Below are positions 1 to 64,000 of a DNA stretch of 64,000 nucleotides, piece by piece. Under the pieces are notes generated by a model. It was given only the letters and a program-made list of their open reading frames with translations, did no database searches and was not told where the DNA came from. A program made the position numbers and the translations under genes. Where the stretch lies: contig JAGATD010000033.1 of assembly GCA_017621415.1 (NCBI GenBank), positions 83,311 to 147,310 of the forward strand, written 5' to 3'. The stretch is from Clostridia bacterium (GTDB lineage Bacteria; Bacillota; Clostridia; Oscillospirales; CAG-272). How positions within the stretch are numbered: position 1 is the first letter of the stretch; the number at the start of each line of letters is the position of its first letter.

Positions 1-719
1 GCGGCGAAACGGTTACTCCGGAAATTCCTACAGGATATCAGCCCGGAAACGGAAAGTTCTATAATGACAGAGCAAATATCACAGGCGGTTCTGTATCGGT
101 AAAGGACTTTAACGCAACCACAACAGGTATAGGTGTAAACAATTCCAACGGAACCTCTAAGGTGGTTAAAGGAGTAAGCGAGTTTAATATGAGCGCAGCA
201 TCGGATTCTTATATAAGGATAGAGAATACGACATCTCCTACCGATCTTACAGAATATATCACTGTTTCCGAATTTGATATAAAGTTCTCGGGATTTGATA
301 TAAGTGCTATGAAAACGGCAGGAAATTACCCTTACTACTTTGCATATTTCCGCATTTACAACGGCAATGATTCGGGTGCAAATTACATCAGATTTGTGCT
401 GAATGATGACGGTGAGACTCTGTCACTTGGTACAAAGAACACTGCCGAAATAAAAATGGATGAGTGGTTCAATATTAGATTTGAAATAGTTTATAACGAA
501 GACGGATCAGCAGAATTCGACATTTACATTAACGGAGAGTTTGCAACCACCGTTAAGTACGATTCATTTGTTATGAAGTGCGGTAAGACATGGATATGCG
601 CAAATAGTAAGATGTATAAATCCGAGGCTGGAGCCGAGCAAGGCACAATATATCTTGATAACATCTATTACGGACACATTTCTTCGGAATATAAGACCGA
701 AGCAGAGGAAAATAGCTAA
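1..719 (+). CDS. 3' part of a gene open from the window edge; C-terminal LamG/concanavalin-like jelly-roll module of a secreted-protein family
   Basis: Frame 3 has no stop from nt 3 to the TAA at 717-719, so the listed GTG at 162 is unlikely to be the start. Motifs DEWFNIRFEIVYNEDG..DIYINGEF..IYLDNIYYG match the module recurring in 2299..3753, 40086..45326 (x3) and 46954..49146 (x2). Confidence 0.7.
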   Translation, partial: GETVTPEIPTGYQPGNGKFYNDRANITGGSVSVKDFNATTTGIGVNNSNGTSKVVKGVSEFNMSAASDSYIRIENTTSPTDLTEYITVSEFDIKFSGFDISAMKTAGNYPYYFAYFRIYNGNDSGANYIRFVLNDDGETLSLGTKNTAEIKMDEWFNIRFEIVYNEDGSAEFDIYINGEFATTVKYDSFVMKCGKTWICANSKMYKSEAGAEQGTIYLDNIYYGHISSEYKTEAEENS

Positions 720-778
720 ATTAATTTAACAAAAGCCCGACGCAGCGGGCGTCGGGCACGACCCTAAGGTATAATAAA

Positions 779-2032
779 ATGGAAAAATTCAGTGAAAAAT
801 GGCAGGCTCTCGAAGCCGAAGCAAACAGACGAGGCGGTGACGGGGAAGCGATAGTTGCCGCTATGAAGGACCACTACAAGATATACAGCGAGAGCATTTA
901 TCTTTGGCTTGCGGGACTTTATGATAAAAACGTGGGAGGCTTTTATTATTCCAACTCAGGAAGAGATAACGAGCCATTCCGCCCGGATATTGAATCCACA
1001 AATCAAGCGACAAACTTTATGCTCTCCTCGGGGCTTATTGATAAGCCTGAGGACCTTCCTCTTGCTATGAGAGAGCAGATGACAAAATTCTGTCAGAGCC
1101 TTATCAGCCCGACAGACGGCTACATTTACCATCCCCAGTGGGACTATAACGACCCGAATTGGAAGCAAAAAGATTCCAGAATGGGCAGAGATATGGGCTG
1201 GGCTGTAGATATGGCAAGAAAATTCAAGTTCAAGTACCCTTATCCCACCGCCAACGAAAGACTCAAGGCATCTCTTGAAAAGTCTGCGAAAAATGATGAT
1301 AAATCCAACCTTGCGCCTCATCTTCGCTCGGCTGAAGCTCTTTGGGAGTATCTCGAAACCTACAACTGGGAGACCGATGCATACTTCTCCGGTAATAACG
1401 TTGTAGCGCAATCCGGACAAATAATCGCCGCGGGGCTTAAGGATGTTGCAGTAGACTTCCTAAATAAAAAACAGAATCCCCAAACCGGACTGTGGGGTGT
1501 TCAGGGGGGCTATGTAGGAATAAATGCTCTGTTAAAAATTTCCGGTTTCTACAGAGAGGCAAAGGCGGTTATGCCCAACTCTGACAAGGCAATGCAGGCG
1601 GCAATAGATTGTATTACCTCTGACGAGGACTGCGGAACGATATGCTACCAGTATAACGCATGGTTCTCTGTAAGCAATATTCTTGAAATACTCAGAAACA
1701 TAGGCACTACGGAGGCAAAAGCCGAAGCCGAGAAGGCGCTCAAGGTGCTTTACAAGGGGGCACCCGAGGCCATAAGAGCAACTACCGAAAAGGTAAAAGC
1801 CTTTGCAAAGCCCGACGGCGCATTCTCCTATTTGCAGAAGACTAGTACAGGCTTCTCACAAAAGGCACCCGTATCAATTCATATGACTGTCGAGAGTGAC
1901 GTTAACGCAAGCGTTATTGCCAGCACCGGCACAACAAGGCATATGTACCAAGCTCTCGAACTGCAAGACTTCTTTGTTCCATTCTTTGATAAAGAGGATA
2001 GAAAAAAATTCATAGAAGCCCTTGATTATTAA
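779..2032 (+). CDS. alpha/alpha-toroid-like repeat protein (prenyltransferase/terpene-cyclase-like repeats), no signal peptide; function unknown
   Basis: 417-aa ORF. Full-length paralogue of 45352..46725 and of residues ~186-640 of 40086..45326 (shared LYD..VGGFYYSN, PD.EST.QA, NAWF, PEAI..T.EK...FAKPDG.FSY, E.DVNA). Repeated G-aromatic motifs (GGFYYS, TGLWG, DGAFSY) resemble toroid repeats. Confidence 0.75.
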   Translation: MEKFSEKWQALEAEANRRGGDGEAIVAAMKDHYKIYSESIYLWLAGLYDKNVGGFYYSNSGRDNEPFRPDIESTNQATNFMLSSGLIDKPEDLPLAMREQMTKFCQSLISPTDGYIYHPQWDYNDPNWKQKDSRMGRDMGWAVDMARKFKFKYPYPTANERLKASLEKSAKNDDKSNLAPHLRSAEALWEYLETYNWETDAYFSGNNVVAQSGQIIAAGLKDVAVDFLNKKQNPQTGLWGVQGGYVGINALLKISGFYREAKAVMPNSDKAMQAAIDCITSDEDCGTICYQYNAWFSVSNILEILRNIGTTEAKAEAEKALKVLYKGAPEAIRATTEKVKAFAKPDGAFSYLQKTSTGFSQKAPVSIHMTVESDVNASVIASTGTTRHMYQALELQDFFVPFFDKEDRKKFIEALDY

Positions 2033-2091
2033 TCTAAATGTAAAATATTGTTAGCAAAAACAAACAAAAAACAAGAGAAAGGAGTGACGGC

Positions 2092-2232
2092 ATGAGATGC
2101 AAAAAAGAAAAAAGCTTGTATCAAGCTCCGGAAATTGTGATAACAGAGCTTTATATACCCGACATTATCACCACCTCGGGACCCCTTGGCGGAGATGAAT
2201 CCGATGGCTTTGACGCAGGCGGCTGGACCTAA
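2092..2232 (+). CDS. small 46-aa ORF (MRCKKEKSLYQAPEIVITELYIPDIITTSGPLGGDESDGFDAGGWT), not in the ORF track; paralogue at 46778..46906
   Basis: ATG 7 nt downstream of AAAGGAG (2079-2085). It sits in the same intergenic slot as a second small ORF in the paralogous cassette. Shared core: Y.A.E(I/V)...(hydrophobic)..DI(I/V)TTSG, then a Gly/Asp/Glu-rich tail ending W(T/A). Confidence 0.6.
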   Translation: MRCKKEKSLYQAPEIVITELYIPDIITTSGPLGGDESDGFDAGGWT

Positions 2233-2298
2233 TATCTTATGCAAAAAATCGACAACAGAAACTTCAACAAAAACACAAATATTGAAAGGAAAAGAAAA

Positions 2299-3753
2299 AT
2301 GAACAAAATTAAAAAGATTTTTGCTCTTAGCGCACTTGCGGTATGTCTTGCAGGTATGGTTTTTGCCTTCGGCTCTTCCGCAGGAAGTGAAAGTAAGCCC
2401 GAAATTATTTCAAAGAACGTAATGTACACCGACAAGTTTATTCTTATGTATGCCGTTGACGCAGAAACGGTGGAGGGAAATGAAGCGATCCTTAATGTTT
2501 ACGAAGAGTATCCTACAGAGACTTCTACACCCGTTTGTACATTAAAGGATACTACCACAGAGACTGTTAAAAAGGCTGACGGAAATACCCACGAATGCTA
2601 CGTATTTATTACCAACGGAATTTCCGCAACCAAATTTACCACCAATTATTACGTAACCGTAACCGACGGCAAAAATGTAAGCGATGTTGTAAGATACAGC
2701 GTTGCCGAGTACTTAAATGAGCGCCTTTACAAAAACGGCATTGTCAAGGTCACCGAGGGAGATGACTTATGGAGAAAGGAATTTTACCTTTCCACTCTTG
2801 AATTCGGTGCAAAGGCGGAGCATGTTCTGTTTAATCTTGATGATAAGGCAGAAAATGACAGAGACGACCTTGTAACCGACTATAAGTACATCTACACAGA
2901 TCTTGGAACAATTGACGGATTTTACTCGGGCATTTATGCTCCCGGAACAGAGGTTGATGTTACTTACACAGGAAGCGATTCCAATGTTAAGGGCTGGACT
3001 GTTGAAAACCTCCAAAGCGGTAAAAAGGAATTTCTTGCCAGCGGCGCAAAGCTGACAGTTAGCGCAGGCTATTATTTGGAGCCAAACACGTTAGGAACTG
3101 TGTTCGAATTCGGCAAGGGCATTTATTACAATGATACAGCAGTTACAAGCGCTGCAAGATTTGATTACAGCAGTATGATAAGCATATCCGGATATATGAC
3201 CCGCTCTCTTGTAGACGGAACATTTAAGGCGACAAAGCAGACCGATCCCTCCACGGGACTTTGCTATGCGTCAGAAGCAACTGTATATGGTGCGGATAAT
3301 GCGGTTAGTGATTCTGTGTATACAGCAATGACAAATCCTGCGCTTGTATTTGAAACGGACATTATGTTTGATGGTTTTGACAATGATACCATATCAAATA
3401 TAATGGTCAGATTTAACGGTCTTGGCAAGCAAAACAGATTCTACCTTACAACCGACGGTGAGAAAGTAACACTTTCAGGTACTAACTTAAGCCTTGAGAT
3501 CGGTGAGTGGTACAACCTTAGATTTGAGTTTTATAAGGTCAGCGACTCCGGAGATAACGGAACTTATGCAACAAAGATTTACGTAAACAACGTATATGTA
3601 GGAACAAAAACTCCTACCACAGATGCAGGAACATCCCCATCGTTCCGCTTCAGACTTTATATGACAAAGGATGCATTGGCTCCCGACTCAACATTCTATC
3701 TTGATAATACTTTCTACGGATACGTAGATAAAGCTTATGTTGCGGGTCAGTAA
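2299..3753 (+). CDS. secreted protein with N-terminal beta-rich region and one C-terminal LamG-like jelly-roll module
   Basis: Start moved to ATG 2299 (MNKIKKIFALSALAVCLAGMVFAFGSSAG signal peptide; GGAAAAG upstream); the ORF-track start is 2239. The N-terminal region is homologous to that of 46954..49146 (YSVAEYLNERLYKNG vs VSVGHYLYTKLYKEG). C-terminal motifs GEWYNLRFEFYK..IYVNNVYVG..FYLDNTFYGY. Confidence 0.8.
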   Translation: MNKIKKIFALSALAVCLAGMVFAFGSSAGSESKPEIISKNVMYTDKFILMYAVDAETVEGNEAILNVYEEYPTETSTPVCTLKDTTTETVKKADGNTHECYVFITNGISATKFTTNYYVTVTDGKNVSDVVRYSVAEYLNERLYKNGIVKVTEGDDLWRKEFYLSTLEFGAKAEHVLFNLDDKAENDRDDLVTDYKYIYTDLGTIDGFYSGIYAPGTEVDVTYTGSDSNVKGWTVENLQSGKKEFLASGAKLTVSAGYYLEPNTLGTVFEFGKGIYYNDTAVTSAARFDYSSMISISGYMTRSLVDGTFKATKQTDPSTGLCYASEATVYGADNAVSDSVYTAMTNPALVFETDIMFDGFDNDTISNIMVRFNGLGKQNRFYLTTDGEKVTLSGTNLSLEIGEWYNLRFEFYKVSDSGDNGTYATKIYVNNVYVGTKTPTTDAGTSPSFRFRLYMTKDALAPDSTFYLDNTFYGYVDKAYVAGQ

Positions 3754-3812
3754 AATTTAAACACCGTTGTATTGAAGCTAACGAAAAAATAATTTGATAA
3801 AATAAAAAAGTT

Positions 3813-3844
3813 AAAAGCGACACTTGAGAGAGTGTCGCTTTTTG
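3813..3844. terminator. bidirectional intrinsic terminator between convergent genes
   Basis: AAAGCGACACT-TGAGAG-AGTGTCGCTTT, flanked by an A-run upstream and a T-run downstream. Confidence 0.7.
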
Positions 3845-3902
3845 CGCTCTAAAAGCCAAGAAATGTAAATAAATATTGTCAAAATGCCGTTTTATCTGTG
3901 TT

Positions 3903-4520
3903 TTAACGTCTTATAAAGTTCGTCTTTGCTGCGGATTCCTTTTCGGGGAGTCCGTATTTTTCTTTGCCGAGAGAGATGGATTTTATCATAAATGCCATGT
4001 TTCTTGCGAGGTTGCGCATAGTCTGCATACCCTCTTCGTCAAAGGAGGCATCCTCGCCGTTTGAGCCATGTACCTGGTTCCAATAGGAGCTTGTGGCGAT
4101 AGGCATACCGGAAATAGAGAAATACTTGTTTATTACGTCAAAGCTGGCGGTACAGCCGCCTCGTCTTGCGCAGACTACTGCAGCTCCCACTTTCATAGTT
4201 TTATCAAACTTTGAGCTAAAGAACAGACGGTCGAGAAAGGCTACAAGACTGCCGTTTGGCGAAGCATAGTAGACAGGGGAGCCGACAATAACTCCGTCAG
4301 CCTCTTTCAGCTTTTCCGCCGCCTCGTTTACCGAGTCTTTTATAACACACCCGCTTCCGTCTTTACATCCCAGGCATACCATACAGCCCTTTACACTTGT
4401 ACCGATGTGCAAAATCTCGGTTTCCACACCCTCTTCTTTAAGAATGCGTTCAGCCTCGGACAGAGCGGTAAAGGTTGTGCCGTTTTTATGAGGCGAACCG
4501 TTGATTAAAAGTACTTTCAC
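3903..4520 (-). CDS. flavodoxin-like fold NAD(P)H-dependent FMN reductase / iron-sulfur flavoprotein family
   Basis: MKVLLINGSPHKNGTT.. N-terminus, VIVGSPVYYASP motif and a Cys cluster CMVCLGC..GC typical of this family. Confidence 0.8.
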   Translation of the reverse strand: MKVLLINGSPHKNGTTFTALSEAERILKEEGVETEILHIGTSVKGCMVCLGCKDGSGCVIKDSVNEAAEKLKEADGVIVGSPVYYASPNGSLVAFLDRLFFSSKFDKTMKVGAAVVCARRGGCTASFDVINKYFSISGMPIATSSYWNQVHGSNGEDASFDEEGMQTMRNLARNMAFMIKSISLGKEKYGLPEKESAAKTNFIRR

Positions 4521-4670
4521 TTGTTTTCTCGCTTTCTATTTGTTAATTTTTTGTAAATTAAATCAATGAATTAATTTGAAAAATGTAGGTTTTACTATTG
4601 CTTCACCGCTATTTTACCACAGTTTTCTGTTTCTTTCAAGTCTTAAAAAGCAAAAAAATTCATTTCCCCC

Positions 4671-4699
4671 TTGAAACTGCCCAGCTTGTGTGCTATAAT
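4671..4699 (+). promoter_or_regulatory. sigma-A-type promoter for the MutS-like operon
   Basis: TTGAAA (4671-4676), 17 bp, TATAAT (4694-4699), with TG two nt upstream of the -10. Confidence 0.55.
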
Positions 4700-4758
4700 A
4701 TAAAATAACTTTAATTTATTTGTATGCGCGATGTGTTTTGCGCGTGAAAGGCAGCGAA

Positions 4759-6372
4759 ATGCAAGAGAATTTTATCAGTCTTCTTTATCCGAACGAGAAT
4801 TCCCGGGATGCTCATGCCGACGGAAAGTCTCTTCCCAATATATCCGATGATGTTTGCTATGAGCTTGGACTTGAAGAAATATTTGACCTTAAGTGCGGCT
4901 CGCTTTCGAATTTCTTTACTAAAGACGAAGAAGTTATAGCATATAGGCAAAGAACTCTAAATGACGTTGTTGAAATTCCCGAGCTTAGCAAAACGCTTTC
5001 TGCGGTTACACCTATTCTCGAAGATATAAATGAGCTTCGCCGTCTTGATATTGAGACAAATGCTTCCGGAGAGTCCTACCTCTATAGCATAACAGAAATC
5101 GAGCTTTATGTTTCCTGCATTGATACTCTTTCACGTGGGCTTTCTCCCGTGCGTGAAAAAATAAAGAGCGAGGCATTCTCTGCTCTTGCGGATTTTGCGA
5201 TAAAGCTTTCACAGTCGGAGTATTACAAAGAGCTTAACAAAAGTCTTGAATCCCTTGCATCAAGAGTTCACGAGGTAAGAAGCATTACGGTAGGAGTAAA
5301 CCTTGATAACCAGCTCCGCCCCGCATCTGCAGGTGTTATTTCGATAAATTCCGAGCAGTTCAAGTCGGGAAAGGTGCTTGATAAAATTCTTCGTTTTTCG
5401 TTCAAGAATGATGCTTTTACCTGTATTGCGGACCTTTCTCCTTTTGGAAAGGGTCAAAGCGAGAATAGGCAGGAGGCGCTTGTAGGTGCTTTCAACTCGG
5501 CTATTGAGGAGGTCTTCCGCAGTTCTGTAAAGGGTTGGAGAGCGGTTGTCGGAGAGTATGTTCTTGACAGTACGGATTTTCTTCTACGTCTTCTTCCTGA
5601 AATTGAGTTTGTAACCAAATCGGCAGAGCTTGTGTCAAAGCTTTCGTCACACCCGGGCTGCAGGATGACCGTGCCTAAGATTTGCCCTAAGGAGGAGCGG
5701 GCATTCCGCGCCGTAGGCATATACAATCCCAGGGTCGCACTGGCAATTGACGATGAAATTGTTACAAACGATTTTATGTTTGACGATGATGCTCACATTT
5801 ATGTTCTTACAGGACCTAACCGAGGCGGAAAGTCTGTTATAACCGTCGCCGTGGGAGCTTCTCAAGCTTTATTCCAGCTTGGACTGCCTGTTCCGGCTGA
5901 GTCCGCGGAGCTTTCGGTCGTTGATGCAATATTTACTCATTTCCCCGAGGGGGCTGATGACACCATTGATAAAGGGCGTCTCGGTGAGGAGTGCGCAAGA
6001 CTTAAGGAAATATTTGATTCTGTAACACCCGACAGTATGATACTTCTTGACGAGTCTCTATCGTCAACCGGTGCATACGAGGCATCGTATATCGCGTCTG
6101 AAATTCTTTCGGGATTTGCTGTGCTTGGGTGTCGCGGAATATTCTCGACCCACCTTCACGAGCTTGCGGCAAGTGTTCCCGAGATAAACAAGCGCTCAGA
6201 GGAGCTTGGCGGAATAAAAATAGATACCTTAGTCGCAGGTATCGAGGAGGGACGCCGTTCGTTTAAAATATACAGGGCAAAGCCTGACGGTAAATCATAT
6301 GCCCGAGATATTGCCGACAAATACGGTCTGTCCTTTGACACCCTTATGCAAAGAATCGGAAAGGGCGATTGA
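4759..6372 (+). CDS. MutS-family ATPase (domain V type) lacking an obvious mismatch-binding N-terminal domain and Smr domain
   Basis: Walker A TGPNRGGKS; MutS signature region ILLDESLSSTGAYEASYIA..FSTHLHEL. Start chosen at ATG 4759 (GAAAGG RBS) rather than the TTG at 4720. Confidence 0.8.
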   Translation: MQENFISLLYPNENSRDAHADGKSLPNISDDVCYELGLEEIFDLKCGSLSNFFTKDEEVIAYRQRTLNDVVEIPELSKTLSAVTPILEDINELRRLDIETNASGESYLYSITEIELYVSCIDTLSRGLSPVREKIKSEAFSALADFAIKLSQSEYYKELNKSLESLASRVHEVRSITVGVNLDNQLRPASAGVISINSEQFKSGKVLDKILRFSFKNDAFTCIADLSPFGKGQSENRQEALVGAFNSAIEEVFRSSVKGWRAVVGEYVLDSTDFLLRLLPEIEFVTKSAELVSKLSSHPGCRMTVPKICPKEERAFRAVGIYNPRVALAIDDEIVTNDFMFDDDAHIYVLTGPNRGGKSVITVAVGASQALFQLGLPVPAESAELSVVDAIFTHFPEGADDTIDKGRLGEECARLKEIFDSVTPDSMILLDESLSSTGAYEASYIASEILSGFAVLGCRGIFSTHLHELAASVPEINKRSEELGGIKIDTLVAGIEEGRRSFKIYRAKPDGKSYARDIADKYGLSFDTLMQRIGKGD

Positions 6373-7235
6373 TGATGAAAACTGTAATTGGAATAGATGT
6401 TGGAGGCAGCACAACTAAGATTGTGGGCTTCCGTATAGAAAAGGGGTGCTGCGAGCTGATAGAGCCGCAGATAGTTAAGGCTAATGACCCCATAACTGCG
6501 ACATATGGCGCTTTTGGAAAATTTACTGATGAAAACAATCTGAAGTTTTCTGATATAGCCAAGGTTTATATGACAGGTGTAGGCTCTGCCTACATTCGCA
6601 AAAATCTTTACGGTCTCTCTTGCGAGAGAGTAGAGGAATTTAACAGTATAGGACAGGGCGGACTTTATCTTTCGGGCCTCTCTGAAGCCTTGGTTGTGAG
6701 CATGGGTACAGGTACTGCTATGGTACATGCAAAGGCAGATGGAAAAATGACCTACCTTGGCGGTACGGGTGTCGGCGGCGGTACTCTTATGGGACTTTCA
6801 AAGCTTATGCTCGGCGCTGAAACCGTTGAACACATTATCGAATATGCCGAGGAGGGCAGCCTTGATAACATAGACCTGAAAATCAAGGATATGACCGCTG
6901 ACGATTCGCTCACGGCATTGTCTCGCGACCTTACCGCAGCTAACTTCGGAAATGTATCCGACCTTTGCACAAAAAACGATATTGCTATCGGAATTCTCAA
7001 TCTTGTTTTCGAGACGGTGGCTATGGTATCTGTTTTTGCCGCCAGAAGCGTTGGTGTATCTGACATTGTGCTCACAGGAAGCATAACTCAGCTGGCTCTG
7101 TGCCGTAAGAAGTTTGAGGAGCTTAATGCTATGAATTACGGTGTTAAATTCCATGTTCCAGAGCGCTCAAGGTATGCAACAGTCATAGGTACGGCTATCA
7201 GAGCTATACCGTGTGAGTACTGCGAGGTAAATTAA
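6372..7235 (+). CDS. coaW: type II pantothenate kinase-like (Fumble/CoaW family, ASKHA fold)
   Basis: GIDVGGSTTKIVGF phosphate-1 motif, GTGTAMV, GGTGVGGGTLMGL, IVLTGS. The start overlaps the upstream stop (TGATG). Confidence 0.65.
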   Translation: MMKTVIGIDVGGSTTKIVGFRIEKGCCELIEPQIVKANDPITATYGAFGKFTDENNLKFSDIAKVYMTGVGSAYIRKNLYGLSCERVEEFNSIGQGGLYLSGLSEALVVSMGTGTAMVHAKADGKMTYLGGTGVGGGTLMGLSKLMLGAETVEHIIEYAEEGSLDNIDLKIKDMTADDSLTALSRDLTAANFGNVSDLCTKNDIAIGILNLVFETVAMVSVFAARSVGVSDIVLTGSITQLALCRKKFEELNAMNYGVKFHVPERSRYATVIGTAIRAIPCEYCEVN

Positions 7236-7237
7236 CC

Positions 7238-7660
7238 GTGAACATTCTACGCTTTATGGTTCCGAAAAGTTTGGTTGAATACCTGACGGAGGACCTTACT
7301 TTCAGGCAGGCGCTTGAAAAAATGAGATATCACAGATATGCCGCAATTCCTGTTCTCGACAGCGAGGGCAGATATGTCGGAACTCTTCGCAACGATGACG
7401 TATTGCGATTTATCTTGGAGCTTTCGGAATTCAGTCCCAAGGCGGCAGAGAAAATTTCGCTCTCCTCGCTTATGGATTCCAAGAGTGTAAAGCCTGTTTA
7501 TCATAATGCTTCAATGCAGGAGCTTATCGAACAGATAAAGGAGCACAATTTTGTTCCGGTTGTTGATGATAGGGGCTGTTTTATCGGCATTATACTTAGG
7601 CGGGACGTTTTAAATTATTTGTTGGACTTTTATAACGAAAATGACGGGGGTAACCAATAA
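7238..7660 (+). CDS. CBS-pair protein, CbpB/YkuL-like
   Basis: 140 aa, two CBS motifs (HRYAAIPVLDSEGRYVGTL; HNFVPVVDDRGCFIGIILRRDVL). GTG start preceded by GAGGT. Confidence 0.7.
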   Translation: MNILRFMVPKSLVEYLTEDLTFRQALEKMRYHRYAAIPVLDSEGRYVGTLRNDDVLRFILELSEFSPKAAEKISLSSLMDSKSVKPVYHNASMQELIEQIKEHNFVPVVDDRGCFIGIILRRDVLNYLLDFYNENDGGNQ

Positions 7661-10600
7661 TGGCAGAAAAGAGAGAAAAACCTATTGTAGGTAAGGTTGG
7701 TGCTGATAATAAGGCGGACCTTGCCGCAAGGCTGAATGCTGCCTCGGGCAATATTGAACGTGTAAGCGCTGATACTGTTGCCCGCCAGACTGAGCAAAAG
7801 AAGAATTTGAAAAAGAGTGAAAGCGACGCCAGGGCGAGAGCCAGGGGGTCCGAAAAGCAGCTGGTTGCGGATAACAAACGCAGAGACGACGAGGCTGCCA
7901 GGAGACTTGCTGAGCTGGAGTATGCTGAGGATTATAGAAAAAAGCTTCAGCGTGACCGCAAGCGCGCCATGGCGGAGGCAAAGGAGGCTAAGGAGGCTGC
8001 TGAGGCAAAGGCTCGTGAAGAGAGAAGCCGACAGATAGCCGAAATGCTTGAACAGGAGCGCCGAGAGGCAAGGGAGAGAGGCGAGAGAGCCGATGCTCTC
8101 CTTAGAATGCTGGCGCGCCGCGACGCGTCTGAAGTGACAGAGGAAGCACCCGAGCAGCGGAGTACAACTGAAAGCGCCTCCGAGGATACGGCTAATTCCT
8201 TTGAGCCGTCAGAGGCAGCTGCTAACGAAGAGATTTCCGACGCAGTAGCCGAAGCTGTTGTCGATAGCGCTGTAAATGAGGATAACGAATATGCCGAGAA
8301 TACGGTGTCCGAGGAAAGTGAGGAGGCCGCACCCCCGGCAGCCGAATCATACTCTGAGGCTATAGCGTCGTACGAAGAGCCTGTGGCAGAAGCCGAGCAG
8401 ACAGAAAAAATAATCATAGATGTCAAGGATGACAGACTGCTTCTGAACATCGGTCCCGATGGCAGCTTTTACTCAATTGAGGATCCGAAAGCGGAGGGAA
8501 GCAAGACTGAGCAGCGCGAAGAGGTTGTAGGCGAATATCCCGACCCCAAGCTTTCGTCTGATCCTGTCGTTGCCGCAATTCAAACCCTTGGCAAGAGTGT
8601 TTACAGCACATCAACCTATCGTAAGTATGTTGACAAGAGCCGTGCGGCTATAAAAGAGTTTAAGAGAATTTCTGCCGATGCGGCGCAGAATGCGTCTATC
8701 GGAAGCATAGATGAGGGCGCAGCAGGCGCTGCTATGGTGCAATCTATCAAAGCGGCGGGACGAATTGTTGAGATAAGATGTGACAATCTCCGTCTTGCGT
8801 CAAAATTCGGTCAGAAGAGCGTAGGAGATATTTCAGACGAGCTTCATAAGGATATTGACAGGTACAATTCAAGAGCATCTGAGTTTACTGCCTATACCGG
8901 CGAGAGACTTACACGCATTTCAACAGCTCTTCCTGCGAGAATTGCCGACGGTACGGGCCTTGAGGTTGTTCCTGAGCTTACATACGATGAAAGATACATT
9001 GAGTACAATGGCGAATACAGCGGTGAACGAACAAGATCTTACGTTATAACAATAGGATCTCAGGATGAAGAGCCCAGCGTTACACGCGAACGATCTAAGG
9101 GTGTTTCCGGAACATATATTGTAAATCCGATTATTCCCGAACTTACCGCAGAGGAGCTTCTCAGAGGCACATATGTATACGATACAGAGTCTTACGAGAG
9201 CTATCGCTATGTGGTTAAGAACGCAGGCCGTGCTATCGAACGTGCAATCAAGGATATCTCCAGAGGTATAAGCCTTGCAGAACGCGAAAACACAAAGCTT
9301 GCGGGTCGTCTTGAATATCATCGCAAGAGCATTGAAAAGCTGCTCGAAAATATGCAGCTTAAGATAGATGATGCAAAGGACGTAATGTTCAGAAAAACTC
9401 TTGCTGTGCTTGAGGGAAAGAGAGCTAAATACGAAAGGGACGAGAAAAAGCTCGAGCTTAACCGTACTTACATTGAGGACGAGAACAGAAAGCGCAGCAT
9501 AACAGTTAGTACATTTGCGCTAAGACGTGAAAAGCTTCTTCTTGCGTTCAATACGCTTTCTGCATCAACCGTTTCTGACAAGGCAGAATATGTTGAGAAA
9601 GCCAAGGCAGAGCTCATTGCCGAAATGGGTCTTTATAACAAGGCGGCAGAGGATTGCTCTGTTGCAATAGGAATTCCCGTAAGTCCTGTCAGCGCAAGCC
9701 TTGCCGACGAGATTATCGAGGGTAAAACTTGTGTGGATATACCCAGAATAGCTATTCTTAAGGAGCTTGTTGAGACTGTTGGCGAGGAGTCCAGAGTTAT
9801 CGGCAGGTGTGAAAACACATCAGGTGCTGCAACATGTACCTTTGTTATCAAGGGACAGCAGTCTGAAAAGAGTGAAAAAACCGTTGGCGGTGTAAAGCGC
9901 CGTTCCGGAATAAAGACGGTTCACGGACATTTTTTTATCGGTGGTACGGCATCTAACGGCGGAGCCTTAAGCGGTGATGCCGGATGTGCCGATGCTCTCG
10001 TAACAGGAGCTATACTTGCAGGACCTATGATATCTGCAGGCGGTGGCGATGGAGTTGATCCCGGCGCGGCAGCAGCTACAGCATTGGCATTCGGAACCGC
10101 AGCAAGAGCCTCGGGATTCCCGAGTGTTATAAGCGCCGCTTCGGATAACGGTGCTGTCGGCAGCTCTACTGAGGACATCGGATACGATGCAACTCCGGAG
10201 ACTGTTGAGACCGCTCCCGAGTCTGTTGCAGTGCCCGAGGCGGTCTCTGCGGCTGCGTTAACAGCACAACCCGCCATTGCTTCAGAAGCAGCGTCGGTTG
10301 CAGAAGCAGCACCTGTCGAGGAGGTTGCTCCTATTGCGGATGTTGAGCCTATTGCGGATATTACACCTGCTTCGGAAGCAGCACCCGATGGCTCGGAATT
10401 TGCGTTCACACCCGGTGTGTTTGGATTCGAAAATCAGCCTGAAGATACAGAGGAGTTGCTGTCTGCTGTTCCTGAAGAAAACATAGAGATATCCGAGGCA
10501 GCGAACGAAGCGTCTATCCCAGAGAATTTTGAAGCGCCCGCGTTGGAAGAGTCGGTGATAGAGGAAACACCCATTATTGAAGATATTCAGCCCCTCGAAG

Positions 10601-13014
10601 AGTTTGCGGATGAAGCGGCTGTCGAGGAGAGCTTCTCGGCAATGCCCGAGCAGGCTCCCTCGTTCAATATTGAAAAAACCGATGACTCTTCGTTTGATAT
10701 TGCGGATGAGGCTGACGTGGCTTTTGATAATGCTGAGACTCAGGAGCCTACTGATATTTCCGAGGCTCCGATAGAGGAGATTTCTCCTAAGAAGCTTGTC
10801 AAGACGGTTCGCAATGCTGACGGCGGCGAAACAGTTTCTGAAGAGCCTTATACCGAGGAGCTTGTTGATGACGGCGACGGATTTGATTCTGAGCAGTCCG
10901 GCGAAGAAGTCTCAGACGAGATGTATAGCGGACTTGAGCCTGTCGATATGACCGGCGGTGATGAGACTGCAAAGGGTAAAAAGCTAAAGCTTGTTCAGCT
11001 TCCTCCTCCTGAGGGTGCAGATGGAGCACAGGACGCAGAGCAGGGAGAGCTTACGGATGATGGCATGGGTCCTGTATATCCCGGAAATATGATAGAGCAT
11101 TCCGATTCGGACAAATATGCAGACCCTGATGACCTCTCATCTCTTCCCGACGTTATTGAGATAGACGATAGCGCTGATATTACCGAGGGAGATGTTCTTA
11201 CCAATCCCACAAAGCGCGGTCTTAAGAAGCATTTGGCTTATATTTCCAGAAAAGTCAAGAGAGCTGAGCATGAGCGCTCGCGTCTTATTCGTCTTAAACG
11301 TGCTGAAAAGAGTGTTGTACCCAAGGTTAAGTACATAATTTCCATACTCGGTATTCAAAAAGAAATAATTGATTGGTACTGTAATGCTCTTTCGTCTGCG
11401 TGTGACGTAGGTGTAAAGAAGAAAATCAGGAAAATTGCGACAAGGCTTCGTTCGGAGCTTAAGCGCTATAACAAGTTCGTTAAGGAATATGAGCACATAA
11501 CCGATGACCGTCTGACAAGAGCTTCTCTTGAAATTCCCGCATGCATTATTGATGGCGAGGATTATCCGATTATTCCTAAGGTAAAGCTTCGAGAGTTTGA
11601 GGCTCCTGAAAACGGAGTGGTATATGAGGACGGTATAACCGAAATTGCCGACGTTGATGTTGATTTTTCTGACAATGTCATAATGACAGAAAAGGATCTT
11701 AAGCGCCGTCTTCGTGAAAGCTCAAGAGAGCTTGCAAGACTTCATAATGAGCTTGATAGAAAGTCAAGAGATAAGCACAACGCTTGGGGAATTGATAAGT
11801 CTGTCCTTGTAGCAGAATGCTTTGCTATAGAGAAGAAGATTATTGACAATTTGGCAGCCGATCTTCACGCCGCATGTCAGGTTTCAGCGGTAAAGGATAT
11901 TCAGTCTGTCAAGAAGGATCTTGCATACGAAATAAAGCAGTATAACCGTCTTGTCAGCGAGTATAGAGCGGCAACAGGAAATGTTCTTACTCCCGCGTCA
12001 GACAGTATTCCTCAGGATATTATCGCCGGTAAGCTCTATTCTCCCATTGCCAAGGTTGGCTGTATACATAATGCCGATGATGATCTTGAGGCTGAAATCG
12101 GCTTAATGTCACGCAATACTTACGGTGTTGAGGATGATGACATAAGCGAGGCAGGACGCGCTGCTTTCAGATCTAATGTTATTGCTCAGGCTAACAAAGA
12201 TTTCACATTCATCACGCGCCGTGCGGATTATCGAATCAGTATGCTTGAGAGCGAGAGAGATATGCTGGAATATAGATTCGGCAAGGAGTCATCTCAGGTA
12301 AAGCGTGAGAAAAAGGCAATTACAAAGCTTATCGAGCAAATAAAAGCAGAGCACAAGGCTGCTCTCCGTTATGAGAATAGCGACAACAGACGCTATTATG
12401 CAGCTGTAACAGCTAACCCCAGAACTATGACTCTGCGTAACAGAAGAGCAGACAGAACAAGAATTGCTGCTCTACGTTCAAGAATTATCAGTCTTCTTAA
12501 CGAAAGAGATTTGATAAACGGTAAGCTTATGGCTCTTTATGGCGGTGAGGGCGAGGGAACTCTCGGAAGTATAAATCAGACCTTCCGCCGTGTTAAGAAT
12601 AACGCAGCAGCAAAGTCGAAGAAAAAGCAGAAGAGTCTTGCTAAGGTAGTAAAATCACTTCCTATTACAGTTAAGGATAAGGAAAGATTCTACGATCTTA
12701 TGAACAAGAAGGTGGATGCTGAGTCGACTATTGCCTTTGTTAAATACCGTATGAAGAAGGGTAAACTTCACAAGGCAGATATGCTTTGTGCTAAGCGCGA
12801 CATAAAGGAGCTTAAAGCAAAGGTAAGCCGTATAGAAAAAGATATCAAGGACCTTATGAAGAGCGTTAAGCAACGCATATCAGAGGTAGAGTCAGGTTCA
12901 ACATGGCTTGTTGCATTTATGTTTGTGCTTGTGCTTATCGCCGCAGGAATTGCGCTTTATGTTTATTTCTTCGGTGACAGCATTACGCAAATGCTGAATA
13001 TCTTCAGCTCATAG
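7660..13014 (+). CDS. 1784-aa tail-anchored protein: charged coiled-coil N-terminus, four ~125-190 aa internal repeats, Gly/Ala-rich segment, ~350-aa acidic Pro/Glu/Ala low-complexity region, C-terminal TM helix
   Basis: ATG overlaps the CBS gene stop (TAATG). One hydrophobic helix sits near the C-terminus (WLVAFMFVLVLIAAGIALYVYFFG). The four repeats end in YN....E(F/Y)....TG..LT..S..IP..I(I/A).G. Confidence 0.8.
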   Translation: MAEKREKPIVGKVGADNKADLAARLNAASGNIERVSADTVARQTEQKKNLKKSESDARARARGSEKQLVADNKRRDDEAARRLAELEYAEDYRKKLQRDRKRAMAEAKEAKEAAEAKAREERSRQIAEMLEQERREARERGERADALLRMLARRDASEVTEEAPEQRSTTESASEDTANSFEPSEAAANEEISDAVAEAVVDSAVNEDNEYAENTVSEESEEAAPPAAESYSEAIASYEEPVAEAEQTEKIIIDVKDDRLLLNIGPDGSFYSIEDPKAEGSKTEQREEVVGEYPDPKLSSDPVVAAIQTLGKSVYSTSTYRKYVDKSRAAIKEFKRISADAAQNASIGSIDEGAAGAAMVQSIKAAGRIVEIRCDNLRLASKFGQKSVGDISDELHKDIDRYNSRASEFTAYTGERLTRISTALPARIADGTGLEVVPELTYDERYIEYNGEYSGERTRSYVITIGSQDEEPSVTRERSKGVSGTYIVNPIIPELTAEELLRGTYVYDTESYESYRYVVKNAGRAIERAIKDISRGISLAERENTKLAGRLEYHRKSIEKLLENMQLKIDDAKDVMFRKTLAVLEGKRAKYERDEKKLELNRTYIEDENRKRSITVSTFALRREKLLLAFNTLSASTVSDKAEYVEKAKAELIAEMGLYNKAAEDCSVAIGIPVSPVSASLADEIIEGKTCVDIPRIAILKELVETVGEESRVIGRCENTSGAATCTFVIKGQQSEKSEKTVGGVKRRSGIKTVHGHFFIGGTASNGGALSGDAGCADALVTGAILAGPMISAGGGDGVDPGAAAATALAFGTAARASGFPSVISAASDNGAVGSSTEDIGYDATPETVETAPESVAVPEAVSAAALTAQPAIASEAASVAEAAPVEEVAPIADVEPIADITPASEAAPDGSEFAFTPGVFGFENQPEDTEELLSAVPEENIEISEAANEASIPENFEAPALEESVIEETPIIEDIQPLEEFADEAAVEESFSAMPEQAPSFNIEKTDDSSFDIADEADVAFDNAETQEPTDISEAPIEEISPKKLVKTVRNADGGETVSEEPYTEELVDDGDGFDSEQSGEEVSDEMYSGLEPVDMTGGDETAKGKKLKLVQLPPPEGADGAQDAEQGELTDDGMGPVYPGNMIEHSDSDKYADPDDLSSLPDVIEIDDSADITEGDVLTNPTKRGLKKHLAYISRKVKRAEHERSRLIRLKRAEKSVVPKVKYIISILGIQKEIIDWYCNALSSACDVGVKKKIRKIATRLRSELKRYNKFVKEYEHITDDRLTRASLEIPACIIDGEDYPIIPKVKLREFEAPENGVVYEDGITEIADVDVDFSDNVIMTEKDLKRRLRESSRELARLHNELDRKSRDKHNAWGIDKSVLVAECFAIEKKIIDNLAADLHAACQVSAVKDIQSVKKDLAYEIKQYNRLVSEYRAATGNVLTPASDSIPQDIIAGKLYSPIAKVGCIHNADDDLEAEIGLMSRNTYGVEDDDISEAGRAAFRSNVIAQANKDFTFITRRADYRISMLESERDMLEYRFGKESSQVKREKKAITKLIEQIKAEHKAALRYENSDNRRYYAAVTANPRTMTLRNRRADRTRIAALRSRIISLLNERDLINGKLMALYGGEGEGTLGSINQTFRRVKNNAAAKSKKKQKSLAKVVKSLPITVKDKERFYDLMNKKVDAESTIAFVKYRMKKGKLHKADMLCAKRDIKELKAKVSRIEKDIKDLMKSVKQRISEVESGSTWLVAFMFVLVLIAAGIALYVYFFGDSITQMLNIFSS

Positions 13015-13072
13015 GGTATAGTGTGAAATTCTGTAATGTGCGGTCGCCGTTAGGCGGCAGAATGGAGTTTTT

Positions 13073-13312
13073 ATGAAAGTTAAAAGAACAAGCGGAATAA
13101 GAAAGAAAAAATCAAATTCAGCCAGAATTGTCGACACACACATATTCCTTGAGCGCAGAAAGGATGCCGAGCAGCTTGAAAAGCAGCGACTTTCTGTTAA
13201 CCGCGAATTAGAAGAGGTGTTGGCAGAATATGCCGACCTTACGGGTTATAAAAAGCTTAAAACCCGTCAATACAAGGTTGGAGATGCGCCGAACGATTGG
13301 AAAAAGGGATAA
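13073..13312 (+). CDS. small basic hypothetical protein (79 aa)
   Basis: ATG preceded by GGAG at 6 nt. Lys/Arg-rich N-terminus with a predicted helical remainder; no recognisable family. Confidence 0.4.
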   Translation: MKVKRTSGIRKKKSNSARIVDTHIFLERRKDAEQLEKQRLSVNRELEEVLAEYADLTGYKKLKTRQYKVGDAPNDWKKG

Positions 13313-13358
13313 TTTTTCCATAAAATACATAATTTTCAAATATTTTATTTAAAAACTA

Positions 13359-13386
13359 TTGATTTTTTTGAAAAGTATGGTATAAT
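13359..13386 (+). promoter_or_regulatory. sigma-A-type promoter of the rimP-nusA-infB operon
   Basis: TTGATT (13359-13364), 16 bp, TGgTATAAT extended -10 (13381-13386). Confidence 0.5.
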
Positions 13387-13412
13387 TACTATAGTTGAAT
13401 ATAGTAGAATTA

Positions 13413-13445
13413 TGAAGAGTGGCTTTCGGGTCACTCTTCATTTTG
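13413..13445 (+). terminator. leader hairpin with a short U-tract between the promoter and rimP (candidate attenuator)
   Basis: TGAAGAGTG-(9 nt)-CACTCTTCA followed by TTTTG. It lies inside the spurious N-terminal extension of the 13412 ORF. Confidence 0.4.
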
Positions 13446-13471
13446 TAAAAAAGATATTCTTAGAGGTGTTT

Positions 13472-13930
13472 ATGAAAAAAGGAATCAAGGACACGGTAAG
13501 AGAAGCAATTGAGCCTACCGTTACCGAGCTTGGGTACTCGATTTGGGATATAACCTATTCCAAGGTTGGTGCAGATTATCATCTTGAGATAACCATTGAT
13601 AACGAGAAGGGCATTTATATTGAGGATTGTGAAAAGGTACACAGAGCCATAGACCCTATTCTTGATGAAATAGACCCCATTGAGGGATTTTATTATCTTG
13701 ATGTCTCAAGCCCCGGGGTAGAAAGAGAGCTGCGCACAGAGGAGCATATTACTGCTATGGTGGGCTCTAAGGTTGAAGCTAAGCTCTTCTCGGCAAGAGA
13801 CGGTAAAAAATCTGTTATAGGTAAGCTTTTAGGTCTTGAGGGTGACAGTGTTGTTATCGATGAGAATGGAGAGGTTTCTATTCCCCGTGCTGAAATTTCA
13901 AAGCTTACAACACTTTATTTCGAGGACTAA
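13472..13930 (+). CDS. rimP: ribosome maturation factor RimP
   Basis: Start at ATG 13472 (AGAGGTG RBS). Motifs LGY..WDI......HL.I.ID...G...EDCEKV.RAIDPILD and LDVSSPGVERELR; position upstream of nusA. Confidence 0.85.
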   Translation: MKKGIKDTVREAIEPTVTELGYSIWDITYSKVGADYHLEITIDNEKGIYIEDCEKVHRAIDPILDEIDPIEGFYYLDVSSPGVERELRTEEHITAMVGSKVEAKLFSARDGKKSVIGKLLGLEGDSVVIDENGEVSIPRAEISKLTTLYFED

Positions 13931-13990
13931 TTAATATATATTCTAATAATAATGAAAGGACCGTATAAATTTACGGGGTAAAACGGAAAA

Positions 13991-15022
13991 ATGAACGCAG
14001 AGTTTTTCAACGCCCTTGACCTTTTAGAGAAGGAAAACGGCATTCCAAAGGAGTATATGATTGCGCAGATTGAGCTTGCTCTTGCAAACTCCTGCCGAAA
14101 GGAGCTTGGACCGACAACGGTCATCCGTGTTCAGCTTGACCCTAACAAGAAGGATATGCGTGTGTTCCAGCAGCGCACAGTTGTTCCCGACGGTGAGGTT
14201 ACAGATGACAAGTGCGAAATTTCCCTATCGGCAGCAAAGGCGCTTTCCAGAAGACACAAGCTTGGCGGAGTTGTTGAGACCGAGCTTAAAACAAAGGATT
14301 TCAGACGCCTGTCTGTTCAGCCCGGAAAGCAGATGATAGTTCAGGCTATCCGTACCGCAGAGCGCGAGAGACAGACCAAGGAATACGAGAACAAGAAGGA
14401 AGAAATCATCACCGCTATGGTTGATAAGGTTGATAATTCTACAGGAAACCTTATCCTTGACACGGGCACAGGTTATGCAACTCTTCTTAAGGAGGAGCAG
14501 ATTCCCGGTGAGGTTTACGATGTTGGCGATAGAATAAAGGTGTTTATCTCCGAGGTTAAGTCGGGCGAGACACGCGGTCCTATCGTAACTCTTTCGAGAG
14601 TTCACCCCAATTTTGTTAAGAGACTCTTCGAGCTTGAGATTCCCGAAATTCAAGACGGAACAATAGTTATCAAGGGTATTGCACGTGAGGCGGGCAGCCG
14701 TACTAAGATTGCGGTTGAGTCAAGAGATGAAAATGTTGAGGCGGTTGGCTCATGTATAGGTAAAAACGGTATGAGAATTTCCGCAATTCTTGATGAGCTC
14801 TCCGGAGAGAAGATCGATATAATCAAGTACAGCGACGATATCTGTGAGTTTGTTGCAGAGGCTCTTTCTCCCGCAAAGGTGCTTAGCGTTACCCTTGAGG
14901 AAGAGCGTATATGCCGTGTAACAGTTTCTCCCGACCAACTCTCTTTGGCAATTGGTAAAGAGGGTCAGAACGCAAAGCTTGTTGCCCGTCTTACAGGCTG
15001 CAAGATAGATATAAAAGCATAA
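13991..15022 (+). CDS. nusA: transcription termination/antitermination factor NusA
   Basis: N-terminal LE.EKGI..E.....IE.AL, an S1 domain and two KH domains (GSCIGKNGMRI; LAIGKEGQNAKLVARLTG). Confidence 0.95.
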   Translation: MNAEFFNALDLLEKENGIPKEYMIAQIELALANSCRKELGPTTVIRVQLDPNKKDMRVFQQRTVVPDGEVTDDKCEISLSAAKALSRRHKLGGVVETELKTKDFRRLSVQPGKQMIVQAIRTAERERQTKEYENKKEEIITAMVDKVDNSTGNLILDTGTGYATLLKEEQIPGEVYDVGDRIKVFISEVKSGETRGPIVTLSRVHPNFVKRLFELEIPEIQDGTIVIKGIAREAGSRTKIAVESRDENVEAVGSCIGKNGMRISAILDELSGEKIDIIKYSDDICEFVAEALSPAKVLSVTLEEERICRVTVSPDQLSLAIGKEGQNAKLVARLTGCKIDIKA

Positions 15023-15023
15023 G

Positions 15024-15305
15024 ATGCAGGTACAAAGACCAAAAAAAATACCGACACGCAGATGCCTCGGATGTAACGAGCATTTTCCGAAGCTCACACT
15101 CATTCGTGTTCTCAGAACCAAGGACGGCGAAGTAGTCCTTGACCTTACTGGAAAGATGTCGGGCAGGGGCGCATATATTTGCAAAAGCCTCTCCTGCTTC
15201 AAAAAGGCGAGAAAGGCCCGTAGATTTGAGACCGCGCTTGAGTGCGCTATTCCCGATGAGGTTTATGCGAGAATGGAAGAGGAGCTGTCGGTTGGAAAAG
15301 AATGA
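15024..15305 (+). CDS. rnpM: YlxR/RnpM family (DUF448) RNA-binding protein
   Basis: RRCLGC....K..LIRV....DGEV.LD.TGK..GRGAYIC motif; conserved position after nusA. Confidence 0.85.
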   Translation: MQVQRPKKIPTRRCLGCNEHFPKLTLIRVLRTKDGEVVLDLTGKMSGRGAYICKSLSCFKKARKARRFETALECAIPDEVYARMEEELSVGKE

Positions 15306-15324
15306 TTTTACACGCTTTCGCGGT

Positions 15325-15615
15325 ATGCTTGGCTTTGCTATGCGGGCAGGAAAGGTGCTTATCGGTACCGATAGAGTGATTTCCGCTTTGCCTGACAGGG
15401 GAGAAAAGGCGGTAAGGCTTGTTTTGATTGCCAACGATGCATCAGAGGCCACAAAGAAAAAGCTTACCTTTAAGTGTGAATTTTATGGAAAAGAAATAAT
15501 TGTTGCGCCTCTTAGCGGTGAGGAGCTTGGCAAATTGCTTGGTAAGCTTTATGTTCCCGCAGTTGTAGCAATTACCGACGATAGATTTGCCGACGAGCTT
15601 AAAAAATCCATATAG
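15325..15615 (+). CDS. ylxQ: L7Ae-family ribosome-associated protein YlxQ
   Basis: MLGFAMRAGKVLIGTD....L.......LVLIANDASE.T.KK; ATG at 15325. The longer ORF-track version (15139) overlaps ylxR in another frame. Confidence 0.8.
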   Translation: MLGFAMRAGKVLIGTDRVISALPDRGEKAVRLVLIANDASEATKKKLTFKCEFYGKEIIVAPLSGEELGKLLGKLYVPAVVAITDDRFADELKKSI

Positions 15616-15675
15616 CTTTAAGGCAATCAGCAAAGAAGAGAAAGGAGTCTCCCTTTCGGGAGACAGGTGATACTT

Positions 15676-18450
15676 ATGCCACAAATTTCGGTAAAGATTA
15701 CTCAAATCTCTAAAGATTTTGATTTAAAATCAAAAGATGTTCTTGATACCTTTAAGGAGCTTGGTATTGATAAAAAAAGCGGAGGTACAGTAGATACCGA
15801 CGAGTTTGAGCTGTTTATGCAGCATATTACCAAGAGCCGCCAGATAAAGGATCTTGATGCTTACAGAGATGGAAGAGTTAAAATAACAGCTCCCAAGGCA
15901 GAAAAGCCTGCGCCAAAGGCAGAGCCTGCTTTAGAAAAGAAGCCCGAGCCGCCAAAGCCTGAGGTAAAAGCTGCTGAGGTTAAAAAGCCGGTGGAGAAAA
16001 AAGCAGAGGAAAAGAAGCCTGAGGAGCGCCGCAGCTATGACAATAGCCGTCAGGGTGAGAGAAAGACCTCTTACCAAAAGTACAGTGCTGCTCCGACAGA
16101 GAATCCTTTTGCTAAAAAAATTGATAATATGAATCTGAAGGCGCAGGGATTTAAGGGTCCTAATTCTCAGAAGCCCCAGCCGGAGGCAAAGAAGCCTCAG
16201 CCTGAAATAAAGAAGCCTGAGCCGCCAAAGCCCGAGCTTAAAAAGGCAGAGCCTTCGCCTGTTCGTCCCGCGCAGCAGGCAATGGCTGAAAAAGCGCAGA
16301 AGATAGAGGCGCAAAAGGCTGCACCTAAGGCTGCGCCCGCACCTCAGCCCAAGCCCAAAAAAGAGGAAAAGAAGCCTCAGAAGCAACAGTTCAAGACTAT
16401 TACCCCCACAATTGACAGAAGCGCTGTTAAGGGCGGTGTAAATATCGGTGCTGAATATGCCAGCGAGACAACACAAAAGACCCGTGTTGTTGATATGAGA
16501 ACCTCTGACGTAAATCTCTCTAAGTACGATGACAGATACAACGAGCAGTATTACGCAATTCTTAACGGCACCGACTCCAAGGCATCTAAGCAGAAGCTTA
16601 AGAAGCAGGATAACAAGGGTCAGAATCAGAAGAGCGCAAAGGATAAGGAAAGAGCTGCTCAGGAGAAGATTAAGCGCCTTGAGGCTGAGCGCGCAAGAAA
16701 CAAGCAGCTTGAATTTACCGTTCCCGATGAGATAACCGTTGTTGAGTTTGCATCCAGACTTAAAAAGAGTGCTGGCGACGTTATCAAAAAGCTTATGTTT
16801 ATGGGCGAAATGAAGGGAATGAACGATACTATTGATTATGCAACCGCAGAGATAATTGCCGATGAGTTCGGCGCAAAAATTACCAAAGAGGTTGTTGTAA
16901 CAATAGAAGAAAAGCTCTTCACCGAGGCAGAGGATTCAGCAGAGGACCTTGTTGAGCGCGCACCTGTTGTTTGTGTTATGGGTCACGTTGACCATGGTAA
17001 AACCTCTATTCTTGATGCAATCAGACATACAAATGTAACGCGCGGCGAGGCGGGCGGTATCACCCAGGCTATCGGTGCATACAGAGTTAAAGCCAACGAC
17101 AAGGATATCACTTTCCTTGATACCCCCGGTCACGAGGCATTCACCGCAATGCGTATGCGCGGAGCTAAGTCTACCGATATTGCAATTCTGGTTGTAGCAG
17201 CTGATGATGGTGTAATGCCCCAGACAGTTGAGGCAATAAACCATGCTAAGGCTGCGGGAATTGATATTATAGTAGCAATAAACAAAATGGATAAGCCCAC
17301 CGCAAACCCCGACAATGTTCTTAATCAGCTTACTCAATATGAGCTTGTTCCCGAGTCATGGGGCGGTGATGTTATCTGTGTACCGTGTTCTGCACACACA
17401 GGTATGGGAATCTCAGACCTCCTTGAAAACGTGCTTTTAGTTGCTGAGGTTAAGGAGCTTAAGGCTAACCCCAAGCGCCGTGCGGCAGGTCTTGTTATCG
17501 AGTCTAAGCTTGATAAGGGCCGCGGTCCTGTTGCCACCGTTCTTGTACAGAACGGTACTCTTCACCAGGGTGATTACGTTATCGTTGGTAACGCAGTTGG
17601 CCGTGTAAGAGCAATGGTAGACGACAAGGGCAAGAACGTAAAGGTTGCAGGTCCCTCTGTTCCTGTTGAAATTATCGGACTTGATGATGTTCCTCAGGCA
17701 GGCGACGAGCTTAATGCGGTTGAAAATGAGAGAATGGCTAAGGACCTTGCCGAGCAGAGAAGAGAAAAGCAACGCCAGGAAATTCTTGCAGCTAACTCCA
17801 GAGTTAACCTTGATGAGCTCTTCGGTCAGATTGCGGCAGGTGTTCAGACCCTTAATATAGTTGTTAAGGCAGACGTTGCAGGCTCTGTTGAGGCGGTTAA
17901 GTCTTCACTTATTAAGCTCTCTAACGAGGAGGTTAAGGTTGCCGTAATTCACTCAGCGGTAGGCGGTATCACCGAGAGTGACGTTATGCTTGCTGCTGCA
18001 TCAAATGCAATTATCTGCGGATTTAATGTTCGTCCTGACAGAAATGCTCTTGATTCCGCAGAGCGTAATAAGGTTGATATCAGAACTCACAGAATTATAT
18101 ATGAGATAATCGACGAGGTAGAGGCTGCGATGAAAGGTATGCTTGCGCCTACCTACAAGGAGGTTCTCCTCGGCCATGCTGAGGTTCGCCAGTGCATCAG
18201 AGTTCCTAATGTCGGTATTATCGCAGGATGCTATATTCTTGATGGAAAAATTACCCGTAATGCCCAGATTCGTATCGTTCGTGACGGTATAGTTATATTT
18301 GAGGACAAAATTGCTTCTCTCCGCCGTTTTAAGGATGACGTTAAGGAGATTAATGAGGGCTACGAATGCGGTGTTGGTATAGAAAAGTTTAACGACATTC
18401 GCGAAGGTGATACGCTTGAAGCATTCGTTATGGAAGAGGTCAAAGACTGA
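15676..18450 (+). CDS. infB: translation initiation factor IF-2
   Basis: Lys/Pro/Glu-rich N-terminal region, G-domain [23 protein letters not shown], and C-terminal IF2 domains. Confidence 0.95.
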
Positions 18451-18484
18451 TTCAAAATTTGAACTTCTACAGTTCGCTTAAAAA

Positions 18485-18530
18485 ACTCCCACAAATGTAC
18501 TTATTTAAGTCTTTTGTGGGAGTTTTTGTT
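18485..18530 (+). terminator. intrinsic terminator directly after infB
   Basis: ACTCCCACAAA-(17 nt)-TTTGTGGGAGT followed by TTTTGTTG. Confidence 0.75.
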
Positions 18531-18633
18531 GTATTTTTTTAGACAAAATCAAATTGAAAAAAGGTTCAAAAATATACAAACCGCGAACGATTTTATACAA
18601 AAAATAATTATAAGGGCTTTTTTGCTCAAAAAC

Positions 18634-18661
18634 TTGACATTATATTCGTTTTTAGTATAAT
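18634..18661 (+). promoter_or_regulatory. sigma-A-type promoter for the oxidoreductase gene
   Basis: TTGACA (18634-18639), 16 bp, TATAAT (18656-18661). Confidence 0.55.
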
Positions 18662-18725
18662 TTAGTTGTAAGGTTTTTTGAACCTTTAATTTCTGAATGC
18701 AATTATTAAAAAGGAGAACAAAACT

Positions 18726-19760
18726 ATGGCACAGAAAAAAGTAAGATTTGCAGTAGTTGGTGTTGGCGGTCTTGGCAGATCGCATATGATAGGCGTCAAC
18801 AACAATTCCGACATTGCTGAGATCACAGCTATCTGCGATGTTAGCGAGGAGTTTCTTCAGAAGAGGGGCGATGAGTTTGGCGTTGAGAGACGTTACACCG
18901 ATTATTACGAGATGATTAAAGACGGTGGTTTCGACTGCGTTATTCTTGCAACCCCGGACTACATTCATAAGGAGCACGCTGTTGCTGCTTGTGAAGCGGG
19001 AATTCACGTTCTTTGCGAGAAGCCTCTTGCTCAGACTGTTGAGGACTGTAACGCAATGATTGAGGCTTCCGAAAAGGCTGGTGTTAAGTTTATGACCGGT
19101 CAGGTTTGCCGTAAGGCTCCCGGTTTTATGAAGGCTAAGGAGCTTGTAGAACAGGGCGAGATTGGCGATCTCTTCTATGTTGAGTCTGAGTATGCTCACG
19201 ACTATCAGTTCCTTGGCAAGGCTTGGAGATGGGATCCTGTTCATCTTCGTTATTCTATCATCGGCGGCGGCTGCCATGCTATCGACCTCCTTCGTTGGAT
19301 TGCAGGCGACCCCGAAAAGGTTATGGCGCTTGCTAACAGAAAGGTACTTACCGACTGGCCTGTTGATGACTGTACAGTAGCTATTATGCAGTTCCCGAAC
19401 AATGTTGTAGGTAAGATATTCTGCGGTATCGGTGTTAAGAGAGATTACACTATGCGTACCTGCCTTTACGGTACAAAGGGTACTATCATTTGTGACAACC
19501 GTTCCCCGGAGATTACTCTCTTCCGCCATGCTATAACCGATAACGGTCAGCACATCTATCCCGACAAGAAGATTCCTGTCGATGTCAACAACCATAACGT
19601 AACTGCTGAGATTAAGGATATGGCAGAAGCAATCCTCAATGACACTCCCCTTGAGTGCACAGTTTACGAGGGTGCAAACACTGTTGCTGTTGGTATTGCG
19701 GCAGTTGAGTCTGCGGCTAAGGGCGGCGAGCCTGTTGCTCCCAGATACTACAAAAAGTAA
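18726..19760 (+). CDS. Gfo/Idh/MocA family NAD(P)-dependent oxidoreductase
   Basis: Rossmann N-terminus VRFAVVGVGGLGRSH and the EKPLA motif (CEKPLAQTVEDC). The 418-aa ORF on the opposite strand is an antisense shadow. Confidence 0.85.
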   Translation: MAQKKVRFAVVGVGGLGRSHMIGVNNNSDIAEITAICDVSEEFLQKRGDEFGVERRYTDYYEMIKDGGFDCVILATPDYIHKEHAVAACEAGIHVLCEKPLAQTVEDCNAMIEASEKAGVKFMTGQVCRKAPGFMKAKELVEQGEIGDLFYVESEYAHDYQFLGKAWRWDPVHLRYSIIGGGCHAIDLLRWIAGDPEKVMALANRKVLTDWPVDDCTVAIMQFPNNVVGKIFCGIGVKRDYTMRTCLYGTKGTIICDNRSPEITLFRHAITDNGQHIYPDKKIPVDVNNHNVTAEIKDMAEAILNDTPLECTVYEGANTVAVGIAAVESAAKGGEPVAPRYYKK

Positions 19761-20060
19761 TGAGCGCCCTTTAGGATAGGTTATGAGCAATAAAATGCTT
19801 TCCATTGCGATAATTCAGTTTGACACCGCGAGGGTGGCTGTTAACAATGAAATAATATCGCGCAATGCGGAGGTCAAAGGCTCATAACGGCTATTTTGCC
19901 TCAATATTAAGGGGCTTGAAAGCCATTTCCTTAGAAAAGTAAGCCATTAAATAGAGCTTATCGACTGATTTTGCATAAAAGCGAGACTGACAATCCCAGC
20001 CTTTTAAGGGATTTGATGTTTCGCTTTTTTGTTTGCTTTAAGCATTTTACTTAATAGGCA

Positions 20061-20110
20061 ATAAAAACTAGCTCAAGCACAAATGCGTGCAGCTGAGCTA
20101 GTCTTTTTTA
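20061..20110. terminator. bidirectional intrinsic terminator
   Basis: Imperfect stem ACTAGCTCA..GCAC / GTGC..TGAGCTAGT flanked by AAAAA and TTTTTT. Confidence 0.6.
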
Positions 20111-20145
20111 TTGCGCATTACTGATTTAAAGCTGTGGTTATAAAA

Positions 20146-20976
20146 TTATTTTTCGGGTATTACAGTTACGTTGATATTACGATTCACCCAATCGTCATCG
20201 CTCTTGCCCGAAGCACCGTATCGAATGTAAATATCACTTGTCAGTCTGCTAATATCCAGAGTTACCTCAAAGGAGACCGTTTTCCAGCTTTCGTCTAAAA
20301 CACCGGAACCGTGTTCGAATTTGTGCATATAGAGAAGAGAGGGATCACCACTATCTTCACCGAATACGTATTTGTCATAGAAATCCATCACAGAGGAAAT
20401 ATCATTGCTTGCGCACTGAGTATTACTGTAAAGGAATATGTACTGATATCCGTCATCCTTTTCTCTGACCTCTGCGGAGAGAGAAACCGTTATTTTTGTA
20501 TAGCCGGCCCTTTTGAGGTCTACAATGCTATAATTGGAACTGATTCCTATTTTATCAAGCTGCTGATTTGCTCTTCCGGAGTCGGTGATTGTCGCATCTC
20601 CTTCCCTTACGAGGTAGGATGAGGGTTTAACTGTTATCCACTTTGCGTATGCTGTTCCTTTGGCTTTTTGCGCCTTTGTAATGTCAAACGGATGAATGTA
20701 ATCATTAAATGAGGAGTCACTGTACCAGCCGGCGAAATCATAGCCTTCCTTTGTGGGCTTAGTGGCAATAATGTCCTCGAATTTTGTATTTTCAGTGGGG
20801 TTAATACCGGTTCCGCCGTTCAAGATGATATTTATAGTTTCTCCACTTCCGAGAGGAGCGGAGCTGCCGTCGGAGTAAACGTTAATAGGGCGGTTGTCAT
20901 CTGAGCAGGAAGTTAGAGCTGCTAACATGGAAATTCCCAGGACCGCCGCTATAAATAAGTAGATTGCCTTTTTCAT
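20146..20976 (-). CDS. lipoprotein with a Listeria-Bacteroides-type (Flg_new-like) repeat; function unknown
   Basis: Signal peptide with lipobox MKKAIYLFIAAVLGISMLAALTSC; the segment GYDFAGWYSDSSFNDYIHPFD is typical of that repeat. Confidence 0.7.
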   Translation of the reverse strand: MKKAIYLFIAAVLGISMLAALTSCSDDNRPINVYSDGSSAPLGSGETINIILNGGTGINPTENTKFEDIIATKPTKEGYDFAGWYSDSSFNDYIHPFDITKAQKAKGTAYAKWITVKPSSYLVREGDATITDSGRANQQLDKIGISSNYSIVDLKRAGYTKITVSLSAEVREKDDGYQYIFLYSNTQCASNDISSVMDFYDKYVFGEDSGDPSLLYMHKFEHGSGVLDESWKTVSFEVTLDISRLTSDIYIRYGASGKSDDDWVNRNINVTVIPEK

Positions 20977-21116
20977 ATTCTAGTACCTTTCTTTTTAAAT
21001 AATTGCGCAATATTCTTCCAATTTGGAATTAATATTATTATAATTCCGTTTCGGAATTTTGTCAATAGATTTTGGAGATATAATTCTAAAAAAGAAGAAA
21101 AAAAGGATGAAATTAT

Positions 21117-21365
21117 ATGAAGATTAGAAAGCAGGAATACGGAAACGCAAATATGGTTGGCAAAAATATCGAGAGACTTCGTAAGGAGAAAGGAATAAAG
21201 CAAAAGGATTTTATTGCAAAAATTCAAATTATGGGTTGCGATATGAACCCCACAAGTTATTCTAAGCTTGAAGGACAGGTGAGGAGCGCCACCGATAAAG
21301 AGATATATGTTATCTCCAAGGTTCTTGGCATAAGAATGGAAGAGTTGTTCGAAACAGAAAATTGA
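21117..21365 (+). CDS. XRE-family helix-turn-helix transcriptional regulator (82 aa)
   Basis: GKNIERLRKEKGIKQKDFIAKI......SYSKLE HTH_3 pattern. Confidence 0.8.
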   Translation: MKIRKQEYGNANMVGKNIERLRKEKGIKQKDFIAKIQIMGCDMNPTSYSKLEGQVRSATDKEIYVISKVLGIRMEELFETEN

Positions 21366-21466
21366 CATATTGTAATAAGATTAGAGGGGCAATTGCTGTT
21401 TTGTGTCAATGCCTGTTCAGCATTCTATAACGGTTAGAGAAAATGAACTTCATATCTCTAAATTAC

Positions 21467-21503
21467 AAAAGCCAAGCGAGGTTTTACCGCCGCTTGGCTT
21501 TTG
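21467..21503. terminator. bidirectional terminator between the XRE gene and the HAD hydrolase gene
   Basis: AAAAGCCAAGCG-(12 nt)-CGCTTGGCTTTT. Confidence 0.65.
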
Positions 21504-21504
21504 C

Positions 21505-22293
21505 TTATTCTTCTATTCCTGCTATTTCTCCAACGCCCTTAAGTATGTATTTAGGTCTGTATGCAAAGTCGTTTATACTTTCCATAGTCGAAACACCCGA
21601 AAGCACAAGAACTGTGTCCATCTCGCTTTCTATACCTGCGATAATGTCGGTGTCCATTCTGTCACCGATAATTACAGCATCTGAGCGCGAAACACCGAGA
21701 CTCTTTAATGCGTGGCGCATCATAAGAGGGTTGGGCTTTCCTACAAAATACGCTTTTTTGCCGGTTGTAAGCTCAATGGGCGAAATCAAAGCCCTGCAGG
21801 CGGGAATTATACCCTTTTCAGAGGGGTCGGTGAGGTCGCTGTTTGTGCCTATAAGCTTTGCTCCGTTCATAACCAGGCGCGAGGCTTTTTCTATCTGCTC
21901 GTAGTTAAGGAATTTGCTTGAGCCGAAAACTACATAATCCGGGTTAACGTCATTCATGCTGAAGCCTGCCTCATACATTGCGTAAGTAAGTCCCGGTTCG
22001 CCGATAACATAAACAGAACCTCCGTCGCACTGGCTCTTTAAAAACGATGCGGTGGCGAGAGCGCTGGTGTAGAAATGGTCCTCGCTGACACTAAGTCCCA
22101 TTCTTTTAAGCTTTTGAGCAAGCTCTCTTGGCGAGCGGCCGGAGCCATTAGTTAAAAACAGATATTTTTTGTCATTATCTTCAAGCCATTTTATAAATTC
22201 TTTAACATGGGGAAGGAGCTTATTTCCGTGATAAATTACTCCGTCCATATCGCATATAAAGCCTTTTTTACTTCTGAGATCGGTGTAGTCCAT
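21505..22293 (-). CDS. HAD-IIA family hydrolase (NagD/sugar-phosphatase-like)
   Basis: DMDGV motif I (FICDMDGVIYHG), LTNGS motif II, GK....M and GDRMDTDI motifs III/IV. Confidence 0.85.
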   Translation of the reverse strand: MDYTDLRSKKGFICDMDGVIYHGNKLLPHVKEFIKWLEDNDKKYLFLTNGSGRSPRELAQKLKRMGLSVSEDHFYTSALATASFLKSQCDGGSVYVIGEPGLTYAMYEAGFSMNDVNPDYVVFGSSKFLNYEQIEKASRLVMNGAKLIGTNSDLTDPSEKGIIPACRALISPIELTTGKKAYFVGKPNPLMMRHALKSLGVSRSDAVIIGDRMDTDIIAGIESEMDTVLVLSGVSTMESINDFAYRPKYILKGVGEIAGIEE

Positions 22294-22395
22294 TTGTTTT
22301 TCCTCTGCTCTTTGTTTTTACTACACCATTATAGCTCTTTTTGTTACATAATTCAAGTAGCTTGTGAAAAAAATCACAATCAAAGTTTGCTATTG

Positions 22396-23196
22396 TCAAC
22401 ATTTTGCTTTGAAAATTGTATTTCCGTGGCAGTCAAAGATGTAGCTTTCGCTGTTTGAGTCGGTGTAGGCCTGTGTATACACGCAGCCATCATCGCACGG
22501 GGCAGCGAGGGTGTTAAAGGTTGGGTGAATAATAAATTTTCCGACAGTATCGATATACCCGTATCTGCCGTTAAGTCTTACCGCGGCAAGACCTGCATCA
22601 GTAAAATCGTAGGCATCGTCAAATTTGGGCGATATAACAAACTCACCGTCGATGTCGATATATCCATACTTTCCCTCGTATAATACAAGAGCAAGACCGC
22701 AGGATGCAAAGTCCGAGGCATAATCAAAGGTAGGCGGAATAATAAATTCCCCTTTTGTTGATATAAAACCATATTTACCATTGAGCTCAGCCCTTGCTAT
22801 ATTAAGGTCGGTAAAGCTGTATGCGCACTCAAATTCTGGAGATATGGCATATTTACCGTTTTTTTCAATATATCCGTACCTGCTGCCAACCCATACTAAG
22901 GCAAGTCCGATAGGCGAGAACGGAAGAGCTCCGTCAAAGCCAGGAGCGACGATGTAATCTCCGTTAGTATCAATATATCCGTATTTGCCGTTAACGGAGA
23001 CAACAGCCGCGCCGTTAATTGAAAAATCCGCAGCATAGTCAAACAAAGCCGGAATAACAATGTCTCCCGAACTATTGATATACCCATACTTTCCCCTTGC
23101 TCTGAAAAGCGATAAGCCGCAGCTTTGCGCAAGCTCCTCTTTAGGAAAGGTAGTATCTATTTCTGCCGCTAATGTTTCCTTGTGTCCGACATGCAT
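22396..23196 (-). CDS. WG-repeat (KWG) protein, no signal peptide
   Basis: Seven or more repeats of GKYGYI(D/N)..G..(V/I)I.P.FD.A..F. Confidence 0.8.
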   Translation of the reverse strand: MHVGHKETLAAEIDTTFPKEELAQSCGLSLFRARGKYGYINSSGDIVIPALFDYAADFSINGAAVVSVNGKYGYIDTNGDYIVAPGFDGALPFSPIGLALVWVGSRYGYIEKNGKYAISPEFECAYSFTDLNIARAELNGKYGFISTKGEFIIPPTFDYASDFASCGLALVLYEGKYGYIDIDGEFVISPKFDDAYDFTDAGLAAVRLNGRYGYIDTVGKFIIHPTFNTLAAPCDDGCVYTQAYTDSNSESYIFDCHGNTIFKAKC

Positions 23197-23329
23197 ATAA
23201 ATTATACCTCCCCTTACAGTGAAAAAAAGTTTATTTTTCGAACATTATACCGCAAAATGCGGTAAATGTCAATACCGCAAATTGCAGTTTGGTATAATTT
23301 TGTTAAAAGCCGTCAATAGTGAGGACGAT

Positions 23330-23545
23330 ATGGTTTATAAACGGATACGTGACCTGCGCGAGGACAGGGATATTACTCAAAAGGAAATAGCGAAAAAGCT
23401 TAACTGTTCCCAACAGGTATACTCAAATTACGAGCTTGGACAAAGAGATATTCCAACAGATATTCTCATCAAATTATCAAACTTATATAATGTGTCTGTG
23501 GATTATATTCTGGGGCTTAGCGATTCTCCAAAAAGAGCAAAGTAG
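23330..23545 (+). CDS. XRE-family HTH regulator (71 aa)
   Basis: Start at ATG 23330 (GTGAGGA RBS). IRDLREDRDITQKEIAKKLNCSQQVYSNYELGQRDIP and a VDYILGLSD tail. Confidence 0.8.
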   Translation: MVYKRIRDLREDRDITQKEIAKKLNCSQQVYSNYELGQRDIPTDILIKLSNLYNVSVDYILGLSDSPKRAK

Positions 23546-23737
23546 GCATGTAAAAATAGAAAACAGGAGCAAAGCAACACAGTTTTCGCTCTTGTTTTTT
23601 GTTGAAACAAAGTTATGCCTTTTTTGTTTTTAGTAATTTTTAAACAGATAAAAACTTTTTATTTGTGGAAAATGTCCTTTGTATTTTTTTCTCAAAATAT
23701 GGTAAAATATATACAGTAGAAAAATGCGGAGGACGGT

Positions 23738-24247
23738 ATGTATAAGGTAGGGGACAGGATAGTATACGGTCAGGCGGGAGTGATGACTGTTGTTGACATA
23801 AGGGAGGAGAAGGTTCTTAACGAGAAAAATACCTACTATGTTCTGAGAGCACATGATGCAGGGGAGGGGGCGCTTACGTTTGTGCCTACTGACAACGAGG
23901 AGTTAGTTTCCCTTATGCGTCCTCTTATGACCAAGGAAGAGATAGAAAAAATGATTATTGCCGTTAAGGAATCTCCCGATATACAATGGATAGAGGATAC
24001 AAGGGCGAGGTCTATGGTGTTTAAAAAAATTGCCGACTCCTCGGATTTTACAGAAATTTTGCGCATGATAAGGTCAATTGAAGAAAAGATAACTATTCGC
24101 ACCGAGTCTGGGAAGAGAAGCTATCTTTCGGATGAGATAATAATGAAAAAGGCGAAAAAAAGAGTTTATTCCGAATTTTCTGCCGTTCTGGACCTGGATT
24201 ATGAGCAGACCGATAATTATATTAGATACATGATGTCTCAAAAATAG
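23738..24247 (+). CDS. CarD/CdnL-family RNA-polymerase-binding protein
   Basis: N-terminal Tudor-like MYKVGDRIVYGQAGVMTVVDI.......YYVL motif. Confidence 0.75.
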   Translation: MYKVGDRIVYGQAGVMTVVDIREEKVLNEKNTYYVLRAHDAGEGALTFVPTDNEELVSLMRPLMTKEEIEKMIIAVKESPDIQWIEDTRARSMVFKKIADSSDFTEILRMIRSIEEKITIRTESGKRSYLSDEIIMKKAKKRVYSEFSAVLDLDYEQTDNYIRYMMSQK

Positions 24248-24255
24248 TGGATATA

Positions 24256-24297
24256 AAAACAGCACTTGAGCAAGAAAAACTCAAATGCTGTTTTACT
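24256..24297. terminator. bidirectional terminator between the carD-like gene and addB
   Basis: AACAGCACTTGAG-(9 nt)-CTCAAATGCTGTT, flanked by AAAAA and TTTTAC. Confidence 0.7.
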
Positions 24298-24298
24298 T

Positions 24299-27200
24299 TT
24301 ATTTTATGACCGCAGAACGGCATATAGGCTTAAATTCGCAGCTTTCGCACCTTGTGCTTCCGTTTTCTTCTGCGGGGGAGGCCTTAATATTTCCGCCTGT
24401 GATGCCCTCGGCAATTGTTGCTACCGCAGCCATAGCATCGTTCATTATTTCCTCAAAGCCATCCTCGGTAAACAGGAATTTGCGCTTTGAGTCGGACACC
24501 TTATCAGGCTTTCTTTTATCCGTAACCGGAGTGAATTCAAGCCCCATTGCCGTAAGGCTCTCTTCATTGTCAAGAACCATACCCTCTCTGCCCTGAGCTT
24601 CTTTGACGGTTATTTCCGCAATGTTGTCATCGGGGATGTCTACCCTTGTATCTCCAACAGCGGTTTTAATGTATATTACACCTGCAGGTATTGCGCGGCC
24701 GCCCTCTTTAACTCCCAGCTTTTCTTTAAAGCTTTTGTTACCCGAGTCAAGTATAGATTTGAGATATAGAAACATTTGCAGATTTTTACCCTCTGAAATA
24801 TCCTCCGGGGCGAATTTTTTAGCACCTGTTTTATAGTCGACTACTCTGACAAAAACATCATCTCCCGACTCGTAGGTATCAACTCTGTCAATATATCCGT
24901 AAACGTATATGTCTCTGCCACCGAGAGTTTTTGTCTTAATGGGCTCGGGGCAGTCCTCTCTGTCGGGTGCTATGGCAAGCTCGAAGAATTTCGGCTTGAA
25001 GCCGGATACTGCAAACTCGTCACAAAGACCGTCAACAATAGGCGTAGCCGCACGCACAAGTCTTGATATTTTTATCCTTGTCAGCGCCGAGCTCTCATCA
25101 GCTCCTTCGCCAAGCTCAGTTAAATATTTTTGTGCGGCTTTGGCGGTGAGATTTTCTCTTTCCTCTTTTGAGAGACTTGCTGTGTCGATGCCCTTGTCGC
25201 TTATATGCCGAAAAACATTCTCTAATATTGCGTGTATAAACGTGCCTATGTTTCTTGCGTCGAATTCGGCAGGCTCTTCGGGACTTAGCGAAAGGGTATA
25301 TCTGCAAAAATATCCAAAGGGACAGCTTCTAAAACTGTCTATTCTTGATTGGGTTAGTGAGATTGGGCGTGCTTCGTTGTCAAAATTGCTTCGAGTAAAT
25401 GAAAGAGATGCGTTTGTTATTGATGAGCGGCATCGATCTACCATATCAGAAAGCCCCGCCTTGCGTAATGCCTGCTCAGCCGCTTGCAAATCAACGGTAG
25501 AAAGAGTTGAAAGTGACTCAAGTGCGCCCTCCGCAGAGTATATCCTCTCGGATACGCATAGCTCGGAAATCTTTTTTACCTCGAGCCCTTCAACAATGGA
25601 TATCAAACGGTCGATTACCCCTGAGCGCTCGGTGACCTTGTATTTTGTATTTCTTGCCGAGTAGGTGAGTGTAACGCTTTCAGTAGCATAGGTGTAGCAT
25701 CTTGTGAAGATATAAAGCTCCTTAGCTCCTTTTGTTTCAAGCTCGGGGGATACCGATAAACCAAGCGCAGAAAGCGCTGCTTTGTCCTTTTCGGAAAAGT
25801 AATCGTTGTCGGTTACATTTCCTGGGAATTCGCCTGCGTTAACTCCGATAAGATAAATATGCTTCTTTCCGTAAAGCCTCAGCATATCGGCATTTCCCAC
25901 TGTAACCTCGTCAACATAAGAGGGGATCTTAGCCATATCTATCTGACCAAGGCATATCTTAAGCTGACCGATAAATGCTTCGCTTCCGGAGGGCATTTCG
26001 TCTGAAACCTCAACTAGTGTATCAAGGCATTCGCAAAGCATAGGCCATAGCCGCCTTGTTTCATCAGCAATAGCCCCCTCTCCTATCAATTCCAATTTTT
26101 TCGCTTCGGATTCAAGAGAATCGGGGAGCTTTATTCGCAATAAATATGAAACAAACAGTTCAGCCTGCTCTTTTACGGTTTTAGCCTTTGATTGTCCATC
26201 GGCAAAATCTTTTAAAGGAGCAATAAGTCTGCTTTTTATTTCATTTATTTTGGCGACATGCTCCGCAGCGCCGGATCTCCACATGGTTGTATACCCATCG
26301 GGATTCATGTTCCATATTTCTCCGTCGGTAAAGCGCGAGCCGTTAATCTGCCATTTTTCAACATAATACTCAAGCTCATCACACTCCTCACGGCTTATTC
26401 CCGCAAGGGCGCATTTGGCATAAGCGATAACAGCTTCTTTGGCAAAGCCCGACCTTGTTACCGCATAAGCCGCATAAATTAGCTTTATTGCCTCGTGTGA
26501 GCTGATGTCCTTTTTCTTCGAGAAAAAGGCGGGAACCTTGGCAAGCTCAAGAGAAGAATCAAGAATACCGACGTATTTTTCGGTGTTTCTCGCTACTATG
26601 GCAAAGTCGGAGAAAGACTCGCCTGCCATAACTCGCCTTTTTATATCCGAGGCAATAAAATCACATTCTTCAAAAGGCGTTTCAGCTTCTAAAACTCTAA
26701 TTTGTTGGTTGTTTTGTAAACCAATCTTGTCAAAATTGCCGTTTTGGCGCCATAAAAGCTCGCTGGAAAGAGTTATTGCACTTTCATAATTCGAGCATCT
26801 GTATTCGTTTTCAAGTTTTACATCGGTGTCAGCAAGTCTGCCTACACGTTTTAGTCTGTCGATAGTATCTCTTACTTCTGCATATTCAAAGGAATCTGAA
26901 GCGCTGTGAGAAATATTAATAAGCACAGACACGCAGCCTCTTTTGCTAAGCTCTGAAATAACCGAATACTGGGGAGCGGTAAATGAGGTAAACCCCTCAA
27001 TAAATATATAGCTTTTATTAAGGTACTCGGGGTTTGATCTCAGCTTTTCGGGCATAGCGGAGATAGCATCCATACTGTCCAAGTAACGCTGGGATATTAA
27101 CTTTTTATAAAGAGAAAAAACTGCCGCAAGATCTTTAGTCTTAGACTTTAATCGCGTATCGGTCAGTCCATCTGAATCAAGTACTTGTATTAGCTCCGCC

Positions 27201-27598
27201 TCGGTTATTCCCTGAGCGGAGAGCTGTTCAGATGCCGCAAGATACCTCGAAACCATACTCTCGTTTACTGTTTTTGAGCCGCAGGATGAGAGAATGGGGC
27301 AAAGCTCGGTGAGCGCGCGCCACATAATAAGGCTCTTTTTCGTTTTGTCACAGTATTCACCGGATATTCCGCCAAGCGCTCTTGATGCGGTATCAGAAAG
27401 TCGTGTAAAGTTTGTCGCTTCAAAGCTCAAAGGAGCAGACGAGGGCAAAAGGTCTGCCATTTCAGCTTCTGCCATAACGGTTTGTTGCTCGGGGACAATA
27501 AGAAGAACCTTGTGCCCCTCGGCTACATGCTCCTTTATTTCGTCTTTTATTTTTTCACGGCCCAAAGAAGTAAATCCGCTTCTGATTATTCTAAGCAT
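24299..27598 (-). CDS. addB: helicase-exonuclease AddAB subunit AddB (PD-(D/E)xK nuclease with Fe-S cluster)
   Basis: N-terminal LLIVPEQQT motif. C-terminal nuclease block VDRVD....VRVVDYKTG and Cys cluster C(x)n..CESCEFKPIC. Start at ATG 27598 behind GGAGGAGG. Confidence 0.85.
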   Translation of the reverse strand: MLRIIRSGFTSLGREKIKDEIKEHVAEGHKVLLIVPEQQTVMAEAEMADLLPSSAPLSFEATNFTRLSDTASRALGGISGEYCDKTKKSLIMWRALTELCPILSSCGSKTVNESMVSRYLAASEQLSAQGITEAELIQVLDSDGLTDTRLKSKTKDLAAVFSLYKKLISQRYLDSMDAISAMPEKLRSNPEYLNKSYIFIEGFTSFTAPQYSVISELSKRGCVSVLINISHSASDSFEYAEVRDTIDRLKRVGRLADTDVKLENEYRCSNYESAITLSSELLWRQNGNFDKIGLQNNQQIRVLEAETPFEECDFIASDIKRRVMAGESFSDFAIVARNTEKYVGILDSSLELAKVPAFFSKKKDISSHEAIKLIYAAYAVTRSGFAKEAVIAYAKCALAGISREECDELEYYVEKWQINGSRFTDGEIWNMNPDGYTTMWRSGAAEHVAKINEIKSRLIAPLKDFADGQSKAKTVKEQAELFVSYLLRIKLPDSLESEAKKLELIGEGAIADETRRLWPMLCECLDTLVEVSDEMPSGSEAFIGQLKICLGQIDMAKIPSYVDEVTVGNADMLRLYGKKHIYLIGVNAGEFPGNVTDNDYFSEKDKAALSALGLSVSPELETKGAKELYIFTRCYTYATESVTLTYSARNTKYKVTERSGVIDRLISIVEGLEVKKISELCVSERIYSAEGALESLSTLSTVDLQAAEQALRKAGLSDMVDRCRSSITNASLSFTRSNFDNEARPISLTQSRIDSFRSCPFGYFCRYTLSLSPEEPAEFDARNIGTFIHAILENVFRHISDKGIDTASLSKEERENLTAKAAQKYLTELGEGADESSALTRIKISRLVRAATPIVDGLCDEFAVSGFKPKFFELAIAPDREDCPEPIKTKTLGGRDIYVYGYIDRVDTYESGDDVFVRVVDYKTGAKKFAPEDISEGKNLQMFLYLKSILDSGNKSFKEKLGVKEGGRAIPAGVIYIKTAVGDTRVDIPDDNIAEITVKEAQGREGMVLDNEESLTAMGLEFTPVTDKRKPDKVSDSKRKFLFTEDGFEEIMNDAMAAVATIAEGITGGNIKASPAEENGSTRCESCEFKPICRSAVIK

Positions 27599-28133
27599 TT
27601 TTACCTCCTCCAAGATACTTTTTATCAATACAGTATCCCTGTTTTCTTGACGATAGAATTATTTTTTCTCCTTGCTCGATTTTTTCTCTCAGGTAGTGGA
27701 TATAAACATTCACTATACCGTAATCGGCATCACCGCTCCATACGCGGGACAGTATTTCCTCTCGGCCGACAAACTCCCCCTCAGCCGACATAAGGCAGGA
27801 TAGAAGAGATGCTTCAAGCTCGGTAAGCTTTATTCTTTCTCCTCTGATACGGCAGATGCGGCCGTCAAGGGCGATAAGCGCCGCGCTATTATCTTCAATA
27901 AGGGTATTCAGCGACTCAAATTTGCAAGGAAGCGCAAGGTCGGCCGGTGATGAATAGCTCATAGTTAAAATCTTTTCATTTTTAGGAGCATCTGAATAAT
28001 CAATATCCCAAAGACATATATCACAGTCAGCATCAGCAGAGCCCAGAACCTCAACCGTGTATTTGTCTGACAGGGCGAGTTTTATTTTTTGCCCAAGATA
28101 CGGCTTGTCTGTTACCACAAGTACCTTTTTCAT
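27591..28133 (-). CDS. OmpR/PhoB-type winged-helix DNA-binding protein with a short, atypical receiver-like N-terminus
   Basis: C-terminal LTELEASLLSCLM...GEFV.REEIL..VW.......IVNVYIHYLREKI (Trans_reg_C pattern). The N-terminal ~85 aa resemble a truncated REC domain (VLVVTDKP; CLWDID). Confidence 0.7.
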   Translation of the reverse strand: MKKVLVVTDKPYLGQKIKLALSDKYTVEVLGSADADCDICLWDIDYSDAPKNEKILTMSYSSPADLALPCKFESLNTLIEDNSAALIALDGRICRIRGERIKLTELEASLLSCLMSAEGEFVGREEILSRVWSGDADYGIVNVYIHYLREKIEQGEKIILSSRKQGYCIDKKYLGGGKNA

Positions 28134-28262
28134 ATTCTGCGCTCCTTTCTAAATTCTAATTTATTAAAAACATTATAATATAACTTACACTCCTTGTCAA
28201 GTAGAAAACACAAAGAGGATGTCAGAAATCAACAACATCAACTTTCGCAATATCGAGAGCAA

Positions 28263-28300
28263 TTTTTGCAATTGTTGCAAAAAGCTTTATATTGTATAAT
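28263..28300 (+). promoter_or_regulatory. candidate promoter with an overlapping perfect palindrome (operator-like) upstream of eda
   Basis: TTTTTGCAA-TTG-TTGCAAAAA (28263-28283) overlaps a TTGTTG -35 (28273-28278); 16 bp; TATAAT (28295-28300). Confidence 0.4.
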
Positions 28301-28340
28301 ATATATGCATTTAAAATATAATTTTTAAGGAGATATAAAA

Positions 28341-29309
28341 ATGAACAACGACATGATGAAAGAACTCTATTCTATCGGCCTTATTCCTGTAATCAAGATT
28401 GAGAATCCCGATGATGCAGTTCCGCTTGCTAAGGCGCTTATCGACGGCGGTCTTCCCGCTGCTGAAATCACTTTCAGAACCGCATGCGCTGCTGAGGCTA
28501 TTAAGAATATCACCGAGGCATATCCCGAGATGCTTGTTGGTGCAGGAACTGTTCTTACCTGTGAGCAGGTAGACGCAGCAATTGCAGCAGGCTCTAAGTT
28601 TATTGTTTCCCCCGGTCTTAACCCCAAGGTAGTTTCCTACTGCCTCTCTAAGGGTGTTCCCATGCTTCCCGGCTGCTCCAACCCCTCTGATGTTGAGGTA
28701 GCTCTCGAGCTTGGTCTTAAGACTGTTAAGTTCTTCCCAGCAGAGGCTGTTGGCGGACTTAAGATGCTCAAGGCTATGGCTGCTCCTTACGGTCAGCTTA
28801 CCTTCATGCCCACAGGCGGCATCAATGCAGATAACCTTCTTGACTACCTTAAGTTCAACAAGATTGTTGCTTGCGGCGGCTCCTTTATGGTAAAGGATGA
28901 GCTTGTTAAGGAGAAGAAGTGGGACGAGATTACCGCTCTTACCAAGGATGCGGTTAAGAAGATGCTCGGTCTTGAATTTACCCACATGGGTATCAATACC
29001 GATAACAAGGAAGAGGCTGAAAAGTCTGCAAAGCTCTTCAATCTTCTCTTCGGTATGCCTATTAAGGAGACCTCCAAGTCTTACTTTGCGGGCGATGCCT
29101 TTGAGTTTATGATGGGCAAGGGCCCCGGCAAGTGCGGTCACATCGGTATTAAGACTCACTTTGTTGACAGAGCAATTGCATACTTCAAGCGTATGGGCTT
29201 TGAGTTTGACGAGTCCTCTATCACCTATGATGATAAGACCGGCAAGCCCAAGTTTGTATACTTTAAGGATGAGATTGCCGGATTTGCAGTTCACCTTGTT
29301 CAAAAATAA
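28341..29309 (+). CDS. eda: KDPG/KHG aldolase (Eda) fused to a C-terminal VOC/glyoxalase-like domain
   Basis: Residues 1-~205: IPVIKI......A.AL..GGL..AEITFRT, GAGTVL, KFFPAE..GG, PTGGI. Residues ~210-322: FTHMGIN...EA....F...FG.....GHIGI..... (VOC-like). Confidence 0.85.
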   Translation: MNNDMMKELYSIGLIPVIKIENPDDAVPLAKALIDGGLPAAEITFRTACAAEAIKNITEAYPEMLVGAGTVLTCEQVDAAIAAGSKFIVSPGLNPKVVSYCLSKGVPMLPGCSNPSDVEVALELGLKTVKFFPAEAVGGLKMLKAMAAPYGQLTFMPTGGINADNLLDYLKFNKIVACGGSFMVKDELVKEKKWDEITALTKDAVKKMLGLEFTHMGINTDNKEEAEKSAKLFNLLFGMPIKETSKSYFAGDAFEFMMGKGPGKCGHIGIKTHFVDRAIAYFKRMGFEFDESSITYDDKTGKPKFVYFKDEIAGFAVHLVQK

Positions 29310-29407
29310 TTTTCGGATATAATATGTGTGTTGCGGGCTTTGCGTAGATAATTGCGCCCAGTGCCGGCGAGAAGTAGCAATCTCGAAAATTCAAACTTTA
29401 GCTATCA

Positions 29408-29435
29408 AGCTCCCTTGAAAAAAGGGAGCTTTTTT
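29408..29435 (+). terminator. intrinsic terminator after eda
   Basis: AGCTCCCTT-GAAAA-AAGGGAGCT followed by TTTTT. Confidence 0.7.
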
Positions 29436-29485
29436 CGTCTTAATTATAAAAAATAAAACTCCCTTTTACAGGAGTTTTTGAGGGG
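29431..29485. repeat. 55-bp direct repeat, copy 1 (contains a bidirectional terminator hairpin)
   Basis: TTTTTCGTCTTAATTATAAAAAATAAAACTCCCTTTTACAGGAGTTTTTGAGGGG is identical to 30894..30948. Internal hairpin AAAACTCC-CTTTTACA-GGAGTTTT. Confidence 0.9.
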
Positions 29486-29570
29486 ATTTTGGGGCTATCT
29501 CAATGAGACAACCCCATATTTATAACGAACATATTTTGCACTATTTTTCACTTGTTGAAATATGATATTT

Positions 29571-30206
29571 TTATCCGTTATTAGTGCAATAAAGATAACC
29601 CATGTTGGTGAAAGATTGAACGGTCATTGCGATAGGATCTATTCCGATTTTGAATTCATACAAACCAGAACCGTAAGCTTTCGCATTTGTTGTGGATATG
29701 TTGTATCCAGCTGCATCAAAATTGCTACAACTCCATCCTAATGCGTAGGTATAACCATACGAAGTAGCTCCAATGTACTCGACACTAATGCCATCATATA
29801 TGAAGTCTGCATCAACGTAAAAATCCCAAATTGTCATACCGAAAACGTTTTTTCCTTCAGCATGATATCTTTTCATTACCCAATAAGCGGTGCCTCTAGT
29901 GTTTTTCTGTGAGGTATATTCTTCACACGTTATTGTTACATAGTATGTATCGTTGAGTTTGATTGTTGTTTCATCATCCGAAACCATTCTTGAAGCATTT
30001 AAAGCATTGGACAGTTTATTCGTTGAGAATGCATCAATCATGTCATCAATTTCTTTGTCGGAATATGTGTAATTGTTCCATGCAGCAGCCTTGCTTGAAT
30101 CATAGGATGCTTTGGTAGAGGTGATAGCCGGTTCTTGTGCATTTACGCTAAGGGCAAATGTAAGCATCAGTCCAATGGCTAAGATGAGGGAAGTAAGTTT
30201 TTTCAT
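29571..30206 (-). CDS. secreted hypothetical protein (211 aa)
   Basis: Start at ATG 30206 (AAAGGATGG RBS). Signal peptide MKKLTSLILAIGLMLTFALSVNA/QE; Tyr/Gly/Thr-rich mature part with no recognisable family. The region is visibly more A+T-rich than its flanks. Confidence 0.65.
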   Translation of the reverse strand: MKKLTSLILAIGLMLTFALSVNAQEPAITSTKASYDSSKAAAWNNYTYSDKEIDDMIDAFSTNKLSNALNASRMVSDDETTIKLNDTYYVTITCEEYTSQKNTRGTAYWVMKRYHAEGKNVFGMTIWDFYVDADFIYDGISVEYIGATSYGYTYALGWSCSNFDAAGYNISTTNAKAYGSGLYEFKIGIDPIAMTVQSFTNMGYLYCTNNG

Positions 30207-30316
30207 TAATAACCATCCTTTCGGTTTGTTTCCATAGCAAAATACGATATGGAAGTTTTGTTCTTGTAAAGGGAAAAACAGATAATACATTCGTATAAAT
30301 TTTTGTATTACTATGT

Positions 30317-30757
30317 TTATAAGGAAAGTTCCTTTGTAAACACATCAGATGATGATACGTTAATGGAAATAGTTTTTCCAAAAGTGTACCATAGTAAAAG
30401 CAGAACTATAATTGAAATCAACGTTATGCCAACAATTTTCCAAATTTTCCTATTAAATCTTGCTTTGGTTGCCAGTTGTTCATTTAACTTTGATAGCTGA
30501 ATAGCGAGAAAATTTTTTGATTCAACAGTATCGGTTGTTTCAGCATAATCATCTAATTCAGAATTAGGAGATTTTAATAAATATTGAACATCCGTTTCCA
30601 ACACCAGAGCAATTTTTTCAAGCAAATTAGCATCAGGCACAGAGAGATTTTTTTCCCATTTTGATATGGTTTGTCTCACTATGTGAAGTTCTGTTGCTAA
30701 GTCCTCTTGCGTTAATCCTTTTTGCTTTCGTAATTTTTTGATATTATCTCCAAGCAT
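30317..30757 (-). CDS. membrane-anchored XRE-family HTH regulator
   Basis: Start at ATG 30757 behind GGGAGG. GDNIKKLRKQKGLTQEDLATELHIVRQTISKWE HTH and one TM helix (IWKIVGITLISIIVLLLLWY). Confidence 0.75.
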   Translation of the reverse strand: MLGDNIKKLRKQKGLTQEDLATELHIVRQTISKWEKNLSVPDANLLEKIALVLETDVQYLLKSPNSELDDYAETTDTVESKNFLAIQLSKLNEQLATKARFNRKIWKIVGITLISIIVLLLLWYTFGKTISINVSSSDVFTKELSL

Positions 30758-30893
30758 TATGGACCTCCCATCGGTTGTTTTTGCCATTAGTATATCACAA
30801 TTTGTGCGTTGCTTCAAGCAACGCATATTAACATTACTGTAAATTTTCGTAAAATGTAGTGACTAAATAGCTGAGAGTATTATCAACTTAATG

Positions 30894-30948
30894 TTTTTCG
30901 TCTTAATTATAAAAAATAAAACTCCCTTTTACAGGAGTTTTTGAGGGG
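30894..30948. repeat. 55-bp direct repeat, copy 2; also serves as the atpC terminator region
   Basis: Identical to 29431..29485. On the - strand the hairpin AAAACTCC..GGAGTTTT is followed by ATTTTTT. Confidence 0.9.
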
Positions 30949-30997
30949 TTTTAAGGGGAGCTTTTTGCAAAAAGCTCCCATCTTTCTTTATCATCTG

Positions 30998-31414
30998 CTA
31001 TTTGTGATTATTCTCGGCAACGCTGATACGGCTTATTGCTCGTTTAAGCTTTGCCTTTGCCAAAAGAATATCCCTGTCGTTTTTTGCTCTCGTAAGGGCT
31101 TCTTCGGCTCTTTCCTTTGCTGCCCTTGCGCGGTTTATGTCTATCTCATCAGCAAATTCAAAGGTAGTGGCAACAAGCTTGACTGACTTTTTGTCAACCG
31201 AGATAAACCCACCCGACAAGGCGCCTATTCTGTCCCCCGTGGATGTTCTTATCCTCGCTCTGCCTGTGGCAAGAGTTGCAAGATAGTCTGCGTGCCCTGC
31301 GAGAATTTCAACATCACCGTCGTCTGTGCGAACAAGCAAGCTTTCCGCCTCACCTCTATAAGCTGAGCCGTCAGGGGTTACTATTTCAAGCTGAAATGTT
31401 CTCATATCGCTCAC
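30998..31414 (-). CDS. atpC: F1 ATP synthase epsilon subunit
   Basis: 138 aa; F.LEIVTPDG........VR...G...IL.GH motif; last gene of the atp operon. Confidence 0.9.
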   Translation of the reverse strand: MSDMRTFQLEIVTPDGSAYRGEAESLLVRTDDGDVEILAGHADYLATLATGRARIRTSTGDRIGALSGGFISVDKKSVKLVATTFEFADEIDINRARAAKERAEEALTRAKNDRDILLAKAKLKRAISRISVAENNHK

Positions 31415-31416
31415 CG

Positions 31417-32859
<1,443 letters not shown>

Positions 32860-32958
32860 TTATATTTTTGCGCAAAAAAGCAAAACCAAAAATGAACTTT
32901 AATTTATCATTTTTCATTTTCAATTTCTCATTTAAGGCGAAATTTTTCGCCTTAAAGC

Positions 32959-33261
32959 GCTTCGCTGCCGGAAACGATCTCTGTTATTTCTTGTGTTATA
33001 ACTGCTTGACGAGCTCTGTTTCCAGCCTTCCCCTTGGGGAAGGGGGACCGGCTTGCCGGTGGATGAGGTGGCTACAATGCTTCGCTGCCGGAAACGATCT
33101 CTGTTATTTCTTGTGTTATAACTGCTTGACGAGCTCTGTTTCCAGCCTTCCCCGTTGGGGAAGGGGGACCGGCTTGCCGGTGGATGAGGTGGCTACAATG
33201 CTTCGCTGCCGGAAACGATCTCTGTTATTTCTTGTGTTATAACTGCTTGACGAGCTCTGTT
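32959..33261. repeat. tandem repeat, period 120/121 bp, 2.5 copies: 62-bp atpG 3' end plus a 58/59-bp double-hairpin element
   Basis: The 62-bp unit GCTTCGCTGCCGGAAACGATCTCTGTTATTTCTTGTGTTATAACTGCTTGACGAGCTCTGTT occurs at 32959, 33079 and 33200. Elements lie at 33021..33078 and 33141..33199. Confidence 0.95.
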
Positions 33262-34041
33262 GTAGCTTAACATCAAGCTATCAATCATCTCGGTCGCGTT
33301 TTTGTTTGCTGCGTTCATTGCCGTTCGTCTTGCACCTGATTCAGAAGCCAGCGACTCGGAGACTGCAGACGCTAAAACTCCTCCGATGTACTGTGGCACA
33401 ATTTTATCAAGCATTTCCTCGGGGTCACCCTCAAAGAGAATATCGTTTTCTTTAAAATCGGTTTTGCTTTCCTCGTTGTTAAAAGGAAGAAGATTTACAC
33501 TTTGAGGAAGCTGTGTCAGCATTGAAACAAATTTTGTATACACAAGTGTCACTCGCTTAAATTCACCGTTTTTGTATCCCGTGGCAATAAGCCTTGAAAT
33601 GTCAAGCGCCCTGCCAACAGATACGTCATCTGCATATTCGAATGAGTCGCTGAAGATAGGAGTGCCTCTGTGGCGATAATGCTCAAGCGCCTTTTTACCT
33701 ATCGGTAAAACAATATCGCCCTCGTTATATAAGGATGCCGCAAGCTTAAAAATGTTAGAGTTGTATCCTCCTGCAAGACCTCTATCACCGGCTATTACAA
33801 TAAGGAGACCGGGTCCGCCATCTGACTTAGCCGACCAGACAGAGCCCTTGGCTTCTGATGAAGCATCTATTATGTCGATAGCACTTCTTATAACCTCAAA
33901 ATAAGGGCGTGACCTTTCGGCCTTTTCCTTTGCGCGCCTGAGCTTTGATGTAGCAACAAGCTCCATAGCTTTGGTTATCTGTCTTGTGCTTTCGACACTT
34001 TTTATGTGAGCTTTAATGTCATTCATTGACCTGCCAGCCAT
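33193..34041 (-). CDS. atpG: F1 ATP synthase gamma subunit
   Basis: 282 aa; I...ES..QITKAMELVA..KLRRA and C-terminal NRARQA.IT.E..EI.SG. Confidence 0.95.
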   Translation of the reverse strand: MAGRSMNDIKAHIKSVESTRQITKAMELVATSKLRRAKEKAERSRPYFEVIRSAIDIIDASSEAKGSVWSAKSDGGPGLLIVIAGDRGLAGGYNSNIFKLAASLYNEGDIVLPIGKKALEHYRHRGTPIFSDSFEYADDVSVGRALDISRLIATGYKNGEFKRVTLVYTKFVSMLTQLPQSVNLLPFNNEESKTDFKENDILFEGDPEEMLDKIVPQYIGGVLASAVSESLASESGARRTAMNAANKNATEMIDSLMLSYNRARQAVITQEITEIVSGSEAL

Positions 34042-34089
34042 GACGTTTTTTCTCCTTTCTGTAAACTATTATTTTCAAAATAGCCTGTT

Positions 34090-35592
34090 TTAGAAATTTT
34101 CTTTGCAGTGGTTGATAGCATTTTTGAGAATTTCTTCGTTCTCAGAAGAGAGAACTCCGCTTGTTCTAATGTCTGCAAGAAGACTCTCGCAGTTTGAGGT
34201 GAGATACTCGAACAGTCTCTCTTCAAAGAGCGGAATATCCTCTACTGCAATTTCCTTAAGCATATTATTGACTACCGCATATATAATGGCTACCTGAAGC
34301 TCTACTGCGATAGGTGAATTTCTGTTTTGCTTAAGAACCGCAACAATTCTTTCACCCTGGGCAAGGCGAGCCTTTGTGTCGGCATCAAGGTCGGAGCCAA
34401 ACTGAGCAAAGCCTGCAAGCTCGCGGTACTGAGAGTAAAGGAGCTTAAGAGTTCCCGAGACCTTTTTCATCGCCTTGATTTGCGCATTACCGCCAACACG
34501 GGATACCGAAATACCGGGGTTAACCGCGGGTCTTACACCCGAGTGGAAAAGCTCGGTTTCAAGGAATATCTGACCGTCGGTGATAGAAATTACGTTTGTG
34601 GGAATATAAGCAGAAACGTCGCCTGCCTGCGTCTCAATTATCGGAAGAGCGGTAAGCGAGCCGCCGCCATACTCGGGTGCAAGACGCGCCGCACGCTCAA
34701 GAAGTCGTGAGTGAAGATAGAACACGTCTCCCGGATAAGCCTCTCTGCCCGGGGGGCGTCTGATAAGCAGGGAAAGCGCTCGGTATGCGACTGCGTGCTT
34801 TGACAGGTCGTCGTAAATTATGAGAACATCTTTTCCTTTATCCATAAAGTATTCACCCATAATACAGCCGGAGTATGGAGCAATATACTGCAGGGGAGCG
34901 GGGTCTGAGGCGGTTGCCGCAACAACTATGGTGTAGTCCATAGCCCCTGCCTTGGTCAGGGTTTCAACAACACCTGTAACCGTTGACTGCTTTTGTCCTA
35001 TGGCAACATAGATGCATATAACATCCTTGCCCTTTTGGTTGATTATTGTATCGGTGGCAATAACGGTTTTACCTGTTTGGCGGTCACCGATAATAAGCTC
35101 ACGCTGACCTCTGCCGATAGGAATCATTGAGTCAATAGCCTTAATACCTGTTTGTAACGGTACAGAAACAGATTTTCTCTCAATTATTCCATAGGCGCGT
35201 CTTTCAATGGGATTATATTCGGCAGCTTCAATGGGACCCTTGGAGTCTACCGGCTCACCGAGAGCATTTACAACTCTGCCAACCATGTTTTCGCCGACAG
35301 GGACTGATACAACTCTGCCTGTGCGCTTAACAAGGCTGCCCTCGCTGATGCCAACATCACTGCCGAGAAGAACCGCGCTGACAAGATTCTCTTCAAGGTT
35401 AAGCGCCATACCGTAGGTGCCGTTTGAAAACTCAAGAAGCTCGTTGGACTTGCACTTATCAAGGCCGTGAACTTTTGAAATACCGTCACCAACAGAGATA
35501 ACATAGCCAACCTCGTCTTGCTCGGTTTTCTTAGAGTAGTTTTTTATCTGCTCTTTAATTATCTTGCTGATATCATCTATTTTAGATTGCAT
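34090..35592 (-). CDS. atpA: F1 ATP synthase alpha subunit
   Basis: Walker A GDRQTGKT; 500 aa; typical alpha-subunit motifs. Confidence 0.95.
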
Positions 35593-35639
35593 TCTTTTTC
35601 TTCTTTCTTTCTGCCCTTGCAGAAGCTTTTTCGGAAAAA

Positions 35640-36173
35640 TTAAATAACTGTTTTGGCAAGAGCCTCTTCAAACTTATCAAGCCTTGTTTTAACAGAGCCG
35701 TCAAGCTGAACTTCTCCGTATCGGAGCATAACTCCGCCAAGAATATTTTTGTCTTGGGTATTCTTTAAAACAACCGTCTTTCCTGTCTCGTCCTCAAGCT
35801 TTTTCTTCATATTAAGAAGCTGATTTTCGGACATAGGAACAGCGGTTATGGCCTCGGCATGCAGAATTCCGCGCGCATCACAGTAAAGGGCATAATACTC
35901 CTTCTGCAAATGAGGGATAATACGTGCCAGCCTGGATTCGGCCAAAATCTTTATTAGATTTTTGAGCATTAAGTTAAATGAGGACAAAGCCTCGTCAATA
36001 AGCGAAAGTCGTTCCTCTTTAGAGAGGGCAGGGGTGTCGAGAAGCCTTGAATATTCGGGATTTTCTTTCATTATCCCGGCGATGGCAGAAAGCTCCTCCA
36101 GAACCGCTTCGGTCGTGCCCTCTTCCTCTGTCAGAAGAAACAGGGCCTTTGCATATTCCTTGGCTCCGTTCAT
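35640..36173 (-). CDS. atpH: F1 ATP synthase delta (OSCP) subunit
   Basis: 177 aa; YAKALF N-terminus; position between atpF and atpA. Confidence 0.85.
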
Positions 36174-36694
36174 TTTTCATCACCCATATTATTGATAAAA
36201 TCGTCAATTAGGTCGGAATGCTCCTCTGCCTTAACATCGCGCTCAATAACGGCAGATGCTATGCTGATAGCCATTTCCGAAACCTCATTTTTCACCTGAT
36301 TAAGAGCATGCTTTTTCTCAAGCTCAATCTGCTCCTCAGCTCTTTTAAGGGTGCGGGCAGCCTCGTCGTTTGCTTCCTTGATAATTTCCTCCTCACGAAG
36401 CAGTGCGCGGCGCTGCGCATCCTTAAGTATAGCCTCGCTCTCGCTGTGTGCCTCGGAGAGCTTCTTTTCATACTCGGTCTTCATATTTTCCGCATCAGTG
36501 CGAGAGATTTCCGCCTCGGAGTACATATCATCAATCTCCTTTTGGCGGGAATCTATCATTCTCTTAAGCGGAACAAAGGCCAGCTTTTTCAAGAAAAGAT
36601 AAAGGATAAGAAGGTTTAGCCAGGCGAAAAGCATTGTCCATGGATTTACACCGACAAAGGCTTCAAATTTCTGTAAAAACCACTGATATTCCAC
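36170..36694 (-). CDS. atpF: Fo ATP synthase subunit b
   Basis: One N-terminal TM helix followed by a long charged helix; 4-nt overlap with atpH. Confidence 0.85.
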   Translation of the reverse strand: MEYQWFLQKFEAFVGVNPWTMLFAWLNLLILYLFLKKLAFVPLKRMIDSRQKEIDDMYSEAEISRTDAENMKTEYEKKLSEAHSESEAILKDAQRRALLREEEIIKEANDEAARTLKRAEEQIELEKKHALNQVKNEVSEMAISIASAVIERDVKAEEHSDLIDDFINNMGDEK

Positions 36695-36743
36695 TTGCTT
36701 TTCCTTTCTTCTCTAAGCTTTTTGTAATATCCTTATAAGAACA

Positions 36744-36983
<240 letters not shown>

Positions 36984-37028
36984 CTAGATTTCAATTTATT
37001 TTTTATTTTTTGAATACAAATGTAAATA

Positions 37029-37979
37029 TTAATTAGCTTTTTGCCCTTTTTTCTCTGTTTTTTCACGTCTGTTATCGGGAATTTCCTCGGGCGGAGGACA
37101 GGCGCCTCCAACGTAGACCATTGTCAAAAGTGAGAATACAAGGGCTTGAACAAAGCCCGAAAACAGGTCGAAATACACGGAGAGAAATGCGGGAATACCT
37201 ACCTGAAGAAAAGGTATTTGGGAAATCATATCAGGCAGGAATGAAAATACCAGCTGAGAAAGACCTGCCAAAGCAGCATAGATAAGGGCGGTAAGAACAC
37301 CGCCTCCGGCAACGTTACCGAAATGACGGAAAGCAAGAGAAATGGGCTGAGCAATTTCTGATACAATATTCATAGGTGTCATAACCACAATGGGCTCGGT
37401 AAAGCCCTTAAGCCATGCCCCAAAGCCAAAGTTTTTGATATTGTTGTACCATACCATGCCTGTTGTAACAAGCGCCCACGCTAGGGTTACGGAGAGGTCA
37501 GCGGTTGCGGAGGGAAGCAGCTGAGTCATCCCGAGAAGCGTTCCTAAAATAGAAGAAAGAAAAAGTGTTCCTATATAGGGCGCGAACTTCGCGTTATGCT
37601 TGCCCATAGTGTCCTCTACCAGGTTGTAAAGCATTGTAACAAGCTTTTCTATAACTATCTGCACTCCGGTGGGGCGCTTTTTAAGTCCCCTGGTCAGAAC
37701 ACAGGCAAGAACAACTAAAATAAGTGTAACCGCACACAGCGAAATGGTAGTTACAGTTAAAATATTACCAAGCTCCAAAATAGGAATACTTTCCGAAATC
37801 TCCTGAAGAGCAGGGATGCCAAATATTACTCTTGCGCCGTTTGGAGAAATCAGCGCCCCATCATCCTCCGGCACCGGAATAGCATCATAGAGCAGGGCTA
37901 CAAGAAGGCATAGACCGCTGATTACGGCTAAGACCGCAAACAGTACCGCAAGCCTTACTATTATCTTTTTGTTTTTCAT
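37029..37979 (-). CDS. atpB: Fo ATP synthase subunit a (with an N-terminal extension)
   Basis: Polytopic membrane protein; conserved LAFRHFGNV..G (essential Arg). Confidence 0.9.
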   Translation of the reverse strand: MKNKKIIVRLAVLFAVLAVISGLCLLVALLYDAIPVPEDDGALISPNGARVIFGIPALQEISESIPILELGNILTVTTISLCAVTLILVVLACVLTRGLKKRPTGVQIVIEKLVTMLYNLVEDTMGKHNAKFAPYIGTLFLSSILGTLLGMTQLLPSATADLSVTLAWALVTTGMVWYNNIKNFGFGAWLKGFTEPIVVMTPMNIVSEIAQPISLAFRHFGNVAGGGVLTALIYAALAGLSQLVFSFLPDMISQIPFLQVGIPAFLSVYFDLFSGFVQALVFSLLTMVYVGGACPPPEEIPDNRREKTEKKGQKAN

Positions 37980-38437
37980 TTTTCGGTTTTTCCTTTTAAT
38001 GTTTCACTAATGTAAATAAGCGGCCTGAACATAAGCATCGGGATTGCTGTGCAAAGCGGATTAAACCAACCGGTAACAAAGGCGATTACAAGTGCTGCAA
38101 GCATTGAGAGGGTCCTTATTATAAACGAGAACTTGATTTTGTTCTGAATCACCATAGAATTCTCGTTGGTGAAGCGCTCTGCCTCTTCTTCGGTCATTTC
38201 CCGAGAGCCTCTTGCCTCAAGATAGCTGTCCACCGCGCGATTGACCGACAGGGTAAGAAACGCAAAGTTGAGTACAACAACCAGCGCTCCGAGAATGGCA
38301 CCTGTTACAGCACTTAGGTCAAAGGTGTATTCTGTGAAAAGCGAAATTACAAATGCTCCGATAGCCGTCAATGCGGCAATAACGATTTCTCCGACAATAA
38401 GTATAATTACTTGGCGGTTAGTTTGCTTTTTATCCAT
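37976..38437 (-). CDS. atpI: ATP synthase subunit I-like membrane protein
   Basis: Four predicted TM helices. Start taken at ATG 38437, overlapping the upstream stop by 8 nt; the ORF-track start is 38488. Confidence 0.6.
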   Translation of the reverse strand: MDKKQTNRQVIILIVGEIVIAALTAIGAFVISLFTEYTFDLSAVTGAILGALVVVLNFAFLTLSVNRAVDSYLEARGSREMTEEEAERFTNENSMVIQNKIKFSFIIRTLSMLAALVIAFVTGWFNPLCTAIPMLMFRPLIYISETLKGKTEK

Positions 38438-38714
38438 TATTATTACCTGTTTTATCAGATTTTTTACTACTGTTTTGCTCTTTTTCAAGCCTTTCGTATG
38501 CCGCCATAGCGGAGAGCACGAATTTTATCATGGAATAAAACCCCGAAAGAGCTCCGAGGGTGATAAGAACTGCATATATCCACCTCGGCGCGGAAAGATA
38601 GGTTACAAGAAGCCAAGAAAGCCCAAAGCCTAATCCGATAGGAATTGAGAGAGTGAATACGGCTTGAGAGACGATGTTGAAGATATATAAAGCGCTGACA
38701 AGTTTTTTATACAC
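38430..38714 (-). CDS. AtpZ/AtpI-family small membrane protein (first gene of the atp operon)
   Basis: 94 aa, two TM helices; GTG start 8 nt after GGGAGG. Confidence 0.6.
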   Translation of the reverse strand: MYKKLVSALYIFNIVSQAVFTLSIPIGLGFGLSWLLVTYLSAPRWIYAVLITLGALSGFYSMIKFVLSAMAAYERLEKEQNSSKKSDKTGNNNG

Positions 38715-38754
38715 CTGCTGTCCTCCCTAAAAATTACCAACTTTCCACATATAG

Positions 38755-38783
38755 TATATTACACCAAAACGGATATAAAATCA
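38755..38783 (-). promoter_or_regulatory. candidate promoter of the atp operon
   Basis: On the - strand: TTGATT, 17 bp, TAATAT. Confidence 0.4.
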
Positions 38784-38927
38784 AGAAGCGCAGCGAAAGT
38801 TAAAATTTTAACTTTTGTTCCGGCAAATAATAGCACAATAATGCGCCGTGTTTTTTGTGCAAAAGCGACATTCATAAAGAAACAAGCGGATATTGCTACC
38901 GTAAAATTGGGCAAATATCCGCTTAAC

Positions 38928-39659
38928 TTATATTTGGCTCTCAGAGCTCATTTTGTATTTTCTGGGAGACATTCCGAAATGGGACTTAAAGGTTTTTGAA
39001 AAATATGCCATATCAAGGAACCCGCATTTTTGCGCAATTTCATTTACCGAAAGCTCGGTAGAGAGAAGCATATCTCCCGCATTTTTTATTCTCACGTGAT
39101 TTAGGAATTTTACAGGGGGCATTTTGGCAACCTCAAGAAATTTGCTTCTGATATAATCCTCAGCATAGCCGCTGGCGCGCATAAGATCGCCCGCTCTCAG
39201 ATGAGGGTCGCCATATCTGTCTTCCATTATGGAAATAATTCTGTAAATTGTGGAATACACATCCTTTGCGTACTCGGTGCGCTTCATAAGAGCAAAACGG
39301 ACAAGGGCATTTATGCAGGCATTTGCATAAGCCTCGTTCTCCAAAGCGTAGCGCAGGGCTGTCTCAGCGAGCATTTTTGCTTCGCCAAACTCTGTGTCGT
39401 GAGTTTCATAAATATCGGTCAAAAAGGTGAGGTTATCAAGGTGCTCACCTATAGAAATTATTCTGTGAGAGATTTTTGAACGGGTTGCATGAGGAACATT
39501 CGGCGGTGCAATAAAAAGGCATCCCGGAGAAAAGGGAATTTCTCCGTACTGGGTGATAAGTGAGCCCTCGCCCTCCAGGACAAACATTATTTCGTGATGT
39601 GGGTGGGTGTGCATTGGCCTAAAGTTAACATTAGGCGCCGTGACCTGTGCGTACAACAT
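38928..39659 (-). CDS. AraC-family transcriptional regulator with N-terminal cupin sensor domain
   Basis: Cupin HTHPHHEIMFVLEGEG; C-terminal AraC HTH LSVNEIAQKCGFLDMAYFSKTFKSHFGMSPRKY. Confidence 0.85.
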   Translation of the reverse strand: MLYAQVTAPNVNFRPMHTHPHHEIMFVLEGEGSLITQYGEIPFSPGCLFIAPPNVPHATRSKISHRIISIGEHLDNLTFLTDIYETHDTEFGEAKMLAETALRYALENEAYANACINALVRFALMKRTEYAKDVYSTIYRIISIMEDRYGDPHLRAGDLMRASGYAEDYIRSKFLEVAKMPPVKFLNHVRIKNAGDMLLSTELSVNEIAQKCGFLDMAYFSKTFKSHFGMSPRKYKMSSESQI

Positions 39660-40085
39660 ATCTTACTCCGATCGATATCGTAATAGTTGATATTCTACAG
39701 TTAGTTTAACATTTTGTCTATCTTTTATTCAAGACTTTTCTTAAAAGAAGTGTGTTTTATACATAAACTGCTATCTTTTATTATAAAAACTTTTAACATA
39801 GCTCAAAAAAAGGCTTTTCTACATTATTTATTTGAATAAAATATATTTTTCGCTTTCGAGAGTATCAGAGAATGACGTTTTATAGCCGAGTTGTCTGATT
39901 TGGGGCTCAATTAGTATGTTTTACACAAGAATTAGTCTGTTTTATTATACAAAATTTTCAAAAATAATGATATACTAGAAATGTAAAATATGCAAGTTGA
40001 CTATACATAGTTTATCTCTATGCTTTTGTTGTTTAATTTAGTGCTATATTGTAAATGCCATTATGTTTAATTTAAGGAGAATTGT

Positions 40086-43000
40086 ATGAAAAAATTAAAT
40101 TTTTTAATTGCTTCTATGATACTTTCGCTTGCTGTGCTTGCTTCCTGCACAGGTGGTGAAAGCGAGGATAGTAAAAACAACCCGGGCGGCGGTCAAGAGG
40201 GAGAGACAGCTTCTATTGCGATAATCTTCCCCAATACCGAAAACAGTAAGGTTACAGACAGTTTTTATGAATTTTATTATGCGCTTGGAGACCTTACAGG
40301 AGCAACACCTGAGCTTATCGGTGCAACCGACAGTCGGCGAGAGAGGGAAATCATTTTCGGCAAGAGTGAGCGAGATGTATCTGTTGAGGCTTACCGCAGA
40401 CTTGAAAGAATAGATCTTTCTGATGAGGATATAGATGCTAAAAATCCCAGGGTGCTTATCTACTCTGACGGAAAGTCTGTTGCGGTGGCATATGAGGAGT
40501 GCGAGGATGATGTTGCGCTTATTACGGCTATCGGCATACTTAATGAGAAAATTTCTTCCTTGTATCCTACCACGCAATCGGGCGTTTTACATAAAGAGGT
40601 TGTAAGCCTCGATAAATACTATCAGGCTATTGATGATAAAATGATTTCTGAAAAATGGGCAGCTCTCGAAGACAAGATAGGCGGAACTCTTGGAAAAGAC
40701 ATTGTATCCGCTATGAAAGGGTTGTATTCGCTTTATTCTGATGACCTCATCTCCTGGTTTGCAAACCTTTATGACCCGGCGGTAGGCGGATTTTATTATT
40801 CAAATTCCGCGAGAAATACCGATGGCTATCTTCCCGATGCAGAAAGTACAGAGCAGGCGTTGCGTTTTATTAACACATCGGGCATGATTGAGGGTGTAGC
40901 CGACAGCTATGCAAAGGCCCTGCCGGAGGAGATAGGCGAGCAAATAGTTAACTTTATATACAATCTCCAGGACTCTAACGGATATTTCTATCATCCCCAG
41001 TGGTCAAAAGAGGCGGTAGATAACAGAGTATCCCGCCGTTCAAGAGACCTTAGCCACTGTGTATCAATACTTTCTGCCTACGGTGTGGCTCCCCAGTATA
41101 AAACTCCGTCGGGTGTTGACACCGAGAATGCAGAGCCTGTATCATTCGTTAATCTTACAGGTCGGCTTAGAGCATCTGCTGTTAGCGCGGTTTCGAAAAT
41201 CATTGCGGCCTCAGACTCGGAGGTTGCCGTTGACCCTAATCTTAAGGATGACGTAAGCTTCCGCAAATATCTTGACAGTCTTGATGTACAAAACAATTCA
41301 TACAGCGCAGGAAACACACTTACCGCATTTTTCAGCGAGATAGAGTATAGAGACAGTGTTTTGCAGGAGCAGAATGTTGGTTACTCGCTTGTTGATATAA
41401 TGATAGAGCATCTCAACTCAAAGCAGTTCGAGCATAACGGCCTCTGGCACAAGGAGACTAATTACTACGCAGTAAACGGACTTATGAAGATAAGCGGTGT
41501 TTACTCAAAGGCGGGAGTTCCTATTCCCAATTCCGAGAAGGCTACAAGAGCCGCCATGGATGCCATAACCTCCGAGGAGGAAGCGGGCGCTGTAACCGAT
41601 ATTTATAACACATGGTTCGCAGTCAGCCGTATGTTCAATATTATGACAAAGTATGGCGGTGCAGAGGGAGAAGCCCTCACTGAGACAATGAGAGCCGAGC
41701 TGCTGGCAAAAGCACCTGAGGCTATCAAGACAACGGCTGAAAAATTTGCGGCATTCCTTAAGGAAGACGGCTCATTCTCCTACACTCCTATGTATTCTTC
41801 CAAGAACTCTCAGGGTATGCCGGTTGCTGTTCCAAACAGTGTCGAGGGAGATGTAAACGCAACCGTAATTTGCAGCTCTGATGTTCTCGGTTACATATAT
41901 AGCGCTCTTGGTCTTAGCGATTATAAGGTTCCTATGTGTACATACAACGATTGGAGACATTATAAGGCGATTCTAGAAAATCTTGGACCCGTAATAAAGG
42001 ATACTGAGGATCCTATATACGAGCCGATAAGCTTTGACGATCAATCCCTTGACCAGGAAGAGATATATATAGAAAATCTTACGTTCTCCGAGCGCTCAAA
42101 GGCTGCGGGCGGCGGAGTATCTCTTATCGCTGACCCGAGAGAGGGCTATACTGGAAATGTTCTCAAGGTAACATCTATCACAGGAACAAGCGATTCTATT
42201 GATATAAGCTCGCCCAATCTGTCTCACGCATTTTCTTGCTTCGCTTTTGAGGGAGATTTCTGTCTTGTTTCATCAAATACCGATTTCCCTGTAAGATTTT
42301 CGATAGGTGATTGCTACATTGTATCATTGAAGATATCCGACGGCCACATAAGGCTTGTACAGTCCACCTCGGGAACGGCAAGCAAGTCTCAGGACACAAT
42401 TCTCTGCGACGGACCTGCGCTTGGCGAGTGGTTCAGCTTTAAGGTAGAGTATTACAAGGGCGACCATAACACAGTGCGTATAAAGTTCTATTTTGACGGT
42501 GACCTCACAGACGGTAAGGCGCTTAAGCTTGTTGCTGTAACCGACGGATACTGCGACCCCGAGGGCTTAAAGTTTACCGAGGGCTTTGGCGAGCCGGCTA
42601 CACAGTATCATAGCACTAACCTTTGGTTTATGAAAGGGTATGATATTGTAATGCTTATGGATAACGTAGCATCCTATAAGTCAAACGATATCTACAGGAA
42701 ATATACCGATACAAAAAATCCCCTTAAGCTTAATGTTGATGCGCCTATCCCCGAAGCAGGAGACGATGCGTCAGGCATTCCCGCTTATACAGATACCTAT
42801 TATAATCTTGCGGAAGTAATAGGATCAAGATACGACTATTCTCAAAATCTCGCAAAGGATAGTATATTCAACAAGAAGTACGATAGCGAGACAGATAAAT
42901 CCACCGTCTCACTCCCAACAGTTACAGGTGTTTCGGGCGGAAAGCTTAATGTATCAAACCTCTCTAACTGGACAGCATTCGCTATCGCAAACCTTTCGGA

Positions 43001-45326
43001 GAATAAGGCAGGTACAGCGGGCGCAAAATACGTCTTTGATACAACATTTGTATGGATTGGCGGTCGTCAGACCGAGGGCACAGGCGCTGCCGCATACATC
43101 GGTCCTCTCGGCGCGCATAAGGCGGTTGATAACACATATATGCATGCGTACACCGAAATGACCTTCTCTGAAACCGACCCCGATATTATTTTTGTCGGCG
43201 GCGCGAAGCTTGAGAAAGGAAAAGCCTACAATATAAGAATAGAGTACATTGTGGGTGAATCGATACACGTCTACGTTGATAACGTAGAGGCTTACGGCGG
43301 CTTTGTTGCAAAGGGAGCTAATGCTGATGAAACAACCTTTGAGGCATTCGGCTTCTACATGCGTAAAAACTACGTTGACGCCTTTGAATTCACTTTTGAC
43401 AATACCTTTGTGGGTGTTGTTTATCCCGACAGCGAGGGAGATTATCCTATAGTTGCCGTTGACCCCAACGCGCCTCCTGCCGATGCGGGACTTCCCGAGG
43501 GTCTTGAAACACTTTATGCAAACACTGAGTATAACGGAACAAGATACGACTTTACAACCGTAGCAGATTACACAACAGATAAGATCTATAACAAGACCTC
43601 TGGTGACGGTGTTATAGCAGCCAATATCGCTAAGGTTAAAGACGGCAAGCTCTACGTTGACAATATGGGTCTTAGATGGGAGGCTCTGGCGTTCAAGAAC
43701 GAGGGCGCGACCGAAGGCGGCGATGGATACACTTATGTCTTTGAGGCGGATATCAGATGGATCTCAGGACATCAGGCGACAGATCAGCTGGCAAGCGGCG
43801 CTGCATTCATTGGCTTCCTCGGTGAGCATGCAGCGGTAGAAAATAGCTATATGCCGGCCTGGGGTTATATGAAGTTTATCGAGGGCGAAAGCAACAAGAT
43901 GATAATAGGCAACACCGAGATAAATCGCGGCACAACCTACAATCTTCGCTTCGAATATACCGTTGGTACAGGAGTTAAGATGTATGTAAACGGCACTCTT
44001 GCCGACTTTGGAAAGACTAACGCAGGCAAAAACGGTGACAGCTCCACATACCAGGGCTTCGGTATTTACTTAAGAAAGAGCTTTGCTCCCGACCTTGAAT
44101 TTACCGTTGATAACGTATATATGAATGTATTTGGGCCTGATGATATTGTTCCCGACACAACTCCCGGAAAGCCTATTCAGACCGAAACAGCAAAGGTTCT
44201 TTCCACACCTACAGGTGCTGATGGCATTGTTGTGCTGATGCACGATGACGGAACACTCGATACAGTAAGTATAATGGATAAGATCTTTGCCGACTACGGT
44301 CTGAGAGGAAATATTGCTCTTCTCGGTAACAAAGTATATGCAGACGGCGCTTATAAAACTGCCGAGATAGCAAAATGGCAGGCATATCTTAACACAGGCC
44401 GTTGGCAGATATCCTCTCACTCAATGACTCACACCTTTTGGGGACTTACCGACAAGGCAGAAACGGTTTATGCACCCGACGGCACAACTGTTCTTGCAAC
44501 AATTACCGAAGACGGAATGATCACTTATGAGGTAGTAACCTCAGCTGAGATTTTGCGTACCGCTTTCCCGGGACAAAGAGTACTCACCTTTGCTTATCCC
44601 GGCTTCTGGGCGCAGCGCTCACTTGGCGAAAGCCGCTTCTCAGCGGTGGCAAGGCTTCTTGTTGATAAGACCTATATCGCTGGCAGAGATGCTTACGGGA
44701 ACGCAAACATTTCACTGGCAGACAAAACAACCGATTGGGAGTTCTCTCCCTCGTATCAGCTTGACAGCACTAATGTAAACGACATTGTTACTGCGGTGAA
44801 TAGAGCTAAGAACGGACAAATGGCAGTTATCTTTACTCACAAGGTAATAAGCGACGACACTGAGATTCCGTCAGGCTCTGAAACAAGCTACATTCACGAG
44901 AGTGACTACTGCACCGTTGCGGCAAAGGTTAAGGATCTTGCAGATGACGGTAAGGTGTGGAATGCATTTTACGAGGATGCAGTACTTTACACCAGAGAAG
45001 CGCAGGCGGCAAATCTTACATACAGCGCTACGGGCTCAAAGATAAGGTTTAATCTTACAACCCCCGACCTTGATGTTGATATATACAACTATGCTCTCAC
45101 TGTCAGGGTTCTTGTTCCCGAAGCTTGGCAAACCGTTAAAATAGCGCAGGGAAAAAATGAAAAAGAAGTGACTGCAAGCCTTAAGGACGGTGTTTGGTGC
45201 GTTGATGTTGAGGTTGTTCCCGGTAGTGGAACAGTAACTTTGACTAATGCTGCAGAGCCTGATGTTCCCGATGTTGAGGGGGCCCCTGACAGCGGTGATA
45301 TAAGCGGCGATTGGACCGAAAACTGA
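40086..45326 (+). CDS. 1746-aa multidomain lipoprotein: N-domain, alpha/alpha-toroid-like domain, three LamG-like jelly-roll modules, CE4/NodB-like polysaccharide deacetylase domain, C-terminal beta domain
   Basis: Lipobox MKKLNFLIASMILSLAVLASC. The toroid region (nt ~40641-41990) is collinear with 45352..46725. Modules end in MLMDNVASY, FTFDNTFVGV and FTVDNVYMNV. Deacetylase-like VVLMHDDGTLDT ... SSHSMTHTFW. Confidence 0.85.
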   Translation: MKKLNFLIASMILSLAVLASCTGGESEDSKNNPGGGQEGETASIAIIFPNTENSKVTDSFYEFYYALGDLTGATPELIGATDSRREREIIFGKSERDVSVEAYRRLERIDLSDEDIDAKNPRVLIYSDGKSVAVAYEECEDDVALITAIGILNEKISSLYPTTQSGVLHKEVVSLDKYYQAIDDKMISEKWAALEDKIGGTLGKDIVSAMKGLYSLYSDDLISWFANLYDPAVGGFYYSNSARNTDGYLPDAESTEQALRFINTSGMIEGVADSYAKALPEEIGEQIVNFIYNLQDSNGYFYHPQWSKEAVDNRVSRRSRDLSHCVSILSAYGVAPQYKTPSGVDTENAEPVSFVNLTGRLRASAVSAVSKIIAASDSEVAVDPNLKDDVSFRKYLDSLDVQNNSYSAGNTLTAFFSEIEYRDSVLQEQNVGYSLVDIMIEHLNSKQFEHNGLWHKETNYYAVNGLMKISGVYSKAGVPIPNSEKATRAAMDAITSEEEAGAVTDIYNTWFAVSRMFNIMTKYGGAEGEALTETMRAELLAKAPEAIKTTAEKFAAFLKEDGSFSYTPMYSSKNSQGMPVAVPNSVEGDVNATVICSSDVLGYIYSALGLSDYKVPMCTYNDWRHYKAILENLGPVIKDTEDPIYEPISFDDQSLDQEEIYIENLTFSERSKAAGGGVSLIADPREGYTGNVLKVTSITGTSDSIDISSPNLSHAFSCFAFEGDFCLVSSNTDFPVRFSIGDCYIVSLKISDGHIRLVQSTSGTASKSQDTILCDGPALGEWFSFKVEYYKGDHNTVRIKFYFDGDLTDGKALKLVAVTDGYCDPEGLKFTEGFGEPATQYHSTNLWFMKGYDIVMLMDNVASYKSNDIYRKYTDTKNPLKLNVDAPIPEAGDDASGIPAYTDTYYNLAEVIGSRYDYSQNLAKDSIFNKKYDSETDKSTVSLPTVTGVSGGKLNVSNLSNWTAFAIANLSENKAGTAGAKYVFDTTFVWIGGRQTEGTGAAAYIGPLGAHKAVDNTYMHAYTEMTFSETDPDIIFVGGAKLEKGKAYNIRIEYIVGESIHVYVDNVEAYGGFVAKGANADETTFEAFGFYMRKNYVDAFEFTFDNTFVGVVYPDSEGDYPIVAVDPNAPPADAGLPEGLETLYANTEYNGTRYDFTTVADYTTDKIYNKTSGDGVIAANIAKVKDGKLYVDNMGLRWEALAFKNEGATEGGDGYTYVFEADIRWISGHQATDQLASGAAFIGFLGEHAAVENSYMPAWGYMKFIEGESNKMIIGNTEINRGTTYNLRFEYTVGTGVKMYVNGTLADFGKTNAGKNGDSSTYQGFGIYLRKSFAPDLEFTVDNVYMNVFGPDDIVPDTTPGKPIQTETAKVLSTPTGADGIVVLMHDDGTLDTVSIMDKIFADYGLRGNIALLGNKVYADGAYKTAEIAKWQAYLNTGRWQISSHSMTHTFWGLTDKAETVYAPDGTTVLATITEDGMITYEVVTSAEILRTAFPGQRVLTFAYPGFWAQRSLGESRFSAVARLLVDKTYIAGRDAYGNANISLADKTTDWEFSPSYQLDSTNVNDIVTAVNRAKNGQMAVIFTHKVISDDTEIPSGSETSYIHESDYCTVAAKVKDLADDGKVWNAFYEDAVLYTREAQAANLTYSATGSKIRFNLTTPDLDVDIYNYALTVRVLVPEAWQTVKIAQGKNEKEVTASLKDGVWCVDVEVVPGSGTVTLTNAAEPDVPDVEGAPDSGDISGDWTEN

Positions 45327-45351
45327 TTTATCGGTACGAGGATTTTTGAAG

Positions 45352-46725
45352 ATGAAAAACGAAAAATATTATAAGGCTCTTGCCGACAAGGTTGGCGGTG
45401 AGCAGGGAATAAAAATAGCCGAGGCTATAAGAGATATGTACACTCTCTACAAGCCCGAAATGATAGACTGGTTTGCGAACCTTTACGACCCGGCAGTTGG
45501 CGGATATTATTATTCTAACGGCGCAAGAGATAACGAAAAAATTCACTACCAGGGTGTCAGCTACGACCTGCGCCCCGATACCGAGTCTACCGAGCAGGCT
45601 CTGAGGTTTATCAGCACCTCGGGTCTTCTCGGAGACGGAACGCTAAAGGAAAAGCTCCCCGCCTGGATGCAGGAGCAGATAGTAAGGTATATTAAAGGGC
45701 TACAGGACCCTAACGGATTTTTCTATAATCCCCAGTGGCCTAAGGAGCTTACCGACTCAAAGCTTTCAAGAAGAGCCAGGGACCTTAGCTGGTGCGTGTC
45801 TATTCTTGAAAACCTAGGCTCAGCGCCCACATACGATACCCCAACAGGGGTAAAGGGCGACGGACTTGACATAGACGGCAAACCCATTAAAGTCATTGGT
45901 GAAAGCTCCTGCACCGAGAGGGAAGAGGGGCCTAAAAGCTCGGTTGCGATACCAAAAGAGCTTGAAAACAAGGAAAGCTTCATTAATTATTTAAATTCCC
46001 TCGACATAAAGCACGAGTCCTACTCGGTAGGTAATACGCTGACAGCAATTGCAGGGCAGATAATTTACAGAGACAGGGAGCTTGAAGCTGCGGGAGCTGA
46101 CTATTCGCTCAGAAAGATTGTTATCGACTGGCTTAACGAAAACCAAAATCCCGAAAACGGACTCTGGCACGAGACCGCAAACTATTACGGAGTAAACGGT
46201 CTTATGAAAACCAGCGGAGTTTACGGCAAGATAGGGGTGCTGATGCCCCATGCCGACAAAGCGGTGAAATCCGCCATAGATGCTATAAGCACAGACCAGA
46301 CTCCCGGAGCTGTAACCGATATTTACAATACTTGGTTTGCGGTTACAAGAATTAAGCGACATTTGCGTACCTACGGCGGCGACGAGGGGCAGAGAATGGC
46401 AGATAAAATAGTCGAGGACCTAATAAAAATGGCTCCCGAGGCTATAAGAATTACCAAAGAAAAGCTTTCGGTATTCGCTAAGCCCTACGGCTCATTCTCT
46501 TACACTCCTATGGCATCGGCAGGCAGGTCACAGGGAATGCCTGTTACCTTTAGAGGCGCCTATGAGGGCGACGTTAACGCAACCATAATCTGCTCATCTG
46601 ATATTCTCGGATATATGTATTCTGCACTTGAATTGTCTGATGTGAGAGTTCCTATATATTCTCCCTTGGACTTCGTAAGATACATTGAAATTCTTGAGAA
46701 AAACAGGGCTAAAATTATTGGTTAA
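45352..46725 (+). CDS. alpha/alpha-toroid-like repeat protein, no signal peptide (paralogue of 779..2032 and of the toroid domain of 40086..45326)
   Basis: Collinear similarity to the lipoprotein toroid region over the whole length (WFANLYDPAVGG(Y/F)YYSN, STEQALRF, NGLWH.E.NYY.VNGLMK.SGVY, GAVTDIYNTWFAV, GSFSYTPM, EGDVNAT(I/V)ICSSD(I/V)LGY). Confidence 0.8.
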   Translation: MKNEKYYKALADKVGGEQGIKIAEAIRDMYTLYKPEMIDWFANLYDPAVGGYYYSNGARDNEKIHYQGVSYDLRPDTESTEQALRFISTSGLLGDGTLKEKLPAWMQEQIVRYIKGLQDPNGFFYNPQWPKELTDSKLSRRARDLSWCVSILENLGSAPTYDTPTGVKGDGLDIDGKPIKVIGESSCTEREEGPKSSVAIPKELENKESFINYLNSLDIKHESYSVGNTLTAIAGQIIYRDRELEAAGADYSLRKIVIDWLNENQNPENGLWHETANYYGVNGLMKTSGVYGKIGVLMPHADKAVKSAIDAISTDQTPGAVTDIYNTWFAVTRIKRHLRTYGGDEGQRMADKIVEDLIKMAPEAIRITKEKLSVFAKPYGSFSYTPMASAGRSQGMPVTFRGAYEGDVNATIICSSDILGYMYSALELSDVRVPIYSPLDFVRYIEILEKNRAKIIG

Positions 46726-46777
46726 ATAAAAAGAGCGCAACAAAAAACAAAATAAATTAAATTGAAAGGAGACTTTT

Positions 46778-46906
46778 ATGGAAAAGCTGAAAGAATTTTA
46801 TGAAGCGGCAGAAGTCGAGGTAGTTCTTTTTGAATTTTCCGATATTGTAACTACCTCAGGTTGGGTAGACCCGCCTGGTGAGGGTGACATTGGTGACTGG
46901 GCGTGA
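46778..46906 (+). CDS. small 42-aa ORF (MEKLKEFYEAAEVEVVLFEFSDIVTTSGWVDPPGEGDIGDWA), not in the ORF track; paralogue of 2092..2232
   Basis: ATG 7 nt after AAAGGAG (46765-46771). Same position between toroid gene and secreted jelly-roll gene as at 2092, with the same DI(I/V)TTSG core and acidic Gly-rich tail ending in W-x. Confidence 0.6.
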   Translation: MEKLKEFYEAAEVEVVLFEFSDIVTTSGWVDPPGEGDIGDWA

Positions 46907-46953
46907 AATTTGTAAAAACAAAATTTTCAAAAATATGAAAGGTGAAAAAAACT

Positions 46954-49146
46954 ATGAAAAACACAAACCATTCCCGCATTCTTATTTTAGCTCTCTCGCT
47001 TGTAATTCTCGTAGGCGCTATGGTTGGCTTCTCCTCAAGCGCTGAGGACACAGAATATACGAACGAGATCGTATCTATGAACATCGCATACGGCGACACA
47101 GTTCAGGTTCTTATTGCTCTTGACGCTCCCATAGACAACCAGGATGGTATTACTGTTAAGTATATCGACCCTAATGGTGACGAGCAGACCGCAACCTATT
47201 GGAAGACAATGGACGTTAAGGGTACCAATCGCCCTGTATGGTACACTAAGGGCATATCCGCAAAGGACCTTGGTCAGGATGTTGTTGCTACCGTTTATGT
47301 TGACGGTGAGGCTATCAGCACCGCAAATGTTAGCGTTGGACATTACCTTTACACAAAGCTTTACAAGGAAGGTTTTATCAACGCAACCGAAGAAACAGAC
47401 CTTCACAAGAAGGAGCTTTACCAGAACCTTCTTACCTATGCGGCATCTGCTGAGACTGTTCTTTGGAATGATAAGGCAGAGAATGCATCTAACCAGAGAG
47501 TTCTTATTACCGATAAGCTTTACGTTTATGCGGTTGATGGCACTGTTGACGCAGACAAGAAGCTGACAGAGGACGTGCTTACAAAGTCCGAAACTGTAAC
47601 TCTTAACTATACCGGCACCGCTCCAGAGGGATATGAGTTTACAGGAATTTGGCTTTCTTCTATCGACGGTACATCGGTAATAAAGGATGGCGTTGCTACA
47701 ATGCCTACCGTTCACGGTGTTTACGAGCCTATATTCGACTCTGTGACCCATACCGTCGGCAAGTATTATTCCAGCGAAACCGAGGGCACAAGATACGACT
47801 TTGATACAAAACTCAATCTTTCCGGTGACGATCAGACAGACCTCTCGGTTTATAATGCTGAAACCAATCCTACAGGCATTCTTGCAAACGAGCTTGGTGC
47901 AGATGCAACAGCCAGCCTTGTTTCCGATAAGCTTTCTACTCTTGACAACTCTACAGGCGAACTTGTATTTAATATGACCTCCACCGACTGGACCGGCTTC
48001 AATCTTGCTAACAAAAGTGACACAGAAGGTGCTACGGGCTCAAAGTATATCGCGGAGTTTGACTTTACCTACATTGATTCCGCAGCTTACACAGGCTCAG
48101 GCAGCTCCAATCAAGTTGCATTCTACATAGGACCCACATCTTATAACGAGAACGACAAGTATATGCACTCTATAACTCACGCAAAGTTTGAGGCAGACCG
48201 TGAGGTAATGATGTTCGGTAACGTTCCTGTGGTAAAGGGCAGAACCTATACTATTCGAATCGAAACCACCGTTGACGGTAGCTATGCTCTTTACGTTAAC
48301 GACGTTCTCGCTGCCGATAAGCCTGGTTATTACACCAATGAAGCTGAAATTCCTGCAGATTATGATGAAACAATCTATGCAGGCTTTGGATTCACTGTTC
48401 GTCAAAGACACGCAGGCGATAGCTTCTCGTTCTCTGTTGATAACTTCTATATGGGTACTATCGACTCATATTATGATGATAAGACGGTAGCAGGTGACAG
48501 ATACGACTTTACCGATAGCTTTGATGTTTCGGTATATGATGCGGAATCCAATTCCACAGGTCTTCTTGCAGGAACTCTTACAAACGATGATGTTGATGCT
48601 CTTCAGACTAAAAAAACTCTGTCGCTTACCAACACCGACAGTCGTCTTCTGGTTGATATGACAACAAGAGAATGGGCAGGATTTACTATTGCAAACAGAG
48701 AAGCAGTTACTGCATATGAAGGCTCTGTTCATATTGCCGAGTTTGACTTCACCTACATTTCTAACACTGCATATACCGGCACAAGCAAACCAGACTATAA
48801 TGCATTTGCTTTTGGTATCTCCAGTAGTGGAGGTGCTCTTAACAGTATGATCTGTTACAACTATGTGGACCACAAGGATGATACTTTTGGAGGATCTCTT
48901 GCATATAATACTGCAGTATTCGAGATGAACAAGACCTACAGGATAAGAATTGAGAGCACTGTTGGCGGTGACGAGCTTATCTACGTTGATAACGTTCTCG
49001 TTTCTAAAAACGCAAGTGCCAAAGGTAAATCGAACGATCCTTACATCTACGCAGGTCTTGGATTCTACTTCCGTGACAGACACGCAGGAGATGCTTTGTC
49101 ATTCTCTATCGACAATCTGTTTATGACAACTCTTGATCCTAAGTAA
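46954..49146 (+). CDS. secreted protein with an N-terminal beta-rich region and two LamG-like jelly-roll modules
   Basis: Start at ATG 46954 (AAAGGTG RBS). Signal peptide MKNTNHSRILILALSLVILVGAMVGFSSSA. Modules GTRYDF...KGRTYTIRIETTVDG..LYVNDVL...FSVDNFYMG and GDRYDF...NKTYRIRIESTVGG..IYVDNVL...FSIDNLFMT. Confidence 0.85.
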   Translation: MKNTNHSRILILALSLVILVGAMVGFSSSAEDTEYTNEIVSMNIAYGDTVQVLIALDAPIDNQDGITVKYIDPNGDEQTATYWKTMDVKGTNRPVWYTKGISAKDLGQDVVATVYVDGEAISTANVSVGHYLYTKLYKEGFINATEETDLHKKELYQNLLTYAASAETVLWNDKAENASNQRVLITDKLYVYAVDGTVDADKKLTEDVLTKSETVTLNYTGTAPEGYEFTGIWLSSIDGTSVIKDGVATMPTVHGVYEPIFDSVTHTVGKYYSSETEGTRYDFDTKLNLSGDDQTDLSVYNAETNPTGILANELGADATASLVSDKLSTLDNSTGELVFNMTSTDWTGFNLANKSDTEGATGSKYIAEFDFTYIDSAAYTGSGSSNQVAFYIGPTSYNENDKYMHSITHAKFEADREVMMFGNVPVVKGRTYTIRIETTVDGSYALYVNDVLAADKPGYYTNEAEIPADYDETIYAGFGFTVRQRHAGDSFSFSVDNFYMGTIDSYYDDKTVAGDRYDFTDSFDVSVYDAESNSTGLLAGTLTNDDVDALQTKKTLSLTNTDSRLLVDMTTREWAGFTIANREAVTAYEGSVHIAEFDFTYISNTAYTGTSKPDYNAFAFGISSSGGALNSMICYNYVDHKDDTFGGSLAYNTAVFEMNKTYRIRIESTVGGDELIYVDNVLVSKNASAKGKSNDPYIYAGLGFYFRDRHAGDALSFSIDNLFMTTLDPK

Positions 49147-49198
49147 TCTTTGGTTGATAAATTAAGATTAAGATTTCATAACGAACATAAACAAAAAA

Positions 49199-49225
49199 AT
49201 GCGGCTCTTTGGAGTCGCATTTTTA
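49199..49225 (+). terminator. intrinsic terminator after 46954..49146
   Basis: ATGCGGCTC-TTTG-GAGTCGCAT followed by TTTTTAT. Confidence 0.7.
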
Positions 49226-49228
49226 TAT

Positions 49229-49390
49229 AAGGCTTCCCCAGCGAAGCGTGTTGGGGAAACTGTCACGCAGTGACTGATGAGGTAAGAGATAGGCTAGATT
49301 ATTGTTTGACTTGCGTTTTTCTTAAAGTTAGCCTCTGGAACACCTCATCCGTCAGGCTTCGCCTGCCACCTTCCCCCACTGGGGAAGGCT
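49229..49390. repeat. inverted pair of REP/MITE-like double-hairpin elements (same family as 33021..33078 and 33141..33199)
   Basis: Left copy 49229..49283 (AAGGCTTCCCCA..TTGGGGAAAC TGTCAC-GCA-GTGAC TGATGAGGT). Right copy 49341..49390 in reverse orientation (CACCTCATCC GTCAGGC-TTC-GCCTGCC ACCTTCCCCC-ACT-GGGGAAGGCT). Confidence 0.75.
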
Positions 49391-49410
49391 AATATTTTCA
49401 ATTTCTAATG

Positions 49411-49456
49411 AAAAAGCCTTTCCCGAGAGAGACGCTTCGTAAAGAAGTTGTCTCTC
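49411..49456 (+). terminator. second hairpin terminator
   Basis: CCCGAGAGAGAC-(16 nt)-GTCTCTCTCGG followed by TTTTTATTT. Confidence 0.6.
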
Positions 49457-49581
49457 TCGGTTTTTATTTCAATAAAAAAATGACACTTAACACAAAGATT
49501 GTGAAAGTGTCATAGTGGGTTACATACTTTAAAAAGGTTAAAACCTTACCGAAATTTAATGTTTTTTCGGTGTGTAAAGAA

Positions 49582-49754
49582 TGATATATCTCTAACGAGA
49601 TATGATATACAGCTTTGCCGTATGATATATTTTCACTTCGTGAAAACATGATATAATATCCGTTCCTGAATATGCCGCAGGCATATATCATCGCTCGTAG
49701 AGCGATATCATACCAAAGGAATATCACCCGTTCCGCAGAGGAACGGATATCATT
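49582..49754. repeat. array of eight (A)TGATAT(A) motifs, four forward then four reverse, interleaved with short tetraloop-type hairpins
   Basis: ATGATATA at 49582, 49603, 49623 and 49649. Reverse complement (T/G)ATATCAT at 49685, 49705 and 49747, plus a partial AATATCAC at 49721. Hairpins: ATATCTC-TAAC-GAGATAT, TTTTCAC-TTCG-TGAAAA, ATATGCC-GCA-GGCATAT, CGCTC-GTA-GAGCG, CCGTTCC-GCAGA-GGAACGG. Confidence 0.7.
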
Positions 49755-49801
49755 GAGGCGCACTCCGTAAGGACGTGCGCCTCGAAAGAAGGGCTTTTTT
49801 A

Positions 49802-50626
49802 TTACATCTTCATCAGATAATCGTATGTAGCTTTTACAAGCTTTGTTTTTTGGTGCAGGACCTCTCGGGGGCAGTTCTTTGAGTCGCCGGGGATTTCATA
49901 GTTAAACATCCCCTCGTAATTTATCTCTCTCAGACCGTCAATAAAGTCCTGCCAGTCAATATTTCCACGGCTGAACGGGAGAATATGCTGGTCCTCACCG
50001 CCGTCGTTATCGTGAACGTGCAGAGCTTTTATAAGGCTTCCTCCCTTTACGAGAAATTCCTTTTGAGAGGAGGTTTTTGTCCTGTTAAGGTGGCCTGTAT
50101 CAAGGCAAATTGCAAATTTCGGTGAGCCAACTCTCTTGATTAGCTCGAGAATAGGGTCAATTCCCACAGGAGCGCCGCCGCCAAGGTTTTCAAGACAGAT
50201 GTACATATCAATATGCGCCGTACGTCTTGCAACCTCCTTAAGAGCAACAACATTTTTTTCAAATATGTCCTCGTCGGTCACATCAACCCCGCGCATATAG
50301 TCGCAGTGTAGAACAGAGCACTTAATGCCGATAGCCTCGTAGAGCTCTGCCTGGCGGACAATATAGTCAATAAAGCTTTCACCCTCGCAGACAATAAGAG
50401 AGGGAAAAGCCAAGTGACCCTGCGTTGCGGTAATGCCATGCTCAGCCATAAATTCTTTGAATTTTCTGCCGTTTTCTCTATAGTCTCCATCTCTTGCCAA
50501 AATGGCGCTGCCGTGCTCATGAGAAAGCTCAATATGAGTTACTCCGTCTTTTTCAAACTCGAGAATAGCCTCTTCGGGCTCCTCGGTGTTGTAATACTGT
50601 GACCATATACTAAATGGCGCGTTCAT
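49802..50626 (-). CDS. xylose-isomerase-like TIM-barrel protein (sugar phosphate isomerase/epimerase family)
   Basis: 274 aa; THIELS, CLENL, CLDTGH and HVHDN patterns typical of the AP_endonuc_2 fold. Confidence 0.75.
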   Translation of the reverse strand: MNAPFSIWSQYYNTEEPEEAILEFEKDGVTHIELSHEHGSAILARDGDYRENGRKFKEFMAEHGITATQGHLAFPSLIVCEGESFIDYIVRQAELYEAIGIKCSVLHCDYMRGVDVTDEDIFEKNVVALKEVARRTAHIDMYICLENLGGGAPVGIDPILELIKRVGSPKFAICLDTGHLNRTKTSSQKEFLVKGGSLIKALHVHDNDGGEDQHILPFSRGNIDWQDFIDGLREINYEGMFNYEIPGDSKNCPREVLHQKTKLVKATYDYLMKM

Positions 50627-50669
50627 AGATAATTATACTCCTTTTTCTGGAAGACGCAGTTTGTTTGAT

Positions 50670-51401
50670 TTAGTCGTGTCTTTGGTCCTTACGGTAATAG
50701 GTTTCGCAAAATCTTGCGGCAAATGCAGGCTCAACATCTTTAACATAAAGGTGTGACGTATCGCCAAAGCTGCCCATTCTGAAATATGCGACACCCTCTC
50801 TGCGCTCCTCGGTTACAAGGGTTGTTACAGAAGTGGGCGCAGCGCAGCTGCCGTGCCATAGAGGTACAGGTGAAATATTCAGAATGTGAGAGAGTAAAAC
50901 ACATTCAAGGCCGAAATGGCAGAAGAGAACTACCGTATCCTCGTTGGGTCTCTCAGCACGGTAAACAAGGCCGTCTCTTACATATCCGTGCTTTTCAAGC
51001 AAAGTGTCAAGCCCGTCGCACACATATTTATATGCCTCGGGAACACCCGCCTCCTTGTATACAGGTACGTTCATCCATTTATCCTTGTCGAAAAATTCGG
51101 GGATAACGGTCCAGGCGGTAGGAAGCCAGTCCCAGCAGCAGCTAAGCTCCTCAGCTCCCTCTTTTCCTTTTATCTGAGGAGGAAATTCGCGAAGCCAATC
51201 AAGAGTTTCAGCCTCTCTGCCCATTTTTCTAAGAGTGGGCTTTGAAGTCGCCTGTGCTCTTCCTAATGGGGAGCAATAAAAGGCTGTAACATCCATTTTT
51301 TTAATCTTTTCCGAGAGCAGCTCCGCTTCAATAAAGCCCCCCTCGGTCAGCGAGTCGTGCTCGTAGTCCGGGTCGCCGTGCCTTATGATAATAAGCTTCA
51401 T
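50670..51401 (-). CDS. histidine phosphatase (phosphoglycerate-mutase-like) family protein
   Basis: N-terminal catalytic RHG motif (LIIIRHGDPD) and SPLGRAQ.T. Confidence 0.8.
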   Translation of the reverse strand: MKLIIIRHGDPDYEHDSLTEGGFIEAELLSEKIKKMDVTAFYCSPLGRAQATSKPTLRKMGREAETLDWLREFPPQIKGKEGAEELSCCWDWLPTAWTVIPEFFDKDKWMNVPVYKEAGVPEAYKYVCDGLDTLLEKHGYVRDGLVYRAERPNEDTVVLFCHFGLECVLLSHILNISPVPLWHGSCAAPTSVTTLVTEERREGVAYFRMGSFGDTSHLYVKDVEPAFAARFCETYYRKDQRHD

Positions 51402-51413
51402 AACTTTTCCTCT

Positions 51414-52310
51414 TTATCCGAGACGTCTTTCGTAAAGGGTCATAAAGTCCTCTTCGGTAACACCCGAGTGCTCGTAAGGACAGTCGTAAACAGGGTCGGG
51501 GAATGTGAGAAGCCCGCCGAGAATATTCTCGTGGTCTGCGCCGCCCATTTTGTAGAGCTTATGCTCATCACATACCTTTTCGTAGAAGTCGTGCTCCTCG
51601 GGAGTGAGCATAGAGTGCCTGGTCTCAAAGCCCATAACACCCATGTTGATATAATAATCTACAAGATGACCGTTGTTATGAGGGTGGGCAATAACAGGAA
51701 CACCGCCCGCCGCCTTTATGATACGTACAACGTCCTCGGTTATAATGTCCTTGTAGCCGTATCCGATAATTTCGCGAATCTTATCCTCGTAGCCCAGACG
51801 GTAAGAGAAGTTGGGCTTTAGGAACACGTCGTCATACTCTGCCTTTATGTAAATTCCGCGCTTAAGCATGGATTCAAAGACCTGGTTGTTGCAGATGTAG
51901 TCGTTATAGGGGTGGTCGTCAAGCACGTCTTGCCAAGTAATACCGTCTCTGAGAGTTCCGCGCTCCTGTCCCCACTTAAAGAGCAGCTCAGAGCGTTTTG
52001 TCTGAATGGAAGACCCTTTGCGCAAAAGCTCACGCATTTCGGGGTACTCGGGGTCAAAGTCAAAGCCGCAAAGATGCGCTCCGCCATGCCGGTTATGGGT
52101 AGAGAACTCACATCCCATCATGGTTTTCATGCCGCGTCTGTCGCACTCAGCCTTGATAAAGGGATAACCCTTTGCTGTGTCGTGGTCGGTGAGAATGATT
52201 CCACCGTGTCCCATGTTCCATGCCATTCTCGCCAGAGTTTCGGGGGTATATTCCGCATCCGAGAAGCAGGAGTGGTTATGGCAGCTTGCAAAAATTCTTA
52301 CATCACTCAT
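51414..52310 (-). CDS. PHP-domain metal-dependent phosphoesterase
   Basis: CHNHSCFSD..YTPE......GHGGIILTDHD (PHP motifs I/II) and downstream His clusters (IAHPH). Confidence 0.75.
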   Translation of the reverse strand: MSDVRIFASCHNHSCFSDAEYTPETLARMAWNMGHGGIILTDHDTAKGYPFIKAECDRRGMKTMMGCEFSTHNRHGGAHLCGFDFDPEYPEMRELLRKGSSIQTKRSELLFKWGQERGTLRDGITWQDVLDDHPYNDYICNNQVFESMLKRGIYIKAEYDDVFLKPNFSYRLGYEDKIREIIGYGYKDIITEDVVRIIKAAGGVPVIAHPHNNGHLVDYYINMGVMGFETRHSMLTPEEHDFYEKVCDEHKLYKMGGADHENILGGLLTFPDPVYDCPYEHSGVTEEDFMTLYERRLG

Positions 52311-52573
52311 TTTTAAATACCTCGTGTCTTTGTCCTCAATAAATTCAAGGAGAGTATATTGTTAATTATAGCACAAAAGACCTGCTTGGTCAAGATTATT
52401 TCATAAAATAAATAAAATATTTTAAATATTTTAAGCTGCGCTGTTAATTAAGCTTGAAACAATGCTAACAACTAATAAAATGGGTTAAGAATTGATAAGC
52501 TAAATTGGCAAATAATCTTGAAAAATGAAAAGAATTGTTTGCAAAATACCTGCAAATTGCGTTTTTTAGGAAA

Positions 52574-52612
52574 TAAAAAATTCGAAGAGAAAAAATCTCT
52601 TCGAATTTTTTG
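52574..52612. terminator. bidirectional terminator ending the T-box-controlled two-gene operon
   Basis: AATTCGAAGAGA-AAAAA-TCTCTTCGAATT flanked by A- and T-runs. Confidence 0.75.
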
Positions 52613-52642
52613 TATGTGATTTGCAGGCTGAAGCTCTGCGAG

Positions 52643-55156
52643 TTAAGATTTTGCCGGTCCTGCGGTGTCGGAGCCGTCTCCGACCAGTCCGAGGCGCTTT
52701 GCGGCATCCTCTCTCATCTTATATTTAAGAACCTTTCCCGCAGCATTCATAGGGAAGCTGTTAACAAATTCAATGTACTTCGGAACCTTATGACGCGCCA
52801 TACTTGCCTTAATGTAGTCGGACATTTCCTCAACGGTAACGCTACCCGGCTCTTTAAGGATAATGCAAGCCATAATTTCCTCACCGTATTTTTTATCGGG
52901 AACACCGATAACCTGTACGTCCTTTGTCTGAGGGTGAGTATAGATGAACTCCTCAATTTCTTTAGGATAAATATTTTCGCCTCCGCGGATTATCATATCC
53001 TTAAGACGTCCTGTAATGCGGTAGTTGCCATCCTCGTCACGGGATGCAAGGTCGCCCGAGTGAAGCCAGCCGTCCTCGTCTATTGTGCCCTTTGTTGCCA
53101 TAGGCATTTTGTAATAGCCTTTCATCTGGTTGTAGCCCTTGGCGCAGAACTCACCGTTAACACCGGGTCCAACCTCTTCGCCTGTTTCGGGGTCTACTAT
53201 CTTGCAGCGAACGTGCGGGAATGCGTATCCAACCGTTTCGGTACGCACCTCAAGTGAGTCAGTCCAGGAGCTCATTGTGTTTCCGGGAGCGCATTCGGTC
53301 TGACCGTAAACGCTGACAATACCTGTCATATTCATTTCATCGGGCCTTGCGGCTCTGCGCATAAGCTCAGGGGGACAGCCCGCACCTGCCATAATACCTG
53401 TTCTCATATGGGAGAAGTCGGTAGAACGGTAGCTTGGGTGGTTAAACATTGCGATAAACATCGTGGGAACGCCGTTAAAGCAGGTGATTTTTTCCTGATT
53501 TATACAAGCGAGAGATGATTTTGCGGAGAAGTATGGCATAGGACACATGGTAGTTCCGTGGGTCATTGATGATGTCATAGACAGTGTCATTCCGAAGCAG
53601 TGGAACATAGGCACCTGAATCATCATTCTGTCAGCGGTGGAAAGACCCATGCGGTCGCCTATACACTTGCCGTTATTTACAACATTGTAGTGAGTAAGCA
53701 TAACTCCCTTAGGGAAGCCTGTTGTTCCTGAGGTGTATTGCATGTTACATACATCGCTTGGGCGTACCGCCGCTGCCATTTTAGCAACCTGCTCGGAGCT
53801 TACAAGCTTGTATCTTGCCATAGCCTCGTCAAAGGTGAGAGAGCCGGGCTGCTTGAAGCCTACTGTAATAACATTTCTGAGGAATGGCAGCTTCTTTGAA
53901 TGAAGAGGCTCGCCGGGAACGGTGTCTTTTATTTCGGGACAGAGTGTGTTTATAATTTCCTTGTAGTTTGAGTCAAGGCAGCTGTCAATCATAACCAGTG
54001 TATGGGTATCAGACTGACGGAGCAGGTACTCGGCCTCGTGAATCTTATATGCGGTGTTAACTGTGACAAGAACTGCACCGAGCTTTACGGTAGCCCAGAA
54101 TGTGATATACCACGCGGGAAGGTTTGTTGCCCATATTGCAACCTTAGAGCCCGCCTTTACACCAAGAGAAACAAGAGCTCTTGCAAAGCGGTCAACGTCC
54201 TCACGGAACTCGGCATAGGTTCTTGTGTAATCAAGTGTTGTGTACTTAAAGCAGTACTGGTCAGGGAACTCGTCGGCAACTCTGTCAAGCACCTGTGAAA
54301 ATGTAAGGTCGATAAGCTCGTCTTTTTTCCACACATACTGGCCTGTGCCGTCATGGTTGAAGTAGAGTTTCTTTTTCATATCCCTTGTTGAATGGAAGCG
54401 GGACATGTAGTTTACAAAATGAGGGAAAATAATTTCGGGGTCAGAGAGCTCGTCGAGCCACTCGGGCTTCCACTCAAGAGAGATAAAGTTATCGTAGTTT
54501 ACCGAGGAAAGAGCGCGCATAACGTCGTCAATAGGCATACTGCCCTCGCCGATAAGCTGATATGTTCCCTCATCGTCAGAGTCTCTTAAGTGAACATGGC
54601 GCACATAGCAGCCAAGGTTTTTTATTGTATCATCACCCGACTCACCGTTGTCTCTGTATGGGTGATGAACGTCCCAAAGAACCGCAAGATTGTCGCTTGC
54701 AAAACGGTCAAGCATATCTCTAAGTCTTGCTGTGTTTGAATAAATTCCGCTTGTTTTTACAAGAATTGTAACATCCGAGGCTTCAGCATAAGGTAAAAGC
54801 TCGGTGAGCACCGAATATACAGTATCCTCATTGTCATTAAGCGCGCATACAACAACATAGGGCACACGGCTGTCGCTTGCAGTATTTATAAGAGACTTTA
54901 CGGTATCCTTTACAGATGGGTCTTTGGAGATGTCGCAGGATGTGTCAAAGCAGGGAATAGTGAGCTGCTTTTCGCGAAGAGTGCGCACTGTTGCAGCAGT
55001 ATTATACTTGTGGAAAGGACCTCCGCGGTCGGTAAGAGCATTAAAGCTTTGAAGATTATAAACCTCTATGCCGGAAAAACCCATTTCCTGCGCTGTTTCC
55101 AGCATTTCATCAAAGGACAGCCCCGGCCAGCCTCTTGTGGAAAAGGAGAGCTTCAT
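52643..55156 (-). CDS. fusion protein: N-terminal xylose-isomerase-like TIM barrel (~270 aa) + C-terminal AMP-forming acyl-CoA synthetase/ligase (~560 aa)
   Basis: N-terminus: MKLSFSTRGW...GFSGIEVY...HVHLRD...SLEW. C-terminus: AMP-binding motif YTSGTTGFPKGV, GYGQTE-like VYGQTE, WLHSGDL, GRLKDMIIRGGENIYPKEIE. ATGA overlap with the upstream gene. Confidence 0.85.
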   Translation of the reverse strand: MKLSFSTRGWPGLSFDEMLETAQEMGFSGIEVYNLQSFNALTDRGGPFHKYNTAATVRTLREKQLTIPCFDTSCDISKDPSVKDTVKSLINTASDSRVPYVVVCALNDNEDTVYSVLTELLPYAEASDVTILVKTSGIYSNTARLRDMLDRFASDNLAVLWDVHHPYRDNGESGDDTIKNLGCYVRHVHLRDSDDEGTYQLIGEGSMPIDDVMRALSSVNYDNFISLEWKPEWLDELSDPEIIFPHFVNYMSRFHSTRDMKKKLYFNHDGTGQYVWKKDELIDLTFSQVLDRVADEFPDQYCFKYTTLDYTRTYAEFREDVDRFARALVSLGVKAGSKVAIWATNLPAWYITFWATVKLGAVLVTVNTAYKIHEAEYLLRQSDTHTLVMIDSCLDSNYKEIINTLCPEIKDTVPGEPLHSKKLPFLRNVITVGFKQPGSLTFDEAMARYKLVSSEQVAKMAAAVRPSDVCNMQYTSGTTGFPKGVMLTHYNVVNNGKCIGDRMGLSTADRMMIQVPMFHCFGMTLSMTSSMTHGTTMCPMPYFSAKSSLACINQEKITCFNGVPTMFIAMFNHPSYRSTDFSHMRTGIMAGAGCPPELMRRAARPDEMNMTGIVSVYGQTECAPGNTMSSWTDSLEVRTETVGYAFPHVRCKIVDPETGEEVGPGVNGEFCAKGYNQMKGYYKMPMATKGTIDEDGWLHSGDLASRDEDGNYRITGRLKDMIIRGGENIYPKEIEEFIYTHPQTKDVQVIGVPDKKYGEEIMACIILKEPGSVTVEEMSDYIKASMARHKVPKYIEFVNSFPMNAAGKVLKYKMREDAAKRLGLVGDGSDTAGPAKS

Positions 55157-56556
55157 TCTACTTCCTCCTCGTAAATTATTTTGTTAAGTGCACTGAGATA
55201 CGCCTGTATACCAGCGCCTACAATGTCGGTGGATATTCCTCTTCCGGAATACACCTTTGCGCCCGAGCGGAGCTTGACAATGGTCTGTCCCATAGCCTCG
55301 CGACCTTCGGTTACTGCCTGGAGCTGGAAGTCATCAAGCTCGTAGTGGCAGCCGGTGATTTTTTCAATAGCCTGGAATGCGGCATCGATAGAGCCGTCTC
55401 CGATATACACACCCTCGGTGGGCATGCCGTTTTTCAAGAGCTTGATATGAGCGGTGGCGGAAATGGTATTTCCGGATGTAATAACATAGGTGTCAAGCTT
55501 GTATGTAGGCGGAACCTGCATGGCAGATGACGCAACTATTGCATCAAGCTCCTTTAAGCCAACCTTTTCCTTTTTCTCTGCAATTTGCATGAATGCGTTA
55601 TATACCTTAACACTGTCCTCCTCAGAGAGGTCATAGCCAAGCCTCTGGACCGCAAGAGTCACTGCGGCTATGTCATCGTGAGAGGTAAGATAAATGTCGG
55701 ATTCCTCGCTTTGTGTGGCTGCGACTGCATTTTTCTTTCCGGGATGGCACATCCAGTTTATCTGGTCAATTATTCTGCTGAGCTGAGTTGTTTTAACCCC
55801 GCTGAATGCATCAAGAGTATCCGACTTTGCCGCAAGTATACGCGCAATATTCGCAACAGATGCCGCATCAATGGGATATGCCGCAGCTCTTATCTGCTCA
55901 GCTCCTGCGGATGCTGCGGCAATTGCGCAGGCATCTGCCATAGAAATCGCATCAGAGCAGCAAACACCGAGGCATACTTTTTTTAGCTCGGGAAGATTTT
56001 CATATTGGAGCTTAATGAATGCCGCAAATTCATCAGGAAGCATAGCGCTTGCCGTATCGCAAACTGTAACAGTTGTCGCTCCCGCATCAATTGCCGTTTT
56101 TAATGCCAATGTAAGGAAGGATTGCTCGCTCCTTGTTGCGTCGCCTGCAATAAATTCAACATCGGGGCAGAGAGATGCGCACTTTGCGACAGATGTTTTT
56201 ATAGCCTCTATCATCGCATCGGGCTTCTTGTGGAACAGATATTCAATCTGCACGGCGCTTGTAGGCGCAAACACCTGAAGCCTCGGCTTTTTAGCAGTCT
56301 TTAAAGCTGCCCATGTAGCCTCAATGCTTTCATTATTTAATTCTACGGGAACGGCAACGGCGCTGTCGGCAACGGCCGCTGCAATAGACTTTATACGAAG
56401 GGAGTCAATACGGGCGTTGCTTATTCCCTCAAGCTCAATCACGTCAACTCCGAGCTTGTCAAGCAGCTTCGAAAATTCTATCTTTTCTTTAAATGATAGG
56501 TTAAAGTTTTCGGATATCTGCTTCATTGTTGCATCGCTGATTTTGATTTGTTTCAT
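55153..56556 (-). CDS. 2-isopropylmalate-synthase-like protein with degenerate catalytic motifs but an intact LeuA C-terminal regulatory domain
   Basis: Collinear with LeuA (PRLQVFAPTS, DVEFIAGDATRSE, DAGATTV.VCDT; C-terminal Y.L....TSG......A.I.L..NG....GV..G.GSIDAAF.AI..I). TLRDGEQ is replaced by ATMKQIS and HxH(D/N)D by CCSDA. Start at ATG 56556 behind AAGGAG. Confidence 0.8.
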   Translation of the reverse strand: MKQIKISDATMKQISENFNLSFKEKIEFSKLLDKLGVDVIELEGISNARIDSLRIKSIAAAVADSAVAVPVELNNESIEATWAALKTAKKPRLQVFAPTSAVQIEYLFHKKPDAMIEAIKTSVAKCASLCPDVEFIAGDATRSEQSFLTLALKTAIDAGATTVTVCDTASAMLPDEFAAFIKLQYENLPELKKVCLGVCCSDAISMADACAIAAASAGAEQIRAAAYPIDAASVANIARILAAKSDTLDAFSGVKTTQLSRIIDQINWMCHPGKKNAVAATQSEESDIYLTSHDDIAAVTLAVQRLGYDLSEEDSVKVYNAFMQIAEKKEKVGLKELDAIVASSAMQVPPTYKLDTYVITSGNTISATAHIKLLKNGMPTEGVYIGDGSIDAAFQAIEKITGCHYELDDFQLQAVTEGREAMGQTIVKLRSGAKVYSGRGISTDIVGAGIQAYLSALNKIIYEEEVE

Positions 56557-56605
56557 AACTTTTTCTCCTTTCAATATAAAAACAAACGTCAGTAAAATAG
56601 CAATT

Positions 56606-56880
56606 CAAAAAAACAAAAATCCCTGAGGCTGCCAAACGCAGCTTCAGGGACGAAAATACATTTCGCGGTACCACCCTGATTATCCCCCAAAAAGGGAAAT
56701 CTCTCAACCTCAAACAAGGTATTGCCCTGTAACGGTGGCATCCGTGTCTCATTACTCGCGTATCGCTTTGACAAGACCGACTCGGGAAGAAGAATGCCCA
56801 ACCCATCCGTATCGGCTTACACCAACCGCCGACTCTCTGCAACATCCGAAAAGGGCAAGATTTCCGTCACTGTCTTTAAG
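56606..56880 (-). promoter_or_regulatory. T-box leader (tRNA-sensing riboswitch) with terminator/antiterminator
   Basis: On the - strand: K-turn GACAGUGACGGAA, AGAGAG box, distal GGUUGGUGUAAGCC, F-box CCGUUA, T-box AAUCAGGGUGGUACCGCG. Terminator CCCUGAAGCUGC-GUUU-GGCAGCCUCAGGG followed by AUUUUUGUUUUUUU. Confidence 0.9.
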
Positions 56881-56903
56881 TGAATGGCTATTCAATTATC
56901 TAT

Positions 56904-56932
56904 ATTTAATCACTAAACTGCCGTTTTGTCAA
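56904..56932 (-). promoter_or_regulatory. promoter for the - strand T-box operon
   Basis: On the - strand: TTGACA, 17 bp, TTAAAT. Confidence 0.5.
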
Positions 56933-57028
56933 GAGAAAATTTGAAAAAATGAACATATTTGTCATTTGTGTCAAAAAAGGATTTAAGCTTTCAGCATAAT
57001 TTTGGATATTTTAACAACAAAAAAATGT

Positions 57029-57057
57029 TTGACATTTGAAAAAAGATGTGGTACAAT
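57029..57057 (+). promoter_or_regulatory. promoter for the + strand T-box operon
   Basis: TTGACA (57029-57034), 17 bp, TGgTACAAT extended -10 (57052-57057). Confidence 0.6.
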
Positions 57058-57065
57058 AAACTCAT

Positions 57066-57316
57066 AAAAACTGTGACGAAGACGGTACGGTGAAAAAGTT
57101 CTCAGAGAATCGGCGGTTGGTGTGAGCCGATAGCTTGTAGCCTCAGTGCCTATCACTTCCGAGTTGGTGGTTCGAGCGATTATCGCCAGGGCTTACCCGT
57201 GCACCCGCGTTAAGGGATAGGGCTTGTTGGAGTCTGAAGCGGCGATCTATCGCAATTTGAGTGGTACCGCGGGTATATTTACTCGTCTCAAGAATTATTT
57301 CTTGAGATTTTTTTGT
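57066..57316 (+). promoter_or_regulatory. T-box leader (tRNA-sensing riboswitch) with terminator/antiterminator
   Basis: K-turn AACUGUGACGAAG, AGAGAA box, distal GGUUGGUGUGAGCC, F-box-like GCGUUAA, T-box AAUUUGAGUGGUACCGCG. Terminator UCUCAAG-(7 nt)-CUUGAGA followed by UUUUUUU. Confidence 0.9.
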
Positions 57317-57442
57317 TTTTATAGGACTTTTTAAGTCTGATTTATCCCTATTACTATTAAACTAGCGGTTTTGTGTTTCATTATAACTAATGAAATAATT
57401 CTATAATCCAAAAACCAAAAAAACGAACAGGAGGAAAAAGCT

Positions 57443-59710
57443 ATGACGAAACAAACCGAAACAAATCAACTTCAGAGGATAGCGCTTCGAATTCGCGAAA
57501 TGCGTCAGATTCTCGGTTTTACTACGGCGGAGATGGCAGAGAAAACAGATCTCACAGAAGAGACCTATCTCTCATACGAGTCGGGCACAGTTGATTTACC
57601 ATTTACATTTATGCACAAGTGTGCGAAGGTGTGCGGCATAGAGATTACCGATATTCTTGAGGGACACAGCGCAAAGCTGTCGGGATATACAATCACCCGC
57701 AAGGGCGAGGGACTCACTACTGCCAGCGAGGACGGCATCACCATTCAGGATATGGCGCCTCTCTTCCGTCAGAAGCTTGCAACCCCATATTGGGTTACAT
57801 ATAAATATTCCGAGGAGCTTCAGAGCCAGCCTATAAGCACGGTTACTCACGCAGGTCAGGAGTTTGACCTTGTATTAAAGGGTGCTATGCGTATCCGTGT
57901 TGGCGAGAAGGAAGAGGTTCTTCGCGAGGGCGACAGCATCTTCTATAAATCCTCAACACCCCACGGTATGATTGCTGTTGAGGGTGAGGATTGCGTATTC
58001 CTTGCAATGGTTATGGCAAGCGATACAACCGATACTCCTATGTATATCGGAAACGGTGACTACAAGGTGTCTGAGAGACCTCTTCTTTGTGAGAAGTTTG
58101 TTAAGCCTGTTGAGGACGAGAACGGAGTTCTTGTTGATATTAATTATGAGAATGAAGAAAAGTATAACTTTGCCTTTGATACAGTTGACGAAATAGCCCG
58201 TAAGTATCCCGATAAGCTGGCTATGCTCCATATTTCTAACGATATGACAGAGCGCCGCTTTACATTTAAGGATATGAAAGATGCCTCCTCACAGAGCGCA
58301 AACTACTTTAAGTCCCTGGGAATCAAGCGCGGCGACAGAGTTATGCTGGTGCTTAAGAGACATTACCAGTTCTGGTTTGCTATTCTCGGTCTTCATAAGC
58401 TTGGCGCTATTGCTATTCCCGCAACAAATCAGCTGGTAGAGCATGACTTTACCTATCGCTTCAAGGCGGCAGGAGTAAGCGCAATTCTCTGTACTGCAGA
58501 CGGTGATACCGCGCATCAGGCAGAGCTTGCAGAGGCAGCCAGCGGTCTTTCGCTTACCAAAATTATGGTTGGCGGAGAGAGAGAGGGCTGGCACAACTAC
58601 GACCGTGAGTTTGTTCTCTTCAGCCGTAGATATGTGCGTGAGGCTGATGCTCCCTGCGGAAGCGACCCTATGCTTATGCTGTTTACTTCGGGAACAACAG
58701 GCTATCCCAAGATGGCTATGCATTCATATAAGTATGCTCTCGGTCATTACGTAACCGCAAAATACTGGCACCTTTGCCGACCCGACGGATTACACTTTAC
58801 CATTTCCGAAACAGGATGGGGTAAGGCGCTTTGGGGTAAGCTTTACGGTCAATGGCTCTGCGAGGGCGCGGTATTTACCTACGACTTTGACAGATTTGAT
58901 TCGGCAAAGATTCTTCCTATGTTTGCCAAGTATAAAATCACCACATTCTGCGCGCCTCCCACAATGTACAGGATGCTTATCAAGCAGGATTTAAGTCAGT
59001 ATGACCTCTCCTCTATCCGCCACGCAACTACTGCGGGTGAGGCGCTTAACCCCGAGGTGTTCTATCAGTTTGAAAAGTCCACAGGGCTTCGTATCGCTGA
59101 GGGCTTCGGTCAGACCGAGATGACTCTCGGTATCGGAAACCTGCTTGGCACACAGCTTAAGCCCGGCGCTATGGGTAAGCCTATCCCCGGATATGGCATA
59201 GACCTTGTTGATACAGACGGAAATCCGGTTGCCGACGGTGTAAACGGTGAAATAGTTATCCGTACCGAGCCTAAAACCGCCTGCGGCGTATTCCTCGGTT
59301 ATTATCTCAACCAAGAGGCGACCGACAATGTATGGCATGACGGTATGTACCATACAGGCGACCTCGCTTGGCGCGATGAGGACGGATATTACTGGTATGT
59401 GGGACGCGCCGATGACGTTATCAAGTCTTCGGGCTACCGTATCGGTCCGTTCGAGATAGAGTCTACAATTATGGAGCTTCCTTATGTTCTTGAGTGCGGT
59501 GTTTGCGCAGCTCCCGACGAGGTTAGAGGTCAGGTTGTTAAGGCGTGCATCGTGCTTGTTAACGGAACAGAGGGCACAGAGGAGCTGAAAAAGGAAATTC
59601 AGAATTACGTAAAGCTTCATACAGCCCCCTACAAGTATCCCAGAATTGTAGAATTCCGCAAAGAACTGCCTAAAACAATAAGCGGTAAAATAATGAGAAA
59701 TAAGCTGTAA
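57443..59710 (+). CDS. fusion protein: XRE-type HTH + cupin domain (~190 aa) + medium-chain-type AMP-forming acyl-CoA synthetase
   Basis: HTH IREMRQILGFTTAEMAEKTDLTEETYLSYESG; cupin HAGQEFDLVLKG..R..VG......GDSIFY.S..PHGM. AMP-binding FTSGTTGYPK, GFGQTE, YHTGDLA, GRADDVIKSSGYRIGPFEIES and a C-terminal SGKI.R. Confidence 0.85.
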   Translation: MTKQTETNQLQRIALRIREMRQILGFTTAEMAEKTDLTEETYLSYESGTVDLPFTFMHKCAKVCGIEITDILEGHSAKLSGYTITRKGEGLTTASEDGITIQDMAPLFRQKLATPYWVTYKYSEELQSQPISTVTHAGQEFDLVLKGAMRIRVGEKEEVLREGDSIFYKSSTPHGMIAVEGEDCVFLAMVMASDTTDTPMYIGNGDYKVSERPLLCEKFVKPVEDENGVLVDINYENEEKYNFAFDTVDEIARKYPDKLAMLHISNDMTERRFTFKDMKDASSQSANYFKSLGIKRGDRVMLVLKRHYQFWFAILGLHKLGAIAIPATNQLVEHDFTYRFKAAGVSAILCTADGDTAHQAELAEAASGLSLTKIMVGGEREGWHNYDREFVLFSRRYVREADAPCGSDPMLMLFTSGTTGYPKMAMHSYKYALGHYVTAKYWHLCRPDGLHFTISETGWGKALWGKLYGQWLCEGAVFTYDFDRFDSAKILPMFAKYKITTFCAPPTMYRMLIKQDLSQYDLSSIRHATTAGEALNPEVFYQFEKSTGLRIAEGFGQTEMTLGIGNLLGTQLKPGAMGKPIPGYGIDLVDTDGNPVADGVNGEIVIRTEPKTACGVFLGYYLNQEATDNVWHDGMYHTGDLAWRDEDGYYWYVGRADDVIKSSGYRIGPFEIESTIMELPYVLECGVCAAPDEVRGQVVKACIVLVNGTEGTEELKKEIQNYVKLHTAPYKYPRIVEFRKELPKTISGKIMRNKL

Positions 59711-59757
59711 TTTTCAGCATAATTTATTGAACCAAAAGTGAAATTTATCAAAAAGTA

Positions 59758-59787
59758 TTGACAAGACCCGACAAGGTTATGTATAAT
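59758..59787 (+). promoter_or_regulatory. near-consensus sigma-A promoter in front of the second synthetase paralogue
   Basis: TTGACA (59758-59763), 18 bp, TATAAT (59782-59787). Confidence 0.6.
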
Positions 59788-59859
59788 ATAATTTGATAAA
59801 TTTTACTTTTAATAGATTTTTCTATCAAAAGACAGTAAACTTTGTAAAAGAGGTACGAT

Positions 59860-62145
59860 GTGGAACCGATTTTGAACGAAATGGAAAACAAAATAAAGCA
59901 AATAGCAAATCGTATAAAGGAGCTTCGTCTTATCACAGGTCTTTCTGTCCAGGAAATGGCTACTCGCACAGGTACTACTGTCGAGGAATACGAACAGTGC
60001 GAGGCAGGTAACCGCAACTTAAGCATTGCATTCCTTTATCACTGTACATTAAGCTTCGGCGTTGATATGGGAGATATCCTTGAGGGTAAAAGCCCCAAGC
60101 TCCGCTCGTATGCGCTTACACGCAAAGGCGACGGTCAGAAAATAGAGGAAGCTCATCATATGATAGGCTATAACCTTGCTTCCGGCTTCCGCAACCGTAT
60201 TGCATTGCCGCTTTATATGGAACTTGGATATCGCGAGGGCTCGGAAAATCAGCCTATTGATCTTGTAACTCACGAGGGTCAGGAATGTGATATCGTGATT
60301 AAGGGTCAAATGAAAATTCAGATTGGCGACCACTCTGAGATACTGAATCCCGGCGATTGTATTTATTATGACTCCGGCACACCCCACGGTATGATTGCCG
60401 TAAACGGCGAGGATTGTACATTCTATGCTATCGTGCTCCGCAACCAGGCGGCAAGAGAGGGTGAGCAGGTAGCTGAAATGTCGGCTGCCACCAAGCGCCT
60501 TGAGGAGGATTCAAAGCGCCGTGTATATCACGACTTTATTATTCCAACCGAAGAAAACGGTGTTCTTAAGAAGATTGAATTCAAGAATGAAGAGAAGTTC
60601 AACTTTGCCTTTGATGTTGTTGATGCTCTTGGCAGACGCAAGCCCGAGAAGCTTGCTATGCTTCACGTAAGCGAGGACGGAACTGAAAGGCGCTTTACAT
60701 TCCGCGATATGAAAAAGGAGTCGGCAAGAGCTGCCAACTACTTTAAATCTCTGGGTATCAAGCGCGGTGATAGGGTAATGCTTGTTTTGAAGCGCCACTA
60801 TCAGTTCTGGTTTGCTATTCTTGGTTTACATAAGCTTGGTGCGGTTGCTATTCCCGCACCCAACCAGCTTCTAGAAAAGGACTTTAAATACCGCTTTGAG
60901 GCAGGTAAGGTAAAGGCTATACTCTGCACCTCTGACGGTGAGGTTGCCGATGCGGTAGATAAGGCAGCTGCTCAATGCCCCGGACTTGAATACAAGATAA
61001 TTGTGGGTAAGGACAGAGAGGGCTGGCATAACTTCAATGAGGAGTATGCTATCTTCAGCAGCCATTATGCCCGCACAGAGGATGCGCCCTGCGGCAGCGA
61101 CCCGATGCTGATGTACTTTACCTCGGGAACCAGCGGCTATCCCAAAATTGCGGCTCATAACTATAAATATCCTCTCGGTCACTTTATAACCGCTAAGTAT
61201 TGGCACCAGGTTAATCCCGAGGGACTTCACTTCACAATTTCCGATACAGGCTGGGCAAAGGCTATGTGGGGTAAGCTTTACGGCCAGTGGCTCTGTGAGG
61301 CGGCAAACTTTGTTTACGACTTTGACAGATTTGATGCCGAGAAGATACTTCCTCAGTTTGCAAAGCATAAGATTACTACATTCTGCGCACCTCCCACAAT
61401 GTACAGAATGCTGATAAAGCAGGATCTTTCAAGGTTTGACCTCTCTTCAATAGAGCATGCATCGACTGCGGGCGAGGCGCTTAACCCTGAGGTATTCCGC
61501 CAGTTTGAAAAGCACACAGGTCTTAAGATTATGGAGGGCTTCGGCCAGTCCGAGAGTACACTTATTATCGGTAATCTTGCGGGCGGCAGCCACAAGATAG
61601 GCTCTATGGGTAAGCCTGTTCCTCTTTACGACGTTCATCTTCTTAACCCCGACGGTGAGGAGGTTCAGAGAGGTGAAAGCGGTGAGATATGCATAAATAT
61701 CTCGAACGGACTTCCTTGCGGTCTTGCATATGCATATGAGGCAAACGAGGAGGTTACCCGCGAGACCTGGCGTGAGGGATATTATCACACAGGCGACGTT
61801 GCTTGGATGGATGAGGACGGATTCCTCTGGTATGTCGGACGCGCTGATGACGTTATTAAGTCCTCGGGCTACAGAATAGGTCCGTTTGAGATTGAGAACG
61901 TAATTATGGAGCTTCCTTATGTTCTTGAGTGCGGCGTTTCTGCCGCTCCCGATGAAATAAGAGGCCAGGTAGTTAAGGCAAGCATAGTTCTCGTTAGTGG
62001 TACCGAGGGAACAGACGAGCTGAAAAAAGAAATTCAGAATTACGTTAAGTCCCGTACCGCGCCTTACAAGTACCCAAGAATTGTGGAATTCCGTGAGAGT
62101 CTTCCTAAGACCACCAGCGGAAAGATTATAAGAAAACAACTTTAA
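59860..62145 (+). CDS. second HTH-cupin::acyl-CoA synthetase fusion (tandem paralogue of 57443..59710)
   Basis: Same architecture with long identical stretches (ANYFKSLGIKRGDRVMLVLKRHYQFWFAILGLHKLGA; ITTFCAPPTMYRMLIKQDLS; GRADDVIKSSGYRIGPFEIE). GTG at 59860 behind AGAGGT; alternative ATG at 59881. Confidence 0.85.
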   Translation: MEPILNEMENKIKQIANRIKELRLITGLSVQEMATRTGTTVEEYEQCEAGNRNLSIAFLYHCTLSFGVDMGDILEGKSPKLRSYALTRKGDGQKIEEAHHMIGYNLASGFRNRIALPLYMELGYREGSENQPIDLVTHEGQECDIVIKGQMKIQIGDHSEILNPGDCIYYDSGTPHGMIAVNGEDCTFYAIVLRNQAAREGEQVAEMSAATKRLEEDSKRRVYHDFIIPTEENGVLKKIEFKNEEKFNFAFDVVDALGRRKPEKLAMLHVSEDGTERRFTFRDMKKESARAANYFKSLGIKRGDRVMLVLKRHYQFWFAILGLHKLGAVAIPAPNQLLEKDFKYRFEAGKVKAILCTSDGEVADAVDKAAAQCPGLEYKIIVGKDREGWHNFNEEYAIFSSHYARTEDAPCGSDPMLMYFTSGTSGYPKIAAHNYKYPLGHFITAKYWHQVNPEGLHFTISDTGWAKAMWGKLYGQWLCEAANFVYDFDRFDAEKILPQFAKHKITTFCAPPTMYRMLIKQDLSRFDLSSIEHASTAGEALNPEVFRQFEKHTGLKIMEGFGQSESTLIIGNLAGGSHKIGSMGKPVPLYDVHLLNPDGEEVQRGESGEICINISNGLPCGLAYAYEANEEVTRETWREGYYHTGDVAWMDEDGFLWYVGRADDVIKSSGYRIGPFEIENVIMELPYVLECGVSAAPDEIRGQVVKASIVLVSGTEGTDELKKEIQNYVKSRTAPYKYPRIVEFRESLPKTTSGKIIRKQL

Positions 62146-62195
62146 TACATAAAGCGCCGTCTGCCCGATATAGGGTAGACGGAAAGAGAAATACT

Positions 62196-62864
62196 ATGGA
62201 TTCTAAAAGATTAACTCTCTTTGCAGGGCACTATGGCAGCGGCAAAACCAACATTGCTGTAAACTATGCTTTACATCTTGCAGAGAAAGGGAAGAAAGTC
62301 TGTATTGCCGATCTGGATATTGTTAATCCGTATTTCAGAACGAAGGACAGCGAGAGGGAACTCAAGGAAGCCGGAATTGAGCTGGTTTCTCCAAAGTATG
62401 CTAACAGCAACGTGGACCTGCCTGCGCTGCCTGCCGAGAGCTACCGTCTTGTTCAGGATAAGTCTGTGTACGGTATAATGGATATCGGCGGCGATGACAG
62501 AGGCGCTTATGCGCTGGGTAGGTTTGCTGATTTTATAAAGGCAGAGGATGATTACCGTTTTGTCTTTGTGGTAAATTGCTTCCGGCCGCTTACCTCTACT
62601 GTTGATGACGCGATAGAAATCATGCGCGAAATTGAGAAGGCGGCGGGACTTGAGTTTACCTGTATAGTAAATAATTCCAATATTGGAAAAGAGACAACGA
62701 CAGAGCTGTTTTTGACAACGCTCGACTTTGTCCAAGACTTAAGCGAAAAAACAGGGCTTCCGATATGGATGCATACTGCGGAGCGCTCTGTTGCGGAGGG
62801 ACTTTCGGGTCTTACCGTTCTGCCTATGACGCTTCAAAAGAAATATTTTGACCTGCCCGACTGA
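62196..62864 (+). CDS. P-loop NTPase of the MinD/ParA/CooC-like (SIMIBI) type
   Basis: N-terminal Walker A GHYGSGKTNIA, DLDIVNPYF and MDIGGDD (Walker B-like); 222 aa. Confidence 0.7.
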   Translation: MDSKRLTLFAGHYGSGKTNIAVNYALHLAEKGKKVCIADLDIVNPYFRTKDSERELKEAGIELVSPKYANSNVDLPALPAESYRLVQDKSVYGIMDIGGDDRGAYALGRFADFIKAEDDYRFVFVVNCFRPLTSTVDDAIEIMREIEKAAGLEFTCIVNNSNIGKETTTELFLTTLDFVQDLSEKTGLPIWMHTAERSVAEGLSGLTVLPMTLQKKYFDLPD

Positions 62865-62905
62865 TAGCGGTTATATGGCAGGCTTGATTATAAGGAGGAA
62901 TATAA

Positions 62906-63112
62906 ATGGCAAAGGTAACTTTTAATACCGATATGTGTAAGGGCTGCGGTCTTTGTGTTGATGCGTGCCCTAAAAAATGTCTTGCGATTGCAGACGACAA
63001 GCTTAACCAAAAGGGCTACTCTCCCGCTTATATGAAAGAGCAGGAGAAGTGTATTGGATGCGCATTCTGTGCAACAATGTGCCCCGATTGTATAATTACT
63101 GTTGAAAAGTAA
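62906..63112 (+). CDS. 2x[4Fe-4S] ferredoxin-type delta subunit of a 2-oxoacid:ferredoxin oxidoreductase
   Basis: CKGCGLCVDACP and CIGCAFCATMCP motifs; 68 aa; immediately upstream of the alpha subunit. Confidence 0.85.
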   Translation: MAKVTFNTDMCKGCGLCVDACPKKCLAIADDKLNQKGYSPAYMKEQEKCIGCAFCATMCPDCIITVEK

Positions 63113-63127
63113 GGAAAGGAGACTGTT

Positions 63128-64000
63128 ATGGCAGAAAGAATTTTAATGAAAGGCAACGAGGCTATTGCTGAAGCTGCGATAAGAGCAGGTTGCCGTCACT
63201 ATTTTGGTTATCCTATCACTCCCCAGACTGAGATTGCCGCTTATATGGCAAAGAAAATGCCTAAGATTGGCGGAGTATTTCTTCAGGCAGAGAGCGAAAT
63301 TGCATCTATAAACATGGTATATGGCGCAGCTGCGGCAGGTATGCGTGTTATGACATCATCCTCCAGCCCCGGAGTTTCACTTAAGGCTGAGGGTCTTAGC
63401 TACATAGCCGGCTCTGATGTTCCCGCGCTTGTTGTTAACGTACAGAGAGGCGGCCCCGGTCTCGGCGGTATTCAGCCCTCTCAGTCTGATTATTTCCAGG
63501 CTACAAAGGGCGGCGGACACGGTGATTACCGTATGATAGTTCTTGCTCCCGCATCGGTTCAGGAAATGGCAAGTCTTACTATCAAGGGCTTCGACCTTGC
63601 TGATAAATACTGCGTTACCTCTATGATCCTTGCCGACGGAACAATCGGTCAGATGATGGAGCCTATTACCTTTGAGGACACCGAGCCTAAGGTTTATGAC
63701 AAGCCCTGGGCGCTTACAGGTACTGAGGGAAAGCGTAAGCACAATGTTGTTAACTCACTTTACCTTAAGCCCGACGAGCTTGAAAAGAAGAATTTCGAGC
63801 GTTATGAAAAATACGCTGAGATAGAGAAGAACGAGGCTATGTGGGAGGAATATATGATGGACGATGCCGAATATTGCGTTGTAGCATTCGGTATTGCATC
63901 CCGTGTAGCGAAGAATGCGGTAGTAGCCGCAAGAGAAGAGGGAATTAAGGTAGGTCTTATCCGTCCTATCACCCTTTGGCCCTTCCCCACAGCTGCTTTT
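63128..64000 (+). CDS. vorB: 2-oxoacid:ferredoxin oxidoreductase alpha subunit, VorB-like (3' end outside the window)
   Basis: Not in the ORF track because there is no stop before the window end. My translation: MAERILMKGNEAIAEAAIRAGCRHYFGYPITPQTEI....FLQAESEIASINMVYGAAAAGMRVMTSSSSPG...VVNVQRGGPGLG. Confidence 0.8.
   Translation, partial: MAERILMKGNEAIAEAAIRAGCRHYFGYPITPQTEIAAYMAKKMPKIGGVFLQAESEIASINMVYGAAAAGMRVMTSSSSPGVSLKAEGLSYIAGSDVPALVVNVQRGGPGLGGIQPSQSDYFQATKGGGHGDYRMIVLAPASVQEMASLTIKGFDLADKYCVTSMILADGTIGQMMEPITFEDTEPKVYDKPWALTGTEGKRKHNVVNSLYLKPDELEKKNFERYEKYAEIEKNEAMWEEYMMDDAEYCVVAFGIASRVAKNAVVAAREEGIKVGLIRPITLWPFPTAAF

Follow-up and report, generated by a model that had tools for sequence, protein, structure and literature searches.

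A predicted catalytically dead 2-isopropylmalate synthase paralogue coupled to an acyl-CoA ligase as a candidate leucine sensor

What does a homologue of 2-isopropylmalate synthase (LeuA) do when its catalytic residues are gone and its regulatory domain is kept? The question is raised by an open reading frame at 55153..56556 on the minus strand of the window (the whole 64,000-nucleotide stretch of gut Clostridia DNA that was analysed). It encodes 467 aa, has AGGAG ahead of its ATG, and is annotated by NCBI as a hypothetical protein; the program-made list of open reading frames starts it further upstream, with a TTG at 56574. Alignments and structural comparison give good support to the prediction that the gene encodes a catalytically dead LeuA paralogue, here named pseudo-LeuA, of which we found no prior description in the literature. 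The features of the locus are collected in Table 1.

Table 1. Features at and around the pseudo-LeuA locus, by position in the window.
Feature	Position	Strand	Basis
18-bp palindromic hairpin past the ligase stop, where the bicistronic operon probably ends	52573..52613		sequence scan
Ligase fusion aa 276-837 plus stop, ANL-family acyl-CoA ligase	52643..54331	-	PF00501 3.1e-90, PF13193
Ligase fusion aa 1-260, xylose-isomerase-like (XI) TIM barrel, probably degenerate	54377..55156	-	PF01261 3.1e-22
ATGA stop/start overlap, pseudo-LeuA/ligase	55153..55156	-	read directly from sequence
Pseudo-LeuA C-terminal regulatory/dimerisation part	55153..55551	-	PF08502 9.4e-29; secondary structure from AF2 model
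Pseudo-LeuA aa 271-335, reduced accessory region that retains the subdomain II helices but has lost subdomain I with its HxSGIH	55552..55746	-	MSA gap, pLDDT
Pseudo-LeuA aa 1-270, barrel of the DRE-TIM type lacking D, R, E and HxH	55747..56556	-	Pfam, PDB alignments, MSA, AF2, Foldseek
Intrinsic terminator, CCCTGAAGCTGC-GTTT-GGCAGCCTCAGGG then T-run	56604..56649	-	read from sequence
T-box leader (tRNA-sensing riboswitch)	56643..56879	-	RF00230, 112.4 bits, E 1.2e-24, full model 1-219
T-box core AGGGUGGUACCGCG; UGGU pairing with the tRNA ACCA end, discriminator A	56664..56677	-	Rfam alignment and sequence
Specifier codon CUU (leucine) in the Stem I specifier loop	56790..56792	-	Rfam alignment and sequence
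Putative sigma-70 promoter of the Leu operon: TTGACA, 17 nt, TTAAAT, TG upstream	56904..56932	-	inference from sequence
Divergent T-box leader, isoleucine-specific (AUC then A)	57064..57293	+	RF00230, 94.5 bits
Two HTH-cupin::acyl-CoA synthetase genes (57443-59710 and 59860-62145), MbcS-like	57443..62145	+	profile matches
P-loop NTPase (62196-62864); 4Fe-4S delta subunit (62906-63112); OFOR alpha (63128 to window end, cut)	62196..64000	+	POR_N 1.6e-49, PFOR_II, Fer4

Fold and lost catalytic site of pseudo-LeuA

The protein is LeuA-like over its full length, as an earlier note on this DNA had claimed. Pfam places an HMGL-like domain at aa 17-225 (1.6e-29) and LeuA_dimer at aa 335-460, and LeuA is the top match in Pfam, NCBIfam and Foldseek alike. 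The AF2 model (pLDDT 91) has the LeuA fold and superimposes on 3ewb with an rmsd of 1.7 A (TM 0.93 of target; Foldseek). The score of 290 bits compares with a LeuA equivalog cut-off of 532 bits; the CimA match is weak, and every LeuA, CimA and NifV equivalog cut-off lies far above what the protein scores.

Catalytic residues were compared by pairwise alignment to the solved LeuAs 3ewb and 3rmj and in an MSA with true LeuAs. We found that DTTLRDGEQ has become DATMKQISE (R to K, D to Q, G to I, E to S and Q to E). The earlier note had reported the loss of TLRDGEQ with the reading ATMKQIS; that reading is one residue out of register, the correct one being TMKQISE, and the slip leaves the loss itself unaffected. 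Its other readings held up in the alignments: HCHDD is replaced by CCSDA, so that HxH is CxS, and the HESGIHQDG block is a gap in a 100-sequence MSA. In addition, the catalytic Glu of SAEDA is Gly, the GxGERxGN loop is deleted as compared with true LeuAs, and aa 271-295 are disordered in the AF2 model (pLDDT 57-62). At its end, one phmmer local alignment weakly pairs SEESDIY with SHESGIH, but this candidate was rejected, as it holds no His and coincides with the MSA gap and the AF2 disorder.

In M. tuberculosis LeuA (MtLeuA), the substitutions R80K, R80A and E218A each abolish activity (PMC10464499). Where MtLeuA has R80, D81 and E218, the window protein carries K, Q and G. These columns are also unconstrained across the family. 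In an MSA of representatives of about 100 clusters at 50% identity, the first His is E/Q/S/C/R/A, the Asp is E/Q/N/K/L/D and the Arg is R/K/C/A/Q.

Constraint on the regulatory domain

The C-terminal domain, described previously as well preserved, is the most conserved module of pseudo-LeuA. Its identity to true LeuAs is 39-43%, as compared with 28-34% for the barrel. Among 65 loci, pairwise identity is 89% in the regulatory domain, 64% in the barrel and, lowest in the protein, 54% in accessory aa 271-335; the value for the ligase is 91%. Across the family, the major-residue frequency reaches 0.70 for the regulatory domain and 0.46 for the barrel, and six of the eight family-invariant residues lie in the former. 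In the structural model, G386/G388 (GDGS/IDA) cap the N-terminus of helix 389-401, and G440/D444 (GIST/D) that of helix 445-466. In MtLeuA, the N-termini of two helices enclose the leucine carboxylate where the regulatory domains meet in the dimer (PMC11057210), and it is the corresponding two helices that four of the eight invariants cap. The Pro of GDGPIDA, which is the consensus of both the family and LeuA, is Ser in the window protein.

The barrel retains the near-invariant residues D8, T10, F22, P98, S100, E105, Y106, K111, D139, R142 and D167. As compared with the closest locus, dN/dS is 0.04-0.08 in all three segments and about 0.06 in the barrel. A dead barrel under such clear purifying selection must have a specific task, and this could be to bind a ligand and not to dock. 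The open reading frame is intact, at 450-485 aa, in more than 100 clusters (50% identity) and in at least 324 species genomes; chance is excluded for these features, as hundreds of genomes share them.

Coupled ligase, T-box leader and pathway genes

The pseudo-LeuA stop overlaps the start of a TIM::acyl-CoA-ligase gene, as had been noted, and this partner proved universal in the sampled loci. The ligase Shine-Dalgarno sequence, GAGGAGGA, lies within the C-terminal EEE codons of pseudo-LeuA; the 4-nt overlap recurs in 78 of 87 loci, with the rest within -1 to +4 nt. The XI-TIM::ligase gene is directly downstream in 80/80 close loci, in all seven distant contigs with room for it and in 74/74 second-clade loci; wherever downstream sequence is available, in about 160 loci with identities as low as 35%, the fusion adjoins pseudo-LeuA. 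No fusion of the two genes occurs among 270 listed homologues. The two proteins are made in a fixed, translationally coupled stoichiometry. The ANL ligase motifs are intact (TSGTTGFPKG, YGQTE, GWLHSGD, GRLKD and the final GK); the closest NCBIfam model is the generic "fatty acid CoA ligase family" NF009233, at 656 bits and below its cut-off. The enzyme is probably a ligase for short or branched-chain acyl groups. Alignments to D-tagatose 3-epimerase and MJ1311 show that the first metal/catalytic Glu of the N-terminal TIM barrel is Lys, and its other ligand positions vary among distant orthologues, suggesting that this barrel is probably non-catalytic as well. According to a promoter scan, the next gene (PHP) has a strong promoter of its own at 52393-52365(-).

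The T-box control claimed in the earlier note was found here, above the RF00230 gathering score of 93, and in many lineages, but 11 of 80 close loci and the loci that are most distant have no T-box upstream of pseudo-LeuA. Where present, the leader is leucine-specific. Among close loci with a T-box core, 68 of 69 have CUC (31), CUG (24) or CUU (13) as the homologous specifier, one not being read; more distant T-box loci have CUC or CUG (41/41). The specifier is a leucine codon in 109/109 loci read, with synonymous exchange among these codons. AUU, UUC and UCU readings were ruled out, as the bases flanking the triplet vary. UGGU is present in 69/69 T-box loci, and the terminator overlaps the 3' half of the antiterminator region. 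When the upstream regions of related loci are aligned, TTGACAAA and GTGaTTAAAT stand out as conserved blocks; the putative promoter is absent from the consensus promoter scan list.

The cluster is predicted to turn short fatty acids into branched-chain amino acids and to be induced by leucine starvation. In about 26 of 77 loci it includes, on the same strand, genes for 2-oxoacid:ferredoxin oxidoreductase (OFOR) alpha/beta/gamma and Aminotran_4; an ELFV (Leu-type) dehydrogenase is upstream in loci L087 and L088, and pseudo-LeuA is often located between OFOR/BCAT genes and the ligase. The divergent operon of the window, under an isoleucine T-box, carries two MbcS-like acyl-CoA synthetases and an OFOR; its specifier in 56 related loci is ATC followed by A (55) or G (1). 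No active LeuA is encoded near pseudo-LeuA, and the context is not leuBCD.

Proposed role, alternatives and related systems

Because the catalytic machinery is lost, the leucine-binding-type domain kept, the ligase always adjacent and the cluster predicted to respond to leucine starvation, pseudo-LeuA is most likely a leucine sensor for the ligase rather than an enzyme. The earlier note had already suggested a sensor or regulatory subunit of this kind; the parts of its proposal open to sequence analysis were borne out, more strongly than it had put them, and the proposal as a whole has partial support. We give an even chance to the fuller proposal, in which it is the non-catalytic, leucine-sensing partner of an isovalerate-CoA ligase in a reductive-carboxylation route to leucine. 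The pair would form the entry step: the ligase would convert isovalerate to isovaleryl-CoA, OFOR would yield 2-oxoisocaproate, and a branched-chain aminotransferase or leucine dehydrogenase would produce leucine. When leucine is scarce, uncharged tRNA-Leu would open the leader and the operon would be transcribed. Leucine may bind in the pocket between the two regulatory domains of a pseudo-LeuA dimer, as in LeuA, and the rigid, leucine-bound form would restrain the ligase, probably through contact of the dead barrel with the ligase TIM domain, adding fast end-product feedback to slower tRNA-sensing transcriptional control. The regulated partner could instead be OFOR or the aminotransferase. 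The Ser in GDGPIDA, the lack of a pseudo-LeuA/ligase fusion among the listed homologues, the selection on the barrel and the lineages without a T-box count against the proposal.

It is conceivable, if unlikely, that pseudo-LeuA is a non-catalytic scaffold or assembly factor, forming a metabolon with the ligase (perhaps with OFOR and the aminotransferase) or stabilising the ligase, with no leucine signal and the regulatory domain kept for dimerisation only. The synteny and coupling fit this equally, as does the frequent position of pseudo-LeuA between OFOR/BCAT genes and the ligase; PF08502 is a dimerisation as well as an allosteric domain, and other DRE-TIM proteins work in tight two-enzyme complexes, such as the DmpG-type aldolase-dehydrogenase matches 1nvm and 4jn6 (Foldseek). 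However, operon control is specifically by leucine, and the invariants are the glycine-rich helix caps that form the LeuA ligand site, not a generic interface (PMC11057210). If that site does hold a ligand, it is leucine that we favour; a different effector (isoleucine as for CimA, valine, 2-oxoisocaproate or isovaleryl-CoA), or activation in place of inhibition, seems rather doubtful. All T-boxes found on pseudo-LeuA operons are Leu-specific, the neighbouring operon using Ile, and the regulatory domain is nearest to bacterial LeuA models. On the other side, the homologous citramalate synthase domain senses isoleucine and a weak CimA match exists, ketoisocaproate is bound in the MtLeuA crystal barrel (3hps title), and barrel residues D139, R142 and D167 are still conserved.

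Purifying selection on the barrel and its handful of near-invariant residues (D8 to D167) would also fit a surviving enzyme that has a rebuilt, metal-independent site and catalyses a new reaction of a branched 2-oxo acid or acyl-CoA. We regard this as improbable. No former catalytic or metal position is constrained from one family member to the next, two loops of the active site are missing (subdomain I on the CoA side is one of them), the barrel evolves faster than the rest and the equivalog scores are far too low. That pseudo-LeuA is a functionless, decaying leuA relic, as the missing motifs and the NCBI label might suggest, is barely credible: an intact frame of constant length in hundreds of species, down to 35% identity, the low dN/dS and the conserved translational coupling effectively refute it.

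Pseudo-LeuA shares with bacterial LeuA (N. meningitidis 3RMJ, Listeria 3EWB, M. tuberculosis 1SR9/3FIG) the TIM barrel, accessory helices and C-terminal beta-beta-beta-alpha x2 allosteric/dimerisation domain. Unlike LeuA, it is without the Arg/Asp/Glu/His-x-His set, the GxGERxGN loop and the HxSGIH subdomain, falls short of it by about 40 residues, has an acyl-CoA ligase as its constant partner in place of a leuBCD context, and has the conservation inverted, with the regulatory domain above the barrel. HisZ derives from histidyl-tRNA synthetase, has no catalytic activity and serves the short ATP-phosphoribosyltransferase as its histidine-sensing regulatory subunit. Its logic is the same, a dead paralogue of an amino-acid-recognising enzyme being kept as end-product sensor of a different, pathway-committing enzyme; fold and partner differ, and complex and histidine inhibition are experimentally shown for HisZ, whereas we infer their counterparts for pseudo-LeuA. 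IlvN/IlvH, the small subunit of acetohydroxyacid synthase with an ACT-domain valine sensor, is likewise a separate polypeptide giving branched-chain amino-acid feedback, its gene adjoining that of the committed-step enzyme, but it has the ACT fold and no enzyme ancestry. The trypanosome AdoMetDC prozyme is a dead paralogue that regulates its own active paralogue (PMC5201418). Like other pseudoenzyme regulators it is under purifying selection and acts by protein-protein contact, whereas pseudo-LeuA is paired with an unrelated enzyme, the ANL ligase. MbcS is the short branched-chain acyl-CoA synthetase of S. aureus (PMC10026030, PMC11167679). It feeds fatty-acid synthesis and has no pseudo-LeuA partner, TIM fusion or T-box; the activation of branched short-chain acids is the step in common, and the HTH-cupin synthetases beside the pseudo-LeuA operon score 427 bits with the NCBIfam model for MbcS, below its cut-off of 850.

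Fold and active site of pseudo-LeuA

The LeuA-like protein of the window, pseudo-LeuA, matched the HMGL-like barrel PF00682 at residues 17-225 (1.6e-29) and the LeuA allosteric/dimerisation domain PF08502 at residues 335-460 (9.4e-29, covering 126 of 131 profile positions) in Pfam. Its best NCBIfam matches were the bacterial LeuA equivalogs, with the citramalate, homocitrate and archaeal models scoring it far lower; it rose above no curated LeuA, CimA or NifV equivalog cut-off in NCBIfam and fell far short of all of them, the best match being to NF002086 (290 bits vs. a 532-bit cut-off). An AlphaFold2 model computed from the family alignment of 116 sequences showed a mean pLDDT of 91.2. The top Foldseek matches of this model were methylthioalkylmalate synthase and full-length Mycobacterium tuberculosis LeuA (MtLeuA), including the leucine-bound structure 3FIG, and the Listeria LeuA barrel 3ewb superposed with an rmsd of 1.7 Å and a TM-score of 0.93 of the target. 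As modelled, pseudo-LeuA has the LeuA fold from end to end, in agreement with the whole-length alignment to LeuA described in the earlier note.

Features of the window discussed in the text
Feature	Position	Strand	Remarks
Pseudo-LeuA ORF	55153..56556	-	467 aa; ATG start nine bases 3' of AGGAG
Ligase fusion	52643..55156	-	837 aa
XI-like TIM barrel of the ligase (AP_endonuc_2)	54377-55156	-	Metal set Glu-Asp-His-Glu not matched
T-box leader RF00230	56643..56879	-	112.4 bits vs. gathering score 93; full-length match (Rfam)
Divergent operon	57064-64000	+	Second T-box at its start (94.5 bits)
Separate downstream operon	49802-52310	-	Own strong promoter, 52393-52365
Gut-1 RNA RF01706	49680-49755	-	54.9 bits (gathering score 50)
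Inverted Gut-1 copy	49552-49633	+	Weaker, 35.8 bits
Large ORF	7660-13014	+	1784 aa
Large ORF	40086-45326	+	1746 aa
Large ORF	46942-49146	+	734 aa

In the xLRDGxQ motif of LeuA, the Arg binds the 2-oxo acid and the Asp binds the metal. We located the catalytic positions by pairwise alignments to solved LeuAs and by a multiple alignment including two genuine database LeuAs (P0265 and P0269), which carry DTTLRDGEQ, HCH(D/N)DLG, GxGERAGNA and H(E/S)SG(I/V)HQ. DTTLRDGEQ was found to be replaced by DATMKQISE in pseudo-LeuA, with Arg changed to Lys and Asp to Gln; the earlier note had read TLRDGEQ as ATMKQIS, which is correct as to the loss of the motif and off by one residue in register, an immaterial shift. 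The metal-binding HxH(D/N)D motif, HCHDD in LeuA, reads CCSDA, and the catalytic Glu of SAEDA (E218 in MtLeuA, xAEDAxR motif) is a Gly. Both the GxGERxGN loop and the HESGIHQDG block (HxSGIH motif, accessory subdomain I) are deleted, appearing as gaps in the multiple alignment, and residues 271-295 are of low confidence in the AlphaFold2 model. A weak phmmer alignment paired SEESDIY with SHESGIH, a pairing that was upheld neither by a 100-sequence alignment nor by the model. The comparison with LeuA proposed in the earlier note therefore ended with the Arg, Asp, Glu and His-x-His all lost, and its readings of CCSDA and of the absent HESGIHQDG region stood. Each of the substitutions R80K, R80A and E218A destroys the activity of MtLeuA (table in PMC10464499); pseudo-LeuA carries the equivalent of R80K and has lost all three metal ligands.

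We surveyed the same columns in 100 representatives of the family of pseudo-LeuA homologues, one per 50%-identity cluster. The first His column held E/Q/S/C/R/A, the second His was mostly S, and the Asp and Arg columns held E/Q/N/K/L/D and R/K/C/A/Q, respectively. This drift of the former catalytic columns, with no new conserved set in their place, is the hallmark of an abandoned active site. That pseudo-LeuA is a pseudoenzyme is well supported by these alignments.

No match to the HCS_D2 subdomain (PF22617) was found in pseudo-LeuA by Pfam, unlike P0264 (L092 7001-8536) and P0267 (L093), two partly degenerate LeuA-like proteins of 500-511 aa that keep this subdomain. Their motifs read TLCDGEQ/RAYNDLG, or TLCEGER/HSQNDLG without HESGIH, and an aconitase/LeuC-type gene directly follows that of P0264. 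Other LeuA lineages may also be non-canonical or inactive.

Conservation of the regulatory domain

The C-terminal LeuA-type domain, described as well preserved in the earlier note, was indeed the best-conserved part of the protein. In the regulatory domain, the major residue had a mean frequency of 0.70 across the family, as against 0.46 for the barrel (residues 1-270) and 0.41 for the accessory region (residues 271-335). Among 65 syntenic loci, the mean pairwise identity was 89% for the regulatory domain, 64% for the barrel and 54% for the accessory region, as compared with 91% for the ligase encoded downstream and 74% for its TIM domain; an identity filter on the ligase matches excluded paralogous synthetases from this comparison. 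Identity to true LeuAs was likewise 39-43% in the regulatory domain vs. 28-34% in the barrel.

Six of the eight residues invariant in the 116-sequence alignment lie within the regulatory domain. According to the alignment and the model, the two regulatory helices are capped at their N-termini by G386/G388 (GDGS|IDA) and G440/D444 (GIST|D), and these invariant Gly-rich caps match the Leu-carboxylate site described for LeuA (PMC11057210). The window protein shows a Pro-to-Ser change in GDGPIDA. When the regulatory-domain sequence was searched by itself against the PDB, no match at E <= 1 was found, so that no solved structure served as a template for assigning individual pocket residues. The LeuA enzyme is a domain-swapped dimer, rigidified when leucine is bound (PMC9860122).

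Against the closest locus, dN/dS was 0.057 (barrel), 0.082 (accessory region) and 0.037 (regulatory domain); these values are rough, as dS is near saturation. Judged from these ratios, purifying selection acts on the whole of pseudo-LeuA. The protein is thus a homologue of active enzymes, devoid of the catalytic residues and under purifying selection, as expected of a pseudoenzyme that acts as a regulatory subunit.

The operon and its pathway context

The pseudo-LeuA stop overlaps the ATG of the ligase gene (gaATGAag), as the earlier note had it, and a Shine-Dalgarno sequence for the ligase, GAGGAGGA, lies inside the C-terminal Glu codons of pseudo-LeuA. The 4-nt overlap is kept in 78 of 87 loci. 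The ligase is a fusion protein, in which an N-terminal xylose-isomerase-like (XI-like) TIM barrel is joined to a complete ANL acyl-CoA ligase whose signature motifs are intact. It adjoins pseudo-LeuA in all 80 species-genome loci (66-91% identity), in every one of the 74 loci of a second genome sample that extend far enough, in the more distant L089, L090 and L091, and in all seven metagenomic contigs having downstream sequence, whose members are 35-43% identical. Obligate synteny with translational coupling, kept across so deep a divergence, strongly suggests that pseudo-LeuA works with the ligase.

The first metal/catalytic Glu of the XI-like TIM barrel is a Lys in the window and in the related locus L087, and its Asp, His and last Glu are each substituted in at least one distant orthologue. 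This domain thus seems degenerate too, and its rate of evolution is close to that of the dead LeuA barrel; it may therefore be another pseudoenzyme domain, and possibly the docking site. The distance matrices of the two barrels gave a partial r of 0.50 given the ligase, a correlation confounded by shared ancestry and therefore given little weight.

A terminator hairpin and U-run, read from the sequence, follow the T-box leader upstream of pseudo-LeuA, and the specifier-loop triplet of this leader is CUU. The T-box core occurred in 69 of 80 related loci, always with UGGU, and the triplet was CUC (31), CUG (24) or CUU (13) in 68 of the 69; in a second, more divergent sample, CUC or CUG was found in 41 of 41 T-box loci, again with UGGU, the core that matches the tRNA discriminator. 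This synonymous switching among Leu codons identifies leucine as the specificity of the T-box. Readings of the window specifier as AUU (Ile), UUC (Phe) or UCU (Ser) were rejected, as the flanking bases vary and only the CUN triplet is conserved; the Ser reading is also excluded by the UGGU core. Eleven close relatives (L015, L019, L024, L030-L034, L036, L045 and L048) have no recognisable Leu T-box and a shorter intergenic region upstream of pseudo-LeuA; Rfam detected only the divergent T-box in L019 and none at the gathering score in L024. No T-box was found in the distant family members L081-L091. The T-box control claimed in the earlier note thus holds, as a prediction, for the window and most of its relatives but does not extend to these loci.

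The pseudo-LeuA and ligase genes are predicted to form a bicistronic operon, with a long hairpin 3' of the ligase stop and a strong promoter in front of the gene that comes next. A search for RNA-seq evidence of co-transcription found the gene in no RNA run and in gut-metagenome DNA runs only. The separate downstream operon comprises genes for a PHP-domain phosphoesterase, for a protein of the histidine-phosphatase family that weakly resembles CobC/ribazole-phosphatase, and for an intact xylose-isomerase-like TIM protein that weakly resembles CbiR/sugar epimerases; among the related loci, only the closest, L001, keeps it beside the ligase.

In about 26 of 77 loci, the pair lies in a same-strand cluster with genes for a four-subunit 2-oxoacid:ferredoxin oxidoreductase (OFOR) and a class-IV (branched-chain) aminotransferase, located upstream (L091, L094, L114 and others) or downstream (L098, L105 and others); other loci carry a short ELFV (leucine-type) dehydrogenase gene upstream. 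Reductive carboxylation, by which a branched short-chain acid becomes a branched-chain amino acid, takes three steps, and these are exactly ligase, OFOR and aminotransferase. This route has long been known physiologically in rumen bacteria. It is mentioned in PMC7356843. Given the Leu T-box, the ligase would most simply be an isovalerate-CoA ligase.

The T-box of the divergent operon is an isoleucine one (specifier AUC, then A), and AUC is kept in 56 loci. This operon encodes two HTH(XRE)-cupin::acyl-CoA synthetase fusions (MbcS-like, mutually 61% identical), followed by a P-loop NTPase, a 4Fe-4S subunit and an OFOR alpha subunit truncated at the window end. It has the appearance of a branch of the same pathway leading from 2-methylbutyrate to isoleucine. 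The fusion of a DNA-binding HTH and a cupin sensor to an acyl-CoA synthetase is unusual in its own right.

Possible function, distribution and neighbouring features

Three findings suggest that pseudo-LeuA senses leucine: its conservation pattern is inverted, its ligand-site caps are invariant, and its leader is specific for leucine. We predict, with about an even chance of being right, that it is a leucine-sensing regulatory subunit of the ligase, in which leucine binding would exert end-product inhibition at the entry step of the pathway. The same logic underlies HisZ as a regulatory subunit and the AHAS small subunit in feedback control. Pseudo-LeuA may instead be a pure scaffold; the obligate pairing with the ligase would be consistent with this, while the domain conserved best is the one carrying the ligand-site caps, and we regard it as unlikely. 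That it senses another ligand, or regulates with the opposite sign, we think rather improbable, the leader being specific for leucine. A re-invented enzyme would fit the purifying selection on the barrel, and is highly improbable given the drifting catalytic columns. A relic would likewise lack the active site, as pseudo-LeuA does, and is scarcely credible beside the low dN/dS throughout.

The regulatory-subunit reading can be extended, more tentatively, to a module of two pseudoenzymes, in which a leucine-gated dead LeuA dimer docked on the dead TIM of the ligase would gate the ANL ligase alongside the Leu T-box. The allosteric apparatus would then have moved from the committed enzyme of de novo synthesis to that of the isovalerate-to-leucine route.

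Our literature searches, with subscription journals mostly outside their scope, returned no description of a dead LeuA paralogue or of its pairing with a ligase, no paper joining 'isopropylmalate synthase' with 'pseudoenzyme', and none tying a T-box to branched-chain acyl-CoA synthetases. If true, this would be, as far as these searches show, the first LeuA-derived pseudoenzyme, and a clean bacterial case in which the allosteric domain of one enzyme has become the stand-alone sensor of another, unrelated one. It would also assign genes, with Leu/Ile T-box regulation, to a classical but genetically poorly assigned route of rumen and gut anaerobes (leucine/isoleucine from isovalerate/2-methylbutyrate via ligase, OFOR and aminotransferase), making it directly testable. 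A compact, catalysis-free, putative leucine-binding protein could serve biosensor design (compare PMC13381585).

At least 324 species genomes matched family-specific peptides, and, at 50% identity, sequences of the family length (450-485 aa) form more than 100 clusters. The carriers listed are mainly Oscillospiraceae, Acutalibacteraceae, Faecousia, Lachnospiraceae and Christensenellaceae, and all but one are MAGs of uncultured organisms, most of them recovered from the guts of ruminants and other animals; the exception, Erysipelotrichaceae bacterium NK3D112, is not labelled as a MAG and is probably a cultured isolate. The protein is named hypothetical at NCBI, and some members of the family are named 2-isopropylmalate synthase at JGI. 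In metabolic models, the latter name would make hundreds of gut Clostridia appear, wrongly, to carry out the initial reaction of de novo leucine synthesis.

Elsewhere in the window, Rfam matched one Gut-1 RNA above the gathering score and a weaker inverted copy, and a Gut-1 match was also found in L024. The three very large ORFs probably encode surface proteins; the 1784-aa ORF had no Pfam match at 1e-5, and the translated 734-aa ORF shows a signal-peptide-like N-terminus and two internal repeats.

Follow-up and report, generated by a model that had tools for sequence, protein, structure and literature searches.

Organization of the locus

The window, i.e., the whole 64-kb stretch of DNA that was analysed, contains two divergent T-box leaders, each of which is followed by genes for acyl-CoA ligases (Table 1). 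On the - strand, a leader of the leucine class precedes an operon for a LeuA-like synthase and a fusion of a TIM barrel with an AMP-forming ligase. This operon ends at a hairpin terminator, after which a separate promoter (52393..52365) serves the next genes. On the + strand, a leader of the isoleucine class precedes the ligase ACS1. It is followed by the paralogue ACS2, a ParA-like NTPase and the first genes of a 2-oxoacid:ferredoxin oxidoreductase, the alpha subunit of which is cut by the edge of the window.

A sequence-only reading of this stretch had placed both T-boxes before operons of the acyl-CoA-ligase type, and this stands for both. It had also set the targets apart from standard biosynthesis genes. 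This needs correction for the - strand operon, which starts with the LeuA-like synthase, a classical kind of Leu T-box target, and has the ligase fusion as its second gene.

Table 1. Features of the two divergent units, with positions in the window
Feature	Position	Strand	Evidence and details
Terminator ending the Leu operon	52573..52613	.	18-bp hairpin; hairpin/terminator scan
TIM-barrel–acyl-CoA-ligase fusion, 837 aa	52643..55156	-	PF01261 (xylose-isomerase-like, N-terminal), PF00501, PF13193 (AMP-forming ligase)
LeuA-like synthase, 467 aa	55153..56556	-	ATG at 56556 after GGAGAA; PF00682 (HMGL-like TIM barrel) and PF08502 (LeuA_dimer)
Intrinsic terminator, Leu leader	56606..56651	-	Hairpin 56651..56619 and U tract; -23.6 kcal/mol, z -4.94
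T-box leader, Leu class	56643..56879	-	RF00230, 112.4 bits, E 4.8e-24; Stem I, II, IIA/B, III, antiterminator
T-box sequence GGGUGGUACCGCG, Leu leader	56664..56676	-	UGGU acceptor-binding bulge 56673..56670; sequence, RF00230 alignment, fold
Specifier CUU (Leu)	56790..56792	-	Followed by C (56789) and lower-stem strand UUCC (56788..56785); Rfam alignment, homologues
Putative promoter, Leu leader	56904..56932	-	TTGACA (56932..56927), 17 nt, TTAAAT (56909..56904); read from the sequence
Promoter, Ile leader	57029..57057	+	TTGACA-17-TACAAT, extended TG upstream; 11/12 consensus matches
T-box leader, Ile class	57064..57293	+	RF00230, 94.5 bits, E 2e-19
Specifier AUC (Ile)	57152..57154	+	Followed by A (57155) and lower-stem strand CUUC (57156..57159); Rfam alignment, homologues
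T-box sequence AGUGGUACCGCG, Ile leader	57260..57271	+	UGGU bulge 57262..57265; sequence, RF00230 alignment, fold
Intrinsic terminator, Ile leader	57285..57321	+	Hairpin 57285..57308 and U tract; -12.4 kcal/mol, z -4.72; also in terminator scan
ACS1, 755 aa	57443..59710	+	Pfam: PuuR-like HTH and cupin fused to AMP-forming short/medium-chain acyl-CoA synthetase
Promoter before ACS2	59758..59787	+	Perfect consensus TTGACA-18-TATAAT; promoter scan
ACS2, 761 aa	59860..62145	+	ACS1 paralogue, 61% identity, same architecture
ParA/Mrp-like P-loop NTPase, 222 aa	62196..62864	+	Weak Pfam ParA/CbiA matches
2x[4Fe-4S] ferredoxin, oxidoreductase delta subunit, 68 aa	62906..63112	+	Pfam Fer4 families
2-oxoacid:ferredoxin oxidoreductase alpha (VorB type), N-terminal 290 aa	63128..64000	+	Ends at window edge; Pfam POR_N, PFOR_II

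Architecture of the two T-box leaders

The two T-boxes claimed from the letters were checked against the Rfam model. In a cmscan of the whole window, RF00230 gave two matches, one on each strand, both of them full length (1-219/219) and above the gathering score of 93. Both elements are confirmed as T-box leaders. The margin of the + leader above the gathering score is only 1.5 bits, and the Ile- and Val-class leaders of many relatives score below this threshold.

The elements that had been listed, namely the K-turn, AGAGA bulge, distal loop, F-box, T-box sequence and terminator, were all found in place. The K-turn has the form AC-AGUGAC / ACUGUGAC, and the AGAGA bulge lies at 56838..56834 in the - leader and at 57104..57108 in the + leader. 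The distal loop carries the motif GGUUGGUGU(A/G)A, the F-box is CGUUA, and the T-box sequences follow the common pattern (G/A)GUGGUACCGCG, with UGGU as the bulge. The U of such a bulge predicts A73 as the discriminator base, which is usual for tRNA-Ile, tRNA-Leu and tRNA-Val. Genes for these three tRNAs were found neither in the window nor in the 60 relatives' loci that were scanned. The antiterminators of both leaders fold with a 7-nt bulge. In each leader, the 5' arm of the terminator overlaps the 3' arm of the antiterminator, and the two folds are mutually exclusive.

Divergent promoters had also been proposed. The one on the + strand was recovered by the consensus promoter scan. The one on the - strand can be read in the sequence and is kept as putative, since the scan did not list it and its -10 element is weak. 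The distal parts of the two Stem I regions are near-identical, just as had been noted, with the overall identity of the leaders being about half. Further, Stem I covaries among 45 Leu-class homologues. In these, 91.8% of the cells are paired, as against at most 42% in slid controls; compensatory changes occur at 14 of the 19 pairs, and none of 500 shuffles reaches the observed values.

Specifier codons and their conservation

For the comparison, 169 homologous leaders were taken from 80 gut genomes of Oscillospiraceae, Faecousia and Acutalibacteraceae; these genomes come from ruminant and other gut Clostridia. The leaders were gathered with an nhmmer profile (171 matches), and the specifier was then parsed with the K-turn as an anchor. 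The profile replaced a search with strict regular expressions for the T-box sequence and distal loop, which recovered only 84 leaders and overlooked about half. The gene order of the cluster is conserved across the 80 loci.

In the relatives, AUC is read in 76 of 77 leaders 5' of ACS1-type genes, and GUA or GUC in 38 of 39 leaders 5' of genes of the ACS2 type. Ahead of LeuA-like genes, 43 of the 49 leaders parse as CUN (CUG, CUC or CUU), and four of the remaining six were re-read by eye as CUC. AUC is unchanged throughout the 76 aligned Ile-class leaders. In the 45 aligned leaders of the Leu class, the first two bases are always CU and the third varies among G, C and U, with CUG being the commonest codon. 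This third-base variation, in the Leu as well as the Val class, is synonymous, as expected of a true codon.

For the + leader, AUC had been the first choice of the sequence-only reading, and its invariance bears this out. The alternative given there, a Leu reading from CUC-A at 57142..57145, is ruled out by the homologue alignment, as the columns at this place are not conserved. The - leader had been described as Phe or Leu, and of these only Leu survives. Its UUCUUC stretch (56789..56794) contains CUU at 56792..56790. Thus, the alignments show the predicted specifier of the + leader to be that of Ile (AUC) and that of the - leader to be that of Leu (CUU).

Were the - leader to sense tRNA-Phe instead of tRNA-Leu, it would do so via one of the two UUC triplets in this stretch (56793..56791 or 56790..56788), and it is true, as had been remarked, that the usual purine is lacking after CUU; the base there is C. 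However, CUG, the commonest codon of the 45 aligned homologues, gives Phe in none of the possible registers. The K-turn-anchored register of the - leader is that of the Ile and Val classes, the Rfam alignment puts CUU at the codon positions, and the operon opens with a LeuA-like gene whose regulatory domain is of the leucine type. Phe is ruled out by the comparison of the 45 leaders, and the chance of its being sensed here is close to nil. As for the base after the Leu specifier, it is C in 18, A in 13, G in 11 and U in four of the relatives. The + leader has a purine (A) at this position; across the Leu class no such conservation is seen, and across the Ile class it is only partial.

The intact elements, the constancy of the specifiers and the covariation are together signs of purifying selection. 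They bear on the idea that the leaders are decaying relics from which regulation is gone. The 1.5-bit margin of the + leader, the sub-threshold scores of Ile- and Val-class leaders in many relatives and the Val leader already lost in this lineage (see below) would agree with decay. Nevertheless, none of the structural elements is damaged, strong terminators compete with the antiterminators, the specifiers are invariant or vary synonymously across 80 genomes, and the helices covary. Decay is, therefore, extremely improbable.

ACS1, ACS2 and the Val switch

The best NCBIfam match of ACS1 is MbcS (NF047394), at 427.1 bits, and ACS2 scores 420.9 bits with the same model, for which the equivalog cutoff is 850. 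Both proteins are related to MbcS without being equivalogs. The closest solved relative of ACS1 is MacsMa (PDB 3ETC), which its catalytic domain matches with 602 bits and 52% identity over ~515 residues. The first ~200 residues of ACS1 and ACS2 (about 230 to 240 were searched) show a weak, full-length match to the HTH_3 and cupin architecture; in PDB and NCBIfam searches, the matches of this module were weak and uninformative. Unlike the free regulators of the PuuR type, which have HTH_3 and cupin domains, the module is here fused to an enzyme.

It is proposed that ACS1 is a 2-methylbutyrate-CoA ligase, as suggested by its Ile specifier and the biochemistry of its homologues. In a similar manner, the Val specifiers of relatives and the biochemistry of homologues point to ACS2 as a candidate isobutyrate-CoA ligase.

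The earlier view of ligase operons under T-box control is to be corrected for the + strand, where the Ile T-box of the window covers ACS1 only. Before ACS2, the window has no T-box, only a consensus promoter, and neither this gene nor the oxidoreductase genes lie behind a T-box. In relatives, a third T-box with a Val specifier (GUA/GUC) is found before the second, ACS2-type ligase. When the ACS1–ACS2 intergenic regions were compared, the promoter was present in most of the relatives compared, and the T-box only where the spacer was at least about 320 nt. The lineage of the window has lost the Val T-box and keeps the promoter.

The ParA-like NTPase and the ferredoxin oxidoreductase

The ParA-like NTPase gene keeps its place between ACS2 and the oxidoreductase genes, with 61 ORFs across the loci. 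The alpha-subunit gene of the window is an incomplete fragment. Its counterpart in the closest relative (L001, 88% identical at ACS1) scores 544 bits with NF005507, the model for VorB of 2-oxoisovalerate:ferredoxin oxidoreductase, against a cutoff of 399. In this relative, VorB alpha is followed by the beta (TPP-binding) and gamma subunits and by a dehydrogenase of the Glu/Leu/Phe/Val type. An aminating enzyme is present in 46 of the 58 VorB-alpha loci of relatives, being IlvE in 32 and a Glu/Leu/Phe/Val-type dehydrogenase in 14. These oxidoreductase genes, which lie at the edge of the window and had escaped the sequence-only reading, would explain why the ligases are under T-box control.

The Leu operon

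The best NCBIfam match of the LeuA-like synthase is 2-isopropylmalate synthase, with 290.9 bits against a cutoff of 532, and isopropylmalate synthases in the PDB are matched with only ~96 bits. The protein seems to be a divergent member of the family, for which the substrate assignment is putative. Citramalate synthase was considered and rejected, since its models score only 31 to 41 bits, compared with the 291 bits of isopropylmalate synthase. Homocitrate synthase models also score far below the latter. The gene accounts for 59 ORFs among the relatives' loci and lies behind the Leu T-box in relatives.

The ORF of the fusion ligase overlaps the stop codon of the LeuA-like gene (4 nt), and the two genes adjoin each other in essentially all relatives that have the fusion. 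The NCBIfam model PRK12583 matches the fusion with 656 bits against a cutoff of 832, and the searches returned no characterised close relative. Its Leu specifier and its context are what point to it as a proposed isovalerate-CoA ligase. The TIM-barrel module had only weak, uninformative matches in the PDB and NCBIfam searches. The possibility that it is a paralogue of the downstream AP_endonuc_2 gene was examined, and the two proved to be no more than distantly related (21% identity over 84 residues).

A candidate route from branched acids to amino acids

It is probable that the Ile and Leu T-boxes gate the amino-acid-specific entry step of a salvage pathway in which a branched short-chain fatty acid from the gut is converted to an acyl-CoA, then reductively carboxylated and finally turned into an amino acid. 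A hydrophobic amino acid pathway had been expected from the specifiers, and with Ile and Leu this expectation holds. The gene content considered here is that of the 64-kb window and the relatives' loci.

In this scheme, uncharged tRNA-Ile or tRNA-Leu would dock on Stem I through pairing of the anticodon with the specifier and through the platform for its elbow. The free 3' end of the tRNA would then pair with UGGU, stabilise the antiterminator and allow transcription to read through. Under the Ile switch, ACS1 would form 2-methylbutyryl-CoA. Under the Leu switch, the fusion ligase would form isovaleryl-CoA, and the LeuA-like synthase would commit 2-oxoisovalerate to leucine. ACS2, which has a Val switch in relatives and a plain promoter in the window, would form isobutyryl-CoA. 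The VorB-type oxidoreductase, common to all branches, would carboxylate the acyl-CoAs reductively to 2-oxoacids, which IlvE or a Leu/Val-type dehydrogenase (in relatives) may aminate to Ile, Val and Leu.

AMP-forming ligases run towards acyl-CoA. This direction fits synthesis rather than breakdown. The oxidoreductase is itself reversible in principle, and enzymes of its kind are established as working oxidatively in amino-acid-fermenting anaerobes. The cluster might thus be catabolic. Branched-chain amino acids would then be oxidised to acyl-CoAs by the oxidoreductase together with the dehydrogenase or aminotransferase, and the ligases would be accessory. But it makes no sense for a breakdown pathway to be induced by uncharged tRNA, i.e., when amino acids are short. 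The ligases spend ATP in making acyl-CoA and conserve no energy, and neither a phosphotransacylase/kinase pair nor an ADP-forming synthetase is present in the cluster. Such a catabolic role is very unlikely.

MbcS of Staphylococcus aureus is known to act selectively on 2-methylbutyrate and isobutyrate, with isovalerate being a poor substrate (PMC10026030). This profile matches the set of two MbcS-like paralogues (Ile, Val) and a ligase of another family (Leu). At the same time, MbcS feeds the primers of FabH (PMC10026030), and it is the best NCBIfam model for both ACS1 and ACS2. It is also up when CodY is inactive, which its authors linked to limitation of branched-chain amino acids (PMC13584741). 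The ligases could, therefore, mainly supply branched acyl-CoA primers for the branched-chain fatty acids of the membrane, with a low amino acid level signalling a low primer level. This has a small share of the probability, though a larger one than the catabolic role. It is opposed by the position of the ligases in a conserved cluster that also encodes the VorB-type oxidoreductase and either IlvE or an amino-acid dehydrogenase, by the LeuA-like synthase at the head of the Leu operon and by the known T-box regulons, which make more of the cognate aminoacyl-tRNA available (PMC2494555). Further, genes for fatty acid synthesis were not seen in the cluster. The ligases could serve both lipid primers and amino acids, as one use does not exclude the other.

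A simple ligase-plus-oxidoreductase version of the preferred route to amino acids accounts neither for the TIM barrel nor for the close coupling between the ligase and the divergent LeuA-like enzyme. Based on the translational coupling and near-constant adjacency, the LeuA-like enzyme could use the acyl-CoA made by the fusion, and the operon could then encode a leucine route beyond the ligase and the ferredoxin oxidoreductase. As an example, isovaleryl-CoA and glyoxylate might be condensed by the LeuA-like enzyme to 3-isopropylmalate, by analogy with 3-alkylmalate synthases, while the TIM barrel might supply or process the partner. This is a speculative proposal and is considered rather unlikely.

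Relation to known systems

The canonical T-boxes of Firmicutes (ileS, leuS, valS, the ilv-leu operon of Bacillus subtilis and leuA) have the same architecture as the two leaders and presumably the same mechanism. The K-turn, specifier loop, AG bulge/distal loop platform, Stem II, IIA/B, F-box and Stem III are common to them, as are the UGGN antiterminator bulge and the competing intrinsic terminator. Among the targets, leuA is already known (PMC2494555). The T-box survey of Wels 2008 makes no mention of CoA or oxidoreductase targets (PMC2494555). Unlike the target classes of that survey, the targets here include branched-acid acyl-CoA ligases beside a ferredoxin oxidoreductase cluster. The RNA mechanism is canonical, and the regulon has no match in the literature searched. 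In that literature, T-boxes were linked neither with these ligases nor with the oxidoreductase; a mention in Vitreschak 2008 or in regulon databases is possible.

With regard to the enzymes, MacsMa of Methanosarcina acetivorans prefers 2-methylbutyrate (PMC10455477), the very acid expected for the Ile-gated ACS1. In contrast to ACS1, it is archaeal and has neither the N-terminal HTH–cupin module nor T-box control. MbcS differs from ACS1 and ACS2 in being controlled by CodY, in supplying lipid primers and in not being clustered with an oxidoreductase; the two ligases reach about half of its equivalog cutoff and are thus not its orthologues.

The predicted chemistry is the same as that of reductive carboxylation in the rumen and in methanogens, in which an acid is converted to its acyl-CoA, then to a 2-oxoacid in a ferredoxin-dependent step and finally aminated. 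Allison and co-workers reportedly showed by labelling that isobutyrate, 2-methylbutyrate and isovalerate are incorporated into Val, Ile and Leu by rumen bacteria, and VOR enzymes are said to act in methanogens. To our knowledge, the isoacid-to-amino-acid pathway has been known from rumen physiology only, since the 1960s. The supplementation of feed with isoacids rests on it. In the literature searched, no bacterial ligase genes and no regulation were found to be assigned to this pathway. While the rumen pathway was defined by physiology, what is offered here is a candidate gene set with amino-acid-specific riboswitches, known from sequence.

The specifiers AUC, GUA/GUC and CUN act as built-in labels that assign putative substrates to three orphan acyl-CoA ligases. 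They also tie these ligases to a ferredoxin oxidoreductase and an aminating enzyme, giving a complete and testable candidate gene set for the conversion of 2-methylbutyrate, isobutyrate and isovalerate to Ile, Val and Leu. If true, the triad of Ile, Val and Leu T-boxes would define isoacid assimilation genetically for the first time in gut Clostridia. A design rule is suggested, at least in this lineage, wherein the amino-acid-specific entry enzymes are gated and the common enzymes are not. As many leaders fall below the Rfam gathering threshold, routine annotation under-reports the regulon. The locus also displays T-box duplication with switching of the specifier, together with the lineage-specific loss of one switch. 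Among the relatives, one locus (L066) has atypical specifier loops, with AUC occurring twice, and one of its T-boxes precedes the ParA–oxidoreductase genes.

T-box leaders of the two divergent operons

The scan of the 64-kb window against Rfam returned three matches above the gathering score, two of which are full-length T-box leaders (RF00230) lying back to back, as the sequence-only reading had claimed. In both of them, at the places given in the sequence-only reading, the sequence and the Rfam alignment display a K-turn, an AGAGA bulge, a GGUUGGUGU(A/G)A distal loop, an F-box and a (G/A)GUGGUACCGCG T-box sequence. Upon folding, the 3' parts adopt alternative structures, either a terminator or an antiterminator. 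The terminator, followed by a U tract, reaches -23.6 kcal/mol (z -4.9) in the - leader and -12.4 kcal/mol (z -4.7) in the + leader; it shares one strand with the antiterminator, whose 7-nt bulge contains UGGU. As riboswitches, both elements belong to a known family and are standard examples of it.

The divergent promoter region also holds a 34-nt direct repeat (56935..56968 and 57005..57038, 71% identity). TTTG(T/A)CATTTG is present in each copy, the second of which overlaps the -35 of the + promoter. The repeat could serve the HTH modules as an operator, or be a chance occurrence in AT-rich DNA.

Features of the two T-box operons (window coordinates)
Feature	Position	Strand	Remarks
T-box leader RF00230	56879..56643	-	full length, 112.4 bits, E 4.8e-24
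Promoter of - leader	56932..56904	-	readable in sequence, -10 weak
Specifier CUU (Leu)	56792..56790	-	3' base C (56789)
LeuA-like synthase, 467 aa	56556..55153	-	HMGL-like barrel and LeuA_dimer regulatory domain
Fusion ligase, 837 aa	55156..52643	-	xylose-isomerase-like TIM barrel and AMP-forming acyl-CoA ligase, PRK12583 type
Xylose-isomerase-like TIM barrel	54331..55156	-	N-terminal part of fusion ligase
18-bp hairpin	52613..52573		end of - operon
Promoter of + leader	57029..57057	+	near consensus
T-box leader RF00230	57064..57293	+	full length, 94.5 bits, E 2e-19
Specifier AUC (Ile)	57152..57154	+	3' base A
ACS1	57443..59710	+	first gene; PuuR-like HTH-cupin module fused to acyl-CoA synthetase
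HTH_3 and cupin modules, PuuR-like	57443..58144 and 59860..60580	+	N-termini of ACS1 and ACS2
Promoter TTGACA-18-TATAAT	59758..59787	+	perfect; between ACS1 and ACS2
P-loop NTPase, ParA/Mrp/NUBPL-like	62196..62864	+	between ACS2 and oxidoreductase genes

Specifier codons

The specifier of the - leader is ambiguous from the window sequence alone. Eighty loci with genes for relatives of the downstream ligase were, therefore, taken from a species-representative genome collection; they belong to gut MAGs from ruminants, other animals and humans that are labelled Oscillospiraceae, Faecousia, Acutalibacteraceae, Ruminococcus or similarly. With a leader profile built from the first leaders, 171 T-box leaders were collected across these loci and the window. 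The specifier register was anchored on the K-turn and a 4-bp lower stem, and the leaders were grouped by the gene behind them.

In this parse, AUC stands in 76 of the 77 leaders before ACS1-type genes, and none of the three bases varies among the 76 aligned Ile-class Stem I sequences, which establishes the isoleucine codon in the + leader. The leaders before ACS2-type genes read GUA (28) or GUC (10) in 38 of 39 cases. Before LeuA-like genes, 43 of the 49 leaders carry CUG (31), CUC (10) or CUU (2); parsing failed for the remaining six, and the four of them that were re-read by eye are all CUC. Across 45 aligned Leu-class Stem I sequences, C and U are invariant while the third base varies. Such a change is synonymous, as expected of a real leucine codon, and the phenylalanine reading is thus excluded. 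The T-box interpretation of the sequence-only reading is supported and sharpened to Ile and Leu; of its two options for the - leader, leucine stands and phenylalanine falls.

Covariation supports the Stem I model of the Leu class: 91.8% of cells are paired, compared with at most 42% with the partners slid, compensatory changes occur at 14 of 19 pairs, and none of 500 shuffles attains the observed values. The notion that the leaders are decaying is contradicted by this covariation and by the intact alternative helices.

A conserved purine normally stands 3' of a T-box specifier. The Leu-class leaders deviate from this textbook arrangement, as any nucleotide is found there (C18, A13, G11, U4); the base is A or C in the Ile class and G in the Val class. 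Atypical specifier loops were seen in L066, a relative's locus (8451..8702 and 3042..3292, both +), where AUC occurs twice and the K-turn register is shifted. The same locus has an additional T-box immediately before the ParA-oxidoreductase genes, with an ambiguous codon.

Genes behind the leaders

ACS2 is 61% identical to ACS1 and is followed by the ParA/Mrp-like NTPase, a ferredoxin of 68 aa with 2x[4Fe-4S], and the alpha subunit of a 2-oxoacid:ferredoxin oxidoreductase, whose first 290 residues lie within the window and the rest beyond its end. The catalytic domain of ACS1 matches PDB 3ETC with 602 bits and 52% identity; this structure is MacsMa of Methanosarcina acetivorans, which prefers 2-methylbutyrate as substrate (PMC10455477). 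The top NCBIfam model for both ACS1 and ACS2 is MbcS, each scoring under its cutoff. MbcS selectively activates 2-methylbutyrate and isobutyrate and is poor with isovalerate (PMC10026030). This range fits the arrangement in which two MbcS-like paralogues are placed on Ile/Val switches and a ligase of another family on the Leu switch. The HTH_3 and cupin module of ACS1 and ACS2 spans about 200 residues (the segments searched were 234 and 240 aa), and its domain content suggests a second, ligand-dependent control, by DNA binding or allostery, atop the T-box. The NTPase is kept in most relatives' clusters (61 matching ORFs) and may carry Fe-S clusters to the oxidoreductase.

In the - operon, the LeuA-like synthase scores 290.9 bits, well below the cutoff of 532 of the NCBIfam isopropylmalate synthase model, and solved isopropylmalate synthases match it with only about 96 bits. 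The fusion ligase gene overlaps the stop codon of the LeuA-like gene by 4 nt. The closest solved relative of the fused TIM barrel is the uncharacterised MJ1311 (E 5.6e-07), with weak similarity to sugar (3-)epimerases and hydroxypyruvate isomerase. As this ligase is translationally coupled to a LeuA-like enzyme that is itself divergent, there is room for an unconventional route to leucine.

Conservation of the cluster and a lost Val switch

Gene order is conserved among the relatives' loci. The core consists of the Leu T-box, the LeuA-like gene and the fusion ligase, and beside it lie the Ile T-box with ACS1, then ACS2, often preceded by a Val T-box, and further the ParA-like gene and the genes for the ferredoxin and for the alpha, beta and gamma subunits of the oxidoreductase. 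More distant genomes have a collinear Leu unit located at the cluster's far end. The closest relative, L001, is 88% identical at ACS1; its alpha subunit scores 544 bits with the NCBIfam VorB model, above the cutoff of 399, and is followed by TPP-binding beta and gamma subunits and by an amino-acid dehydrogenase of the Glu/Leu/Phe/Val type. In L074, IlvE, above cutoff, takes the place of the dehydrogenase. Among the 58 loci with an alpha subunit, IlvE is present in 32 and the dehydrogenase in 14. A THF riboswitch (RF01831, 71.4 bits) was also seen in L038 (3247..3344, +), where it precedes the cluster by a few kb.

Most relatives compared have a strong promoter in the ACS1-ACS2 spacer. Spacers of about 320 to 540 nt contain the Val T-box as well (GUA or GUC, then G; at about 12300..12700 in L015 to L080). 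In the window's clade (L001 to L012, L025 and L051), the spacer is 14 to 176 nt, with a consensus promoter only, and the window's own spacer (59710..59860) has no T-box. This comparison of spacers indicates that the Val switch has been lost in the window's lineage.

Proposed route

Specifiers, ligases, VorB-type oxidoreductase and aminating enzyme point together to one isoacid-to-amino-acid route. What the analysis shows is the architecture of the RNAs, which codons they carry, the domains of the proteins and their conservation; how the leaders respond to tRNA, which substrates are used and in which direction the flux runs are inferred. The ligases of the T-box operons would convert isoacids to acyl-CoA, the oxidoreductase would carry out ferredoxin-dependent reductive carboxylation to 2-oxoacids, and the aminating enzyme would yield the amino acids, the sequence of the classical isoacid assimilation of rumen bacteria (Allison-era work). 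T-box gating would be limited to the amino-acid-specific entry enzymes. In parallel, 2-oxoisovalerate would be committed to leucine by the LeuA-like enzyme. The ligases might instead, or as a second use, supply lipid primers, as MbcS does, but a role in amino acid supply is favoured by the oxidoreductase, aminating and LeuA-like genes and by the way T-box regulons generally work. That the cluster serves amino acid breakdown is unlikely, since induction would be by uncharged tRNA and the ligases consume ATP.

No description of T-box control of these ligases, of the oxidoreductase or of isoacid use was found in the full-text literature searched, although an earlier mention elsewhere is possible; Wels et al. 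(2008; PMC2494555), who surveyed T-boxes, do not name CoA ligases or oxidoreductases among the targets. Many relatives' Ile- and Val-class leaders (e.g. L021, L065, L066 and L074) are full-length T-box matches with E 1e-12 to 1e-18. Nevertheless, they score 68 to 91 bits against the Rfam gathering score of 93, which the window's + leader exceeds by only 1.5 bits. With annotation at this threshold, most leaders of the Val class and many of the Ile class are missed in the clade, and the association may have gone unnoticed for this reason. The T-box regulon is biologically interesting and directly testable.

Other features of the window

No Pfam match was obtained for the large ORFs at 7660..13014 (1784 aa) and 40086..45326 (1746 aa), nor for those at 45346..46725 (459 aa) and 46942..49146 (734 aa), all on the + strand. 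Next after the Leu operon lies a separate operon (49802..52310, -) with its own promoter (52393..52365), encoding a PHP phosphoesterase, a histidine phosphatase and an AP_endonuc_2 TIM barrel; its weak matches to CobC and CbiR give a hint of cobamide remodelling. A Gut-1 RNA match (RF01706; 49680..49755, -; 54.9 bits, gathering score 50) follows shortly downstream of the AP_endonuc_2 gene (49802..50626), within a mechanical 99-aa ORF; it has three hairpins with UGA(A/U)AU after each.

Follow-up and report, generated by a model that had tools for sequence, protein, structure and literature searches.

The 64,000-nucleotide stretch analysed here (the window) carries two divergent sets of genes, each preceded by a T-box leader (Table 1). 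On the forward strand, promoter P1 and an Ile-specific T-box are followed by acyl-CoA synthetase 1, an internal promoter, synthetase 2, a P-loop gene and the delta and alpha subunits of a 2-oxoacid:ferredoxin oxidoreductase; an earlier sequence-only reading had listed this order, and we found every element in its place. That reading presumed that the beta and gamma subunits follow beyond the window, and both are indeed present on contig L001, which is identical to the window across 11,805 overlapping bases and extends past the alpha gene. There, genes for beta (TPP-binding; TPP_enzyme_C, 250 aa) and gamma (POR domain, 179 aa) are followed by an intrinsic terminator, and all four subunits are thus encoded together. 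On the reverse strand, a Leu-specific T-box precedes the genes for a LeuA-like protein and a third acyl-CoA synthetase.

Table 1 Coordinates of genes and regulatory features at the divergent T-box locus
Feature	Position	Strand	Description
Third synthetase	52643-55156	-	Xylose-isomerase-like TIM barrel fused to FadD-like acyl-CoA synthetase
LeuA-like protein (putative pseudoenzyme)	55153-56556	-	HMGL-like barrel with intact LeuA_dimer regulatory domain
Leu-specific T-box leader	56643-56879	-	Divergent; Rfam, 112.4 bits
Leu T-box specifier	56792-56790	-	CUU
Promoter P1	57029-57057	+	TTGACA-17-TACAAT, TG-extended -10; drives Ile T-box operon
Ile-specific T-box leader	57064-57293	+	Rfam RF00230
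Ile T-box specifier	57152-57154	+	AUC; followed by A (57155) and helix CUUC (57156-57159)
Ile leader terminator hairpin	57285-57308	+	T run to 57315
Synthetase 1 (ACS1)	57443-59710	+	755 aa; HTH_3/HTH_19, Cupin_2, AMP-binding, AMP-binding_C (Pfam)
Internal promoter P2	59758-59787	+	TTGACA-18-TATAAT, 12/12 matches; serves synthetase 2, P-loop gene, oxidoreductase
Synthetase 2 (ACS2)	59860-62145	+	761 aa; same HTH-cupin-synthetase architecture as synthetase 1
P-loop protein	62196-62864	+	SIMIBI-class NTPase; weak ParA/CbiA Pfam matches
Delta subunit	62906-63112	+	68 aa; 2x[4Fe-4S] ferredoxin-like, CxxCxxCxxxCP twice
Alpha subunit	63128-64000	+	VorB type; cut by window end

The same gene order, running from the TIM-barrel synthetase and the LeuA-like gene to the divergent synthetase 1, synthetase 2, P-loop, delta, alpha, beta and gamma genes, is kept in 80 species-level genomes; 47 of these loci are complete and the others are broken by contig ends. 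This recurrence, and the T-box core seen in all 78 of the related intergenic regions examined, show that the arrangement is not due to chance. All 80 related genomes are metagenome-assembled genomes of uncultured gut organisms, many of them labelled as ruminant hindgut.

The Ile T-box leader matched RF00230 over the entire model (positions 1-219 of 219) at 94.5 bits (E 2e-19), a narrow margin over the gathering score of 93 bits, and its promoter P1 is conserved in relatives as TTGACA...TGTGRTAnAAT. The sequence-only reading had offered a candidate Ile/Leu specifier and made its identity the decisive test of its model; this codon is now settled as AUC (Ile), which is invariant in the orthologous leaders of all 75 species in which it could be read, while the flanking bases vary and the base that follows is A or C (A here). 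The leader also contains the conserved T-box sequence AAUUUGAGUGGUACCGCGGG and a standard T-box antiterminator, in which the tRNA-acceptor-binding UGGU bulge (57262-57265) complements a tRNA ending in ACCA. UGGU is carried by all three T-box kinds at these loci (Ile, Leu and Val), which fits A73, the discriminator base of tRNA-Ile, -Leu and -Val. Some bases of the antiterminator 3' strand also belong to the 5' arm of the terminator, making the two structures mutually exclusive; termination at 57285-57315 is the predicted default state, and antitermination would depend on tRNA-Ile.

Comparison of the leaders indicates that Ile, Val and Leu each have their own T-box fronting their own synthetase, the Val T-box occurring in 17 related species and not in this genome. 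The Leu and Val T-boxes were absent from the sequence-only reading and follow the same one-T-box-per-synthetase logic. Among 70 relatives the Leu specifier is CUU, CUC or CUG, that is, with synonymous changes only. The Val T-box, with specifier GUC or GUG, lies directly upstream of synthetase 2, the P-loop gene and the oxidoreductase; with 98.7 bits, one copy attains the Rfam gathering score, and three more lie at 85-91 bits (E 1e-17 to 1e-18). P2 is conserved in 42 related loci and is followed by the Val T-box in 17 others; in this genome it leads into synthetase 2 without a T-box. This bears on the earlier proposal that the T-box couples amino-acid starvation to the whole module. Synthetase 1 lies behind the Ile T-box, but synthetase 2 and the oxidoreductase are also served here by P2, a strong consensus promoter free of a T-box, so that strict dependence on the Ile T-box is expected for synthetase 1 only and oxidoreductase expression in this genome is not strictly tied to Ile starvation.

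Synthetases 1 and 2 are paralogues with 61% identity over their full length. In its catalytic part, synthetase 1 most resembles Methanosarcina acetivorans Macs (PDB 3ETC; 602 bits, E 1.6e-179), and the best NCBIfam match of both is MbcS (427 bits for synthetase 1 and 421 bits for synthetase 2), well under the equivalog cut-off of 850 bits, which makes them MbcS relatives and not equivalogs. Both retain the Trp of an AKYW motif, which from PDB chain numbering probably corresponds to Macs Trp259, and both have a Gly in FGQ(T/S)E at what is likely the position of the Trp in acetate-specific enzymes. Macs prefers 2-methylbutyrate (PMC10455477), and MbcS shows selectivity for 2-methylbutyrate and isobutyrate but uses isovalerate poorly (PMC10026030); this poor use of isovalerate fits the different kind of synthetase found behind the Leu T-box. 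From these preferences together with the T-box specificities, we propose that synthetase 1 is a 2-methylbutyrate-CoA ligase (Ile T-box) and synthetase 2 an isobutyrate-CoA ligase (Val T-box); the third synthetase is proposed to be an isovalerate-CoA ligase from its Leu T-box alone. Compared with Macs and Staphylococcus aureus MbcS, whose catalytic regions are related, the window synthetases add an N-terminal HTH-cupin module of ~230 residues, and they are encoded behind T-boxes and beside an oxidoreductase, whereas MbcS serves lipid synthesis.

The VorB-like assignment of the alpha subunit held up against the NCBIfam VorB model, with 553 bits for the full-length protein on L001 and 482 for the window copy (cut-off 399). 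Beta and gamma matched only generic 2-oxoacid oxidoreductase models and fell under the equivalog cut-offs. We infer a VorB-type four-subunit 2-oxoacid:ferredoxin enzyme that would act on branched substrates in the carboxylating direction.

T-boxes induce genes when the cognate tRNA is uncharged, i.e., when the amino acid is lacking. Together, the leaders, synthetases and oxidoreductase strongly favour the model of the sequence-only reading, in which starvation induces acid activation and reductive carboxylation. From exogenous branched short-chain acids the locus would make the 2-oxoacids that precede Ile, Val and Leu, with T-boxes switching it on. Transcription from P1 (57029) would enter the Ile T-box, where uncharged tRNA-Ile would pair through its anticodon with AUC and through its acceptor end with UGGU, stabilising the antiterminator and allowing read-through into synthetase 1. 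As a terminator is absent after synthetase 1, polymerase would run on through synthetase 2 and the P-loop gene to the four oxidoreductase genes (delta, alpha, beta and gamma). Synthetase 1 would convert 2-methylbutyrate, and synthetase 2 isobutyrate, to the CoA thioester with conversion of ATP to AMP, and the VorB-type enzyme would use reduced ferredoxin to carboxylate these thioesters to 3-methyl-2-oxopentanoate and 2-oxoisovalerate. Ile and Val would then be completed by a transaminase whose gene lies outside the locus; the locus itself encodes neither a transaminase nor an acid transporter. On the divergent side, the Leu T-box would control the third synthetase, which would take isovalerate for leucine, and the apparently dead LeuA-like protein. 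Taken as a whole, including induction through the T-boxes, the locus probably serves branched-chain amino-acid salvage in an uncultured gut bacterium of the Oscillospiraceae type.

The affinity of both synthetases to MbcS also brings in a lipid function, since S. aureus MbcS is documented to take part in fatty-acid priming (PMC10026030). Here the synthetases would scavenge acids for anteiso and iso acyl-CoA primers, the oxidoreductase would supply the same acyl-CoAs by a second, oxidative route, and the T-boxes would be used because primers normally derive from Ile, Val and Leu; one acyl-CoA pool could in fact supply both fates. However, an oxidative 2-oxoacid decarboxylase would squander precursor if induced during a shortage of the cognate amino acid, fab genes are absent from the conserved locus and its flanks, and the provision of each synthetase with its own amino-acid-specific T-box suggests that amino-acid supply is the controlled quantity, which leaves priming an unlikely primary function.

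Two further readings concern the substrates and the direction of the oxidoreductase. A route from propionate to 2-oxobutyrate is known in some anaerobes, and if synthetase 1 activated propionate, the oxidoreductase could carboxylate propionyl-CoA to 2-oxobutyrate for the ordinary ilv pathway to isoleucine. The Ile T-box is equally compatible with this, and Macs can adenylate propionate, but Macs prefers 2-methylbutyrate and does not complete the CoA step with most non-preferred substrates (PMC10455477), and acetate and propionate are poor substrates of MbcS (PMC10026030). With an alpha subunit that matches the VorB subfamily, and sibling Val and Leu T-boxes that suggest one branched acid per amino acid, we consider propionate quite unlikely to be the main substrate. 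It is also true that 2-oxoacid:ferredoxin oxidoreductases are reversible and often run oxidatively, so that the enzyme might oxidise branched 2-oxoacids during amino-acid fermentation, with the synthetases merely recycling acids. This catabolic use is very improbable: induction by uncharged tRNA signals a lacking amino acid, three distinct amino-acid-specific T-boxes would be senseless for catabolism, and fermenters save energy through phosphotransacylase and kinase or ADP-forming synthetases and not through AMP-forming ligases, which drive acid to CoA thioester and not the reverse.

Branched-acid salvage agrees in chemistry and gut habitat with the pathway of rumen bacteria and methanogens such as Methanobrevibacter ruminantium, in which isobutyrate, 2-methylbutyrate and isovalerate yield Val, Ile and Leu by reductive carboxylation, the route from 2-methylbutyrate to Ile being accepted for rumen organisms (PMC2812497). 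The rumen pathway was defined by physiology and labelling, whereas what is proposed here, for Oscillospiraceae, is a set of conserved genes with its regulator. Carboxylation of branched acids to amino acids has been known biochemically since the 1960s, and this gut bacterium offers candidate genes for it together with a regulator. In regulation, the locus resembles the T-box ilv/leu operons of Firmicutes (e.g., the Bacillus subtilis ilv-leu operon with its Leu T-box), sharing transcription attenuation, a specifier codon, a UGGN bulge, competing terminator and antiterminator, and the sensing of uncharged tRNA to raise the cognate branched-chain amino acid. It differs in its targets: genes for acyl-CoA synthetases and for a ferredoxin-dependent 2-oxoacid oxidoreductase stand in place of those for de novo ilv/leu enzymes, with Ile, Val and Leu T-boxes each fronting one synthetase, and the LeuA relative behind the Leu T-box is without catalytic residues. 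Our literature search found no description of this T-box regulon, and the T-box surveys consulted made no mention of such synthetase or oxidoreductase targets.

The salvage model gives no role to the LeuA-like protein, the TIM barrel, the P-loop protein or the HTH-cupin domains. The LeuA-like gene was considered as a 2-isopropylmalate synthase and rejected: the protein has ATMKQ in place of TLRDGEQ and VCCSD in place of HCHDD, neither the catalytic RDGEQ motif nor the HxH metal ligands occur in any of the 75 orthologues checked, and its score against the LeuA model (291 bits) is below the cut-off of 532. All that remains of LeuA is the fold and the LeuA_dimer domain, and the protein is predicted to be catalytically dead. 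The P-loop gene has a conserved position immediately 5' of the oxidoreductase genes, and the AF2 model of its product (pLDDT 82) is nearest in fold to SRP GTPases and ATPase-type HypB (TM ~0.55); the protein is possibly a maturation or assembly factor.

Residues 1-~195 of synthetase 1 comprise a PuuR-like XRE HTH and a metal-type cupin (E 2e-5 against PuuR). In both synthetases, residues ~10-190 align with entire PuuR-like HTH-cupin proteins of ~185 aa, and stand-alone homologues of this size share 31-38% identity with the module. Against the PuuR family, positions 9-176 of 185 are aligned at 24-26 bits, a weak match below the cut-off of 211, and the AF2 model of the domain is poor (pLDDT 53). 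The cupin has an invariant His-Glu-His triad, as in the enzyme HppE; given this and the weak PuuR match, the module may serve in catalysis or in sensing a ligand and not bind DNA. In their HTH fusion the synthetases resemble BirA, PutA and NadR, enzymes fused to a DNA-binding domain; BirA is itself an adenylate-forming enzyme with an N-terminal HTH.

On the plus strand, a promoter (P1) and a T-box leader are followed by two paralogous fusions of HTH, cupin and acyl-CoA synthetase domains (synthetases 1 and 2, 61% identical over their entire length), a P-loop protein, and the delta and alpha subunits of a 2-oxoacid:ferredoxin oxidoreductase. This is the gene order described in a sequence-only reading of this DNA, and all of its elements were found at the locus. 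The same reading had placed the beta and gamma subunits beyond the window, and both are indeed present on the metagenome contig L001, which is identical to the window across 11,805 shared bases. Past the window end, L001 completes an alpha subunit of 353 aa and continues with a TPP-binding beta subunit (250 aa), a gamma subunit (179 aa), and an intrinsic terminator. The full-length alpha subunit scored 553 bits against the NCBIfam VorB model, which passes the cut-off of 399. Beyond the terminator, a new promoter precedes a MaoC-like dehydratase and a nitroreductase gene (L001 13300-14392); the genes 3′ of gamma in L001 are not conserved neighbours in other species. As nusA, infB, and genes of the F-type ATP synthase also lie in the window, the locus is chromosomal.

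Features of the two divergent T-box operons, with one example of a third T-box from a related locus (window positions unless a locus is named).
Feature	Position	Strand	Details
Promoter P1	57029-57057	+	TG-extended sigma-70; ends seven bases before the T-box
T-box leader, complete	57064-57293	+	Rfam RF00230, 94.5 bits (gathering score 93), E 2e-19, model 1-219
Terminator hairpin and T run closing the T-box leader	57285-57308	+	
Synthetase 1	57443-59710	+	755 aa; XRE-type HTH, Cupin_2, AMP-binding acyl-CoA synthetase
Promoter P2	59758-59787		Between synthetases 1 and 2
Synthetase 2	59860-62145	+	761 aa; XRE-type HTH, Cupin_2, AMP-binding acyl-CoA synthetase
P-loop protein	62196-62864	+	222 aa
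2x[4Fe-4S] protein (delta)	62906-63112	+	68 aa
Oxidoreductase alpha subunit	63128 to window end	+	
Leu T-box	56643-56879	-	112.4 bits, stronger than the Ile T-box; divergent from it
LeuA-like protein	55153-56556	-	Behind the Leu T-box
Third synthetase	52643-55156	-	Fusion of xylose-isomerase-like TIM barrel and FadD-like acyl-CoA synthetase
Val T-box, example	L041 12316-12561		Between synthetases 1 and 2

Judged from its sequence, the plus-strand T-box is specific for isoleucine. The 3′ side of its Stem I reads ...GUGCCU AUC A CUUC CGAG, in which the canonical specifier position is taken by AUC, with A as the next base, and CUUC forms a helix with GAAG of the 5′ strand. The AUC is kept in all 75 of the orthologous leaders that could be read, while the preceding bases vary and the next base is A or C; a specifier that had earlier been only an unproven candidate for Ile or Leu is thereby settled as Ile. 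The acceptor-binding bulge is UGGU, which fits A73, the discriminator base of tRNA-Ile. The window itself contains no tRNA genes.

At the specifier position the divergent T-box has CUU in the window, and 70 relatives have CUU, CUC, or CUG there; all three codons stand for leucine. The base after the specifier varies freely, and the bulge is again UGGU. This T-box is missing from seven related loci. Two other registers were considered and rejected. A shift of one base yields UUC, UCC, UGA, UGC, and UGG across species, an incoherent set, and an invariant UCU (Ser) one base upstream of the specifier lies two bases from the helix, unlike in the Ile and Val leaders, and would demand a G73 tRNA as opposed to the UGGU bulge that is present. 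The catalytic and metal-binding motifs RDGEQ and HxH are missing from the LeuA-like protein in every one of 75 orthologues, and the leucine-binding LeuA_dimer domain is retained; with these features the protein is predicted to be incapable of isopropylmalate synthase activity, and it may act as a partner that binds leucine. An 18-bp perfect hairpin with flanking A and T runs on both sides (52573-52613), located in the gap between the Leu operon and its neighbouring gene, looks like a bidirectional terminator. In the AT-rich spacer between the divergent promoters, a candidate operator box similar to ATWTTTG-N~11-(T)GCACAAAA was noted by eye at ~56960-56990; such a box occupies the same place in many related loci, and in some species its sequence is the perfect palindrome TTGTGCACAA.

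A comparison of the spacer between synthetases 1 and 2 across 72 loci revealed three classes. In 13 loci the spacer measures 10-96 nt and lacks a promoter. In 42, among them the window with its perfect 12/12 match at P2, it spans about 100-180 nt and contains a conserved TTGACA-17/18-TATAAT promoter. In the remaining 17 (L036, L041, L056, L059, L061, L062, L064, L067-L070, L072, L075, L077, L080, L083, and L084) it is 330-530 nt long, and a third T-box comes after this promoter. These third T-boxes scored 85-99 bits over the full Rfam model (E 1e-17 to 1e-20); 16 of them read GUC at the specifier position and the other one GUG, which are both valine codons. In most of the 17, P2 starts 8-26 nt past the stop codon of synthetase 1, which leaves no space for a terminator; in the species with the Val T-box, all transcripts must pass this switch. 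The window holds the promoter alone at that place, and this suggests that the Val T-box was gained or lost within the clade. Across the clade, each branched-chain amino acid thus has its own T-box before its own synthetase: the Ile T-box precedes synthetase 1, the Val T-box precedes synthetase 2 together with the P-loop gene and the oxidoreductase, and the Leu T-box precedes the third synthetase.

The closest characterized relatives of synthetases 1 and 2 act on branched short-chain acids. Residues 238-752 of synthetase 1 matched Macs of M. acetivorans (PDB 3ETC) with 602 bits, the next structures reaching about 335 bits. Macs prefers 2-methylbutyrate, completes the two-step reaction with it, and depends critically on Trp259 (PMC10455477); the aligned Trp of the AKYW motif, which by PDB chain numbering is taken to be this residue, is conserved in synthetases 1 and 2. 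Both also have the Gly of an FGQ(T/S)E motif, which would correspond to the position of the pocket Trp in acetate-specific enzymes. The best NCBIfam model for synthetases 1 and 2 was MbcS of S. aureus, at 427 and 421 bits, well under its cut-off of 850. MbcS shows selectivity for 2-methylbutyrate and isobutyrate but handles isovalerate poorly (PMC10026030), which fits the finding that the Leu T-box precedes a synthetase of another type. This third synthetase shares only 26% identity with synthetase 1, and its PDB search returned only generic FadD-like relatives.

From the observed gene content, promoters, and terminators, and from the T-boxes with their specificities, we infer the following route. 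Uncharged tRNA-Ile would stabilise the antiterminator, allowing synthetase 1 to be made, and as no terminator follows this gene, read-through would raise the transcription of those that lie downstream. Synthetase 1 would convert 2-methylbutyrate, and synthetase 2 isobutyrate, to the CoA thioesters, the VorB-type enzyme would reductively carboxylate these to the 2-oxoacids of isoleucine and valine, and a transaminase encoded elsewhere would perform the last step; the Leu operon would provide the same route for isovalerate. The coupling of starvation sensing to both acid activation and carboxylation, as originally proposed, needs one correction: the Ile T-box does stand before synthetase 1, but in the window P2 transcribes synthetase 2 and the oxidoreductase independently of a T-box.

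The carboxylating direction is favoured because T-boxes induce on starvation, because AMP-forming ligases commit the acids to thioesters, and because reductive carboxylation of branched acids is accepted chemistry for rumen organisms (PMC2812497). A catabolic role for the locus might be considered, but it conflicts with the T-box logic. The acyl-CoAs might instead serve as primers for branched-chain fatty acids, for which MbcS offers a model case, or propionate might feed the Ile arm by way of 2-oxobutyrate. None of these three alternatives accounts as simply for the one-to-one pattern of Ile, Val, and Leu T-boxes as does amino-acid synthesis from branched acids.

We surveyed the distribution of the locus in a scan of one genome per species, which recovered 384 stretches with relatives of synthetase 1. 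The best 80 of these 384 (81-97% identity) all derive from uncultured Oscillospiraceae, ‘Faecousia’, or Eubacteriales MAGs, many of them labelled as sheep, goat, yak, deer, or buffalo colon, caecum, or rectum, and all 80, when examined in detail, carry the locus. The usual order is TIM-synthetase and LeuA-like gene on the minus strand, then synthetase 1, synthetase 2, P-loop, delta, alpha, beta, and gamma on the plus strand; it is complete in 47 loci, and the remaining loci end at contig edges. Among the matches listed for synthetase 1 and the P-loop protein, identities were 77-100% and the names uninformative.

Isobutyrate, 2-methylbutyrate, and isovalerate are needed or used by many rumen and gut anaerobes, and labelling work of the 1960s reportedly found that they become Val, Ile, and Leu. 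To our knowledge, the genes for this conversion in gut Firmicutes, and their control, are largely unassigned. T-boxes, branched-acid ligases, reversible oxidoreductases, and reductive carboxylation are each known separately; among the papers that the literature search covered, none describes a T-box regulon with acyl-CoA synthetase or oxidoreductase genes, and a prior description is possible. The locus is in effect labelled by its specifier codons: each synthetase is marked by one T-box, for Ile, Val, or Leu, and the oxidoreductase adjoins them. This yields a gene set that is concrete and testable, and the result has good practical value since the codons annotate the genes. The locus could serve as a marker for annotating amino-acid prototrophy in metagenomes, and the proposed route would explain the regulation of branched-acid cross-feeding and add acid salvage to a T-box regulon known for biosynthesis, transport, and tRNA charging. 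Three kinds of uncharacterised protein also emerge from the locus, namely the HTH-cupin-synthetase fusion, the LeuA pseudoenzyme, and the oxidoreductase-linked P-loop NTPase.

PuuR-like HTH-cupin proteins align from end to end with the ~190 N-terminal residues of synthetases 1 and 2 (E 2e-5 and 6e-6; the scores lie far under the family cut-off), and the HTH-cupin enzyme HppE aligns with them weakly. The His-Glu-His triad of the cupin module is invariant in the orthologues and the paralogue, and the AlphaFold model of the HTH-cupin module, built on a shallow alignment, is of poor quality (pLDDT 53). A search of 1.8 billion representatives recovered distant full-length fusions at 35-43% identity and many stand-alone HTH-cupin homologues of ~185 aa. 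It is conceivable, if rather improbable, that the fusions are BirA-like enzyme-regulators whose HTH binds P2 and/or the box between the divergent promoters depending on the acid, the adenylate, or a cupin ligand, with the dead LeuA-like protein as the leucine-binding regulatory partner of the third synthetase. Such a system would compute supply AND demand, with supply being the acid, sensed by protein, and demand the uncharged tRNA, sensed by the T-box.

The P-loop gene invariably precedes the delta gene of the oxidoreductase and is publicly annotated as a ‘hypothetical protein’. The encoded SIMIBI-class NTPase lacks a CxxC motif, and its Walker A is the classical GxxGxGKT as opposed to the deviant MinD/ParA type. 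The fold search with its model returned only generic SIMIBI neighbours and no close structural relative, the best folds being SRP GTPases and ATPase-type HypB (TM about 0.55); a role in maturation is a guess.

Elsewhere in the window, the ORFs at 779-2032, 2239-3753, 45346-46725, and 46942-49146 were without a Pfam match at E <= 1e-5, and two ORFs are very long (7660-13014, +, 1784 aa; 40086-45326, +, 1746 aa). A Gut-1 RNA (RF01706; 49680-49755, -; 54.9 bits against a gathering score of 50) sits just downstream of a stand-alone xylose-isomerase-like TIM-barrel gene (49802-50626).
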